Source of the DNA: Burkholderiales bacterium
GTDB lineage: Bacteria > Pseudomonadota > Gammaproteobacteria > Burkholderiales > SG8-39
Assembly: GCA_020845995.1 (NCBI GenBank)
Contig: JADLES010000172.1
Location: 1 to 57,110, forward strand
Direction: 5' to 3'
DNA: 57,110 nucleotides
The notes under the pieces are model-generated. The model searched no databases, had not been told where the DNA came from, and was given only the letters and a program-made list of their open reading frames with translations. Position numbers and translations under genes: made by a program. This document shows, in pieces, positions 1 through 57,110 of this stretch. Positions within the stretch are counted from its first letter, which is position 1, and each line of letters begins with the position of its first letter.

Positions 1-2
1 CG

Positions 3-671
3 GTGGACAACGTCCGCCTTGCCTGGAACGCGCTCGAAGCGCACGCGGGCGTGGAGTCGGTCACGCTGATGACCCATTTCGCCGACGCCGACGGCGAGGA
101 CGGGGTGGCCGCGCAGCTGCAATGGTTCCGCGAGCTGGCGCAGCCGTTCGACGCGCCCTGCTCGCTCGCCAATTCGGCGGCGCTGCTGCGCTACCCCGAG
201 GAAACGCGGGCCGACTGGGTGCGGCCCGGGATCATGCTCTACGGCTGCTCGCCGTTCGGCTTCAAGAGCGCCGCCGAGATCGGCCTGCGGCCGGTGATGA
301 CGCTCGCTTCCGAGATCATCGCCATCCAGCGGCTGCAGCCAGGCGAGTGGATCGGTTACGGCCACAGCTATCAGGCGACCCAGGAGATGACCATCGGCGT
401 GGTCGCCTGCGGCTACGCCGACGGCTACCCGCGTCACGCGCCCACCGGAACGCCGCTGCTGGTGGCGGGCGCGCGCGCGGCCCTCGTCGGCAGGGTCTCC
501 ATGGACATGCTGTGCGTGGACCTTTCCGAGCTGCCCGCGGCGAGCGTCGGCTCGCCGGTGACGCTGTGGGGCGAAGGGCTTTCCTGCGACGAGGTCGCGG
601 CGGCGGCGGGCACCGTCAGCTACGAGCTGCTGTGCGCGTTGGCTCAGAGGGTGCCGGTAACCGAGGTTTGA
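3..671 (+). CDS. alr: alanine racemase, C-terminal part (5' end outside the window)
   Basis: The ORF is open from the window edge. It carries Alr-like motifs VACGYADGYPR and GRVSMDML, and ends ...YELLCALAQRVP. Confidence 0.85.
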   Translation: MDNVRLAWNALEAHAGVESVTLMTHFADADGEDGVAAQLQWFRELAQPFDAPCSLANSAALLRYPEETRADWVRPGIMLYGCSPFGFKSAAEIGLRPVMTLASEIIAIQRLQPGEWIGYGHSYQATQEMTIGVVACGYADGYPRHAPTGTPLLVAGARAALVGRVSMDMLCVDLSELPAASVGSPVTLWGEGLSCDEVAAAAGTVSYELLCALAQRVPVTEV

Positions 672-710
672 TTTTTCAGTATTCCCGGAAAGATCCGGAA
701 GAATCAGAAC

Positions 711-2060
711 TTGAAAAAGCTCAAGTCTTCCTATGTCTGCAGCGAATGCGGCGCGACCGCGCTGCAGTGGTTCGGCGCCTGCCCGTCCTGCGGCGCCGCG
801 GGCACGCTCACCGAGACGCTGACCGAGCGCGGCGCGAAGCGCGCGGCGGGTCCGGCGCCGGGGGCCGTATCCCTGGAGGAAGTGCCAACCCGCGAGACGG
901 AGCGGCTCTCGACCGGCATCGGCGAGCTGGACCGGGTCCTCGGCGGCGGGCTGGTCGCCGGCCAGGTGGCGCTGATCGGCGGCGATCCCGGCATCGGCAA
1001 GTCGACCCTGCTCCTGCAGGTTTTGAGCAATTTCCGCGATCGGGCGCAAACCCTCTACGTTTCGGGGGAGGAATCCGCCGAGCAGGTCGCCCTGCGCGCC
1101 CGGCGCCTCGGACTGGATGCGCGCGCCGTGCACCTCATCGCCGAGATCCAGCTGGAGCGGATCCTGGCGGCGCTGGAAGCCCAGCGCCCGCAGGTCGCGG
1201 TGGCCGATTCGATCCAGACGCTGTGGTCCGAGTCGCTGCAATCGGCGCCGGGGTCGGTGGCGCAGGTGCGCGAATGCGCGGCGCAGCTTGCGCGGCATGC
1301 GAAAAAGAGCGGCACGGCCCTCTTCATCATCGGCCACGTCACCAAGGAGGGCACGATCGCCGGGCCGCGCGTGCTCGAGCACATCGTCGATACGGTTCTC
1401 TACTTCGAGGGCGATCCGCATTCGAGCTTCCGCCTGGTGCGCGCGGTGAAGAACCGTTTCGGCGCGATCAACGAGCTGGGCGTGTTCGCCATGACCGACC
1501 GGGGCCTGCGCGAAGTGACCAACCCGTCGGCCCTGTTCCTCTCGAACCACGGCAAGGACGTGGCCGGCTCCTGCGTGCTGGCGACGCTGGAGGGCACGCG
1601 CCCGCTGCTGGTGGAGATCCAGGCGCTGGTCGATAGCGCGCACACGCCCAACCCGCGCCGGCTGTCGGTCGGCCTCGAGCAGAACCGGCTGGCGATGCTG
1701 CTGGCGGTCCTGCACCGCCATGCCGGCATCGCCACCTGGGAACAGGATGTTTTCGTCAACGCCGTGGGCGGAGTTCGCATCGGCGAGCCCGCCGCCGACC
1801 TCGCCGTCTGCCTTGCGATTGTTTCCTCCTTTACCGACCGGGCGATCCGGGCCAAAACAGTCGTGTTCGGCGAAGTCGGCCTCGCCGGCGAAGTCAGGCC
1901 CGCGCCGCGCGGCCAGGACCGGCTGAAGGAAGCGGCCAAGCTGGGATTCGAAAAGGCGATCGTCCCCAAGGCCAACCTGCCCAAGTCGAAGATCGCCGGG
2001 ATCGAAGTGATCGGCGTCGAGCGCGTGGACCAGGCGGTGCAGGCCTTGAGGAACCTGTGA
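711..2060 (+). CDS. radA: DNA repair protein RadA/Sms
   Basis: 449 aa with a TTG start. It has an N-terminal C4 zinc ribbon (CSECGATALQWFGACPSCG), Walker A GDPGIGKST, a KNRFG motif and a Lon-protease-like C-terminal domain. Confidence 0.95.
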   Translation: MKKLKSSYVCSECGATALQWFGACPSCGAAGTLTETLTERGAKRAAGPAPGAVSLEEVPTRETERLSTGIGELDRVLGGGLVAGQVALIGGDPGIGKSTLLLQVLSNFRDRAQTLYVSGEESAEQVALRARRLGLDARAVHLIAEIQLERILAALEAQRPQVAVADSIQTLWSESLQSAPGSVAQVRECAAQLARHAKKSGTALFIIGHVTKEGTIAGPRVLEHIVDTVLYFEGDPHSSFRLVRAVKNRFGAINELGVFAMTDRGLREVTNPSALFLSNHGKDVAGSCVLATLEGTRPLLVEIQALVDSAHTPNPRRLSVGLEQNRLAMLLAVLHRHAGIATWEQDVFVNAVGGVRIGEPAADLAVCLAIVSSFTDRAIRAKTVVFGEVGLAGEVRPAPRGQDRLKEAAKLGFEKAIVPKANLPKSKIAGIEVIGVERVDQAVQALRNL

Positions 2061-2106
2061 CGCAAATAGGCCTGCGTACTACCATCCGGCGATTCCAGAG
2101 CTTTCT

Positions 2107-2364
2107 ATGCTGACTGTCAGGATTGATGCAAGGTTACACGCCAAGCTGAGAGCACTCGCGTCCGAGCTGGGTGTTGCAGCCAGCGAGTTGGTGCGTGAGG
2201 CGCTCCGGCAGCGCATCGCGCAGCGGACCAGCTCTCGCGTGAAATCTGCCTACGAGGCAACGCGCGATTTGTGCGGCGTAGCCGAGACATCGGACCCGGG
2301 CTTGTCATCCAGGCGATGGCGCAGGAATGAGCGCGACCTCAATAGTCCTTCGACGAAGGCCTGA
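2107..2364 (+). CDS. ribbon-helix-helix (CopG/Arc-like) DNA-binding protein, antitoxin-like, with no adjacent toxin ORF
   Basis: 85 aa. The N-terminal beta-strand LTVRIDARL followed by helices HAKLRALASELGVAASELVREALRQRI is the RHH pattern. There is no obvious SD, and the region is visibly less GC-rich than its neighbours. Confidence 0.5.
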   Translation: MLTVRIDARLHAKLRALASELGVAASELVREALRQRIAQRTSSRVKSAYEATRDLCGVAETSDPGLSSRRWRRNERDLNSPSTKA

Positions 2365-2388
2365 GGCGGTGCACCTGGCTGGCAGCCC

Positions 2389-4796
<2,408 letters not shown>

Positions 4797-4812
<16 letters not shown>

Positions 4813-5630
4813 GTCTTCCAGGCCAGCCAGAGTTTGCGCAGCGGGGTGAGCGAGGTGCGCTGCGTGAGCACCTTGAAACCGTCGCGCTCGATCTCGGCCA
4901 GCGTCGCGCGGTAGATCGCCGCCATGATCAGTCCGGCGCGCTGGTCGCGGCGGTCCTCGGCGGGCAGCGCCGCCATCGCGCTGGCGTAGTACCCCTCTGC
5001 CCGCCGCGCCTGAAAGGCCATCAGCTTACGAAAGTTCTCCGAGGTTTTCGCGTCGAGGATCTCCTTTGCGCTCACGCCGAAGCGCTGCAACTCGTCCGCA
5101 GGCAGGTAGATGCGGTTCTTGCGGGCGTCCTCGCCGACGTCGCGGATGATGTTGGTCAGCTGGAAGGCGGTGCCGAGGGCCTTGGCATAGTCGAGCGTGC
5201 GCGGGTTGCGGTAGCCGAAAATGCCCGCGGCGAGCAGTCCGACCGCGCCGGCCACGTGGTAGCAGTAGCGCTCCAGGCCCGCGAAATCGAGGTAGCGCGT
5301 CTGCGTCAGGTCCATCTCCATGCCGTCGACGATTTCGTTCAGATACTTTGCTCTGATTTCGAATTTTTGAATGAACGGCTGAAGGGCTCTGGCCACGGGA
5401 TGGCTCGGCTCGCCCTGGAACAGTTTGCCGACCTCGCCGCGCCACCAGGCGAGCTTGGTGCGCGCCAGCTGCGCGTCGCTGCACTCGTCGACGACGTCGT
5501 CCACCTCGCGGCAGAAAGCGTACAGGGCGGTGATCGCGCGGCGGCGCTCGGCCGGCAGAAACAGGAACGAGTAGTAGAAGCTCGACCCGCTGGCCGCCGC
5601 TTTCTGCTGGCAGTAGTCGTCGGGCGTCAC
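4797..5630 (-). CDS. hpnD: presqualene diphosphate synthase HpnD
   Basis: Squalene/phytoene synthase family with Asp-rich motifs FCREVDDVVDE and IIRDVGEDARKNRIYLP. I trimmed the 400-aa track ORF to the GTG at 5630, which overlaps the hpnC stop (GTGA). This gives 277 aa. Confidence 0.85.
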
Positions 5631-6433
5631 AGGGCCCGGAGGAATAGCAGGGGCCAGTCGAACCACCGGTGCGTGGGGCGACGGCGGAACATGTCGTAGC
5701 CCGACCGCTCCAGCTTTTCCAGGATGCGCAGCCCACCCTGGACAGTGACGGCGATCTCCAGCCGCAGGCGGCCCTCCAGGCCCGCGAGCAGGGCTTTTCC
5801 TTCCAGCATCATCTGCCTGGCTCGCTCCGCCTGGAAGCGCATCAGCGCCTGGAATGGCGGGTCGCAGCGCCGCTCGCGAAGGTGATCCTCCGTGACGCCA
5901 AACCGGCGCATCTCGTCCTGCGGCAGGTAGACGCGGTTTTTCGTCTCGTAGTCGATGGCCACGTCCTGCCAGAAGTTGATGATCTGCAGCGCGGAGCAAA
6001 TGCGGTCGGAGGACTCGCAGTTCGCGGGCGAGCTCTTGCGGAACAGATGCAGCAACAGCCTGCCGACGGGATTGGCGGAGCGGCGGCTGTAGTCGAGCAC
6101 CTCGGCAAAGTCGGCATAGCGATTCTTGACGACATCCTGCGCGAAAGCATCCAGCAGGTCGCGGAACAGCCGCGGCGGCAGGTCGTGCGTCCGGATGACG
6201 CGGTCGAGATCCGAGAAGAGCCCGCTTTGCGCCGGGTTTCCATCGACGATCCTTTGCAGTTCCCGATCGAATTCGCGCAACTTGCGAAGTCGCGCCTCGG
6301 GCCGATCGTCGCCCTCGTCGGCGAAGTCGTCGGCGGTGCGCGCGAAGCGGTATATGACCGCGACGGGCGCGCGCAACTCCCGCGGCAGCAGGAGTGACGC
6401 GACCGGGAAGTTCTCATAATGGCCGATCGACAC
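5627..6433 (-). CDS. hpnC: hydroxysqualene synthase HpnC
   Basis: 268 aa with a GTG start. The N-terminus is HYENFPVAS, and the Asp-rich motifs are ARTADDFADEGD and FWQDVAIDYETKNRVYLP. Confidence 0.85.
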   Translation of the reverse strand: MSIGHYENFPVASLLLPRELRAPVAVIYRFARTADDFADEGDDRPEARLRKLREFDRELQRIVDGNPAQSGLFSDLDRVIRTHDLPPRLFRDLLDAFAQDVVKNRYADFAEVLDYSRRSANPVGRLLLHLFRKSSPANCESSDRICSALQIINFWQDVAIDYETKNRVYLPQDEMRRFGVTEDHLRERRCDPPFQALMRFQAERARQMMLEGKALLAGLEGRLRLEIAVTVQGGLRILEKLERSGYDMFRRRPTHRWFDWPLLFLRAL

Positions 6434-6441
6434 TTGCGAGC

Positions 6442-6447
6442 TATAAT
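6442..6447 (+). promoter_or_regulatory. perfect TATAAT hexamer; possible -10 element for tRNA-Leu/tig, or for hpnC on the other strand
   Basis: TATAAT lies 42 nt upstream of tRNA-Leu. On the minus strand TATTAT (6441-6446) sits 7 nt before the hpnC GTG. I saw no convincing -35 element. Confidence 0.25.
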
Positions 6448-6488
6448 ACGTTGTTTTTTGAGAGGCTTTTGGGCCGGGAATCGATTCG

Positions 6489-6573
6489 GCGAAGGTGGCG
6501 GAATTGGTAGACGCACCAGATTTAGGTTCTGGCGCCTAACCGCGTGTGGGTTCGAGTCCCACCCTTCGCACCA
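6489..6573 (+). tRNA. tRNA-Leu (anticodon TAG), type II with long variable arm, CCA encoded
   Basis: Acceptor GCGAAGG/CCTTCGC; anticodon stem CCAGA/TCTGG with loop TTTAGGT; T-arm GTGGG-TTCGAGT-CCCAC; 85 nt. Confidence 0.95.
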
Positions 6574-6599
6574 ACGACTGAGCAAAGGATGCGAGCGCA

Positions 6600-7907
6600 A
6601 TGCCGGTGAATGTGGAGCAGCTGGGCGCCCTCGAGCGCCGCCTGTCGATGTCGGTGCCGGTGCAGGAGGTGGAGCGGCAGGTCGATGACCGGCTGAAGAA
6701 GCTCGCCAGGGACGTGAAATTGCCGGGCTTCCGGCCCGGCAAGGTGCCGATGAAGATCGTGGTGCAGCAGTACGGGCCGCAGGTGCGCTCGGAAGTGCTC
6801 GGCGGCGCGGTGGAGAAGGCCTTCGGGGACGCGGTCAAGGAGGCCAAGCTGCGCGTGGCCGGCTATCCGCGGATCGAGAAGAAGGACGGACCGGCCGATG
6901 CGACCGCGCTGGAATTCAGCGCGACGTTCGAGGTCTATCCTGAGGTGAAGGTCGGCGACGTCTCCGCGGCGAAGGTGGAGCGGCCGGTGCTGCGGGTGGA
7001 CGATGACGCGGTCGAGCGCACGCTGGCGATGCTGCGCAAGCAGCGCGTGACCTACGCGGAGGTGGAGCGCGAGGCGCGCGAGGGCGACCGCGTCACGGTG
7101 GATTTCGAAGGCCGCATTGGCGGCGAGGTCTTCCCGGGCGGCAAGGCGAGCGGCTTCGCGTTCCTGCTCGGTGAAAAGCGCATGCTGCCCGAGTTCGAGG
7201 CGGGCGCGCTCGGCATGAAGGCGGGCGAGTCCAGGAATTTCGAGGTCCGCTTCCCCGACGACTACCACGGCAAGGAGGTGGCCGGAAAGACCGCGACCTT
7301 CGCGGTCGCCGCCAAGCGCGTGGAGGAACCGAGACTCCCGGAGCTGGACGCGGAGTTCGCGAGGAAGCTCGGCGTGGCCGACGGCGACCTTGCCAAGATG
7401 CGCGTCGAAGTGCGCGCCAACGTCGAGCGCGAGGTGAAAAAGCGCATCGAGGCGAGCGTAAAGAACCAGGCGCTGCAGGCGCTGCTCGACGCGGCGCCGC
7501 TCGAGCTGCCCCGGTCGCTGGTGCAGATGGAACACCAGCGCATGGTCGAGCAGGCGGCGGCGGAACTGCGCGCGCGCGGCGTGCCGCTGGAGCGCATGCC
7601 GTTCGATCCGCAGGCGTTCGAAGCGGGCGCCCGCCGCAGGGTCGCGCTGGGCCTGATAATCAGTGAATTAAGAACGTCTGAAAAGTTGAATCCGAAGCCC
7701 GCGGAAGTCCGCGCGCTGATCGAAGCCGAGGCGCAGAGCTACGAGCATCCCGCCGAAGTGGTAAAATGGATCTACATGCAGCCGCAGCGCTTGTCCGAAA
7801 TGGAGAGCCTCGCGCTCGAGAGCAACGTCGTCAGCTGGGTCTTGTCCAAAGCCAGGGTCGAAGACAAGGCGGTCGCATTCGACGAGCTCATGGGCGGCAG
7901 CGCATGA
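6600..7907 (+). CDS. tig: trigger factor
   Basis: 435 aa. The N-terminus carries the ribosome-binding signature GFRPGKVP. Conserved tig-clpP-clpX-lon synteny supports the call. Confidence 0.95.
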
Positions 7908-8539
7908 ACTCCACGACATGGAAATCGAGCATGGTTGAGCCGCAGGGCCTGGGCCTGATCCCGATGGTGATCGAGCAGTCGGGGCGCGGCGAGCGCGCCT
8001 ACGACATCTATTCGCGCCTGCTCAAGGAGCGCGTGGTGTTCCTGGTCGGGCCGGTGACGGAGGTGACGGCGAACCTGATCGTCGCGCAACTCCTCTTCCT
8101 CGAATCGGAGAATCCGGACAAGGACATCTTCTTCTACATCAACTCCCCGGGTGGCTCGGTGTCGGCGGGCCTGGCGATCTACGACACCATGCAGTTCATC
8201 AAGCCCGACGTCTCGACCCTGTGCATCGGCCAGGCCGCGAGCATGGGCGCGCTGCTGCTGGCGGCGGGGGACAAGGCAAAGCGCTTCGCCCTGCCCAACT
8301 CGCGCGTCATGATCCACCAGCCGATGGGCGGCTTCTCCGGCCAGGCCTCCGATGTCGAGATCCACGCCAAGGAGATTCTCTACCTGCGCCAGCGACTGAA
8401 CGAGATCCTCGCCAAGCACACCGGGCAGTCGGTGGAGACCATCGCCAAGGACACCGACCGCGACAACTTCCTGTCCTCCGAAGACGCGGTAAAGTACGGC
8501 ATCGTGGACCGGGTCCTCACGGCAAGGGAGCAGGCGTAG
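7904..8539 (+). CDS. clpP: ATP-dependent Clp protease proteolytic subunit
   Basis: The ATG at 7904 overlaps the tig stop (ATGA). An alternative start is MVEPQ at 7931. Catalytic Ser context GQAASMGA and His context VMIHQP are present. Confidence 0.93.
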
Positions 8540-9811
<1,272 letters not shown>

Positions 9812-9819
9812 AGGTTTCC

Positions 9820-12264
<2,445 letters not shown>

Positions 12265-12273
12265 GCAGAAGGC

Positions 12274-12546
12274 GTGAACAAGCAGGACCTGATCGAGCAG
12301 ATCGCCCAGGCGGCGGAGGTTTCCAAGTCCGCGGCCGAGCGGGCGGTGGACGCGCTCGTGGTCGCCGTCAAGACCAGTCTGAAGAAGGGCGACAGCGTCA
12401 CGCTGGCGGGCTTCGGCAGCTTCTACGTCCGCACGCGCGAGGCGCGCACCGGCCGCAACCCGCGCACCGGCGCCACGCTTTCCATCGCCGCGACGCGCGT
12501 CCCCAAATTCCGCGCTGGCAAGGCCCTCAAGGACGCGATAAACTAG
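12274..12546 (+). CDS. hupB: nucleoid-associated protein HU (beta-like)
   Basis: 90 aa with a GTG start. The arm motif is RNPRTG...[12 protein letters not shown]. Confidence 0.93.
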
Positions 12547-12577
12547 CGCCCCTTCGCAGGGCGACACTCGTGTCGCG

Positions 12578-12652
12578 GGGTGCTTAGCTCAGCGGTAGAG
12601 CGCTGCCCTTACAAGGCAGATGTCGTAGGTTCAACCCCTACAGCACCCACCA
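12578..12652 (+). tRNA. tRNA-Val (anticodon TAC), CCA encoded
   Basis: Acceptor GGGTGCT/AGCACCC; anticodon stem CTGCC/GGCAG with loop CTTACAA; T-loop TTCAACC. Confidence 0.95.
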
Positions 12653-12668
12653 AGGATTCGCAGCAGTA

Positions 12669-12745
12669 GGAGCGGTAGTTCAGTTGGTTAGAATACCGGC
12701 CTGTCACGCCGGGGGTCGCGGGTTCGAGTCCCGTCCGCTCCGCCA
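12669..12745 (+). tRNA. tRNA-Asp (anticodon GTC), CCA encoded
   Basis: Acceptor GGAGCGG/CCGCTCC; anticodon stem CCGGC/GCCGG with loop CTGTCAC; T-arm CGGG-TTCGAGT-CCCG. Confidence 0.95.
12706..12743 (+). repeat. left copy of a 38-nt direct repeat (the 3' part of tRNA-Asp)
   Basis: acgccGggggtcgcgggttcgagtcccgtccgctccgc. The last 32 nt are identical to 13754-13785. Confidence 0.9.
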
Positions 12746-12752
12746 ATTACCA

Positions 12753-12779
12753 GGCACTTACGAGGTTCTCGTAGGTGCC
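12753..12779 (+). other. 12-bp stem-loop immediately 3' of tRNA-Asp
   Basis: ggcacttacgag-gtt-ctcgtaggtgcc, with one G-U pair. No U-tract follows, so it is not a canonical intrinsic terminator. Confidence 0.35.
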
Positions 12780-12827
12780 ACTTCCAAAAACTCCGGGCGG
12801 CTTCCAAAAGTTGCGCGCGCTCCGCGC

Positions 12828-12865
12828 TTGACATTGTTATGCTTCACATTACAATAGCTGTAATG
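12828..12865 (+). promoter_or_regulatory. higBA promoter (TTGACA-16 nt-TACAAT) with an overlapping inverted repeat as candidate HigA operator
   Basis: TTGACA at 12828-12833 and TACAAT at 12850-12855. The palindrome CATTACA-N5-TGTAATG (12847-12865) overlaps the -10 element. The higB GTG is at 12886. Confidence 0.5.
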
Positions 12866-12885
12866 CGTCGCATAGCACTGCTCTG

Positions 12886-13164
12886 GTGATCAAAGGGTTC
12901 CGGCACAAAGGACTAGAACGCTTCTTCACGAAGAGCGAGCGCAAAGGCATTGACGCGCGGCAGGCCGACCGGATCGAGCGCATTCTCGACCGGCTGGATG
13001 CCGCGGTGAGACCGGAGGACATGAATCTGCCGGGCTACAAGTTCCACGGCCTGAAGGGTGACCGCAAGGGCACCTTCGCGGTATCGGTGTCAGGCAATTG
13101 GCGCATCACGTTTCGATTCGAGGCAGGCGATGCGCTCGACGTGAACCTGGAGGACTACCACTGA
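12886..13164 (+). CDS. higB: type II toxin HigB (RelE/ParE superfamily, plasmid-maintenance killer type)
   Basis: 92 aa with a GTG start. The signature is MIKGFRHKGLERFF...LKGDRKG..SV.GNWRITF.F...A..V.LEDYH. Confidence 0.9.
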   Translation: MIKGFRHKGLERFFTKSERKGIDARQADRIERILDRLDAAVRPEDMNLPGYKFHGLKGDRKGTFAVSVSGNWRITFRFEAGDALDVNLEDYH

Positions 13165-13469
13165 TGATGAAGACGATGAGAGATCCGAAGCGCAAGCCGA
13201 CGCACCCTGGAGCGGTGCTGCGCGAGGACGTACTGCCGGCGTTGAAGATGACGCAGGGTGATTTTGCCCATCGGCTCGGGGTGAGCCGCCTGAGCGTCTC
13301 AGAGTTGCTGCACGAGAAGCGCGCCATGTCTGCCGATATGGCGATGCGGATCGGGCGCCTGACGAATACCACGGCCGAGAGCTGGGTGCGGATGCAGACT
13401 GCGCTCGATCTCTGGGCGCTCGAGCAGGACACGAAGCGCTACCGGCACATCGAGCCGGTCGCTGCGTAG
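13164..13469 (+). CDS. higA: type II antitoxin HigA (Xre-type HTH)
   Basis: The ATG shares one nt with the higB TGA (TGATG). 101 aa with HPGAVLRED..., an HTH segment (TQGDFAHRLGVSRLSVSELLHEKRAMSADMAMRIGR) and TTAESWVRMQ. Confidence 0.9.
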   Translation: MMKTMRDPKRKPTHPGAVLREDVLPALKMTQGDFAHRLGVSRLSVSELLHEKRAMSADMAMRIGRLTNTTAESWVRMQTALDLWALEQDTKRYRHIEPVAA

Positions 13470-13496
13470 GCACCGACCCGGCGGCCCCGGGAAAGC

Positions 13497-13529
13497 GCCC
13501 GAACCGAGCGCGCTAACGCTCGGCCGGGC
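13497..13529 (+). other. GC-rich stem-loop 3' of higA (possible terminator or stabiliser, no U-tract)
   Basis: gcccg-aa-ccgagcg-[cgctaa]-cgctcgg-c-cgggc. It starts 28 nt after the higA stop. Confidence 0.3.
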
Positions 13530-13563
13530 TGACCACAACGCAACCTGAAAGGAGGTTCGCATC

Positions 13564-13716
13564 ATGGCTGATCAGCAGACGAGCACCCCGGGTCAGATTT
13601 GCGTGGAAATCAACAGGGCGCTGATGTGCCGAAGGTGTGCTGCGGGCAAAGCCGGGGAGGGTAGAAATGGGGCGTGGTCCGTGGTGGCTGCCCCTGCCAA
13701 CCCACTGTTAAAATAA
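13564..13716 (+). CDS. 50-codon ORF of unknown function with a strong SD (below the track length cut-off)
   Basis: AAAGGAGG lies 8 nt upstream of the ATG. Translation: MADQQTSTPGQICVEINRALMCRRCAAGKAGEGRNGAWSVVAAPANPLLK (C-x8-C-x2-C). It lies inside the islet. Confidence 0.3.
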   Translation: MADQQTSTPGQICVEINRALMCRRCAAGKAGEGRNGAWSVVAAPANPLLK

Positions 13717-13747
13717 TCACTTACCGCCTCCCTCCCGCGCCTCTGGA

Positions 13748-13785
13748 ACGCCAGGGGTCGCGGGTTCGAGTCCCGTCCGCTCCGC
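13748..13785 (+). repeat. right copy of the 38-nt direct repeat (orphan tRNA-Asp 3' fragment)
   Basis: acgccAggggtcgcgggttcgagtcccgtccgctccgc. There is no 5' tRNA half upstream, and the copy ends 21 nt before the ppiD ATG. Confidence 0.9.
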
Positions 13786-13806
13786 GAACGCCATTTACCG
13801 ACCGCG

Positions 13807-15669
13807 ATGTTCGATCTCGTCACCAAGCACAAGCGCCTGCTGCAGGTCATCCTGGCAATCCTGGTGCTGCCGTTCGCGTTCTGGGGCGTGGAGTCCTACA
13901 CGCGCGCCGGGCGCGGCGGCAACGAGGTGGCGAGCGTCGACGGGATCCCGGTGACCTTGCGCGAGTTTTCCGACGAACTGCGCCGGCAGCAGGACAGGAT
14001 GCGCCAGCTGCTGGGCGCGGGCGCCGACCCCGCCGCGCTGGAAAGCCCGGAAATGCGTCTCGCCATCCTCGACTCGCTGATCTCGCAGCGCCTGATCACC
14101 AATGCGGTCGCAAATGCGCATGCCGCGCTTTCCAGGGATGCGGTCGTGGCGAGCATCCTCGCCTCGCCCGAGTTCCAGGTGGACGGCAAGTTCTCCGCCG
14201 AGCGCTACGCCGGCTATTTGCGCGCCGCGGGCCTCTCGGACGACGGCAACGTGGATCGGCTGCGCCTGGAGATTCCCGCCTCGCAGCTGGCCGCCGCGGT
14301 CGCCGGCAGCGCCTTCGAGCCGCGCACGTCGAGCGCCCGGCTGGCCGCCATCGAAGCCGAAAAGCGCGAGGTCGCCGAGGCCTTCGTTTCCGCCGATGCC
14401 TTTCTTTCCCGCGTGAAGCCGGACGAGGCGGCGGCGAAGGCGTACTACGAATCGCACCTCGCCGACTTCAAGGTTCCCGAACGGGTGCGCGCCGAGTTCG
14501 TGGTGCTTTCGGCCGAGGCGATCGGGCAGGCCGAGGGCGCAAGCGAGGCCGAGATCAAGACCGCGTACGACGCGAAGGCGGCGACGCTGGGCGAGCCCGA
14601 GCAGCGGCGCGCGAGCCATATCCTGCTGGCGGGCAAGGACGAAGCCGGGAAAGTGCTCGCGGAAGCGCGCAAGAGCCCGCAATCGTTCGCCGAGCTGGCG
14701 AAGAAGCATTCGCAGGACAGCGGCTCGGCGGCGAACGGCGGCGACCTGGGCATGAACCCGCGCGGCGCTCTGGCGAGCAAGGAGCTGGAAGAGGCCATCT
14801 TCAGGCTCAAGGCGGGCGAGATCGGCGACGTCGTTACGTCCCCGTTCGGCTTCCACGTCGTTCGCGTGACCGCGATCCAGCCCGCCAAGCTGCGCCCGAT
14901 CGAGGAAGTCCGCAAGGAGCTCGCCGCCGAAATCATCAAGCAAAAGGGCATGAAGAAGTTCGCCGAGGCGGCCGAGAGTTTCAACAACATGGTCTACGAG
15001 CAGTCCGACAGCCTGAAGCCCGCGGCCGAGCGCTTCAAGCTGAAGATCGAGAACACGGGCTGGTTCAGCCGGCAGGCGCTGGGCGAGGCGGGGCCGCTCG
15101 CGAACCCCAAGCTGCTGGCGGCCATCTTTTCGCCGGACGCCACCAGGCAGAAGCGCAACACGGATGCGGTGGAGGTTGCGCCGGGCGTACTGGTCGCGGC
15201 GCGGGTGCTCGAGCACCAGCCCGAGGCGCAGCGACCCTTCGCCGAGGTGAGGGCGGACGTCGAGCGCAGGCTGGCGCGGCGCGAAGCCGTCGCGCTCGCG
15301 CGCAAGGAAGGTGAAGCAAAGCTCTTGGAACTGAGAAAGGGGGCGGATGCGGGCATCACCTGGGCGGCGGCAAAGACAGTGTCGAGGCAGGAAACGCAGG
15401 GACTGCCGCAGGCGGCGATCCGCAGGATCATGTCGACGGATGCCGCCAAGCTGCCCGCCTTTGCCGGGCTCGAGCGCGGCGAAGAGGGCTACGCGCTCTA
15501 TCGCATCGCCAAGGTCATTCCGAGCGGTCCGGCGGCCGGGCCGCAGGCCGCGGAACTGCAGGCGCGCTTCGATCAGCGTGCCGGGGCGGCGCAACTGGAC
15601 GCCTACGTCTCGAGCCTGCGCGCGCGGGCGAAAGTCGAGGTCAACCAGGCGAACCTGGAGCGCAAGTAG
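13807..15669 (+). CDS. ppiD: periplasmic chaperone / peptidyl-prolyl isomerase PpiD
   Basis: 620 aa with an N-terminal TM anchor (LLQVILAILVLPFAFWGV), a SurA-N-like region and a parvulin domain (RRASHILL...FGFHVVRV). Confidence 0.9.
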   Translation: MFDLVTKHKRLLQVILAILVLPFAFWGVESYTRAGRGGNEVASVDGIPVTLREFSDELRRQQDRMRQLLGAGADPAALESPEMRLAILDSLISQRLITNAVANAHAALSRDAVVASILASPEFQVDGKFSAERYAGYLRAAGLSDDGNVDRLRLEIPASQLAAAVAGSAFEPRTSSARLAAIEAEKREVAEAFVSADAFLSRVKPDEAAAKAYYESHLADFKVPERVRAEFVVLSAEAIGQAEGASEAEIKTAYDAKAATLGEPEQRRASHILLAGKDEAGKVLAEARKSPQSFAELAKKHSQDSGSAANGGDLGMNPRGALASKELEEAIFRLKAGEIGDVVTSPFGFHVVRVTAIQPAKLRPIEEVRKELAAEIIKQKGMKKFAEAAESFNNMVYEQSDSLKPAAERFKLKIENTGWFSRQALGEAGPLANPKLLAAIFSPDATRQKRNTDAVEVAPGVLVAARVLEHQPEAQRPFAEVRADVERRLARREAVALARKEGEAKLLELRKGADAGITWAAAKTVSRQETQGLPQAAIRRIMSTDAAKLPAFAGLERGEEGYALYRIAKVIPSGPAAGPQAAELQARFDQRAGAAQLDAYVSSLRARAKVEVNQANLERK

Positions 15670-15675
15670 CGCGGC

Positions 15676-16476
15676 TCAATCCGGCTCGGAATCCTCGGGG
15701 ATGGTGACGGACACCACGTTGAAGCCGCCGTCCACGTAGAGGATTTCCGCGGTGATCCCGGCGGCGAGGTCCGAGAGCAGGAAAGCGGCGGCGTTGCCGA
15801 CGTCGTCGATGGTGACGTTGCGCCGCAGCGGCGCGAACCGCTCCACGTGTTTGAAGATCTTGCTGAAACCGGCGATGCCCGCCGCTGCCAGCGTCCGGAT
15901 GGGTCCCGCCGAGATGCCGTTGACGCGAATGCCCTTCGGCCCGAGGTTGGCGGCGAGGTAGCGCACCGAGGCCTCCAGGCTCGCCTTGGCGAGACCCATG
16001 GTGTTGTAGTGGGGAATCTGCCGCACGGCACCCAGATAGCTGAGCGTAAGCAGCGCCGCGCGGCGACCCATCATCATCGGCAGCGCCGCCTTGGCGAGCG
16101 CCGGGAAACTGTACGCGGAGATGTCGTGCGCGAGGCGGAACGCTTCGCGCGACAGGCCCTCGAGCAGCTCGCCGGCGATCGCCTCGCGCGGCGCAAAGCC
16201 GATGGCATGCACCAGGCCGTCCAGGCCGTCCCAGCGCGCGCGCAGCGAGGCGAACAGTTCCTCGATCTGCGCGTCGCTCGCCACGTCGCAGGGAAGGACG
16301 AGCTCGGAGCCGAAATCGCGCGCCAGCTCGGCGACGCGGTCCTTGAAGCGCTCGCCCACGTAGGTGAAGGCGAGCTCGGCGCCCTCGCGGTGCGCCGCTT
16401 TCGCGATGCCGTATGCGATGGAGCGGTTGCTGAGCAGGCCGGTGACCAGAATTTTCTTGCCGGAGAGAAATCGCAT
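15676..16476 (-). CDS. fabI: enoyl-[acyl-carrier-protein] reductase (NADH) FabI
   Basis: This is the last 266 codons of the 985-aa track ORF, starting [27 protein letters not shown]. It has the Y-x6-K region ([12 protein letters not shown]). The upstream part of the ORF is antisense to the SBP gene. Confidence 0.95.
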
Positions 16477-16482
16477 GCGCGC

Positions 16483-16490
16483 ATTATACT
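16483..16490. promoter_or_regulatory. overlapping face-to-face -10-like hexamers in the 21-bp fabI / SBP divergent spacer
   Basis: TATAAT on the minus strand (16483-16488) lies 6 nt before the fabI ATG. TATACT on the plus strand (16485-16490) lies 7 nt before the SBP ATG. Neither gene has an SD. Confidence 0.3.
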
Positions 16491-16497
16491 TTCCGCC

Positions 16498-18654
16498 ATG
16501 CGCGCCTTGCTGCTGATGCTGTTGCTGCCGCTGGCCGCGGGCTGCGGAGAAGTCTGGAACGACCCCTATCCCGCGGCCGAGCGCGGCAAGAACATCCTCT
16601 ACTCGGTCTTCACGGAGCGGCCCAAGCACCTCGACCCGGCGCAATCCTACGCCACGGACGAGTCGCAATTCACCATGCAGGTCTACGAGCCGCCGCTGCA
16701 GTATCACTACCTGAAGCGGCCCTATCAGCTGGTCCCGAACACCGCGCTGGAGGTGCCGCAGCCGAAGATGGTGGAAAAGGACGGCGCCACCTACAGCGTG
16801 TACGAAATCCGCATCCAGCCCGGCATCCGCTTCCAGCCGCATCCGGCGTTTGTCGAGAAGAATCTCGATTTGAGGAAAGAACAGGTCGATGCGCTCGGAA
16901 CGCCGTACCAGCTTCCTCTCGGCACGCGCGAGCTTACCGCCGACGACTACATCTACCAGATCAAGCGCCTCGCGCACCCGCGGCTGCAGGTGCCGATCTT
17001 CGGCCTGATGTCCGAGTACATCGTCGGCCTGAAGGAATACGCGGCCGCGCTGAAAAAGGCGGACAAGCCCGGCGAGTGGCTGGACCTGCGCCAGCACCCG
17101 CTCGCGGGGGTGGAGCGCGTGGACGCGCACGGCTACCGCGTGACGCTGAAGGGGCGCTATCCGCAGTTTGCCTACTGGCTGGCGATGCATTTCTTCTCGC
17201 CCATGCCCTGGGAGGCGGATAAGTTCTTCCAGCAGCCCGGCATGGCGCAGAAGAACTTCACCATCGACTGGTGGCCGGTGGGCACCGGGCCCTACATGCT
17301 GAGCGAGAACGACCCCAATTCGCGCATGGTGCTCGAGCGCAACCCGAACTACCGCGGCGTGCCGTACCCCTCCGAGGGAGATCCGGAGGACGGCAAGAAC
17401 GGCCTTCTCGCGGACGCCGGCAAGACGATGCCGTTCATCGACAAGGCGGTGTACTCGCGCGAGCGCGAGGCGATTCCGCTGTGGAACAAGTTCCTCCAGG
17501 GGTACTACGACACCTCCGGCATCGGCTCGGACAATTTCGACCAGGCCGTGCGCATCTCCGCGGACGGAGACGCCGGCCTGACGCCGGAGATGGAAAAGCG
17601 CGGCGTGCGCATGGAGACCTCGGTGGAGCCGACCGTGTTCTACCTGGGCGCCAACTGGCTGGACCCGGTGATCGGCGGGGCGGCGGGGGGAGAATCGGCC
17701 GAGCGCGCCCGCAAGCTGCGCCAGGCGCTGGCGATCGCCATTGACTGGGAGGAATACCTTTCGGTGTTCGCCAACGGCCGCGGCGTGCCCTCGCACAGCC
17801 CGCTTGCGCCGGGCATCTTCGGGTACCGGGAAGGGAAGGACAGCATCAATCCCGTAACCCATGAATGGAAGGACGGTAAGGCCGTGCGCCGGCCGATCGA
17901 GGCGGCGCGCAAGCGGCTCGCCGAAGCCGGCTATCCGGACGGCCGCGACGCGAGGACCGGGCAGCCGCTGGTGCTGTACCTGGACACCGTCGACCGGGGG
18001 CCGGGGGGCAAGGCGGTGATCGACTGGTGGCGCAAGCAGTTCGCCCGGCTCTCGATCCAGTTCGAGCCGCGCCAGACCGACTGGAACCGGTTCCAGGAGA
18101 AGCTGCGCAAGGGGAACACGCAGCTGTTCATGGTCGGCTGGCGCGCCGACTACCCGGATCCGGAGAACTTCATGTTCCTGCTCAACGGGCCGCAGGCGCG
18201 CGCCAGGGGCGGCGGCGAAAACGCCTCGAACTACAGCAACCCGGAATACGACGCGCTGTTCGCGAGGATGCGCCACATGCCGAATTCGCCGGGGCGCCAG
18301 GAGATCATCGACCGGATGGTGGACATCTTCCGGCGCGATGCGCCCTGGATCGGCGGCTTCCACCGCAAGTCCATCGGACTGATCCAGGGCTGGCTGAGCA
18401 ACGTGAAGCCGAACGAAATGGCGGACAACAAGCTGCGCTACTACCGCCTCGACGCCGCCAGGCGCGAGGCGGCGCGCCGCGCCTGGAACCGCCCGATCGT
18501 CTGGCCGCTGGTGTTGCTGGTGCTCGCCATCGTGCTGGCCACCATCCCCGCCTTCCGCTCCTACCGCCGGCGCGAGCGCATGGCGGCGACGAGAGAGCAG
18601 GGGGCGCAGCCGACCCCGCTGCGCCCCCCGCACCCCCCGGGTGCCTCGGCCTAG
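16498..18654 (+). CDS. ABC transporter substrate-binding protein, peptide/nickel (family 5) type, unusually long with a C-terminal TM segment
   Basis: 718 aa. It has a signal peptide plus lipobox ([16 protein letters not shown]), a family-5 SBP-like body, and the C-terminal hydrophobic helix [20 protein letters not shown] followed by a Pro-rich tail. Confidence 0.85.
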
Positions 18655-19635
18655 ATGTTCGCGTACATCGTCCGCCGGCTGCTGTACGCGATCCCGATCC
18701 TGGTTGGAGTCAACCTTCTCACCTTCGCCCTGTTCTTCGTGGTCAACACGCCGGACGACATGGCGCGCATGCAGCTCGGCGCCAAGCGCGTCACGCCCGA
18801 GGCGATCGAGAAATGGAAGGCGGAGCGGGGGTATGACTTGCCTTTGGTTTGGAATTCGAATGAAAAGTTTTTTTTAGACAAGGCAACAAAAACAATATTT
18901 GTACAGAAATCCGCGAAGCTGTTCCTGTTCGATTTCGGCTACTCGGAGGACAAGCGTGACATCGCCGGCGAGATCACGACGCGGATGTGGCCGAGCCTGG
19001 CGCTGCAGGTTCCGGTCTTCTTCATCGGCTTGGCGGTGTGCATCACTTTCGCGCTGCTGATGGCGGTGTTCCGCGCGAGCTATCTGGACGTGTGGGGTGT
19101 GGTCCTGTGCGTCGCCATGATGGCGATTTCGATGCTGTTCTACATCATCGGCGGCCAGTACCTGTTTTCCAAGGTGCTGCACCTGGTGCCGATCTCCGGC
19201 TACCAGGGCGGAGGCGACGCGTTCAAGTTCCTGATCCTGCCCGTCGCCATCGGAGTCATCGCCGGCATCGGCGGGGCGAGCCGCCTCTACCGCACCCTGT
19301 TCCTGGAGGAGATGGCCAAGGACTTCGTGCGCACCGCGCGGGCGAAGGGCCTGAGCGAGCGCGTGGTGCTGTTCCGCCACGTGCTCAGGAACGCGCTGAT
19401 CCCGATCCTCACCGGCGTGGTGGTGGCGATTCCGTTCCTGTTCCTCGGCAGCCTGCTGCAGGAATCCTTCTTCGGCATTCCGGGGCTGGGCAGCTACACC
19501 ATCGAAGCGATCCAGGCGCAGGATTTCGCCGTGCTGCGCGCGATGGTGTTCATCGGCGCGGTGCTGTACATCCTGGCGCTGATCGCGACCGACATTTCCT
19601 ACACCGTCGCCGATCCCAGGGTGAGGCTGCAATAG
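18655..19635 (+). CDS. ABC transporter permease (DppB/OppB-like)
   Basis: 326 aa. The ATG abuts the SBP stop (TAGATG). It is a polytopic protein with an EAA-like loop ([24 protein letters not shown]). Confidence 0.9.
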
Positions 19636-19636
19636 C

Positions 19637-20979
19637 ATGCCGGTGATCCTCGCCACGGATGTCCTCGTCTGGCTGCTGGTCCTGGCCGCTGCCGGCTACG
19701 GGCTGTACTGCCGGCGCCAGCCCCATCTCGCGGCCGCGTGGCAGCGGGTGTTCCGCAGCCCGGCCGCGATGGCGTCCTCCGTCGCGCTCGTTTTCTTCCT
19801 CGGCGTCGCCCTGCTGGATTCGCTCCACTACCGGCCCGCGCTGGACACGAGGCCGGGCGAGCAGAAGGCGTACGGCACGGAGGTCCGGTCCGTGCTGGAT
19901 CTGCCGCTCGCCGACCTGCGCGGCAACACCGAGAAAACCTACTCCGCCCCGCTGGCGATGGTCTCCTACGCGAAGGAGCAGGTCGAGCTGCCCAACGGCA
20001 AGATGGGCCGCGAGTTCCCGCGCCTGCGCTTTGGCGGCTCGCACCTGAAGGATGCGTCGGAATGGGCCGGAGACGTCACGCGCCGGGTGCTCGCGGGATT
20101 CGCCGCGTCGGTTCTGCTGTTCATCATGGCGGCGCTGGTCATTCGCCGGCTGGGGAAGCGACGCCCGGAAATCCCCTGGAACGCCGCCCTGGCCGCGGTC
20201 GGCGGCCTGCTGTTCGTCACCGGCCCGGCGGTGGCCCTCAGCCTTTGCTACCACGTACTCGGCACGGACAAGGTCGGCCAGGACGTTCTTTACCTCGCGC
20301 TGAAATCCGTGCGCACCAGCGTGGTGATCGGCACGCTGACCACGATCGTGCTGCTTCCCGTGGGCATTGCCCTGGGAATCATGGCGGGCTACTTCCGGGG
20401 CTGGGTGGATGACGTCATCCAGTACGTGTATACGACGCTGAACTCCATTCCGGGCGTGCTGCTCATCGCCGCCTCGGTGCTGATGGTGCAGGTGTACGTC
20501 GATACCCATCCGGATCTGTTCCAGACCGCCGCCCAGCGGGCGGACTTTCGGCTGCTGATGCTGTGCATCATCATGGGGTTGACCAGCTGGACCGGGCTGA
20601 CCCGGGTGCTGCGGGGCGAGACGCTGAAGCTGTCGCAACTCGAGTACGTGCAGGCGGCGCACGCCTTCGGCGTACGCCAGCCGCGGATCCTCGCCCGGCA
20701 CATCCTGCCGAACGTCGCGCACATCGTGATCATCACGCTGGCGCTGGACTTTTCCGGCTTCGTGCTGGCCGAGGCGGTGCTGTCGTACATCGGGGTTGGC
20801 GTCGATCCCTCCACCAACAGCTTCGGCACCATCATCAACGCCGCGCGCCTGGAAATGTCGCGCGAGCCCGTCGTCTGGTGGACCCTGGCGACCGCGTTCA
20901 CGTTCATGTTCGTGCTGGTGCTGGCGGCCAACCTGTTCGCCGACGCGGCGCGCGACGGCTTCGATCCGCGGGTGCGCGT

Positions 20980-20983
<4 letters not shown>
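19637..20983 (+). CDS. ABC transporter permease (DppC/OppC-like) with an extended N-terminal region
   Basis: 448 aa. The EAA-like loop is YVQAAHAFGVRQPRILARHILPN. About 150 extra N-terminal residues contain additional hydrophobic segments. Confidence 0.9.
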
Positions 20984-23010
<2,027 letters not shown>

Positions 23011-23623
23011 TTGAGGTCGCCGGGGACCGGCAGCATGCCCTTGCGCAGCAGCTCGCCGATCTGCGCCTGGTCCTCTGCCGGCAAGGAGGAGATCTCCGCC
23101 TTGAACTCGCGTGCCATGCGCTCCTTCTCGCTCCAGGGCATCTGCGCGAGCCTGAGCTGCGCGGCGCGCAGGACGAGCGCCCGGTCCATGAAATACTGGA
23201 TCATCGCGCTGCGCACCGCCGCGTTCTTCGGGTTCATGAGCTCCGCATTGAGAGAGTCGAAGATCTCCTGGCGCTGGCGGTCGGCCAGGTAGAGAAAGCT
23301 GTCGTCGATGAGGCGCCGGATCTGGTCCGGCTCGACCATGGTGCCCGGATAGAACCGGGAGGGTTCGATGATTTCCACCTCGAACCGCTTCTCGGAATCG
23401 GGCTTGGTCGCATGGTTGTAGACCATGTTGCGCGCGATGCTCATGAGCAGCATGAGAATCGGGTCGGCGGCCGCGGGCGAGCACAGCCCCGCGAAAAGCG
23501 CAGTGAATAAAACACCACTCCGTACCAGCCGGCCCATACGCATACATTCTAGGGAGCCGCGGACGGGCGTGGTCCCGCAGGGCAGCAATTATCAATCTAT
23601 TACATTAAATTAGTGTTGTATCA

Positions 23624-25180
23624 CTATGATTTTCTGATTTGTTTACCAGGAGACGCTTGCCGCGGTTTTCCCTTCGCCGGGGTCTTCTTCGCCGCCGCCG
23701 GCGTCCCTTTGGTGTGCACGACCAGCTTCGTGCCGACCGCGAGGCGGCCGACCTTGTTCCAGCGCCGCAGATCCTCGACCTTGACTCGGTAGCGCGCGGC
23801 GATCCCCTGCAGCGTGTCGCCAGCTTTGACCGTGTGCACGAACGTGCGCGGGCCGGCGAGCGGGATCGGCGGCGCGTACATGATGGGCAGCCGGCCGGCG
23901 TCGCGCGCGCCGCCCTGTGCGGTGGGTACCACCAGCACCGCCGGCATCGCGCGCGCGCGCGCGGTAATACCGTTGACCTCCTTCAGCTGCGCAAGGCTCA
24001 CTCCAAACTGCTTGGCGATGCCTTCCAGGCTCTCGCCTTTTTTCGGCTGGTAGGTCTGCCAGGACACGAGCGACTTGTCATCGTGCTTAGTGAGATTCTC
24101 GTGGAAGACGTCGACGCGGTCGGCCGGCAGCACGATGCGGGGCGTGACATCGGCGCGGATCACCGGGCGGCTGAAGCCGGGATTGAGGGCCACGAACTCC
24201 TCGACGCTCATCTCGGCCAGCTGTGCCGCGAGCTTGACGTCGATGTCGCGCGTCCGCGTCACCTCGGCGAAGTAAGGAAGGTTGGGGATCGGATCCAGAT
24301 CAACTCCAAACAGCTGCGGGTTGGCGATGATGTTCTTCAGGGCCTGCAGCTTGGGAACGTAGTGCCGCGTCTCCGCCGGCATGCTCAGGCTCGAATAGTC
24401 GAGCGGCTTGCCTTCCCGGCGGTTCTTCTCCAGGGCCCGCGCCACCGCGTTCTCGCCCCAGTTGTAGGAGGCGAGCGCGAGATGCCAGTCGCCGTGCATG
24501 TCGTACACGTCCTTCAGGTAGTCGAGCGCCGCCGAGGTGGAGGCGACGATGTCGCGGCGGCCGTCATACCACCAGTTCTGCGCGAGCTCGTAGCGCTTGC
24601 CGGTGCCGGGGATGAACTGCCACAGGCCGGAGGCGTGCGCGCGCGAATAGGCCATCGGGTTGAAGGAACTCTCCACCATCGGCAGCAGCGCGAGCTCCGT
24701 GGGCAGGCCGCGCTTCTCGATCTCCTCGACGATGTGGTACAGGTAGCGGCGGCTGCGCTCGAACACCCGCCTCAGGTACTCGGGCCGGGCCACATACCAG
24801 GCGGTCTTCTCCGCCACCAGGCTGCCGGCAAGGTCGGGCATGGCGAATCCGTCGCGAATGCGTTGCCAGACGTCGTCCTGGCGCACGGTCCGGTCGACGC
24901 GCGGGAGCGCCTGCCGGGCGCTGGCGAGGTCCTCGTGCTTGCCCTCGAAGGGCGGCAGCCGGGTCGCATCCAGAGGCTTGGCCAGCGCCTGGGCGGAGGC
25001 GGCCTTGCGCGCCTCGTCCGGGTCCTCGCGAAAGCCGAGCACCGGCGAATCCGGCCCGCGCCGCGCGCGCGCCATGTCCGCGGACGGCTCGCCGGCGGTG
25101 TCCGCTCCGGGCGGCGTGGCGCAGGCGGCGAGCAGCAACGCCGCCGCCGCCAGACCGATTCGCACCGCTGTACCCAGCAC
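23624..25180 (-). CDS. mltD: membrane-bound lytic murein transglycosylase D-like lipoprotein (SLT domain plus 2 LysM)
   Basis: Trimmed to the GTG at 25180 (GGAGA SD upstream; signal with lipobox LLLAAC). 518 aa with an SLT motif (LPMVESSFNP...SGLWQF) and two C-terminal LysM repeats. Confidence 0.85.
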   Translation of the reverse strand: MLGTAVRIGLAAAALLLAACATPPGADTAGEPSADMARARRGPDSPVLGFREDPDEARKAASAQALAKPLDATRLPPFEGKHEDLASARQALPRVDRTVRQDDVWQRIRDGFAMPDLAGSLVAEKTAWYVARPEYLRRVFERSRRYLYHIVEEIEKRGLPTELALLPMVESSFNPMAYSRAHASGLWQFIPGTGKRYELAQNWWYDGRRDIVASTSAALDYLKDVYDMHGDWHLALASYNWGENAVARALEKNRREGKPLDYSSLSMPAETRHYVPKLQALKNIIANPQLFGVDLDPIPNLPYFAEVTRTRDIDVKLAAQLAEMSVEEFVALNPGFSRPVIRADVTPRIVLPADRVDVFHENLTKHDDKSLVSWQTYQPKKGESLEGIAKQFGVSLAQLKEVNGITARARAMPAVLVVPTAQGGARDAGRLPIMYAPPIPLAGPRTFVHTVKAGDTLQGIAARYRVKVEDLRRWNKVGRLAVGTKLVVHTKGTPAAAKKTPAKGKPRQASPGKQIRKS

Positions 25181-25226
25181 GCGGATCCCGTCTCCAGAAA
25201 CGCCAAACCGGGAGTTTACCCCGCAA

Positions 25227-25991
25227 CTAGAACTTGTTTTTCCACTCGCGGATCGCGGCGAACACCCGGACCGGGTCGGCGACGCGGGCGCCGAGATACT
25301 TGTTGGCCGATTCGACCACCGCCGGCTCCGCGCAGCGCAGAAACGGGTTGGTCGCGCGCTCCTCGCCAAGCGTGGAAGGCAACGTCGGGTGCCCGGCCTC
25401 GCGCAGGCGGCGCGCGCGCTCCTCGCGCGCGGCGAGGACGGGATTGGCAGGATCGACGGCGCGCGCGAAGCGGATGTTCGCGAGCGTGTACTCATGCCCG
25501 CAGTAGACCCGGGTCTCGTCCGGAAGCGCCGCGAGCTTCTGCAGCGAATCGTGCATCTGCGCAGCGGTGCCCTCGAACACGCGCCCGCAACCGCAGGCGA
25601 ACAGCGTATCGCCGCAGAAAAGGGATCCTGCGTCATAATAGGCGACATGCGCGCGCGTGTGCCCTGGAATGTCCAGGACAGAGAATGTGGCGCCGATCTC
25701 GGGAATCGCGGCGCTGTCTCCCTGGCCCACGGGATGCGTGAGGGCGGGGATCGGCTCGCCACGGGGCCCGTACACCGGCAGCTTCGACGTGCCGACGAGA
25801 TCGACGATCCCGCCGACATGGTCCGGATGATGGTGCGTGGCCAGGATCGCCGCCAGCGCAAGACCCTCGCGCGCCAGGTACTCGAGTACCGGGCGCGCCT
25901 CGCCGGGGTCGACGACCGCGGCATGCCGGCCGCTGCGCAGCGTCCAGATGTAGTTGTCCTGGAACGCGGGTAAGGGAACGATCTCCAGCAT
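25227..25991 (-). CDS. gloB: hydroxyacylglutathione hydrolase (glyoxalase II)
   Basis: Starts at [16 protein letters not shown]. It has the metallo-beta-lactamase motif THHHPDHVGG. 254 aa. Confidence 0.9.
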   Translation of the reverse strand: MLEIVPLPAFQDNYIWTLRSGRHAAVVDPGEARPVLEYLAREGLALAAILATHHHPDHVGGIVDLVGTSKLPVYGPRGEPIPALTHPVGQGDSAAIPEIGATFSVLDIPGHTRAHVAYYDAGSLFCGDTLFACGCGRVFEGTAAQMHDSLQKLAALPDETRVYCGHEYTLANIRFARAVDPANPVLAAREERARRLREAGHPTLPSTLGEERATNPFLRCAEPAVVESANKYLGARVADPVRVFAAIREWKNKF

Positions 25992-26787
25992 GGACCGGCA
26001 GTCCTTCACGGCAAACGGATCGCCGCAGTATAGCGGCGCCCGGCCCGGCTTCGCGGAATGGTTCGCCACGCCGCAGGGCAAGTACGTGCTCGACTGGGAA
26101 CGATCCCAGTTCGACCTCGCCACCGAGGACATTTTCGGCTACCGGGCGGTGCAGATGGGGCTGCACCAGCACGACTTTCTGCGCGCCAACCGCATTCCGT
26201 TCCGCTTCACGCTGTCGCTCGATCACGGCGCCGCGCTCGCCGCCGACCCGATGCAGCTGCCGCTTGCCGGCCAGAGCGTGGACCTGGTCGCGCTGCCGCA
26301 CGCGCTGGAGTCGGCCGCCGATCCGCACCTCGTGCTGCGCGAGGCCGAGCGGGTGCTCATTCCCGAAGGCCAGCTGGTGATCTCGGGCTTCAACCCGCTT
26401 TCGCTCTGGCGCCTGCGCCAGCTCTTCGCGCGCAAGGGAGCCGGGGCTCCCTGGGAGGCCCGCTTCATCGGCCTGCTGCGGCTGAAGGACTGGCTGCACC
26501 TGCTCGGCTTCGAGTTGAACGGCGGGCGCTTTGGCTGCTACGCGCCTCCGTTCGAGGCGCAACGCTGGCAGTCGCGCTTCGCGTTCATGGACAAGGCCGG
26601 GGCACGCTGGTGGCCGATCATGGGCGGGGCCTACGTGGTGCGCGCGGTGAAGCGGGTGCACGGCATGCGCCTGATCGCGCCCGCCTGGCGCAAGGAGCGG
26701 GCGCGCCGGCGCGCGCTGGCGACCATCCCGCAACGCAACGGGCATGCGGCGAACCGCAGCCGCCGGCAGAACGGCCGCAATGACTGA
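25990..26787 (+). CDS. class I SAM-dependent methyltransferase-like protein (YafS-like position between gloB and rnhA)
   Basis: Start taken at MDRQSF; an in-frame alternative is at 25954. The synteny gloB <-> MT-rnhA-dnaQ resembles the E. coli gloB/yafS/rnhA/dnaQ neighbourhood. The 3' end overlaps rnhA by 8 nt. Confidence 0.7.
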
Positions 26788-27232
26788 GATGGCGGTGGAG
26801 ATCTACGCCGACGGCGCCTGCCGGGGCAACCCCGGGCGCGGCGGCTGGGGGGTGATTCTTCTTTTCAATGAAAACAGAAAAGAACTGTACGGCGGCGAGA
26901 TGCGGACCACCAACAATCGCATGGAGCTCACCGCGGTGATCGAGGGTCTGCGCGCGCTGCAACGGCGCTCCCGGGTGCGCGTTTACACGGACTCGCAGTA
27001 CGTGCAGAAGGGTATTTCGGAATGGATCCACGGCTGGAAGCGGCGGGGCTGGCGCACCGCGGACAGGAAGCCGGTCAAGAACGAGGATCTCTGGCGCATG
27101 CTGGATGACGCGGCGCGCGCGCATGAGGTCGAATGGCACTGGGTGAAGGGCCACGCCGGCCATCCGGAGAACGAGCGCGCGGACCTGCTCGCCAACCAGG
27201 GCATCGACCGGGCGGTGGACGATGGCCGCTAG
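26780..27232 (+). CDS. rnhA: ribonuclease HI
   Basis: Starts at [19 protein letters not shown]. Also present are TNNRMEL, DSQY and the C-terminal [11 protein letters not shown]. Confidence 0.9.
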
Positions 27233-27932
27233 GCAGATCGTCCTCGATACCGAGACCACCGGCCTGCACGCGCGCCTGGGCGACCGAGTGATCGAGATCG
27301 GCTGCGTCGAGCTGCTCGGCCGCGGCGTCAGCGACCGGCACTTCCACCGCTACCTCAACCCGGAGCGCGCGATCGAAGAGGGCGCGGCCAAGGTGCACGG
27401 CCTGAGCGACGAATTCCTGGCCGACAAGCCCAGGTTCGCCGAAGTGGCCGGCGACTTCGTCGAATACGTCGCCGGCGCCGAGCTGATCATCCATAACGCG
27501 GCCTTCGACGTCGAGTTCCTCGACCAGGAACTGGCGCTCGCGGGCAGGAAAAAGCTCTCCGAGTACTGCCCCTCGGTCGTCGACACGCTGGCGATGGCGC
27601 GCGAGCTGCACCCGGGCAAGCGCAACGGCCTGGACGCGCTCTGTGAGCGCTACGGGATCAGCAACGCCCACCGCACGCTGCATGGCGCGCTGCTCGATGC
27701 GCGCCTGCTGGCGGAGGTCTACCTCGCGCTCACGCGCGGGCAGGACAGCCTGGCGATGGACCTCGCGCCGGCCGGCGAGGCGGCCGCCGCGGCGGTGCGC
27801 GTCGACGCGAGGAAGCTGACGGTGCTGCGCGCGAGCGCAGAGGAAGCCGCCGCGCACGACAAGATCCTCGACGCCATCGACCGCGCCGCCAAGGACCAGG
27901 GCGGCAGCCTCTGGCGCAAGCTCGTCGGCTGA
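27222..27932 (+). CDS. dnaQ: DNA polymerase III epsilon subunit (3'-5' exonuclease)
   Basis: 236 aa with ExoI VLDTETTG, Exo[10 protein letters not shown] and Exo[17 protein letters not shown]. It overlaps rnhA by 11 nt. Confidence 0.92.
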
Positions 27933-27974
27933 GCGGGCGAGCGGAGCGCCCATTGGGGCTATACTTTTGACGCC

Positions 27975-29624
27975 ATGAACGTTCGTTCGAACGCCTTCGA
28001 GACGGACCTCGACAGGAACGCCGCCAACTATGCCCCGCTGACGCCGCTGTCGTTCATCGAGCGCGCGGCGTACGTGTACCCCAGGCGGCTGGCGGTGGTC
28101 CACGGCGCGCGCCGCTACACCTGGGCGCAGACGTACGCCCGTTGCCGGCGGCTCGCATCGGCGCTGTCCGGGCGCGGTGTCGGCGCGGGCAGCACGGTGG
28201 CGGTGATGCTGGCGAACACGCCGGAAATGATCGAGTGCCACTTTGGCGTGCCGATGACCGGCGGGGTGCTGTTGTCTCTCAACACAAGGCTCGACGCGGC
28301 GGCGATCGCCTTCATGCTCGATCACGGCGAGGCGAGGCTGCTCATCACGGACCGCGAGTTCTCGCCTACAGTGAAGGCGGCGCTGGCGTTCGCCAAGGCG
28401 AAGCCCGAGGTGATCGACGTCGACGACGCCGAGTTCGCCGGGCCAGGCGCGCGGCTGGGCGAGACGACCTACGAGGAACTGCTCGCCGGGGGCGACCCGG
28501 CGTTCGACTGGAAATGGCCCGCCGATGAGTGGAACGCGATCTCGCTCAATTACACTTCCGGCACGACCGGCGACCCGAAAGGCGTCGTCTATCACCACCG
28601 CGGCGCGTATCTCAACGCGGTCTGCAACATCGTCAGCTGGGGCATGCCGCAGCACTCGGTGTATCTGTGGACGCTGCCGATGTTCCACTGCAACGGCTGG
28701 TGCTTTGCCTGGACGATGGCGGCCAACGCCGGTACCAGCGTCTGCCTGCGCAAGGTCGAGGCGGCGAAGATCTTCGAGCTGATCAAGGCGCACAGGGTGA
28801 CGCACTACTGCGGCGCGCCGATCGTGCACGCGACGCTGATCAACGCGCCCGAGGAGATGAAGCAAGGCATCTCGCACAAGGTCCACGGTATGGTCGCGGC
28901 GGCCGCGCCGCCCGCGGCGATGATCGAGGGCATGGAGAAGCTCGGCTTCGAACTCACGCACGTCTACGGCCTCACCGAGACCTACGGTCCGGCCACCGTC
29001 TGCGCCAGGCAGGAGGAATGGAGCGCGGTCGATCTCGCTGAGCGCACGCGGCTGAATGGCCGGCAGGGCGTGCGCTACCTGATGGAGGAAGGCTTGAGCG
29101 TCATGGACCCGGGGACGATGCAGCCGGTGCCCGCCGACGGCGAGACCATGGGCGAGATCATGTTCCGCGGCAACATCACCATGAAAGGGTACCTGAAGAA
29201 CCCCTCGGCGACGCGCAAGGCGTTCGCGGGCGGCTGGTTCCACTCGGGCGACCTCGCGGTGCTGCAACCCGACGGCTACGTGAAGATCAAGGACCGCTCC
29301 AAGGACGTTATCATCTCGGGGGGCGAGAACATCTCCTCCCTCGAAGTCGAGGACGTGCTTTATCGGCATCCCGCGGTGGTCGCCGCGGCCGTGGTGGCGA
29401 TGCCCGATGACAGGTGGGGCGAGACGCCCTGCGCCTTCGTCGAATTGAAACCCGATGCCAGAGTGAAAGAACAGGAGATCGTGGATTTCTGCCGCGCGCA
29501 CCTGGCGAAATTCAAATCGCCGCGCGCGGTGGTGTTCGGCGAGCTGCCGAAGACCTCCACCGGCAAGATCCAGAAGTTCCTGCTGCGCCAGAAGGCGAAG
29601 TCCGCCAGCGCCATCGATTCCTAG
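27975..29624 (+). CDS. AMP-dependent acyl-CoA synthetase/ligase
   Basis: 549 aa with the AMP-binding motifs YTSGTTGDPKG and GWFHSGD..., and the C-terminal lysine context TSTGKIQK. Confidence 0.9.
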   Translation: MNVRSNAFETDLDRNAANYAPLTPLSFIERAAYVYPRRLAVVHGARRYTWAQTYARCRRLASALSGRGVGAGSTVAVMLANTPEMIECHFGVPMTGGVLLSLNTRLDAAAIAFMLDHGEARLLITDREFSPTVKAALAFAKAKPEVIDVDDAEFAGPGARLGETTYEELLAGGDPAFDWKWPADEWNAISLNYTSGTTGDPKGVVYHHRGAYLNAVCNIVSWGMPQHSVYLWTLPMFHCNGWCFAWTMAANAGTSVCLRKVEAAKIFELIKAHRVTHYCGAPIVHATLINAPEEMKQGISHKVHGMVAAAAPPAAMIEGMEKLGFELTHVYGLTETYGPATVCARQEEWSAVDLAERTRLNGRQGVRYLMEEGLSVMDPGTMQPVPADGETMGEIMFRGNITMKGYLKNPSATRKAFAGGWFHSGDLAVLQPDGYVKIKDRSKDVIISGGENISSLEVEDVLYRHPAVVAAAVVAMPDDRWGETPCAFVELKPDARVKEQEIVDFCRAHLAKFKSPRAVVFGELPKTSTGKIQKFLLRQKAKSASAIDS

Positions 29625-29636
29625 AGAGGCCAACCC

Positions 29637-30431
29637 ATGAGCGCCGTCCCGAAATCGGAAGAGCCGCTGCTGCTGCGCGAGGACCGCGACGGCATCGCCA
29701 CGCTGACCCTGAACCGTCCGCAGCAGATGAATCTGCTCACCTCGGGGATGCTGAATGCCCTGCAGCTCGCGCTGGAGGACATCGCCACCAGCAAGGACAT
29801 CCGGGTGGTGGTGCTCGCCGCGACGGGCAGGGGGTTCTGCGCCGGGCACGACCTGAAGGAAATCCGCGAACTGCGCGAGCAGCCCAAGATCGCCGACCTC
29901 TTCGCCAGGTGCAGCGCGATGATGATGTCGATCCAGGGCCTGCCGCAGCCGGTGATCGCGAAAGTGCAGGGCGCCGCGGCCGCCGCGGGCTGCCAGCTGG
30001 TCGCGCAATGCGACCTGGCCGTCGCCGCGGAGAACGTCAAGTTCGTCACCTCGGGCGTAACCTGGGGGTTCTTCTGCTCGACACCTGGCGTCGCCGTCGG
30101 CCGCAACCTGCAGCGCAAGCACGCCATGGAGATGCTGCTCACGGGCGAGCCGATCGACGCGCGGCGCGCGCTCGAGTGGGGCCTCGTCAACCGCGTCGTC
30201 CCCGCCGAGCAGCTGGACGCCGAGGTGCTGCGCCTCGCGTCGACGATCGCCTCCAAGCCCCCAAATACGATCTCGGCGGGCAAGCGCGCGTTCTACCTGC
30301 AGATGGACATGGACCTCACGCGCGCCTACGAGCTCGCGGGCGAAGTCATCTCCTCCAGCTTCGCGCACGCCGAAGGCCAGGCAGGGATGGAGGCCTTCAT
30401 CGAAAAGCGGCCGCCGCCGGGAAAGAAGTAG
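29637..30431 (+). CDS. enoyl-CoA hydratase/isomerase (crotonase) family protein
   Basis: 264 aa with the oxyanion-hole region GRGFCAGHDLKE and ...GAAAAAGCQLV... Confidence 0.88.
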   Translation: MSAVPKSEEPLLLREDRDGIATLTLNRPQQMNLLTSGMLNALQLALEDIATSKDIRVVVLAATGRGFCAGHDLKEIRELREQPKIADLFARCSAMMMSIQGLPQPVIAKVQGAAAAAGCQLVAQCDLAVAAENVKFVTSGVTWGFFCSTPGVAVGRNLQRKHAMEMLLTGEPIDARRALEWGLVNRVVPAEQLDAEVLRLASTIASKPPNTISAGKRAFYLQMDMDLTRAYELAGEVISSSFAHAEGQAGMEAFIEKRPPPGKK

Positions 30432-30449
30432 CTGAAGCCCTGCCTGATC

Positions 30450-31313
30450 GTGCGCAACCCGACCGCCGGGCGCGGCCGCGCGCGACGAGAATGGCGCAGC
30501 ATCCGGCGCCAGATGGACGATGCGGGCATTGACTTTGACGAGGTTTTAACTTCGCGGCCCGGCGAAGCAGCCGAAATCGCGCACAGGGAAGCATCAGACT
30601 ACGAGTCCGTGGTCGCGGCGGGTGGCGACGGCACCGTCCACGAAGTGGTGAATGGCCTCATATGCGCCGGTTCGCCGACAGCCCTCGGCGTGATTCCCCT
30701 GGGCAGCGGGGACGATTTCGCGAAGTTGCTGGCGGGCGATTTCCTTTCCCGCTTGGCCAATCCGAGGCAGAAGCGGTTCGACGTCGGCCGCATCGTTTCC
30801 GGTTCGCAGTCCCGCTATTTCGCCAACGGCATGGACATCGGCTTCGGCGCGCACGGCGCGCGCAACGTGCGCCGGGTACCTGGGTTCCTGACCGGATTCG
30901 GCGCCTACCTCGGCGCGCTCGCGCTGACCATGCTGCGCTACCCGCTGCTGGAAATCCGCCTGCAGCTCGACGATGCGCCGCCCATGGAGGTGGTCACCGC
31001 GATGACGGCGGTGATGAACGGCACCACCTTCGGCGGCAGCTTCCGCGTCACGCCCGAAGCCCGCCCCGACGACGGGCTGCTCGACCTGCTGATCGTGGAC
31101 GCGGTCGGGCGGATCGGCATCCTGCAGCTGGTGCCGAAGATCCTGAAGGGCGCGCACGCCGGCGACCCGCGCCTGCGCCTGGCGCGGGCGCGGCGCTTGC
31201 GCGTCGAATCCGCGGCGCCGCTGCTCGTGGAGGCGGACGGCGAGATTGCCTTCGAGAACGCCCGCCAGCTGGAGGTCGAAGTGCTGCCCGGCGCGCTGCG
31301 GGTGCTCGCCTAG
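30450..31313 (+). CDS. diacylglycerol/lipid kinase family protein (YegS/BmrU-like)
   Basis: It has the GGDGTVHEVVNGL motif. The GTG start is at 30450. The family N-terminus (LIVRNPTAG) suggests the true start may be the CTG at 30432. Confidence 0.8.
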   Translation: MRNPTAGRGRARREWRSIRRQMDDAGIDFDEVLTSRPGEAAEIAHREASDYESVVAAGGDGTVHEVVNGLICAGSPTALGVIPLGSGDDFAKLLAGDFLSRLANPRQKRFDVGRIVSGSQSRYFANGMDIGFGAHGARNVRRVPGFLTGFGAYLGALALTMLRYPLLEIRLQLDDAPPMEVVTAMTAVMNGTTFGGSFRVTPEARPDDGLLDLLIVDAVGRIGILQLVPKILKGAHAGDPRLRLARARRLRVESAAPLLVEADGEIAFENARQLEVEVLPGALRVLA

Positions 31314-31327
31314 TAAAATTGGCGCCC

Positions 31328-32083
31328 ATGGGGGGGGAGATCATTCTCGAGACGAAGGGCCTGACCAAGGAGTTCAAGGGCTTCGTCGCGGTCCAGGATG
31401 TGTCGCTGCGGGTGCGCCGCGGCAGCATTCACGCGCTCATCGGCCCGAACGGCGCGGGCAAGACCACCTGCTTCAACCTGCTCACGCATTTCCTCGAGCC
31501 CACGCGCGGCCAGATCTTCTACAACGGCCGCGAGATCACCGGCGCGAGCCCGGCAAGCATCGCGCGCATGGGGCTCGCGCGCTCCTTCCAGATCTCGGCG
31601 GTGTTCCCGCACCTGTCGGTGCTGGAGAACGTGCGCATCGCGCTGCAGAGGAAGCGCGGCGGCTCGTTCGACTTCTGGCGCAGCGGGCGGGTGCTCGAGC
31701 AGCTCAACGGCAAGGCGCGCGAGCTGATCGAGGCGGTCGGCCTCGCGCAATTCGAGGCGACGGCGGCGGTCGAGCTGCCCTACGGGCGCAAGCGCGCGCT
31801 GGAGATCGCCACCACGCTCGCGCTCGAGCCCGAGATGATGCTGCTCGATGAGCCGACCGCGGGCATGACGCACGAGGACGTCGAGCGCATTTCGGCGCTC
31901 ATCCGCAAGGTCGCGGTCAACCGCACGGTGCTGATGGTCGAGCACAACCTGTCGGTGGTCCAGCACCTCTCGGACCGCATCACGGTCCTGCAGCGCGGCG
32001 AGATCCTCGCCGAGGGCGACTACCAGTCGGTGTCGCAGAATCCGGACGTGATCCAGGCCTACATGGGGGCGAGCCATGGTTGA
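31328..32083 (+). CDS. livG: branched-chain amino acid-type ABC transporter ATP-binding protein (LivG-like)
   Basis: 251 aa with Walker A GPNGAGKTT and Walker B LLLDEPTAGM. Confidence 0.88.
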   Translation: MGGEIILETKGLTKEFKGFVAVQDVSLRVRRGSIHALIGPNGAGKTTCFNLLTHFLEPTRGQIFYNGREITGASPASIARMGLARSFQISAVFPHLSVLENVRIALQRKRGGSFDFWRSGRVLEQLNGKARELIEAVGLAQFEATAAVELPYGRKRALEIATTLALEPEMMLLDEPTAGMTHEDVERISALIRKVAVNRTVLMVEHNLSVVQHLSDRITVLQRGEILAEGDYQSVSQNPDVIQAYMGASHG

Positions 32084-32786
32084 GGCCGCCGCGCTGCTCG
32101 CCGTGGAGGGGCTCAACGCCTGGTACGGAGAGTCGCACATCCTGCACAGCGTGAAATTCGACGTGAAGGCCGGCGAGGTGGTCACACTGCTCGGGCGCAA
32201 CGGCGCGGGCAAGACCACGACGCTGAAGTCGGTGATGGGCATGGTCGACAGGCGCGCCGGCTCGGTGGCCTACCTGGGCAAGCAGCTCACGGGGCTGTCG
32301 TCGTACCGCATCGCGCGCCTGGGCATCGCGCTCTGCCCCGAGGAGCGCGGCATTTTCTCCAGCCTCAACGTCGAGGAGAACCTGCTGCTGCCGCCGCAGG
32401 TCGCGCCGGGCGGCCTGTCCATCGAGCGCATCTATGAGCTGTTCCCGAACCTGAAGGAGCGGTTGAAGAGCCAGGGCACCAAGCTCTCCGGCGGCGAGCA
32501 GCAGATGCTGGCGATCGGCCGCATCCTGCGCACCGGCGCCAAGCTGCTGCTGCTCGACGAGCCGACCGAGGGCCTTGCGCCGGTGATCGTGCAGCAGATC
32601 GGCCGCACCATCGCGCGCCTGAAGGCCGAGGGTTTCACGATCCTGCTCGTCGAGCAGAACTTCCGCTTCGCGGCGACGGTCGCCGACCGGCACTACGTGA
32701 TGGAGCACGGCAGGGTGGTGGACATGATTCCCAACGCGCAGCTCGATGCCAGCATGGGCAAGCTGCACGAGTACCTGGGTGTGTAG
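32076..32786 (+). CDS. livF: branched-chain amino acid-type ABC transporter ATP-binding protein (LivF-like)
   Basis: 236 aa with Walker A GRNGAGKTT, signature LSGGEQQML and Walker B LLLDEPTEGL. Confidence 0.88.
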   Translation: MVEAAALLAVEGLNAWYGESHILHSVKFDVKAGEVVTLLGRNGAGKTTTLKSVMGMVDRRAGSVAYLGKQLTGLSSYRIARLGIALCPEERGIFSSLNVEENLLLPPQVAPGGLSIERIYELFPNLKERLKSQGTKLSGGEQQMLAIGRILRTGAKLLLLDEPTEGLAPVIVQQIGRTIARLKAEGFTILLVEQNFRFAATVADRHYVMEHGRVVDMIPNAQLDASMGKLHEYLGV

Positions 32787-32813
32787 CAACAAACCTTTCA
32801 CAGGAGAGCTGCA

Positions 32814-34022
32814 ATGAAAATGAAGCGCACCATCATCGCCGCGGCCCTTGCCGCGCTGGCCGGCACGGCCGGCGCGCAGGTGTCCGACGGCGTCGTCAAG
32901 ATCGGCGTGATGAACGACATGTCGAGCCTGTATGCCGACATCGGCGGGCCGGGCTCGGTGGTCGCCGCCAAGATGGCGGTCGAGGACTACCTGAAGGCGA
33001 CCAAGAGCAAGCTGAAGGTCGAGGTGCTCGCCGCCGACCACCAGAACAAGCCCGATGTCGGCTCGCAGATCGTGCGCCAGTGGATCGACGTGGACAAGGT
33101 GGACGCGATCGCCGACGTGCCGACCTCGTCGGTGGCGCTCGCGGTGAGCGAGGTCGTCAAGCAGAAGGGCAAGGCCTTCCTGATCACCGGCGCGGCTTCC
33201 TCCGACCTGACCGGCAAGGCCTGCTCGCCGAACAGCGTGCACTGGCTGTACGACACCTGGATGCTCGCCAACGGCACCGGCAGCGCGATCGTCAAGACCG
33301 GCGGCGACACCTGGTTCTTCATCACCGCCGACTACGCCTTCGGCCACGCGCTGGAGCGCGACACCGAGGCGGTGGTGCTGAAGAGCGGCGGCAAGGTGGT
33401 CGGCAAGGTGCGCGCGCCGCTCAACACCCAGGACTTCTCCTCGTTCCTGCTGCAGGCGCAGTCCTCGAAGGCGAAGATCATCGGCCTGGCGAACGCGGGC
33501 GGCGACACCATCAACTCGATCAAGCAGGCGGCCGAATTCGGCATCGTCAAGGGCGGACAGAACCTCGCGGGGCTGCTGGTGTTCATCACCGACGTGCACG
33601 GCCTCGGGCTGGACAAGGCGCAGGGCCTGATCTTCACGGAAGCCTGGTATTGGGACCTGAACGAGGCGAGCCGCGCCTGGACCAAGCGCTTCGTGGCGGC
33701 CAACAAGGGCAAGTACCCGAGCATGGACCACGCCGGGGTGTACGCCGCGGTGCTGCACTACCTGAAGGCCGTGGACGCGGCCAAAACCGACGACGGCACC
33801 AAGGCGATCGCGCAGATGAAGAAGATGCCGACCGACGATCCGCTGTTCGGCAAGGGCCGCATCCGCGAGGACGGGCGCAAGATCCACAACGCGTACCTGT
33901 TCGAGGTGAAGAAGCCCTCCGAGTCGAAGTACCCGTACGACTACTACAAGCTGCGCGCCACCATCCCGGCCGACCAGGCGTTCCGGCCGGAGAAGGAAGG
34001 CGGCTGCCCGCTGGTGAAGTAG
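32814..34022 (+). CDS. ABC transporter substrate-binding protein (LivK/amide-type periplasmic binding fold)
   Basis: 402 aa with signal peptide MKMKRTIIAAALAALAGTAGAQV and the N-terminal motif VKIGVMNDMSSLYAD. Confidence 0.88.
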   Translation: MKMKRTIIAAALAALAGTAGAQVSDGVVKIGVMNDMSSLYADIGGPGSVVAAKMAVEDYLKATKSKLKVEVLAADHQNKPDVGSQIVRQWIDVDKVDAIADVPTSSVALAVSEVVKQKGKAFLITGAASSDLTGKACSPNSVHWLYDTWMLANGTGSAIVKTGGDTWFFITADYAFGHALERDTEAVVLKSGGKVVGKVRAPLNTQDFSSFLLQAQSSKAKIIGLANAGGDTINSIKQAAEFGIVKGGQNLAGLLVFITDVHGLGLDKAQGLIFTEAWYWDLNEASRAWTKRFVAANKGKYPSMDHAGVYAAVLHYLKAVDAAKTDDGTKAIAQMKKMPTDDPLFGKGRIREDGRKIHNAYLFEVKKPSESKYPYDYYKLRATIPADQAFRPEKEGGCPLVK

Positions 34023-34041
34023 CCGGGACGGGGTGGGGAGC

Positions 34042-34929
34042 ATGACCGAGATCTTCGGCGTCCCGACGCAGGCGCTGTTCGGGCAGCTGCTGATCGGCCT
34101 CATCAACGGGTCGTTCTACGCGCTGCTCTCGCTCGGGCTCGCCGTGATCTTCGGTCTGCTCAACATCATCAACTTCACGCACGGCGCCCAGTACATGATG
34201 GGCGCCTTCCTCGCCTACATCCTCGCCAACAAGGCGGGCCTGGGCTACTGGTGGTCGCTCGCGCTCGTGCCGTTGCTGGTGGGCGCGTTCGGCATCGCCA
34301 TCGAGCGCAGCATGCTCAAGCCGCTCTACAAGCTCGATCATCTGTACGGGCTGCTGCTCACCTTCGGCCTCGCGCTCGTCATCCAGGGGTTGTTCAGGAA
34401 CGAGTACGGCACCTCCGGGCTGCCGTACGCGATGCCGGCGGAACTCGCGGGCGGGCGCAACCTCGGTTTCATGTTCCTGCCCAATTACCGCGCCTGGGTG
34501 ATCGTCGCCTCGCTCGCGATCTGCCTCGGCACCTGGTTCGTGATCGAGAAGACCAAGCTCGGCTCCTACCTGCGCGCGGCGACCGAGAACCCGGCGCTGG
34601 TGCAGGCCTTCGGCATCAACGTGCCGCGCATGATCACGCTCACCTACGGCTTTGGCGTGGCGCTCGCGGCGCTTGCCGGCGTGATGGCGGCGCCGATCTA
34701 CCAGGTCAGCCCGCAGATGGGCGCCGATCTCATCATCGTCGTCTTCGCGGTGGTGGTGATCGGCGGCATGGGATCGATCATGGGCTCGATCCTCACGGGC
34801 TTCGGCCTGGGCGTGATCGAAGGACTCACCAAGGTGTTCTATCCCGAGGCCTCGAACACCGTGATCTTCGTGATCATGGCGATCGTGCTGATGATCAAGC
34901 CCGCCGGCCTGTTCGGGGCCCAGAAATGA
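34042..34929 (+). CDS. livH: branched-chain amino acid ABC transporter permease (LivH-like)
   Basis: The ATG at 34042 is preceded by GGGGAG; the track GTG at 34033 is the alternative. It is polytopic with the motif NFTHGAQYMMGAF. Confidence 0.86.
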   Translation: MTEIFGVPTQALFGQLLIGLINGSFYALLSLGLAVIFGLLNIINFTHGAQYMMGAFLAYILANKAGLGYWWSLALVPLLVGAFGIAIERSMLKPLYKLDHLYGLLLTFGLALVIQGLFRNEYGTSGLPYAMPAELAGGRNLGFMFLPNYRAWVIVASLAICLGTWFVIEKTKLGSYLRAATENPALVQAFGINVPRMITLTYGFGVALAALAGVMAAPIYQVSPQMGADLIIVVFAVVVIGGMGSIMGSILTGFGLGVIEGLTKVFYPEASNTVIFVIMAIVLMIKPAGLFGAQK

Positions 34930-34945
34930 GCCGCGGGGGGCGGCA

Positions 34946-35872
34946 ATGATGCCGCGCTCGCAGCGCAACGCGCTGGCGCTGATGGCGGCGTTCTTCCTCG
35001 CCGCGCCGCTGGTGGTCTACCCGGTGTTCCTCATGAAGGCGATGTGCTTCGCGCTGTTCGCCTGCGCGTTCAACCTGCTGATCGGCTTCGGCGGGCTGCT
35101 GTCCTTCGGCCATGCCATGTTCCTCGGCACCGCCGGCTACGCCGCCGCGTACTCGGCCAAGTCCTGGGGCTTCGCGCCCGAACTGGCGATCCTGTTCGGC
35201 ACCGCCTGCGCGGCGCTGCTGGGCCTCGTGACCGGCCTGATCGCCATCCGCCGCCAGGGCATCTACTTCGCGATGACCACGCTCGCGCTGGCGCAGATGG
35301 TCTACTTCTACTACCTGCAGGCGCCGTTCACAGGCGGCGAGGATGGCATCCAGGCGGTGCCGCGCGGCATGCTGTTCGGCTTTATCGACCTGAAGAACGC
35401 CTGGGCCATGTACGGCACGGTGTTCGTCATCTTCATGGCCGGGTTTCTCCTCGTCTACCGCGCGATCCATTCGCCGTTCGGCCAGGTGCTGAAGGCGATC
35501 CGCGAGAACGAGCCGCGCGCGCTCTCGCTCGGCTACGACGTGACCCGCTACAAGCTGCTCGCCTACCTGCTTTCGGCGACGCTGGCGGGCCTCGCGGGCG
35601 CGACCAAGGCGCTCGTGTTCCAGCTCGCCTCTCTCACCGACGTGCACTGGACCATGTCCGGCGAGGTGGTGCTGATGACCCTGCTGGGGGGCCTGGGCAC
35701 CGTGTTCGGCCCCGTGGTCGGCGCCTTCATCATCATCACGATGGAGAACTACCTCGCCCAGCTCGGCGCCTGGGTCACCATCGCCCAGGGCGTCATCTTC
35801 GTGATCTGCGTGCTTACCTTCCGTCGCGGCGTGATCGGCGAGCTCGGCAACTGGCTGAAAAAGCCGCTGTAG
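34946..35872 (+). CDS. livM: branched-chain amino acid ABC transporter permease (LivM-like)
   Basis: 308 aa, polytopic, with the motif GLLSFGHAMFLGTAGY. Confidence 0.86.
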   Translation: MMPRSQRNALALMAAFFLAAPLVVYPVFLMKAMCFALFACAFNLLIGFGGLLSFGHAMFLGTAGYAAAYSAKSWGFAPELAILFGTACAALLGLVTGLIAIRRQGIYFAMTTLALAQMVYFYYLQAPFTGGEDGIQAVPRGMLFGFIDLKNAWAMYGTVFVIFMAGFLLVYRAIHSPFGQVLKAIRENEPRALSLGYDVTRYKLLAYLLSATLAGLAGATKALVFQLASLTDVHWTMSGEVVLMTLLGGLGTVFGPVVGAFIIITMENYLAQLGAWVTIAQGVIFVICVLTFRRGVIGELGNWLKKPL

Positions 35873-35881
35873 CCGCCGCCA

Positions 35882-36123
35882 TTCAGTTCGAGGACTGGAT
35901 CCCCGCGCGCTGCGCGAGTTCGACCAGTTCCGCCGTGCTCGAAGCAGCGACCGCCGGATTGACGAACAAGCCGTTCTGGAAGCGGGTGTAGAGACCGATC
36001 GTCGAGCGGGCCGCCGGGCGGGAACGGCACGACAAGCTTCACCGGGCGTGCGGGGTACGTTTCCCGCGCCACGGCGGGCAGCGCAAGCGGAACAAACAGG
36101 AGCATCAAGAGAAGCTTGTGCAT
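35882..36123 (-). pseudogene. decayed Bug/TctC-family binding-protein gene (N-terminal ~44 codons plus an out-of-frame internal piece)
   Basis: The frame from the ATG at 36123 reads MHKLLLMLLFVPLALPAVARETYPARPVKLVVPFPPGGPLDD. A second frame reads ...LFVNPAVAASSTAELVELAQRAG..*, which resembles the mid-region of the intact Bug paralogs here. The total is ~240 nt versus ~960 nt for an intact gene. Confidence 0.5.
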
Positions 36124-36280
36124 GGCATGGACCCCTTCGACGGTCTACGGGCTTGTCGATCGGCTGGCAATTTGCGCGCGATCGATCTTGATCGTCGGGC
36201 ATTCAACGGTCCGATGGTTGCGAAACGGCGCGTGGACTTCGCCCGTGACGCGCCTATGATGTCGTCATGGCGGCTGTCCC

Positions 36281-37243
36281 GTGAGCGACCGACTTCCCCG
36301 GTTCAAGGCCGCCGCCGTGCAGGCGGCGCCGGTATTTCTCGACCGCGAAGCGAGCGTCGACAAGGCCTGCCGGCTGGTCGAGCAGGCCGCCGGCAACGGT
36401 GCGCAACTCGTGGTGCTGCCCGAGGTCTTCATCCCGGGCGGGCCCTACTGGGCATGGCACATGAGCATGCGCAAGGCGCTGCCCTTTTCCGCGGAGCTGT
36501 TTCTCAATTCGGTCGAACTGCCTGGCGAGGCGGCGGCGCGGCTCGGGGACGCGGCGCGCCGCGGCGGCTGCTACCTGGTGGTGGGCGTCAACGAGCGCGA
36601 GCGCAAGAGCCTGTACAACACGCTGCTGTATTTCGGCCGCGACGGGAGTCTGCTCGGCAAGCATCGCAAGCTCAAGGCGACCGGGGCGGAAAAGCTGGTG
36701 TGGGGCGAAGGCGACGGCAGCACCCACCGGGTGTACGACACGGAACTGGGTCGCATCGGCGGATTGATCTGCGGCGAGCACGCGCAGGTGCTGCCCGGGT
36801 TCGTGCTCGGCGCGATGGGCGAGCAGATCCACATCGCCTCGTGGATCGGGTTCGCGTTCGCGGACACCACGCTCACCGAGATCTGCTCGCGCTACCACGC
36901 CATTGCCTACAACGCGTTCGTGATCTGCTCGCAGTCGGTGGTCGATGCCAGCATCGGCGCGCGGCTTGGCATCGAGCTCGCGCCGGGCGGGGCGTGGACC
37001 GCGATCATCGAGGCGGGCTCCGGGCGCATCATGGCCGGGCCGCTGGCGCCCGCCGAAGAAGGCATTGTCTACGCCGACATCGACCTCAACAGCGCCGTGC
37101 CGCACTATTTCATCCACGAGGGCACGGGCCACTACTGGCCCAAGCAGTTCCAGGTCCTTTTCGACGGACGCGAGACCAAGCCGGTGCATGTCACCGGCGA
37201 GGCGCACGACACGGTCGTTCCGGAAGACAAGGCAGGCCCGTGA
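36281..37243 (+). CDS. nitrilase / carbon-nitrogen hydrolase family protein
   Basis: 320 aa with a GTG start. The catalytic triad contexts are VLPEVF (Glu), HRKLK (Lys) and GLICGEH (Cys). Confidence 0.85.
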   Translation: MSDRLPRFKAAAVQAAPVFLDREASVDKACRLVEQAAGNGAQLVVLPEVFIPGGPYWAWHMSMRKALPFSAELFLNSVELPGEAAARLGDAARRGGCYLVVGVNERERKSLYNTLLYFGRDGSLLGKHRKLKATGAEKLVWGEGDGSTHRVYDTELGRIGGLICGEHAQVLPGFVLGAMGEQIHIASWIGFAFADTTLTEICSRYHAIAYNAFVICSQSVVDASIGARLGIELAPGGAWTAIIEAGSGRIMAGPLAPAEEGIVYADIDLNSAVPHYFIHEGTGHYWPKQFQVLFDGRETKPVHVTGEAHDTVVPEDKAGP

Positions 37244-37350
37244 AGCGCGACCTGTTCAACCGATCGAACGGGCGGATCGATCAGTTGCGGGCAAGACCGG
37301 CGGCGAGCCTTCTCCCGTCGTCGGGTGCGTGAGCGGGGCGATCGGCTCCT

Positions 37351-38304
37351 TCACTCGGCGCGGATATTGGCCTCGCGGATGATAGCCGCGCTCTTGGCCG
37401 ATTCGGCCTGGATGAAGGCCGCGAACTCGGACGCGGTGTGGCCGGTGGGCTGGAAGCCGAACGTTCCCATGCGCGCGCGCACATCGGCGGACTGCACCGC
37501 GCGGATGGCTGCGGACTCGAGCTTCGAGGCGATGCCGCGCGGCAGCTTCGCCGGGCCCCACAGCCCGTACCAGGAGTAGATCTCGAGCTCCGGCATGCCC
37601 GCCTCCGCGACGGTCGGTACGTCGGGATACTGCGGGCTGCGCTGCGTGCCGGTGATCGCGAGCGCCCGCAGCTTGCCCGCCTTCACCTGCGGACCGGAGG
37701 ACAGCACCGGGTCGATCATCGCGCTCACCTGCCCGCCGATGAGATCGGGCAGCGCCTGGCCGGTGCCCTTGTACTGGATGATCGGGATGTCGACGCCGGC
37801 GCGCTGGCGGAAAAGGGCGATCGCCAGGTGTCCGGCCGCGCCGAAGCTCGAGGTGGCGAAGTTGTACTTCTTCGGGTCGGCGCGCAGCACCTCGACGAAT
37901 TCCTTGACGCTCTTCGCGGGCACCCCCGGATAGATGGTGAACAGCAGCGGCCCGCGCGCGAGCTCGGCGATCGGCGTGAAGTCCTTCACCGCGTCGTAGG
38001 GCAGCGACTTCAGCACGTGCGCGTTGATGATGTGGACCGAGGCGTTGATGTAGAGCGTGTAGCCGTCGGGCGGGCTCTTCGCCACCACCTCGGCGCCGAG
38101 CGTCGTCGACGCGCCGGCGCGGTTTTCGAACACCATCGGCTGGCCGAGATACTCGGCCAGCTTGGCGCCGACCATGCGCGCCACCCCGTCGACCGACCCG
38201 CCCGGCGGCGTCGGAATGACGATGCGGACCGGCCTGTCGGGGTACTCCTGGGCCTGGGCCAGCGCGGCGAAGCCGATGAGCGCGAGAAGAAGGAGCTTTT
38301 TCAT
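37351..38304 (-). CDS. Bug/TctC-family tripartite tricarboxylate transporter substrate-binding protein
   Basis: 317 aa with signal MKKLLLLALIGFAALAQA and YPDRPVRIVIPTPPGGSVD. Its ATG overlaps the stop of the upstream DHDPS-like gene (ATGA). Confidence 0.88.
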   Translation of the reverse strand: MKKLLLLALIGFAALAQAQEYPDRPVRIVIPTPPGGSVDGVARMVGAKLAEYLGQPMVFENRAGASTTLGAEVVAKSPPDGYTLYINASVHIINAHVLKSLPYDAVKDFTPIAELARGPLLFTIYPGVPAKSVKEFVEVLRADPKKYNFATSSFGAAGHLAIALFRQRAGVDIPIIQYKGTGQALPDLIGGQVSAMIDPVLSSGPQVKAGKLRALAITGTQRSPQYPDVPTVAEAGMPELEIYSWYGLWGPAKLPRGIASKLESAAIRAVQSADVRARMGTFGFQPTGHTASEFAAFIQAESAKSAAIIREANIRAE

Positions 38305-39242
38305 GCGGCCATGGCGAGCCTGGGCTGGATCTTGTAGCCGTATTTCTTGTCCAGGCCAAGCTCCTGCACGATACGGACGCCCGCCATCAGCGCCTCGCCT
38401 TCCAGATTGCGCAGCGGCTTCCTCAGGCTGCCGACCGGCAGGCCGAGCACGCGCATCAGCGACTTCGGCGCCACCGGGTTGATGGCGGAGTAGTTGAAGT
38501 GCATGAGCGGCAGCAGGCGCAGGTACGTCTTGCGGAAATTCTCCGCGTCCGCGTGGCTCCTCCAGGGCGTCGAGAGCGCGGCCATTTCCTGCGGCGCGAT
38601 GTTGCCGGTCATGTTCGCCGTGCCCTGGCCGCCGAGGCTCATGGTCGGCACCACCAGGCCCAGATTCGGCGAGTCGCAGCACATGACCGCGGCATCGGGC
38701 CGGGCCGCGAGGACCTGCGCCACCTGCGCGACGCGCGTCGTCGACTCCTTGAGGATCACGTAGTTGGGATGCTTGAGCAGGCGCAGCAGATGCGTCCAGT
38801 GCAGATCGGTCTTGACGCGGGGCGGGTTGTTGTAGATGCCGAGCGGAAACTCGAGCGCGTCGGCCACCTCCTGGTAATGGCGCTCGACGTCGTCCTCGGG
38901 ACCGCAGATGTAGGGCGGCGCGGCGATGATCGCGCCGTCGCCGCCGTTCGCCTGGACGAAGCGCACGTTGTCGATCACCTGCCGGGTCGTGTTGCCGGTG
39001 CAGCCGTAGAAAAACTTCATCTTCCCGGTCTTGAGCTTCGCGGTCTCGACGACGATCCGCTTTTTCTCCTCGGGCTCGAGCAGCGAAGGCTCTCCGGTGG
39101 AGCCCATGATGAGCACCGCCGACGTGCCGTTGTCTTCCTGGTGCGCGAGCAGAGCGCGCCACGCACCGAAGTCGACGCCGCCGTCTTCGTTGAACGGCGT
39201 CGGCGGAGCGACGAACGAGCCTTCGATGCGCAGCTTTGCCAT
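38301..39242 (-). CDS. dihydrodipicolinate synthase/N-acetylneuraminate lyase family protein
   Basis: Trimmed from the 611-aa track ORF to MAKLRIEGSFVAPPTPF (SD GGGAGG). 313 aa with GSTGE and the Schiff-base Lys context VILKEST. Confidence 0.85.
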   Translation of the reverse strand: MAKLRIEGSFVAPPTPFNEDGGVDFGAWRALLAHQEDNGTSAVLIMGSTGEPSLLEPEEKKRIVVETAKLKTGKMKFFYGCTGNTTRQVIDNVRFVQANGGDGAIIAAPPYICGPEDDVERHYQEVADALEFPLGIYNNPPRVKTDLHWTHLLRLLKHPNYVILKESTTRVAQVAQVLAARPDAAVMCCDSPNLGLVVPTMSLGGQGTANMTGNIAPQEMAALSTPWRSHADAENFRKTYLRLLPLMHFNYSAINPVAPKSLMRVLGLPVGSLRKPLRNLEGEALMAGVRIVQELGLDKKYGYKIQPRLAMAA

Positions 39243-39281
39243 GCAGCCTCCCGAGAATGAAAAACAGTCTAGCATGGCGGC

Positions 39282-40043
39282 ATGGATCTGGGCATCGAAG
39301 GCCGCCGCGCGCTCGTGTGGGGCGGAACCCGCGGCATGGGCCGCGCGGCCGCCGCGCAACTCGTGCGCGAGGGCGCCGAGGTCACGGTCGCGGCGCGCAA
39401 TCGAGAACGATTGGCAAGAACCGCGCAAGAGATCGGCGTCAGGACCGTCGCCGCGGATCTCGCCACGGCGGAAGGCCGCGCCGCGGCGCTCGCCGCCTGC
39501 CCGCGGCCCGACATCCTGGTCAATAACGCCGACGGTCCGGCGCCGGGCGATTTTCGCCAGTGGACGCGCGAGCGCTGGCTGAGCACGCTCGACTCGGTGA
39601 TGCTCGGGCCGATCTTCATGATCCAGCTCGTGCTCGACGGCATGATCGCGCGCCGTTACGGCCGCATCATCAACATCAGCGCGCGCACGGTGAAAAGTCC
39701 GCAGCCGGAGGCGGGGCTGTCGAACGGCGCACGCTCGGGTCTCATCGGCTTCGTCGCGGGCCTGGCGCGCCAGACCGTGCGCCACAACGTGACCATCAAC
39801 AACCTGCTGCCGGGGATCTTCGACTCGGACGCGCAGCGCGAGCACGTGCGCAGCGTCGCGGCGCTGACGGGCCGCCCCTACCAGGAGATCTGGGATGCGA
39901 GGGCGGAGGAAAACCCCGCGGGGCGCTACGGCCGTCCGGAGGAGGCGGGCGCCTATATCGCGTTCCTTTGCTCCGCGCAGGCCGGCTTCATCACCGGCCA
40001 GAACCTGCTCATCGACGGCGGCCAGTATCCCGGAACGTTCTAG
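39282..40043 (+). CDS. SDR family oxidoreductase
   Basis: 253 aa with the N-terminal ALVWGGTRGMGRA. It is divergent from the DHDPS-like gene across a 39-bp spacer. Confidence 0.86.
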   Translation: MDLGIEGRRALVWGGTRGMGRAAAAQLVREGAEVTVAARNRERLARTAQEIGVRTVAADLATAEGRAAALAACPRPDILVNNADGPAPGDFRQWTRERWLSTLDSVMLGPIFMIQLVLDGMIARRYGRIINISARTVKSPQPEAGLSNGARSGLIGFVAGLARQTVRHNVTINNLLPGIFDSDAQREHVRSVAALTGRPYQEIWDARAEENPAGRYGRPEEAGAYIAFLCSAQAGFITGQNLLIDGGQYPGTF

Positions 40044-41323
40044 AAGCGCCGCGGGCTGAAGGGCCCGATGTCGATCGAAAGGCTTTTCCCGCCAATCAGC
40101 TCGCTCAGCAGCTTTCCGGTCAGCGGGGCGGCGCACATGCCGACGTGGCCGTGGCCGAAGGCGTAGTAGGCGTTCGCATAGCGCGACGAGGTGCCGATCA
40201 CCGGCAGGGAATCCGGCAGCGAGGGGCGGAATCCCAGCCAGCGGCTCAGGCGCGACTCGTCGTGGCGCTCCAGCAGGCCCGGCAGGATGCGCCGGCCACG
40301 ATTCAGGATCGCGTCGGCGCGCGCCCAGTTCGCGCCGGCCTCGAGCCCGCCGAGTTCGACCGTGCCGGCGAGGCGCAGGCCGTCTTCCATCGGCGTGATG
40401 CCGAAGGCGCCGTCGACGAAAATCGCCGGCGTGCGCACCGTCTTTTCGGGATCCTTGACGACGACGTGATAGCCGCGCTCGGTATCGAGCGGCACCGGGT
40501 CGCCGAGCTGCGCCGCGAGGGCCCTCGACCAGGCGCCCGCGGCGAGCACCACGGCGCTCGCCGGATGGCGGCCGCGATCGGTTCGCACGGCGGTGACCTG
40601 GGCGTCGTTCGTTTCGAAGCCGAGGACTCGCTCCTGCACGACGCGGCCTCCGCGCGCCGCGATCTGCCGGACGAGCGTCTGCACGAGACGCAAGGGGTTG
40701 GTCGTGAATCCGTTGTCCGGAATGAAGCGCGCGTGCGTGACGGCGGCGCCGAGATCGGGTTCACGCTCGCCGAGCGCGCGCCGCTCGATCTCCTCGATGA
40801 CGACGCCGTTGCGCCGCCGCAAATCCATGGCGCGCAGGTCTCCCCGCCATGCCGCCTCGCTGCCGTACAGGTACAGCATCCCCTGCCTGCGCACGAGCGC
40901 TTCGGCGCCCGCGTCGCGCAAGAGCGGCGCGAAATGCTCGAGCGAATCCTTGAGCAAGGCGCGCAGCGCGCGCGCCTGCGCCTCGACGCGCGCGGGCGCC
41001 GAGGCGGCGGCGAAACGCGCGAGCCAGGGGACGAGCCGGGGAAGGTAGGACCAGCGGATCGCGAGCGGCCCCTCCGCGTCGATGAGCCAGCGCGGCACCT
41101 TGCCGAGCGTCCCGGGCATCGCCACGGGAACGATCGACGACGCCGAGAGCATCCCGCCGTTGCCGAAGGATGCGCCCATGCCCGGCTCGCCGTGGTCGAG
41201 GAGCAGCACGTCGCGCCCGTCGCGCTGCAGGTACGCGGCACCGCACGCGCCGACGATGCCCGCGCCGATGACGACGATCGGCGTCACGAGGGCGCTCAGC
41301 GCGTCGCCGCGGCGCCCGTCCAC
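40040..41323 (-). CDS. FAD-dependent oxidoreductase (D-amino-acid dehydrogenase/oxidase-like, DadA family)
   Basis: It has the dinucleotide fold VVIGAGIVGACGAAYL and DAO-family length. Candidate starts are the ATG at 41323 (28-nt overlap with the upstream ORF) or the GTG at 41287 (8 nt after that ORF's stop). Confidence 0.8.
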   Translation of the reverse strand: MDGRRGDALSALVTPIVVIGAGIVGACGAAYLQRDGRDVLLLDHGEPGMGASFGNGGMLSASSIVPVAMPGTLGKVPRWLIDAEGPLAIRWSYLPRLVPWLARFAAASAPARVEAQARALRALLKDSLEHFAPLLRDAGAEALVRRQGMLYLYGSEAAWRGDLRAMDLRRRNGVVIEEIERRALGEREPDLGAAVTHARFIPDNGFTTNPLRLVQTLVRQIAARGGRVVQERVLGFETNDAQVTAVRTDRGRHPASAVVLAAGAWSRALAAQLGDPVPLDTERGYHVVVKDPEKTVRTPAIFVDGAFGITPMEDGLRLAGTVELGGLEAGANWARADAILNRGRRILPGLLERHDESRLSRWLGFRPSLPDSLPVIGTSSRYANAYYAFGHGHVGMCAAPLTGKLLSELIGGKSLSIDIGPFSPRRF

Positions 41324-41883
41324 AGCGCCGGTCGCCAGAAGAGCGTGGCGAGCCAGAGCGCCGCGAGCAGGATGCTGAGCTTGACGAGGAGGTTGCCGGC
41401 GGCGACCTGCTGATCGACGAGGTAGTAGTTGCAGAGCCGCACCGGCGACTCGAGGTACAGCCAGCCGACGACCGCCAGCATCGGGATCCAGTTCGCCGCC
41501 ACGAATCCCTTCGCGATCGGACCCAGGCGCGGCCAGGAGAGCGCGAGCGGCAGCCCGACGAGCAGCGGCAGCGAGACGAACTTCAGGAGTTCCGCCGTGC
41601 CCGAGGCGAGCACGGCGTCGAGCGCGCGCGGGATCATCCAGTAGCTGCTGATGCCGAGCGCGAGGACGATCCCGGGGATGCCGCGCTCGTTGCAGGCCGC
41701 GAGGAAGGCGAGCGCCCGCGCGGGCAGGGCGCGCGCGAGCAGCGCGCCCGCGGCGGCGAGGAGCGGGATCTGCACCAGCATGTGCAGCGACATGCTCGCC
41801 TCGAGCGCCGAGCGCAGGGGAGGGATAGCGAGCGCGCCGAGCAGCGTCGCGCCCGTCCAGGCGTAGCGATGTTCCGGGCTCAC
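41296..41883 (-). CDS. polytopic membrane protein of unknown function (orf1 position of a norSY-senC-orf1-type cluster)
   Basis: 195 aa with ~5-6 hydrophobic segments. The GTG start overlaps the SCO stop (GTGA at 41880-41883). Confidence 0.65.
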   Translation of the reverse strand: MSPEHRYAWTGATLLGALAIPPLRSALEASMSLHMLVQIPLLAAAGALLARALPARALAFLAACNERGIPGIVLALGISSYWMIPRALDAVLASGTAELLKFVSLPLLVGLPLALSWPRLGPIAKGFVAANWIPMLAVVGWLYLESPVRLCNYYLVDQQVAAGNLLVKLSILLAALWLATLFWRPALWTGAAATR

Positions 41884-42476
41884 AGGTTGGCGAGATGCGC
41901 GCGGAGTTCAGCCGCCGAGGCGTCGAGGTCCAGGATGCGGGCGAGCCGTCCCTCCCGGTCGAGCAGGTGGATCGCGCCGTTGTGCTGGAATTCGCCGAGC
42001 GCGTCCGGGATCACCACCACGCCGAAGGTGGCGAGCAGCGCGGCGAGCTCGGAGCGGTCGGCAACCCGCGCGATCCGCCAGCGCGCGGCGTCGGCCCGGT
42101 AGCGCCGCGCGTAGTCCGCGAGCGCCGCGGGGGTATCGTGTTCCGGGTCGAAGCTCACGCTGAGGAGCCGCAACTCGTCGCCCGATTGCTCGAGCTCGCC
42201 CTGCAGCCGCTCGAACCCGGATCCCATCACGGCACAGAGCGTGCGGCAGCGCGTGTAGATGAACTCGACCGCGACCGCCGTGCCGCGGTATTCGTCGAGC
42301 CGGAACGATCTCCCGGTCCCGTCCTCGAGGAGCGCCGCCGGCACCGCCGCCGGGTGCCGGGCGATCGCCAGCCGGCGCGCCTGTTCGGTGGTGAATGCGC
42401 TCAGCCCGTCGGTGCCCGCCCACAGCACGCCGGCGCAGAGGGCGAGCGCGAGGAGGGTCGCGGCGGCGAGCCGCAC
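41880..42476 (-). CDS. SCO/SenC family copper chaperone (thioredoxin fold)
   Basis: It has an N-terminal TM anchor, the CxxxC motif (YTRCRTLC) and a downstream His (HNGAIHLLD). The GTG at 42476 is 2 nt after the subunit I stop. There is no in-frame ATG, so the start is uncertain. Confidence 0.82.
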   Translation of the reverse strand: MRLAAATLLALALCAGVLWAGTDGLSAFTTEQARRLAIARHPAAVPAALLEDGTGRSFRLDEYRGTAVAVEFIYTRCRTLCAVMGSGFERLQGELEQSGDELRLLSVSFDPEHDTPAALADYARRYRADAARWRIARVADRSELAALLATFGVVVIPDALGEFQHNGAIHLLDREGRLARILDLDASAAELRAHLANL

Positions 42477-42478
42477 CC

Positions 42479-43924
42479 TCAGGCCGCCGCCATGCGCTTC
42501 AGGCCGATGAGGAAGCGCAGCGCGAATACGAGCATCGCCAGCACCACTGCCGCCGCGAAGCAGGCGGCGACGCGGTCGTAGGGCAGCCATTCGGGCAGGT
42601 GGACCGCCCAGCGGCGCGGCACGCTGTCCCTGCCCGACAGGAGGAAAAGAGCGGTGAAACCGAACCCGCCGACGGCGAACACCCAGAACGCGGCGCGGTC
42701 GAGCGCGGAATCGCCTCTTGCCGCCGCCTCGTCGAGCCAGGCCATGAACCCGAGGATCATCGCCACCACCCCGAGCAGCAGGTAGGTGTGGAAGTGCCCC
42801 GGCACCCACATCGTGTTGTGCATCACCTTGTTGACGACGATCGTGGCGTCGATCACTGCCGGGACGACGCCCGTCGCCCAACCGAGCACCGAGAGAAAGA
42901 GCAGCCCCGAGGCGAGATTCCAGCGCAGGCCCGAACGGTGGACGTTCGCGAGCGTGCCGACCGCGGTGACCGCGATCACCGGCAGGCTGCTCGTGTACGA
43001 GAGGACCTGCCCGAGCACGTGCATCCAGGTCGGGTTCACGAAATCCATCAGCAGGTGGTGCGGGTACACCGCGAGCACCATCAGGAGGGTCGCGCTCCAG
43101 CCCGCGAGGAACGGGCGCGAAACCTTCCACGGCCGCCCGCTGGCGCGCGGCAGGATCTCGTACACGGCGATCACGCCCATGTAGATCGTCGAATTGATGA
43201 ATACGTGTCCGAAGAAGTAGATCAGGTTCTTGGCAAGCAGCGCGTCGACCGTGAAGCCCGGCACGTAGACGTTGATGAGCGAAAGGGTGAGGATCACCGC
43301 CCCGGCGAGGATCGAGAGCAGATTGATGAACGTCACCACCGTGGAGGCGATCACCACCGGCGGCGGCGGCTCGGAGGCGTCGCCGCCGAACAGCTGCGGC
43401 CAGCCGAGCGCGCGGCCGAGCGAGCCGTAGCGCCCGAGGATCGCCCGCGCGCAGTCGAGGTAAAAGAGCAGGAAGCCCACGCCCACGATGAGCACGCCGA
43501 GCAGATAGCTCGCCGCCGCCCATTGCGGCCAGATGCCCATCGGCTTGGCCGGCAGCGGATAGAGGAAGGTCCAGGCGCCGGCGAAGCCGCCGATGAAAAT
43601 TCCCGCGAGCACCAGCACGACGCCCACCAGGAACAGCGCCAGGTTCGCATATAGGATCCCGGTCGAGAGCCGCACCCGGCGCGCGAGGAAGTACCAGAGG
43701 ATGGCCGCCGTGCCGAGCGCGGCGATCGCCACCATGCCGATGCCGTGCGCGGTCATGACCTGGTAGAAATACACCGCTTCGAGCCCAAGCCACTCGGACT
43801 GCGCGAGCCGCATCGCAAGGCCGAAGAGCATCATCAGCAGCAGCACCACCGCCGCGACCGCGAGGTAGGCGAGCACGCCGCGCTTGCCGGCGGGATCGAG
43901 CGGGAGTTCGGGTTTGTCTGCCAT
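42479..43924 (-). CDS. heme-copper oxidase superfamily subunit I, B-type-like but lacking the cross-link Tyr (norY/sNOR-like)
   Basis: 481 aa starting at MADKPELPL. His ligands are present (TAHG; YPHHLLMD; VPGHFHTYLL). Helix VI reads FFGHVFINSTIY instead of GHP(E/I)VY. Confidence 0.88.
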   Translation of the reverse strand: MADKPELPLDPAGKRGVLAYLAVAAVVLLLMMLFGLAMRLAQSEWLGLEAVYFYQVMTAHGIGMVAIAALGTAAILWYFLARRVRLSTGILYANLALFLVGVVLVLAGIFIGGFAGAWTFLYPLPAKPMGIWPQWAAASYLLGVLIVGVGFLLFYLDCARAILGRYGSLGRALGWPQLFGGDASEPPPPVVIASTVVTFINLLSILAGAVILTLSLINVYVPGFTVDALLAKNLIYFFGHVFINSTIYMGVIAVYEILPRASGRPWKVSRPFLAGWSATLLMVLAVYPHHLLMDFVNPTWMHVLGQVLSYTSSLPVIAVTAVGTLANVHRSGLRWNLASGLLFLSVLGWATGVVPAVIDATIVVNKVMHNTMWVPGHFHTYLLLGVVAMILGFMAWLDEAAARGDSALDRAAFWVFAVGGFGFTALFLLSGRDSVPRRWAVHLPEWLPYDRVAACFAAAVVLAMLVFALRFLIGLKRMAAA

Positions 43925-43934
43925 GATGCCCTCT

Positions 43935-44462
43935 CTATTTCGCTTCGCTGGCCGTGATCTCGGCCAGCATGCCGTGATGGACGAGGCCGCAGTACTCGAG
44001 GCACAGCACGCGGTACTTGCCCGGCCGGGTGAAGACATGGCGCAGCACGTTGGTGTATCCGGGCATCGCCTGCGCCTGCGCGATCAGCTTCAGATCCGGG
44101 TCGTACAATCCGAAGCCGTGATTGACGTCGGACGCGGTGATGTGGAAGTCGACCGGCTTGCCGACCTGCACCTCGGTCCCGCTCAATTCCCAGCGCCATT
44201 GGTGGCCAATCGCCTTGATCACCTGCGGCGGGCCGCCGGCCACGGCCGCGACGGAGTATGGGAGGTCGCGGAGCGTGTAGCCGAAGATCGGCAGGAAAAC
44301 CGCGACCAGCACCCAGAAGATCCAGCTGCGAATGCGTCCCGAGGTCTGGGAGATCGCCGTCGCGTCGGCCTTGTCGCCGGCGCCCAGCGCGACCCACGCG
44401 AAGACGGCGAAGAAGGCGAGAACCAGTGGCACCGTGACTTGCCACGCGAGCGAGTGAATCAT
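43935..44462 (-). CDS. heme-copper oxidase subunit II-like cupredoxin protein with a complete CuA motif (norS-like)
   Basis: 175 aa with SD AAGGAG 5 nt upstream, two N-terminal TM helices, and the CuA pattern DVNHG...CLEYCGLVHHGM (H, C-x-E-x-C-x3-H-x2-M). Confidence 0.85.
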   Translation of the reverse strand: MIHSLAWQVTVPLVLAFFAVFAWVALGAGDKADATAISQTSGRIRSWIFWVLVAVFLPIFGYTLRDLPYSVAAVAGGPPQVIKAIGHQWRWELSGTEVQVGKPVDFHITASDVNHGFGLYDPDLKLIAQAQAMPGYTNVLRHVFTRPGKYRVLCLEYCGLVHHGMLAEITASEAK

Positions 44463-44745
44463 CTTTTCTCCTTGGTGCGCGCCCGCCCGAGTCCCGTCAA
44501 CTCGGCGCCAGCGCGATCACATCGATCACAAACAAATGTTGAGGCTACGGGCAGCGAGCGCCCGGTGTCAAGGCGCGACTCGGCGCGCGCGCATCCGATG
44601 AAACGGGTTGATGCGTGGGATCCGGATTCTTCTAGAATCGGGAAACCCGGCCGTGCGGAGTCTCGCGGGCGCGGGCTCGAGTCCCGCGTTTCCGGAATGA
44701 GTTTCATGTCGGCGAGTTCGGCAACTGGCTGAAGCAACCCTAGCG

Positions 44746-46014
44746 GTGCGCCGCTACCGGCGCCTGCGGCTGCTCGCCTATTCGCTTGGCGCGGCCGCCT
44801 TCGTGCTCGCCTTCTTCCACCGGGTGGCGCCCGGCACCATCGCCGCCGACTTGCGCGCGCAGTTCCAGGCGAGCGCGACGATGCTGGGTTTCATTGCCGC
44901 GTTCTACTTTTACCCCTACGCGGCGATGCAGCTGCCCTCGGGCGTGCTCGCCGACGGCGTCGGCCCGAGGCGGTTGTTCACCGGCGGCTGCCTGGTCGCG
45001 GGCGCGGGCTCGCTCGTTTTTGCGCTCGCCCCCGACGCCGTCTGGCTGCTGGCAGGGCGCGCGCTGGTCGGGCTGGGCGTGGCGGTGGTTTTCGTCTCGG
45101 TGCTCAAGCTTATCGCCAGCTGGTTCGGCGAGCGCGAGTTCGCCACCTGGGTGGGGGTGCTGCAGCTGGTCGGAAACCTCGGCGCCACGCTGGGCGCCTG
45201 GCCGCTCGCCTGGCTGGTGGCGCGCATCTCCTGGCGCGATGTTTTCGTCGGCACGGGGTTGATCTCGCTCGCGCTCGCTGCCTGCACCTGGTTCTGGGTG
45301 CGCGATACTCCGGCCGAAGCCGGCCTGCGCAAGCCGGGCGAAGCTCCGGGCGCCTTGCAGGCGCGGGCGAAGCAGGGCGACTGGCTGCGCGGCCTCGCGC
45401 GAGTGGCAGCCAGCCGCCAGACCTGGCTCGCCTTTCTCGTCCTCTTCGGCCTGGTCGGCTCCTACATGACCTTTTCCGGTCTCTGGGCGGTTCCGTACCT
45501 CACCGAGGCGCTCGGAATGAGCCGCGAACTGGCCACGCTGCACGTCACCGTGATGATTCTTGGCTTCGCCTTTGGCGCCCCGGTCGCGGGCCTGGTCTCC
45601 GACCGCATCGGCCTGCGCCTGCCGCCCCTGCGCATCCTCGGGATCCTCTACCTTGCCTGCTGGTTGCCCTGGGTGATGGGCTGGCCGCTGCCCATCTGGG
45701 CGTCGATGGCGGTGTTCGTCGGCATGGGCATCGGCATCGCCGGTTCGGTCACCAGCTGGGCCATCGCCAAGGAGAACAACCCGCCCGCGCTCTCGGGAAC
45801 GGCGACGAGCCTGGTCAACGGCGGAGGCTTCCTGGCTGTCGCTCTGCTGCAGCCGGCCGTGGGCTGGGTCATCGACCGCTCCGCGGGCGCGCCCGCGCTC
45901 GAGGCATACCGGGCCGCCGCGGCTCTGCTCGCCGCGTTCGCGCTCACGGGCGTGGCCGCGACATTTGCGCTGCGGGAAACGCGCTGCCGGAACCTGGCCT
46001 CGGATTTGAGGTAG
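44746..46014 (+). CDS. MFS transporter
   Basis: 422 aa with a GTG start and ~12 hydrophobic segments. An MFS loop 2-3-like motif is present (LADGVGPRR). Confidence 0.85.
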   Translation: MRRYRRLRLLAYSLGAAAFVLAFFHRVAPGTIAADLRAQFQASATMLGFIAAFYFYPYAAMQLPSGVLADGVGPRRLFTGGCLVAGAGSLVFALAPDAVWLLAGRALVGLGVAVVFVSVLKLIASWFGEREFATWVGVLQLVGNLGATLGAWPLAWLVARISWRDVFVGTGLISLALAACTWFWVRDTPAEAGLRKPGEAPGALQARAKQGDWLRGLARVAASRQTWLAFLVLFGLVGSYMTFSGLWAVPYLTEALGMSRELATLHVTVMILGFAFGAPVAGLVSDRIGLRLPPLRILGILYLACWLPWVMGWPLPIWASMAVFVGMGIGIAGSVTSWAIAKENNPPALSGTATSLVNGGGFLAVALLQPAVGWVIDRSAGAPALEAYRAAAALLAAFALTGVAATFALRETRCRNLASDLR

Positions 46015-46039
46015 CCTGAGCGGCGTCAATCCCCGCCGC

Positions 46040-47083
46040 ATGCGTCTCCTGGAGCAACTGGCCGAGCTTTCGCCCGCGTATTTCGGGATGGTGATGGCGA
46101 CGGGCATCGTCTCCATCGCCGCCCACCTGCTCGGCATGCGGACCGTCGCGAGCGGACTGTTCGTGCTCAACGTGGCCGCCTACGCGGTGCTGTGGCTGCT
46201 CACCGTGCTGCGCATGCTCCGTTACCCGCGCCGGTTCTTCGGCGACATGGTCGATCACCTGCGCGGACCGGGCTTCTTCACCACCGTCGCCGCGACAAGC
46301 GTCCTCGGCAGCCAGTTCGTCGTGCTGGCGGCCGATGAGCGCACGGCGACCGTGCTCTGGGTCCTGGCGATCGCGCTCTGGCTGGGACTGACGTACACCA
46401 TCTTCGCGGGCTTCACCATCAAGGAACGCAAGCCGACGCTCGACCAGGGCATCAACGGGGCCTGGCTGCTGGCGGTGGTCGCGACGCAGTCGATCGTGGT
46501 GCTCAGCGGGCTGCTCGCACCGCATCTCGCGCAGCCCGGCCGGCTGGAGATGAATTTTTTCGCGCTCTCGATGTGGCTGTGGGGCGGCATGCTCTATATC
46601 TGGATGATGTCGCTGATCTTCTACCGCTACACGTTCTTCGCCCTGGCGCCCGGAGACCTGTCGCCCCCTTACTGGATCAACATGGGCGCGATGGCGATCT
46701 CCACGCTGGCGGGCTCGCTGCTGATCATCAACGTGCCCGACGCCCCTTTCCTGCTCTCGCTGCTGCCGTTCATCAAGGGCTTCACGGTATTCTATTGGGC
46801 GACTGGAACCTGGTGGATCCCCATGCTGCTGGTGCTCGGTGTCTGGCGCCACGTCTACCGGCGTTTTCCGCTGCGCTACGACCCGCTGTACTGGGGCGCG
46901 GTCTTTCCCTTCGGGATGTACGCGGCGTGCACGCACCAGATGATCCAGGCGATGGGAGTCGAGTTCCTGCGGTTTCTGCCGACGACGGTCTTCTATGTCG
47001 CGCTGGCGGCCTGGACGGTCGCGTTCGCGGGGTTGGTCTTCGACCTGCTGCGCCGCGTCGCCGCGCCCGGCGATCCGCGCTGA
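46040..47083 (+). CDS. tellurite-resistance/dicarboxylate transporter (TDT; TehA/Mae1/SLAC1-like) family protein
   Basis: 347 aa with ~10 TM segments. The N-terminal SPAYFGMVMATGIVS is typical of the family. Confidence 0.78.
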   Translation: MRLLEQLAELSPAYFGMVMATGIVSIAAHLLGMRTVASGLFVLNVAAYAVLWLLTVLRMLRYPRRFFGDMVDHLRGPGFFTTVAATSVLGSQFVVLAADERTATVLWVLAIALWLGLTYTIFAGFTIKERKPTLDQGINGAWLLAVVATQSIVVLSGLLAPHLAQPGRLEMNFFALSMWLWGGMLYIWMMSLIFYRYTFFALAPGDLSPPYWINMGAMAISTLAGSLLIINVPDAPFLLSLLPFIKGFTVFYWATGTWWIPMLLVLGVWRHVYRRFPLRYDPLYWGAVFPFGMYAACTHQMIQAMGVEFLRFLPTTVFYVALAAWTVAFAGLVFDLLRRVAAPGDPR

Positions 47084-47092
47084 CAAGCGCCG

Positions 47093-47962
47093 TCAGGCGG
47101 GGCCGACGAAACCCAGGTGCACGCCGCCCGCGCGCTCGGGAGGAACCTCGATTGTCTGTTCGCCCGCCTGGTGCATCGCGCGCGCCGGAGGCGGCAGGCC
47201 AGCGGCGGTGATGCGGCGAGCGGCGGCGTCGATGCTGGCCGTGCGGCAGAGGACCCGGAAGGCGCCCGGGCCGTGATGTTTGAGGGCGTCGGCGACCATG
47301 CCAGGGCCAGTGGGCTGCGCCAGGACGAGCGCGTTGGCGCCGAGGGGAAATACCGCCACGTCGGCGTTGAGCGCCGAGGCGCGCTCCATCGTCGGCGCGA
47401 TGCCAAGCACCCGGCGGTAGGACGGTAGCGCGGCCGCGAGATCGGGAACAGCGATGCAGGCGCGCTCGAGGCGCGTGACCTGGTTCGGATGCGGGAAATC
47501 CGGCACCTGGCGGCGTCGCTCCTCGAGGGGCGTGAGGTGCTGGATGAAGAAAAGGGGCAGGGCGTCTCGCCGGCCGAGCACGGCGGCTCTCCAGCGCAGT
47601 TCCCGGCCGGCGGGGGTGCGGCGGTCGCCTTCCGTGGCATCGGCGATGTCGACGCCGCGCGCGCGCATCGCCGCCACCTCGGCCGCGAGGTCGTCGCTCT
47701 GCAGGATGATGAAGCGCAACCCGCCACCCGCGCCGATGTATTCGAGCAGCCCGGGCCAGGGGCTGCCCGCGAGGTACTCGGCGCGGTCGTGGATCGCGAG
47801 CAGCTCGACGTAATCCGCCTGGAGGAAGGCGATGGCGTTGTGCGTGCCCTTGCCGGGGTGGACGCCGCCCGGGTGGATGCTGAAGCCGAGGCGCGCGTAG
47901 TCGTCCATTCCCCGCGCCAGGTCGGGGACGCAGATCATGACGTGGTCGATGCGCGTCAGCAA
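47093..47962 (-). CDS. VOC (glyoxalase/bleomycin-resistance/dioxygenase) family protein, two-module
   Basis: 289 aa. The N-terminal module starts RIDHVMICVPDL and the second starts LERACIAVPDL. Confidence 0.78.
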   Translation of the reverse strand: MLTRIDHVMICVPDLARGMDDYARLGFSIHPGGVHPGKGTHNAIAFLQADYVELLAIHDRAEYLAGSPWPGLLEYIGAGGGLRFIILQSDDLAAEVAAMRARGVDIADATEGDRRTPAGRELRWRAAVLGRRDALPLFFIQHLTPLEERRRQVPDFPHPNQVTRLERACIAVPDLAAALPSYRRVLGIAPTMERASALNADVAVFPLGANALVLAQPTGPGMVADALKHHGPGAFRVLCRTASIDAAARRITAAGLPPPARAMHQAGEQTIEVPPERAGGVHLGFVGPA

Positions 47963-47981
47963 GGACGTGCGTCCGTTTGGA

Positions 47982-49154
47982 TCAGAACGAGCGCGGCAGG
48001 CCGAGCACGTGCTCGGCCACGTAGGACAGGATCAGGTTGGTCGAAATCGGCGCGACGAGATACAGCCGCGTCTCGCGGAACTTGCGCTCGACGTCGTATT
48101 CGGCGGCGAAGCCGAAGCCGCCGTGGGTCTGGATGCAGACGTTGGCCGCGCCCCAGGAGGCCTTGGCGCACAGGTGCTTGGCCATGTTTGCTTCGGCTCC
48201 ACAATGAAGCTCTTGATCAAATAAAGAAGCAGCTTTATATCTCATCAAGTTGGCGGCCTCGATCTCCATGTAGGCCTCGGCGATCGGGAACTGGATGCCC
48301 TGGTTCTGGCCGATCGGCCGGCCGAAGACGACGCGGTCCTTCGAGTATTGCGCGGCCTTGCCGATGAACCAGTAGCCGTCGCCGACGCACTCCGCGGCGA
48401 TGAGGATGCGCTCGGCGTTGAGGCCGTCCAGGATGTACCGGAAGCCCTTGCCTTCCTCGCCGATCAGGCTTTCGGCGGGCAGCTCGAGATTGTCGATGAA
48501 GACTTCATTGGTTTCGTGATTGACCATGTTGCGGATGGGCTTGACGGTGAGCCCGTTGCCGATGGCCTTGCGCGTATCCACGAGGAAGATGGACATGCCG
48601 TCGGACTTCTTCTTCACCTTGTCGAGCGGCGTGGTGCGCGCAAGCAGAATCATCAACTCCGAGTGCTGCAGGCGCGAGGTCCAGACCTTCTGGCCGTTGA
48701 CCACGTAGCGGTCGCCTTTCCTCACCGCCACCGTCTTGATCCTGGTGGTGTCGGTGCCGGCGGTCGGCTCGGTCACGCCCATCGCCTGCAGGCGCAGCTC
48801 GCCGGCCGCGATCTTGGGCAGGTACATCCGTTTCTGCTCCGGTGAGCCGTTGCGCAGCAGCGTGTTCATGTTGTACATCTGCCCATGGCAGCAGCCGGCG
48901 TTACCGCCGGAGCGCGTGACTTCCTCCATGATCACGGTCGCCTCGGTGAGCGAGAGGCCCGAGCCGCCGTACTCCTCGGGAATCAGCGCCGACATCCAGC
49001 CGGCCCTGGTGAGAGCGTCGACGAAGGCCTCGGGGTAGGCGCGCGCCTCGTCGATCTTCTGCCAGTAGGCGGAGTCGAAGGTGGCGCACAGCGCGCGCAC
49101 CGCGTCGCGAATGGCGGCATGAGAGTCAGCGGCGTGGCTCTCGTCGGCCTTCAC
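47982..49154 (-). CDS. acyl-CoA dehydrogenase
   Basis: Trimmed to the GTG at 49154, which overlaps the stop of the upstream Bug gene (GTGA). 390 aa with the ACAD mid-domain motif (VTEPTAGTDT). Confidence 0.9.
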   Translation of the reverse strand: MKADESHAADSHAAIRDAVRALCATFDSAYWQKIDEARAYPEAFVDALTRAGWMSALIPEEYGGSGLSLTEATVIMEEVTRSGGNAGCCHGQMYNMNTLLRNGSPEQKRMYLPKIAAGELRLQAMGVTEPTAGTDTTRIKTVAVRKGDRYVVNGQKVWTSRLQHSELMILLARTTPLDKVKKKSDGMSIFLVDTRKAIGNGLTVKPIRNMVNHETNEVFIDNLELPAESLIGEEGKGFRYILDGLNAERILIAAECVGDGYWFIGKAAQYSKDRVVFGRPIGQNQGIQFPIAEAYMEIEAANLMRYKAASLFDQELHCGAEANMAKHLCAKASWGAANVCIQTHGGFGFAAEYDVERKFRETRLYLVAPISTNLILSYVAEHVLGLPRSF

Positions 49155-50110
49155 TGCTCGGCCTTCACCCCGGCGGTCTGGATCACCTTCGCCCACTTGG
49201 CGATCTCGTCGGCGAGGAACTTCTGCGCCTGCTCGGGCGTGCCGCCGCCGGCGAAGATGCCGAGCTGATCGAAGCGCGCGGCCATGTCGGGCGCTTTGAC
49301 GGCCCTGTCGGCCTCCTGCGCGAGGCGGTTGACGATGTCGCGCGGCGTGTTCGCGGGCGCGAGAAACATCAGCCAGGTCGAGGACTCGATCGGCGGGCCG
49401 CCGGCTTCGGGGAGCGTCGGCACCTCCTGGGCGCCGGGCACGCGCTTCGCGGAGAACATGCCGAGCGCCTTGATCTTGCCGCCGCGCACGTGCGGCATCA
49501 GCGTGCTCGGCACGTCGACGAGGATCTGGATGTCGCCGCTCATCAACCCCTGCAGGGCGGGCGCCGTGCCCTTGTAGGGAATGTGCACCATGAAGGTGCC
49601 GGTGGTCTGCTTGAACAGCTCGGTCGTGAGATGCGCCGCGGCGCCGATCCCCGAGGAGCCGAAGGAGATCTTGCCCGGATTCTTTTTCGCGTAGTCGACG
49701 AGGTCCTTGACGTTCTTCGCGGGGAAGTCGTTGTTCGCGGTGAGGATCAGCGGCGCGACCACTGCCAGCGACACCGGCGCGAAGCTCTTCACAGGATCGA
49801 ACGGCAGCTTGCCCTGGTAGAGCGTGGCGTTGGCGGCGTGCGCGGCGATGACCGTCCCGAGCGTGTAGCCGTCGGCGGCCGCCTTGGAGACGAAATCGGC
49901 GCCGATGATCGAGTTCGCGCCGGGTTTGTTTTCGACCACGATCGGCTGCTTGAGCGATTCCTGCAGCTTCTGCGTGATCATGCGCGTCACATTGTCGGTG
50001 ATGCCGCCCGGCGTGTAGGGAACCACCCAGCGGATGGGCTTGCCGGGGTAGCTCTGTGCGTGAACGCTGAGTGCGGTAAAGATCAGGGGGAAAATCGCAA
50101 GGGTTCTCAT
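49151..50110 (-). CDS. Bug/TctC-family substrate-binding protein
   Basis: 319 aa with signal MRTLAIFPLIFTALSVHA and YPGKPIRWVVPYTPGGITD. Confidence 0.9.
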   Translation of the reverse strand: MRTLAIFPLIFTALSVHAQSYPGKPIRWVVPYTPGGITDNVTRMITQKLQESLKQPIVVENKPGANSIIGADFVSKAAADGYTLGTVIAAHAANATLYQGKLPFDPVKSFAPVSLAVVAPLILTANNDFPAKNVKDLVDYAKKNPGKISFGSSGIGAAAHLTTELFKQTTGTFMVHIPYKGTAPALQGLMSGDIQILVDVPSTLMPHVRGGKIKALGMFSAKRVPGAQEVPTLPEAGGPPIESSTWLMFLAPANTPRDIVNRLAQEADRAVKAPDMAARFDQLGIFAGGGTPEQAQKFLADEIAKWAKVIQTAGVKAEQ

Positions 50111-50172
50111 GGTGTCGGCTTGGAGTCGGGTCGATCGAAGACGCTAGAATAGCAAGCCGAGGGAAGGTGGCG

Positions 50173-51132
50173 ATGCCGGTCCAGAGATGGTTTCACGCGG
50201 TGCTCGCTTGTGCGCTGGCGGCGGCGGCGCCGGCTGTGCTTGCCCAGGCAACCCGCGTTGTGGTGCCGGGGCCGCCGGGCGGATTCGCCGATATCGCGGT
50301 GCGCCTGATCGCGGAGCGGCTGCAGCGGGAGCTGGGCGGGCCGGTGGTGATCGAGCACAAGCCGGGCGCCGGCGGCACCGTGGCGCTGGAGTTCCTGAGG
50401 AATGCCCGGCCCGACGGCGCGACGGTGGCGATGATCAACCTGTCGGCCGCCGCCAACGAGACGCTCGTCAAGGGAAAAGCCTGGACGCTGCTCGGCGACT
50501 TCGAGCCGATCGGTCAGTACGCCTGGCTCGCCAACGTCCTGATCGTGAATCCGTCGGCGCCGGGAGCAGACCTCGCCGGGCTGGTCGAAGCGCTGCGCAG
50601 ACTGCCGGCCGTCAGCTACGCCTCGGGCGGCGTCGGCAGCCCGGGCCACCTGATCGGCGAGTTGTTTCGCCTGCGGGCGGGCGTCGCGATGACGCACGTG
50701 CCGTACAAGGGCGCCCCGCCCGCCGTGACCTCGGTGCTCGCGGGAGAGACGGTGCTGATGTTCGCGACCGCTTCCTCCGCACTTGGCCAGGTGCGCGGCG
50801 GCCGCGTGCGCGCGCTGGCGGTGACCGTGGGTGAGCGCCTGCCGCAGCTGCCGGAGGTACCCACGCTCGCAGAAGCGGGCTACCCGGATCTGAACGTGAC
50901 TGACTGGGCCGGGATGCTCGCGCCCAGGGCAACGCCGCAGGAGGCGCGCGAGCGGCTGAATCGCGCGTTTACCGCGGCGTTCGCCGACCCGGCGGTGGCC
51001 GCGAAGCTGCGCGAGGCGACCATCGTGCCGGCGCGCAAGCCGCTCGGTCCGGCCGAATTCACCGCCTTCCTGCGCGCCGAAATCGAGAAGTGGGCGAAAG
51101 CCGCGCGCGACGCGGGCATCGCCGCAAACTAG
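50173..51132 (+). CDS. Bug/TctC-family substrate-binding protein
   Basis: The ATG at 50173 is preceded by GGGAAGG; the track GTG at 50167 is the alternative. It carries VVPGPPGGFAD and is divergent from the preceding Bug gene. Confidence 0.88.
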   Translation: MPVQRWFHAVLACALAAAAPAVLAQATRVVVPGPPGGFADIAVRLIAERLQRELGGPVVIEHKPGAGGTVALEFLRNARPDGATVAMINLSAAANETLVKGKAWTLLGDFEPIGQYAWLANVLIVNPSAPGADLAGLVEALRRLPAVSYASGGVGSPGHLIGELFRLRAGVAMTHVPYKGAPPAVTSVLAGETVLMFATASSALGQVRGGRVRALAVTVGERLPQLPEVPTLAEAGYPDLNVTDWAGMLAPRATPQEARERLNRAFTAAFADPAVAAKLREATIVPARKPLGPAEFTAFLRAEIEKWAKAARDAGIAAN

Positions 51133-52214
51133 GCGAGCAGGCGATCGAGGAGCGCGGCAAAGGCGCGGCCGTGCCGGGCAATCGACCCCGCATCCGTGCA
51201 GCGGCCCGGGAGGTCCTGCGAGCTGTGGAAGTAGGGGTGGCGGCCGGCTATGGAGAGAAACGGCCGGTCGAAGACTTCGCGCGCTTCGCCGTGCGGCCGC
51301 AGGTCCGCGCCGGCGAGCGCGACGCCCTCGATGCCCTCGGCGCGCAGGCGCGCCGGAAACCACTCGCGCAGCCGCGCGTCGCGCGTGAACACGCGCATGC
51401 CCGCCGCATTGCGCGCGCCGATCGAGGCGCCAAGCTGCAGCCAGAACTCCGGCTGCGCGCGGCGCGCGGGATCGCGCCCCAGGTAGGCCAGCAGGCCGCG
51501 GTGACCAAGCTCGTGGCCGGAGGTAAAGAGCACGCGAAGGTGCTTGCGGCGAGAGGGCAGGGCGGCGGCGCGCGCGGCAAGCGACAGCGCGAGCGCGATT
51601 CCTCCGCCGCGCTCTCCCGCGCAATCGAACCACCCCGACTTCGGCGTTAGCAGGACTACCGTGCCGGCGCCATCGGTTCCCGGCACATCGGCGACGACAT
51701 TCGTCGCCTCGCCGGTGACGAGCTCGCTGTCGACGGTCAGACGTACGCTGTCACGCGACAAGGCATTCAGGACTTGCGCGTCTCTGCGGGCAATCTGCAG
51801 CACGGGTTTCGGCCAGGGCGCGTCCATGCGCTCGGCGTTGCGTAGTAGAACCTGGCCCTCGGGGTCACCGGTGACCAGCAGCGCGCCGCGCGTGCCGGCG
51901 GCCGCCAGTTCGCGGGTGAGCGCCTCGTCCGAGGCGTCTTCCAGAATCGCAATGCCGCCCTCGATCCCCGCGGCCCCGGTGGCCGGGGCATCGTGGAGCG
52001 GCACTCCCGCGACGCGCAGGGCGCCCGCGCTCGCGTAAGCGGCCCGAATTCGCGGCGCACGAAAGAAAAACGGCTCCGCGCGCGCGGCGATGCCGTGCTT
52101 CTGGAGCCAGGAACAGAGCCAGCTGCTGGTCGCCGCGTCGGCCTCGCTCCCGGTGCGGTGCTCGCCAATCGCGGCGTAGGCTTCGACGATCCGGCGCGAA
52201 GCGGCGCTGTCCAA
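51129..52214 (-). CDS. hypothetical protein; weak, unverified resemblance to M28/PA-domain peptidase-like proteins
   Basis: This is the C-terminal 361 codons of the 643-aa track ORF. There is no in-frame ATG near the CoA-transferase stop; the candidates are the TTG at 52214 or the CTG at 52223. Motifs noted: HRTGSEADAATSSWL, FTSGHELGHRG. Confidence 0.45.
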   Translation of the reverse strand: MDSAASRRIVEAYAAIGEHRTGSEADAATSSWLCSWLQKHGIAARAEPFFFRAPRIRAAYASAGALRVAGVPLHDAPATGAAGIEGGIAILEDASDEALTRELAAAGTRGALLVTGDPEGQVLLRNAERMDAPWPKPVLQIARRDAQVLNALSRDSVRLTVDSELVTGEATNVVADVPGTDGAGTVVLLTPKSGWFDCAGERGGGIALALSLAARAAALPSRRKHLRVLFTSGHELGHRGLLAYLGRDPARRAQPEFWLQLGASIGARNAAGMRVFTRDARLREWFPARLRAEGIEGVALAGADLRPHGEAREVFDRPFLSIAGRHPYFHSSQDLPGRCTDAGSIARHGRAFAALLDRLLA

Positions 52215-52219
52215 GCCGA

Positions 52220-53443
52220 TCAGACGATGCCCGAGGCTTTCAAGCGCCGCAGCTCGTCGTCGCTCTTGCCGAGCAAACCGTTCAGGACCTCGGCTGTGTG
52301 CTGCCCCAGCGTCGGCGGCGCGAGGCGGTACTCGACCGGAGTCGCCGACAGGCGCAGCGGGCTGCGCACCATCGAGGCGGTGCAGCCGAGCGGATGCTGC
52401 ATGTCCAGGCGCAGCTCGCGGTGCCGCACCTGCGGGTCCTCGAACACTTCCTTCATGTTGTTGATCGGGCCGCAGGGCACGTTGGCGGCTTCGAGCAGCT
52501 CGATCCACTCGCGCTTGGAGCGCGTGCGCATCACGTCGGTGATGAGCGGGATCAGCTCGGCGCGGTGCACGATGCGCTGCGACATCGTCCGGAAGCGCGG
52601 CTCCTGCGCGAGTTCCGGGCAGCCGGCCGCCTGGCAGAAGCTGGCGAACTGGCTGTCGTTGCCGACGGCGAGGATCACATGGCCGTCCGCCGCGGGGAAC
52701 ACCTCGTAGGGCACCACCTGACCGTGCGCGTTGCCCCAGCGCACCGGGATCCTGCCCGAGGCGAAGTAGGCGCAGATCTGGTTGGCGTTGAAGGCGACGA
52801 TGGTGTCGAGCAGCGCGGTGTCGATGTACTGGCCCTGGCCGGTGCGCTCGCGGTGCGTCAGCGCGGCGAGGATCGCGACGCTCGCGTACATGCCGGTGAG
52901 CACGTCGGTGATGGCGATGCCCACTTTCTGCGGGCCCGCGCCGGGCTGGCCGTCGCGCTCGCCGGTGATCGACATCAGCCCGCCCATCCCCTGGAAGATG
53001 AAGTCGTAGCCCGGGCGCGGCGCGTACGGCCCGTCCTGGCCGAAACCGGTGACCGAGCAATAGACGATCGAGGGGTTTGTGGATCTGATTTTTTCGTATC
53101 CCAGACCGTATTTATGCAGAGTCCCGACCTTGTAATTTTCGATCAGAACCTGGCACTGGTCCGCGAGCTCGCGCGCGATTCTCTGGCCCTCGGGCCTGGC
53201 GATGTCCAGGGTGACGGACTTCTTGTTGCGGTTGACCGACAGGAAGTAGGAGGGCTCGCTGGTGTCCTTGCCGTCGGCATCCTTCATCCACGGCGGGCCC
53301 CAGCCGCGCGTGTCGTCGCCCGTGCCGGGACGCTCGATCTTGATGACTTCAGCGCCGAGGTCGGCAAGGTTCTGCGACGCCCAGGGGCCGGCGAGGACGC
53401 GGGAAAGGTCGAGGACGCGGATATGGGAAAGGGGGCCGGGCAT
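52220..53443 (-). CDS. family III CoA-transferase (CaiB/BaiF/formyl-CoA transferase-like)
   Basis: Trimmed to MPGPLSHIRVLDLSRVLAGPWASQNLADLGAEVIKIE. 407 aa. Confidence 0.9.
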   Translation of the reverse strand: MPGPLSHIRVLDLSRVLAGPWASQNLADLGAEVIKIERPGTGDDTRGWGPPWMKDADGKDTSEPSYFLSVNRNKKSVTLDIARPEGQRIARELADQCQVLIENYKVGTLHKYGLGYEKIRSTNPSIVYCSVTGFGQDGPYAPRPGYDFIFQGMGGLMSITGERDGQPGAGPQKVGIAITDVLTGMYASVAILAALTHRERTGQGQYIDTALLDTIVAFNANQICAYFASGRIPVRWGNAHGQVVPYEVFPAADGHVILAVGNDSQFASFCQAAGCPELAQEPRFRTMSQRIVHRAELIPLITDVMRTRSKREWIELLEAANVPCGPINNMKEVFEDPQVRHRELRLDMQHPLGCTASMVRSPLRLSATPVEYRLAPPTLGQHTAEVLNGLLGKSDDELRRLKASGIV

Positions 53444-53454
53444 CGGGGATCCGC

Positions 53455-55176
53455 TCAGGAGATGCTCGCCAGGATGCGCTCGACGGCATCCGGCGCAAGT
53501 GGCGTCTCGGGCAGCAGGGCTTGCGCGAGCGCGGACTCCGAGCCGGTGGTCACGCGCCGCAGCGGGTCGCGCGGAGCGAGGCGGTGCACGTACACGAGGA
53601 GGGCGATGAGATGACGGCGCGCGTCCCCCTTTGTTCCCAGGCGCGCGCCCTCGTCGGCAAGCAGCGCCGCGGCGCAGGCGTAGTACAGCCCCGTGGCAGC
53701 CTGGCGGGCATGCGCCTCGTCGCGGGCGCCGGCGCATTCGCGCGCGAACGCGGCGGCCCTGTCCAGCGAGGCGGAGAGGCGTCCGGCCAGCGGATGGGGA
53801 GCGCGCGCGACGCGGGCTTCGAGTTCGGGCAGCAGCGCTTCGAGGCAGTCCTCGCGGCGGATCGCGCGCATCACGTCGAGCGCGACGATGTTCGAGGTGC
53901 CTTCCCAGATCGAGCCCAGGTGCGCGTCGCGCACCAGCCGCGGGTCGGACCACTCCTCCGTGTAGCCCACGCCGCCGCGCACTTCCATGGCGTCGCCGGC
54001 CGCCCGGCGCGCGTCGCGGCAGGCGCGGAACTTGATGAGCGGAGTCAGCAGGCGCACGCAGCGGCGCGCGCGCTCGTCGCCCGCATCCGCCTTACGCAGT
54101 TGCTCCGCGGTGAAGAACAGCACCGAGCGCGCCGCCTCCGCCGGCAGCATCAGCTTGAGAAGCTGGCGCTGCATCAGGGGCAGCTGGACGAGCGGCCGGC
54201 CGAAAGCCTGCCGGTGGCGCGCCACGAACAGGGACTCGGTGAGCGCACGGCGCATGAGCCCCGCGGCGCGCATGCCGTTGGACAGGCGCGACATGTTGAT
54301 CATGTCGGTCATCTGCTTGAAACCCTGCCGCGGGTCGCCGACCAGCCAGGCGAGCGCGCCCTCCAGGCGGATCTCGCCGCTCGGCAGCGCGCGCGGGCCG
54401 AGCTTGTCCTTGAGGCGCACGATGCCGTAGCGGTTGGCGCTGCCGTCGGGAAGCGTGCGCGGGAGCAGGAACAGCGACAGCCCGCGCGTTCCCGCGGGCG
54501 CGCCTTCGGGTCGCGCCAGCACCAGCGCGAGGCCCGCGTCGGGATTGGAGCAGAACCATTTTTCGCCGTGGAGCGCCCAGTACTCGCCTTGCCTGACGGC
54601 TTTCGCGGTCACCCCGCCGACATCGGATCCGGCCTGCTGCTCGGTGATGAACATGGCGCCCTGCACGATCTCGTCCATGTCCTGCGAGGTCAGTCCCGGG
54701 AGGTAGCGGGCGACGAGGCCGGGGTCCGCGTACTTGCGGATGGTGCGCGTCAGCGAATCGGTCATCGACAGCGGGCAGCAGACGCCGAACTCGGCTTGCA
54801 CGTACAGGTAGGTCAGGCCGTATTTCGCCGCCGGCGGCAGCGGCTCGGGCCAGCCCAGCACCCCGCCCCGGTGCGACATCGCGGCAAGGCCGTAGGTGCC
54901 GAAAGCGACTTTCTCCAGCTCGCGGTACGAGGAATGCTTCCGGACCGTCTGGTCCTGAAGCACGGAGACGTTCCTGTCGGCTTCCAGGGCGAGCTCGTCG
55001 AGCTCGCCGCCGGCCATCGCGCCCAGCCGCGCGAAGTGCGGCGCCAGGTGGGCGAACAGCTTCGGGCCGAGGTGCAGGTCGAGCAGGCCGCGATACGAGG
55101 GATCGGCATCGAACAGGTTCAGCCCGCGCGAGTCGGGCACGCCCTCGGGCGAACGGGGGTTGGGCATCGCGGCCAT
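53455..55176 (-). CDS. AidB-like acyl-CoA dehydrogenase family protein
   Basis: Start taken at MAAMPNPRS (55176), whose ATG shares one nt with the stop of the upstream 54-codon ORF (TGATG). The track start at 55215 is the alternative. It has EKWFCSNP and IWEGTSNI motifs and a long C-terminal helical extension. Confidence 0.85.
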   Translation of the reverse strand: MAAMPNPRSPEGVPDSRGLNLFDADPSYRGLLDLHLGPKLFAHLAPHFARLGAMAGGELDELALEADRNVSVLQDQTVRKHSSYRELEKVAFGTYGLAAMSHRGGVLGWPEPLPPAAKYGLTYLYVQAEFGVCCPLSMTDSLTRTIRKYADPGLVARYLPGLTSQDMDEIVQGAMFITEQQAGSDVGGVTAKAVRQGEYWALHGEKWFCSNPDAGLALVLARPEGAPAGTRGLSLFLLPRTLPDGSANRYGIVRLKDKLGPRALPSGEIRLEGALAWLVGDPRQGFKQMTDMINMSRLSNGMRAAGLMRRALTESLFVARHRQAFGRPLVQLPLMQRQLLKLMLPAEAARSVLFFTAEQLRKADAGDERARRCVRLLTPLIKFRACRDARRAAGDAMEVRGGVGYTEEWSDPRLVRDAHLGSIWEGTSNIVALDVMRAIRREDCLEALLPELEARVARAPHPLAGRLSASLDRAAAFARECAGARDEAHARQAATGLYYACAAALLADEGARLGTKGDARRHLIALLVYVHRLAPRDPLRRVTTGSESALAQALLPETPLAPDAVERILASIS

Positions 55177-55340
55177 CACCACAGGTCGAGCGACTGCGCG
55201 CGGATGCGTTCGCATGTTTCCGGGGAGGTCGGGCCACCGGGCGGGAAGGGCGCGACCCAGGGCAGCGATTTGCCCGCGTAGGCCTGCGAGTGACAGGCGC
55301 CCGCGAGCAGCAACAGCGTCGCAAGCAGCAGCAGTCTCAT
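55176..55340 (-). pseudogene. 54-codon ORF: N-terminal remnant of a Bug/TctC-family gene, still translationally coupled on both sides
   Basis: MRLLLLATLLLLAGACHSQAYAGKSLPWVAPFPPGGPTSPETCERIRAQSLDLW. The SD GAGGAGG lies 6 nt upstream. Its ATG overlaps the kinase TGA (ATGA), and its TGA overlaps the ACAD ATG. It is below the track length cut-off. Confidence 0.5.
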
Positions 55341-57097
55341 GGTCGCCTCCTCAGGAATCGGGCGAAGGATTCGTCCGCGCCCAGGACCCAGGTGCCGAAC
55401 TCATCGAGCACCTCGTCGTTCAGCTCCTCGGGCGCGAGCCGCAGCTTGGCCGGGCCGTGCTGGCGCACGTTCATCAGTTCGATGCTGAAACCGGGCTCGT
55501 CGTAGTCGGCGCGCAGCACCGCCTGGCAGGGAAACGGGCCGCTCATGACGAATACGGCGATGGCCGGCCCGGCCGCGCTGCGCCGTTCGCTGAATTCGTG
55601 CTTCACGCCCAGCGCCTTCAGCCGCTCGCGGATCCGTGGCGCCTCCTGCGCGGCGACTTCGAGCGTCTCCGGTTTCGGGAAACGCACCCGGTATTTGAGG
55701 GTCACGTAGTCGGCGCAGGACCTGCCGTGCAGGTCGCGCGTGCGCATGTCGGTGAAGCCCTCGCCGAGGATGGTGCCGTCGCGTTCGCCGAAGAACATCA
55801 CGCCCTGCGCGCCGTCGGACACCGGGTTGGCCTCGTTCAGCACCGTGGCGAATTCCGACAGGTAGCGGAACGCGGCGCGCAGCCGCTCATCCACGCGCTG
55901 GATTGCCGCCAGTTTCCTGGTTTGCTCGGCCGAGACCTCGACCGCGCGGCCGGCCGCCTTCTGCTTGAGCAGGTCGATCGCGGCGCTGCGCCGGGTGCTG
56001 GCCTGCGTGACGCCGGCCTTGGCATCGCGCTCGCGCTCGAACGCCTCGCGCTTGCGTTCCTGCTCCTCGGCCCAGCGGCGGATTTCGGCTTCCTTGCGCT
56101 CGCGCTCCGCCGCCTCGATGCGCAGCGTCTCCTCCTGCTGGCGCTCGAAGTTGCGCGCGAAGACGTCCAGGTCCTCGATCAGGGTCGAGGTTTCCCCCAG
56201 CTCGGAGCGCGCCGGCTCGGCCGCCCTCCGCGGCAGGACCATGGTCTTCGCGTCCTCGGCCGGCGCATCGGCGCCGGCGTTCAGCCTGCGCAGGTCGTTC
56301 GCCATGTCGCCCGGGCGCTGGTAGCGCTGGTCCGGGGACTTGGCGAGCGCGCGGTCGAGGACCGCGTCGAACGCGCGCGGAATCTGCGGGTCGATGCCGG
56401 TGACCGCCGGATGCGCCTCCCCCGCGATGCGGTGCATGACGGCAAACACGGTGTTGTCGCCGGCGCGCTCGAACGGCGTGCGCCCCACGAGCAGCTCGTA
56501 GAGCACCACGCCGAGAGAGAAGATATCGGAGCGCGGATCCAGCGCCTGGCCGGTAACCTGTTCGGGCGACATGTACTTGGGCGAGCCGAGCGCCGAACCG
56601 GTCTGCGTCATCGAGGAGGAGGCGACGTGCGCGACGCCGAAGTCGGTGAGTTTCGCGCGGCCGTCGGCCGAGACCATGATGTTCGCCGGCTTGATGTCGC
56701 GGTGGGTGATCTTGAAGCGCTGGGCGAGGTCGAGACCGTCGGCGATCTGGGCCACCAGGTCGGCGATCGTCGCGAGCGGCAGGCGCCCCTTCTCGCGCAG
56801 GATCTGCTGCAGCGAGCGGCCCTCGAGCAGTTCCATCGCGATGTAGGCGACGCCGTCCTGCTCGCCGACGTCGTAGATGGTCACGATGTTGGGGTGGTTG
56901 AGACGTCCCGCCGAGCGCGCTTCGCGCAGGAAACGCTCGCGCACCTCGTCCATGATCTCGGGCGGCAGATTGGGCAGCAGGGTCTTGATCGCCACGTCCC
57001 GCTCGATCAGCGGATCCACCGCGCGGTGCACCGCGCCCATGGCGCCGCGCCCGAGTTCCGAAACGATCACGTAGCGGCCGAACTGCGTGTGTTGCAA
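55337..57097 (-). CDS. Hanks-type serine/threonine protein kinase with a coiled-coil linker and an unassigned C-terminal domain
   Basis: 586 aa with a TTG start (GGGGAG 7 nt upstream). Kinase motifs: GRGAMGAV, VAIK, HRDIKPANI, DFG and SPKYMSPE. No TM segment. Confidence 0.9.
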   Translation of the reverse strand: MQHTQFGRYVIVSELGRGAMGAVHRAVDPLIERDVAIKTLLPNLPPEIMDEVRERFLREARSAGRLNHPNIVTIYDVGEQDGVAYIAMELLEGRSLQQILREKGRLPLATIADLVAQIADGLDLAQRFKITHRDIKPANIMVSADGRAKLTDFGVAHVASSSMTQTGSALGSPKYMSPEQVTGQALDPRSDIFSLGVVLYELLVGRTPFERAGDNTVFAVMHRIAGEAHPAVTGIDPQIPRAFDAVLDRALAKSPDQRYQRPGDMANDLRRLNAGADAPAEDAKTMVLPRRAAEPARSELGETSTLIEDLDVFARNFERQQEETLRIEAAERERKEAEIRRWAEEQERKREAFERERDAKAGVTQASTRRSAAIDLLKQKAAGRAVEVSAEQTRKLAAIQRVDERLRAAFRYLSEFATVLNEANPVSDGAQGVMFFGERDGTILGEGFTDMRTRDLHGRSCADYVTLKYRVRFPKPETLEVAAQEAPRIRERLKALGVKHEFSERRSAAGPAIAVFVMSGPFPCQAVLRADYDEPGFSIELMNVRQHGPAKLRLAPEELNDEVLDEFGTWVLGADESFARFLRRRP

Positions 57098-57110
57098 GCC
57101 GATGCTCCCC

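Follow-up and report, generated by a model that had tools for sequence, protein, structure and literature searches.

The locus analysed here is a further member of sNOR, a common and already named family of heme-copper enzymes (Stein, 2007; Hemp and Gennis, 2008; Murali et al., 2024), which has, along with several other heme-copper families, been proposed to make the greenhouse gas N2O. The gene cluster was published for ammonia oxidizers under the name norSY-senC-orf1 (PMC4940428); it is carried by most ammonia-oxidizing bacteria and several hundred other bacterial species, and its real activity may be that of a NO reductase or of a hypoxic oxidase. In the literature on the family, sNOR has been neither purified nor assayed, in agreement with an earlier sequence-only reading of this DNA, which had called the class predicted rather than purified. 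N. mobilis makes N2O and has sNOR as its only recognizable NO reductase (PMC5665590), and in N. oceani NsrR adjoins sNOR (PMC3772326). Models of sNOR without a migrated Tyr have been described, as has the loss of the equivalent of S309 in the ba3 oxidase (Murali et al., 2024; PMC11214002). Outside the family, the purified NO reductase of Bacillus azotoformans (qCuANOR, now bNOR) also has Asn for Tyr, and the same organism has a “type II” paralogue with 12 TMHs in subunit I and two in subunit II, alongside SenC and a 4-5-TMH protein (PMC3475470).

In the window, by which we mean the whole 57-kb stretch of Burkholderiales DNA under study, the following features were assigned to the cluster:

41296-44462, minus strand: norSY-senC-orf1 cluster, four tightly packed genes
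44468-44473, minus strand: Shine-Dalgarno sequence AAGGAG of norS, read from the sequence, 5 nt before the ATG
43935-44462, minus strand: norS, predicted CuA-binding subunit II, 175 aa (Pfam COX2 at 2e-08)
42479-43924, minus strand: norY, heme-copper superfamily subunit I, 481 aa, 12 TM helices (Pfam COX1 at 1.6e-45)
41880-42476, minus strand: senC, membrane-anchored SCO1/SenC copper chaperone, 198 aa (Pfam SCO1-SenC at 9e-16)
41296-41883, minus strand: orf1, polytopic membrane protein, 195 aa, conserved in fourth position

The sequence-only reading had drawn four minus-strand genes with almost no spacers, and every feature of that arrangement was recovered: the 10-nt gap between subunit II and subunit I (43925-43934), the GTG start of senC (42474-42476) 2 nt past the TGA of subunit I, and the GTGA in which the GTG of the 195-aa polytopic orf1 overlaps the TGA of senC. 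The order small subunit, large subunit, senC, orf1 is repeated in all but a few of 80 related loci, with norS directly upstream of subunit I in 79 and senC downstream of it in 76, and with orf1 in fourth position wherever the related contig extends far enough; such packing is therefore far beyond chance. The same order is seen in Nitrosovibrio Nv17 and Nv6, whose subunit I shares 57-58% identity with NorY of the window. A DAO-family gene lies 8 nt past orf1; it was considered as a fifth operon member and rejected, as no relative has it at that position, save an identical contig.

NorS has two N-terminal hydrophobic (TM) helices, at residues 9-27 and 44-62, and the CuA pattern H114...C153-x-E-x-C157-x3-H161-x2-M164, which aligns ligand for ligand with the CuA domain of Thermus thermophilus ba3 subunit II (E 1e-13 to 1e-16), its best solved relative. 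Both helices, the completeness of the CuA pattern and the strong AAGGAG had been proposed from the letters alone and are upheld; with its CuA-site ligands, NorS is a predicted CuA subunit II. SenC carries the CRTLC already noted in that reading, together with a downstream His. The orf1 of the window has no Pfam or NCBIfam match; among the 17 members of its family there are six weak matches to DUF1404 and two to Caa3_CtaG (best 7.7e-06), and its database homologues are all labelled “hypothetical.” Its AF2 model (pLDDT 92) found no fold match in the PDB. The invariant residues of the family include W82-M83-x-P85, D89, K101 and C151-N152, and orf1 is possibly a CtaG-like assembly factor.

The six canonical His of subunit I, likewise claimed earlier, are H60, H240, H289, H290, H377 and H379, and all 180 relatives have every one of them; H60 and H379 serve the low-spin heme, H377 the high-spin heme, and H240, H289 and H290 metal B. 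Asn had been seen at the position of the cross-linked Tyr, and this too holds: in the phmmer alignment with ba3, H240 corresponds to H233 and N244 to Y237, and all 180 relatives have Asn at His+4. The helix VI motif of the window is thus GHVFIN, as against the GHP(I/V)VY of B-family O2 reductases. Downstream of it, Y255-E-I-L-P aligns with ba3 Y248-T-I-L-P, which bears out the ba3-like spacing to YxILP in the earlier reading. The AF2 model of NorY (pLDDT 85.8) has 12 long helices, and Foldseek against the PDB returned TM scores of 0.72-0.83 for A-type and B-type relatives alike, therefore confirming the general fold alone; a profile search of PDB sequences likewise placed aa3 and ba3 about equal, at ~1e-11.

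A search of 1.84 billion representatives divided the family sharply from its neighbours: full-length matches of at least 223 bits all have Asn at His+4, save one with Ser, and matches of 212 bits or fewer all have GHP[VI]VY. In a neighbour-joining tree of 44 sequences, which did not draw on the reference set curated by Murali et al., a single clade with 96/100 bootstrap holds all 32 Asn-type sequences (31 with Asn, one with Ser) and excludes ba3. The Tyr-bearing B-type oxidases fall outside this clade, and NorY of the window branches together with Nitrosovibrio, Thauera and Thiohalobacter. Given this clade and the score gap, NorY does not nest inside the bona fide B-family oxidases. Its cluster fits the published family by gene order, ligand set, Asn and clade, as the sequence-only reading had proposed, and is an unremarkable, intact example of the already named norSY-senC-orf1; the public label “cbb3-type cytochrome c oxidase subunit I” for genes of the norY type is wrong.

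The family has also been read as an NO-tolerant terminal O2 reductase of high affinity, a variant of the B type that would turn O2 into water under hypoxia without the helix VI Tyr. In N. europaea, O2 limitation induced norSY-senC 2.7- to 10.8-fold while cNOR was unchanged, and the authors of that study argue for an oxidase of high affinity (bioRxiv 765727 / PMC6967387), although hypoxic induction is expected for a denitrification enzyme too. The closest solved relatives of NorY, by sequence and by fold, are A- and B-family O2 reductases; oxidases are typically accompanied by CuA, SCO and a CtaG-like protein; and the copy of R. pomeroyi adjoins ccoNOQP. However, the cross-linked Tyr, needed by all characterized heme-copper oxidases for the four-electron reduction of O2 (PMC11214002), is replaced by Asn throughout the 180 relatives, and Tyr-bearing sequences lie outside the Asn clade. 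A substitute was sought at the level of sequence: the alternative position of cbb3-type enzymes (HH minus 6) is Val283, with no conserved Tyr there; Y287 is Phe in 25/180 relatives, Nitrosovibrio among them; and Y248 lies on helix VI at i+8. No substitute Tyr is evident in the sequence of NorY. On balance we consider an O2 reductase improbable.

The proton-channel residues were compared as well. The ba3 S309 column is V316 in the window and one of Val, Ile and Leu in each of the 180 relatives; among the Tyr-bearing sequences of the comparison it is Ser in 11/12, ba3 included, with Thr in CyoB. Polar residues are kept in the K-channel region, and E256, conserved in 168/180 relatives, may be the conserved Glu of the published modified K-channel of sNOR.

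Upstream of norS, alignment with relatives points to three further elements:

44566-44571, minus strand: candidate -35 hexamer TTGACA of the operon promoter, from the upstream alignment
44542-44547, minus strand: candidate -10 hexamer TAGCCT, in the conserved block CGTAGCCT
44518-44540, minus strand: degenerate Rrf2/NsrR-type operator-like 11-1-11 site AACATTTGTTTGTGATCGATGTG, at a homologous position

TTGACA is invariant when the sequence upstream of norS is aligned between the window and three relatives that are 82-83% identical, and a spacer of 18 nt separates it from TAGCCT, a weak match to the consensus (3/6). A generic sigma-70 scan called no promoter upstream of norS, and the sole basis for this candidate promoter is its conservation across species. 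The operator-like site is positionally homologous to a perfect palindrome, AACATCTATTTAGCGTAGATGTT, beside which one relative (L084) has a divergent Rrf2 gene; in the window four of the eight outer pairs are complementary.

Across the family, an Rrf2 gene adjoins the cluster in 32/81 related loci (~40%), with NsrR as its best NCBIfam match at 133 bits, below the cut-off of 182 bits. An NsrR-like palindrome lies within 250 bp upstream of subunit II in 24 of the 32 loci with an Rrf2 gene vs 5 of the 49 without; such sites occur in 29 loci in 20.2 kb of upstream sequence, vs 45 matches in 899 kb elsewhere. NirC is found in 26 related loci and HPP in 9, NnrU in one closer relative, and the megaplasmid of R. 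pomeroyi brings together Rrf2, the sNOR cluster, an FNT transporter and a cytochrome c. A divergent sigma-54 activator is present in ~19 relatives; the sigma-54 promoter pattern sought upstream of subunit II occurs in one locus only and is absent from the window. The adjacent regulators of relatives are NsrR-like, not O2 sensors, and nitrite transporters lie nearby, which counts further against the O2 reductase. Given how often an NsrR-like repressor and operator and also nitrite transporters are paired with the cluster, a role with nitrogen oxides is favoured over one with O2.

The sequence-only reading had reported no adjacent NsrR, NnrR or NorR gene, and this extends further: no homologue of Rrf2, NirC, HPP or a sigma-54 regulator was identified in the whole 57-kb window, and no nitrite reductase or nitrite transporter near the cluster. 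With no local regulator or nitrite genes and a degenerate operator, the context in the window therefore adds nothing to the argument made at the level of the family. The neighbours of the cluster are unrelated catabolic and transport genes, and they differ from the genes that flank the 82-83% identical relatives. Such flanks, together with the degenerate palindrome and the lack of a regulator gene in 57 kb, could be taken to mean that the window holds a horizontally acquired copy, poorly regulated or decaying, with no present role. Against this, all four reading frames are intact, the invariant residues of the family are all present, the spacing for translational coupling matches that in relatives, GC3 is typical of the host, and the candidate promoter and Shine-Dalgarno sequence are conserved; we regard a copy of this kind as very improbable indeed.

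The four genes probably form one operon for an sNOR-type, CuA-dependent NO reductase and its assembly factors, and from sequence and context it is likely, though by a modest degree of confidence, that the sNOR of the window is a NO reductase; the earlier view of a NO reductase or detoxifier rather than a terminal oxidase is thus supported. In the proposed mechanism, NorS would take electrons from a periplasmic carrier, for example cytochrome c, at its binuclear CuA and pass them to the low-spin heme of NorY (H60/H379), and thence to the high-spin heme (H377) and metal B (H240, H289, H290). Asn244 would fill the place both of the cross-linked Tyr of A- and B-type enzymes and of the FeB-ligating Glu of cNOR/qNOR. 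Lacking the Tyr, such a site should be unable to give the fourth electron for O2 reduction and could run the two-electron reaction 2NO + 2H+ + 2e- -> N2O + H2O. Protons would probably come from the cytoplasm via a modified K-channel (Y248, Y255, E256, S309/Y310/S312, T320), in which case NO reduction would be electrogenic. SenC would load CuA, and orf1 would most likely act as a membrane assembly factor or accessory subunit. The fuller proposal, that sNOR is an energy-conserving (electrogenic, possibly proton-pumping) NO reductase with a heme-copper, not a heme-iron, binuclear centre, and orf1 a hitherto unrecognized CtaG-like metal insertase with a fold that no solved structure shares, we consider unlikely; if true, it would mean NO reduction at a true heme-Cu site without a Tyr cofactor.

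A role with nitrogen oxides need not be respiratory. Bacterial NsrR regulons are typically detoxification regulons, and the enzyme might be a protective NO scavenger without energy conservation, or catalyse some other N-oxide reaction, rather than respire NO to N2O. Many carriers have no adjacent nir genes, such as R. pomeroyi and probably the Burkholderiales bacterium of the window, and non-canonical N-oxide chemistry has been proposed for several heme-copper families, including the NOD and N2O-reductase-like ones. However, the active-site residues are the same as in the electrogenic bNOR, which turns NO into N2O, the polar residues of the K-channel region are conserved, and N. mobilis does make N2O; there is in our view only a small chance that such an activity explains the cluster.

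Heterotrophic Burkholderiales carry the cluster without local nitrogen-cycle genes, and gene-centric surveys based on KEGG-style annotation would therefore miss a potential source of N2O. For settling the activity, the window is no better a test case than the culturable N. europaea, N. mobilis and R. pomeroyi DSS-3.

Among known systems, bNOR of Bacillus (Calidifontibacillus) azotoformans is a purified, electrogenic NO reductase, and it shares with the window three His plus Asn for Tyr, a CuA subunit, and a linked SenC and polytopic membrane protein (PMC3475470; PMC11214002). It differs in a ~560-aa subunit I of 13 TMHs, a subunit II with a single TMH and a third subunit, CbaC, of 46 aa (PMC3475470), and is restricted to Bacillales and phylogenetically separate, the likeness of the active sites being described as convergent (PMC11214002; PMC3475470). 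Assignment of the window to bNOR was rejected on its 481-aa, 12-helix subunit I, its 2-TM subunit II, the lack of a conserved small upstream ORF and its host, which belongs to Burkholderiales; the “type II” paralogue of B. azotoformans, in turn, has the same architecture as the window cluster.

The T. thermophilus ba3 oxidase is the best solved sequence match to both subunits, and has in common with the window the CuA domain, the heme-copper oxidase fold (TM 0.72-0.77), the six His and a Y-x-I-L-P that starts 15 residues after the helix VI His. Identity is 20-22%, however; Tyr237 and S309 of ba3 are Asn and Val in the window, and ba3 has a 13-helix subunit I and a 1-TM subunit II where the window has 12 helices and two. 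With both GHP(I/V)VY and the K-channel Ser absent, a ba3-type B-family O2 reductase was rejected as an assignment.

The NorB-type enzymes cNOR and qNOR are, like NorY of the window, heme-copper superfamily members that lack the cross-linked Tyr, and NO reduction is the reaction proposed for NorY too. They differ in having Glu at His+4 as FeB ligand (Glu211 in PDB 3O0R), in the lack of a CuA subunit, with cytochrome c (NorC) or a fused quinol domain as partner instead, and in having no cytoplasmic proton channel. The sNOR profile matched no cNOR/qNOR chain in the PDB at E<=1, and none was among the Foldseek top 50 for the NorY model. The window, with Asn at His+4 and a CuA pattern in its partner subunit, was accordingly rejected as a cNOR/qNOR.

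The reference carriers of sNOR itself are ammonia- and nitrite-oxidizing bacteria, whereas the host of the window is an uncultured, heterotroph-like Burkholderiales bacterium and a non-nitrifier, with a degenerate operator and without adjacent NsrR, NirC or hao. The clusters of N. europaea (NE0683-86), N. multiformis (Nmul_A2667-64) and N. oceani (Noc2968-71) match that of the window in gene content and gene order, and nitrifier sNOR and the window alike have a CuA subunit II, Asn at His+4, a subunit I of 12 TM helices and no equivalent of ba3 S309.

Four intact, closely packed genes lie on the minus strand between positions 41296 and 44462:

44468-44473, minus strand: Shine-Dalgarno sequence AAGGAG, ahead of the subunit II start
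43935-44462, minus strand: subunit II (norS), 175 aa; Pfam COX2
42479-43924, minus strand: subunit I (norY), 481 aa; Pfam COX1, 1.6e-45
41880-42476, minus strand: SenC, with CRTLC; Pfam SCO1-SenC, 9e-16
41296-41883, minus strand: orf1, 195 aa; GTG start overlapping the SenC stop

Subunit II has two hydrophobic helices, both N-terminal, and the CuA pattern H114...C153-x-E-x-C157-x3-H161-x2-M164; its best solved relative is the CuA domain of the Thermus thermophilus ba3 oxidase (E 1e-13 to 1e-16), with which all ligands align. A gap of 10 nt separates it from subunit I, and SenC starts with a GTG 2 nt past the subunit I stop. The phmmer alignment of subunit I to ba3 pairs H240 with H233, Asn244 with the cross-linked Y237, and Y255-E-I-L-P with Y248-T-I-L-P. 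Every element of the cluster as described in the sequence-only reading (coordinates, ligands, gaps, the Asn and the YxILP spacing) is thus confirmed.

Database relatives of subunit I number more than 2,500 at E<=1e-5, the best being 60-83% identical; many carry the source names “cytochrome c oxidase subunit 1” or the erroneous “cbb3-type.” When one genome per GTDB species was scanned, at least 386 relatives were confirmed; 80 loci were fetched, and tblastn with the four window proteins found the order subunit II, subunit I, SCO, orf1 in nearly every locus of sufficient length. Related loci were found in Gamma-, Beta-, Alpha- and Zetaproteobacteria and a few other phyla, and include those of the ammonia oxidisers Nitrosovibrio sp. 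Nv17 and Nv6 (57-58% identity). Exactly such a cluster is known from ammonia oxidisers as norSY-senC-orf1, or sNOR (NE0683-86, Nmul_A2667-64; PMC4940428), and the sNOR genes of N. oceani are Noc2969-71 (PMC3772326). Murali et al. (2024; PMC11214002) describe sNOR as an HCO family, related to the B family, that has a CuA subunit and no active-site Tyr; its K-channel region lacks the S309 of ba3 and has a conserved Glu elsewhere. They count it in 344 GTDB genomes (their Table 1) and note that it is without biochemical characterisation. Published work already covers the family, including its gene order and Asn signature, and the family is abundant; the window locus is a typical further member, from an uncultured Burkholderiales bacterium.

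The sNOR assignment was weighed against nesting of subunit I within the B-family oxidases. A 60-sequence subunit I profile was searched against 1.84 billion 50%-identity representatives (911 matches at E<=0.001, 162 at E<=1e-30): full-length matches of at least 223 bits all have G-H-x-x-x-N, except for one aberrant Ser sequence, and those of 212 bits or less all have GHP(V/I)VY. A neighbour-joining tree of 44 sequences (100 bootstraps) took in the window, six genome homologues, 36 representatives and ba3 residues 64-489 as reconstructed from the phmmer alignment; E. coli CyoB served as the outgroup. A single clade with 96% bootstrap support holds all 32 Asn-type sequences (31 with Asn, one with Ser), and in it the window branches with Nitrosovibrio, Thauera and Thiohalobacter; ba3 and all other Tyr-bearing sequences fall outside. 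Given this score split and a clade that excludes ba3, there is no nesting in this tree, and the assignment stands. A long branch within the clade belongs to the representative protein P0281, which has Ser at His+4, with Gly replacing D294 and Tyr replacing H379; this copy may have decayed or been misassembled. N244 and the six His do not vary among 180 close relatives. V316 is the counterpart of ba3 S309, a column where the family has Val, Ile or Leu and where Ser is found in the Tyr-bearing B-type sequences, ba3 among them.

The cbb3 oxidases carry an alternative Tyr, the position of which we take, from the P. stutzeri structure, to be six residues before the HH pair. In subunit I it is occupied by Val283, which at least 90% of relatives share. 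The sole helix VII Tyr, Y287, is Phe in 25 of 180 relatives, Nitrosovibrio and Thauera among them. Y248 of subunit I is kept in 179 of the 180 and lies two turns below H240 in helix VI; judged from the sequence, a place at the top of a proton path is more plausible for it than a role as substitute Tyr. The AF2 model of subunit I has 12 long helices (pLDDT 85.8, pTM 0.90), and Foldseek matches it to A- and B-type oxidases (TM 0.72-0.83, identity 15-22%), with cNOR and qNOR absent from the top 50; likewise, no cNOR or qNOR chain was matched by the family profile at E<=1. There is no solved structure from the sNOR family.

The conserved fourth-position gene, orf1, has as invariant residues W82-M83-x-P85, D89, K101, W117, W141-x-Y143, P147-x-R149-x-C151-N152 and Q159. 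Its database homologues are all “hypothetical,” none with a Pfam domain; within a set of 17 family members, weak matches to DUF1404 were seen in six and to Caa3_CtaG in two (best 7.7e-06). The AF2 model is a confident all-helical membrane protein (pLDDT 92.3) with no significant match among PDB structures (best E 3.2). The conserved Met, Cys, His and Asp would suit metal handling, and we infer that orf1 is an assembly factor or accessory subunit.

The surroundings of the cluster in the window, where GC is about 68%, include:

40040-41287, minus strand: DAO-family FAD oxidoreductase (D-amino-acid-dehydrogenase-like), starting 8 nt past the orf1 stop
44746-47083, plus strand: MFS transporter and SLAC1/TehA-type anion channel, divergent from the operon
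37351-38337, 49151-50110 and 50167-51132: three TctC/Bug-family periplasmic receptors
8540-15669: clpX-lon-ppiD housekeeping block

The ClpX of the window clusters at 90% identity with proteins whose names come from Burkholderiales MAGs; taken together with this, the receptors, the housekeeping block and the GC content point to an uncultured Burkholderiales host. No terminator was found between orf1 and the DAO-family gene, which may be co-transcribed with the cluster by read-through. As a fifth cluster member it was rejected, being unlinked in every relative except an identical 4.8-kb contig (L086, JGI sample 3300009873). The flanking genes of the 82-83% identical relatives differ from those of the window, which limits the unit to the four genes and leaves the DAO-family gene outside. 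The position of the MFS/SLAC1 pair is often held in relatives by nitrite transporters (NirC, HPP); the window MFS transporter has a weak NarK-family match (4.5e-14), far under the cut-off. Other neighbours are an SDR, a DHDPS-family enzyme, a glyoxalase-like protein and acyl-CoA dehydrogenases, and between 51129 and 53455 long ORFs overlap on both strands, without a Pfam match and with no frame showing the host's usual GC3 pattern. The absence of an adjacent regulator gene, remarked on from the sequence alone, extends to the entire 57 kb, which holds no homologue of Rrf2 or the sigma-54 activator, nor of NirC or HPP. The local context of the window says nothing on cluster function.

The regulator and N-oxide gene context of the relatives is new supporting evidence. 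Flanking ORFs of 80 loci were clustered and the cluster representatives scanned. An Rrf2 gene lies within 6 kb in 32 of 81 loci (for example L084:589-1029, L005:8723-9142 and L088:7795-8277), its top NCBIfam match being NsrR at 133 bits, under the cut-off of 182. An 11-1-11 palindrome of the type AAnATGnAT-N5-ATnCATnTT occurs in the 250 bp ahead of subunit II in 24 of the 32 Rrf2 loci as against 5 of the 49 without Rrf2. The upstream DNA, 20.2 kb in all, has such sites in 29 loci, compared with 45 matches in 899 kb elsewhere. In N. oceani, NsrR (Noc2967) adjoins sNOR (PMC3772326). The nitrite transporter NirC recurs in 26 loci (297 bits, cut-off 293), an HPP-family protein stands beside the cluster in nine, and NnrU lies upstream in one 71% identical relative (L081).

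In about 19 loci, mostly of Rhodocyclales and Burkholderiales, a PAS-domain sigma-54 activator is found (L012, L019, L024, L027-L030, L032, L036, L037, L044, L047, L048, L057, L059-L061, L074, L079). It takes the place of the Rrf2 gene, lies on the opposite strand some 1.3 kb upstream of the subunit II gene, and has its PAS domain at the N-terminus together with a Cys-rich stretch (CPTLFAGTPCARQCDSRGRC in L048); the strict -24/-12 pattern is present in only one of these loci.

Alignment of the upstream regions of the window and three 82-83% identical relatives shows what the window retains, including the Shine-Dalgarno sequence:

44566-44571, minus strand: TTGACA of a shared TTGACA-N18-TAGCCT, kept
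44542-44547, minus strand: TAGCCT of the same element, kept
44518-44540, minus strand: operator-like 11-1-11 site, degenerate, 4/8 outer pairs

In the 83% identical relative L084, which carries an Rrf2 gene in divergent orientation, the site is a perfect palindrome, AACATCTATTTAGCGTAGATGTT; in the window the site is degenerate and the Rrf2 gene absent.

A full cluster is present in a culturable model bacterium, R. pomeroyi DSS-3 (megaplasmid NC_006569.1, 195733-199426), with Rrf2, subunit II, subunit I, SCO, orf1, an FNT transporter and cytochrome c, and adjoins ccoNOQP and a truncated hemoglobin. Its RefSeq names, “cbb3-type cytochrome c oxidase subunit I” for subunit I and “cytochrome C oxidase subunit I” for subunit II, are both misleading.

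The best-supported reading of the cluster is a CuA-fed NO reductase, because of the analogy with bNOR, the N-oxide gene context and the production of N2O by N. mobilis, in which sNOR is the sole recognisable NOR (PMC5665590). Electrons would pass from CuA through the low-spin heme to the high-spin heme/metal-B centre, Asn244 would sit at the oxidase Tyr position, equivalent to that of the FeB-ligating Glu in cNOR, and protons would reach the active site via a modified K-channel. The main rival, after Sedlacek et al. (bioRxiv 765727 / PMC6967387), sees the enzyme as a hypoxia-induced oxidase of high affinity; the loss of the Tyr throughout the family and the NsrR-type regulation speak against it. 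The choice between NO reductase and oxidase is a real question, to which culturable carriers are better suited than the window locus. Tyr is replaced by Asn in the purified qCuANOR (bNOR) of B. azotoformans (Heylen and Keltjens, 2012; PMC3475470), and the “type II” paralogue of that organism has the same architecture as the window cluster: 12 TM helices in subunit I, two in subunit II, SenC, and a protein with 4-5 TM helices (PMC3475470).
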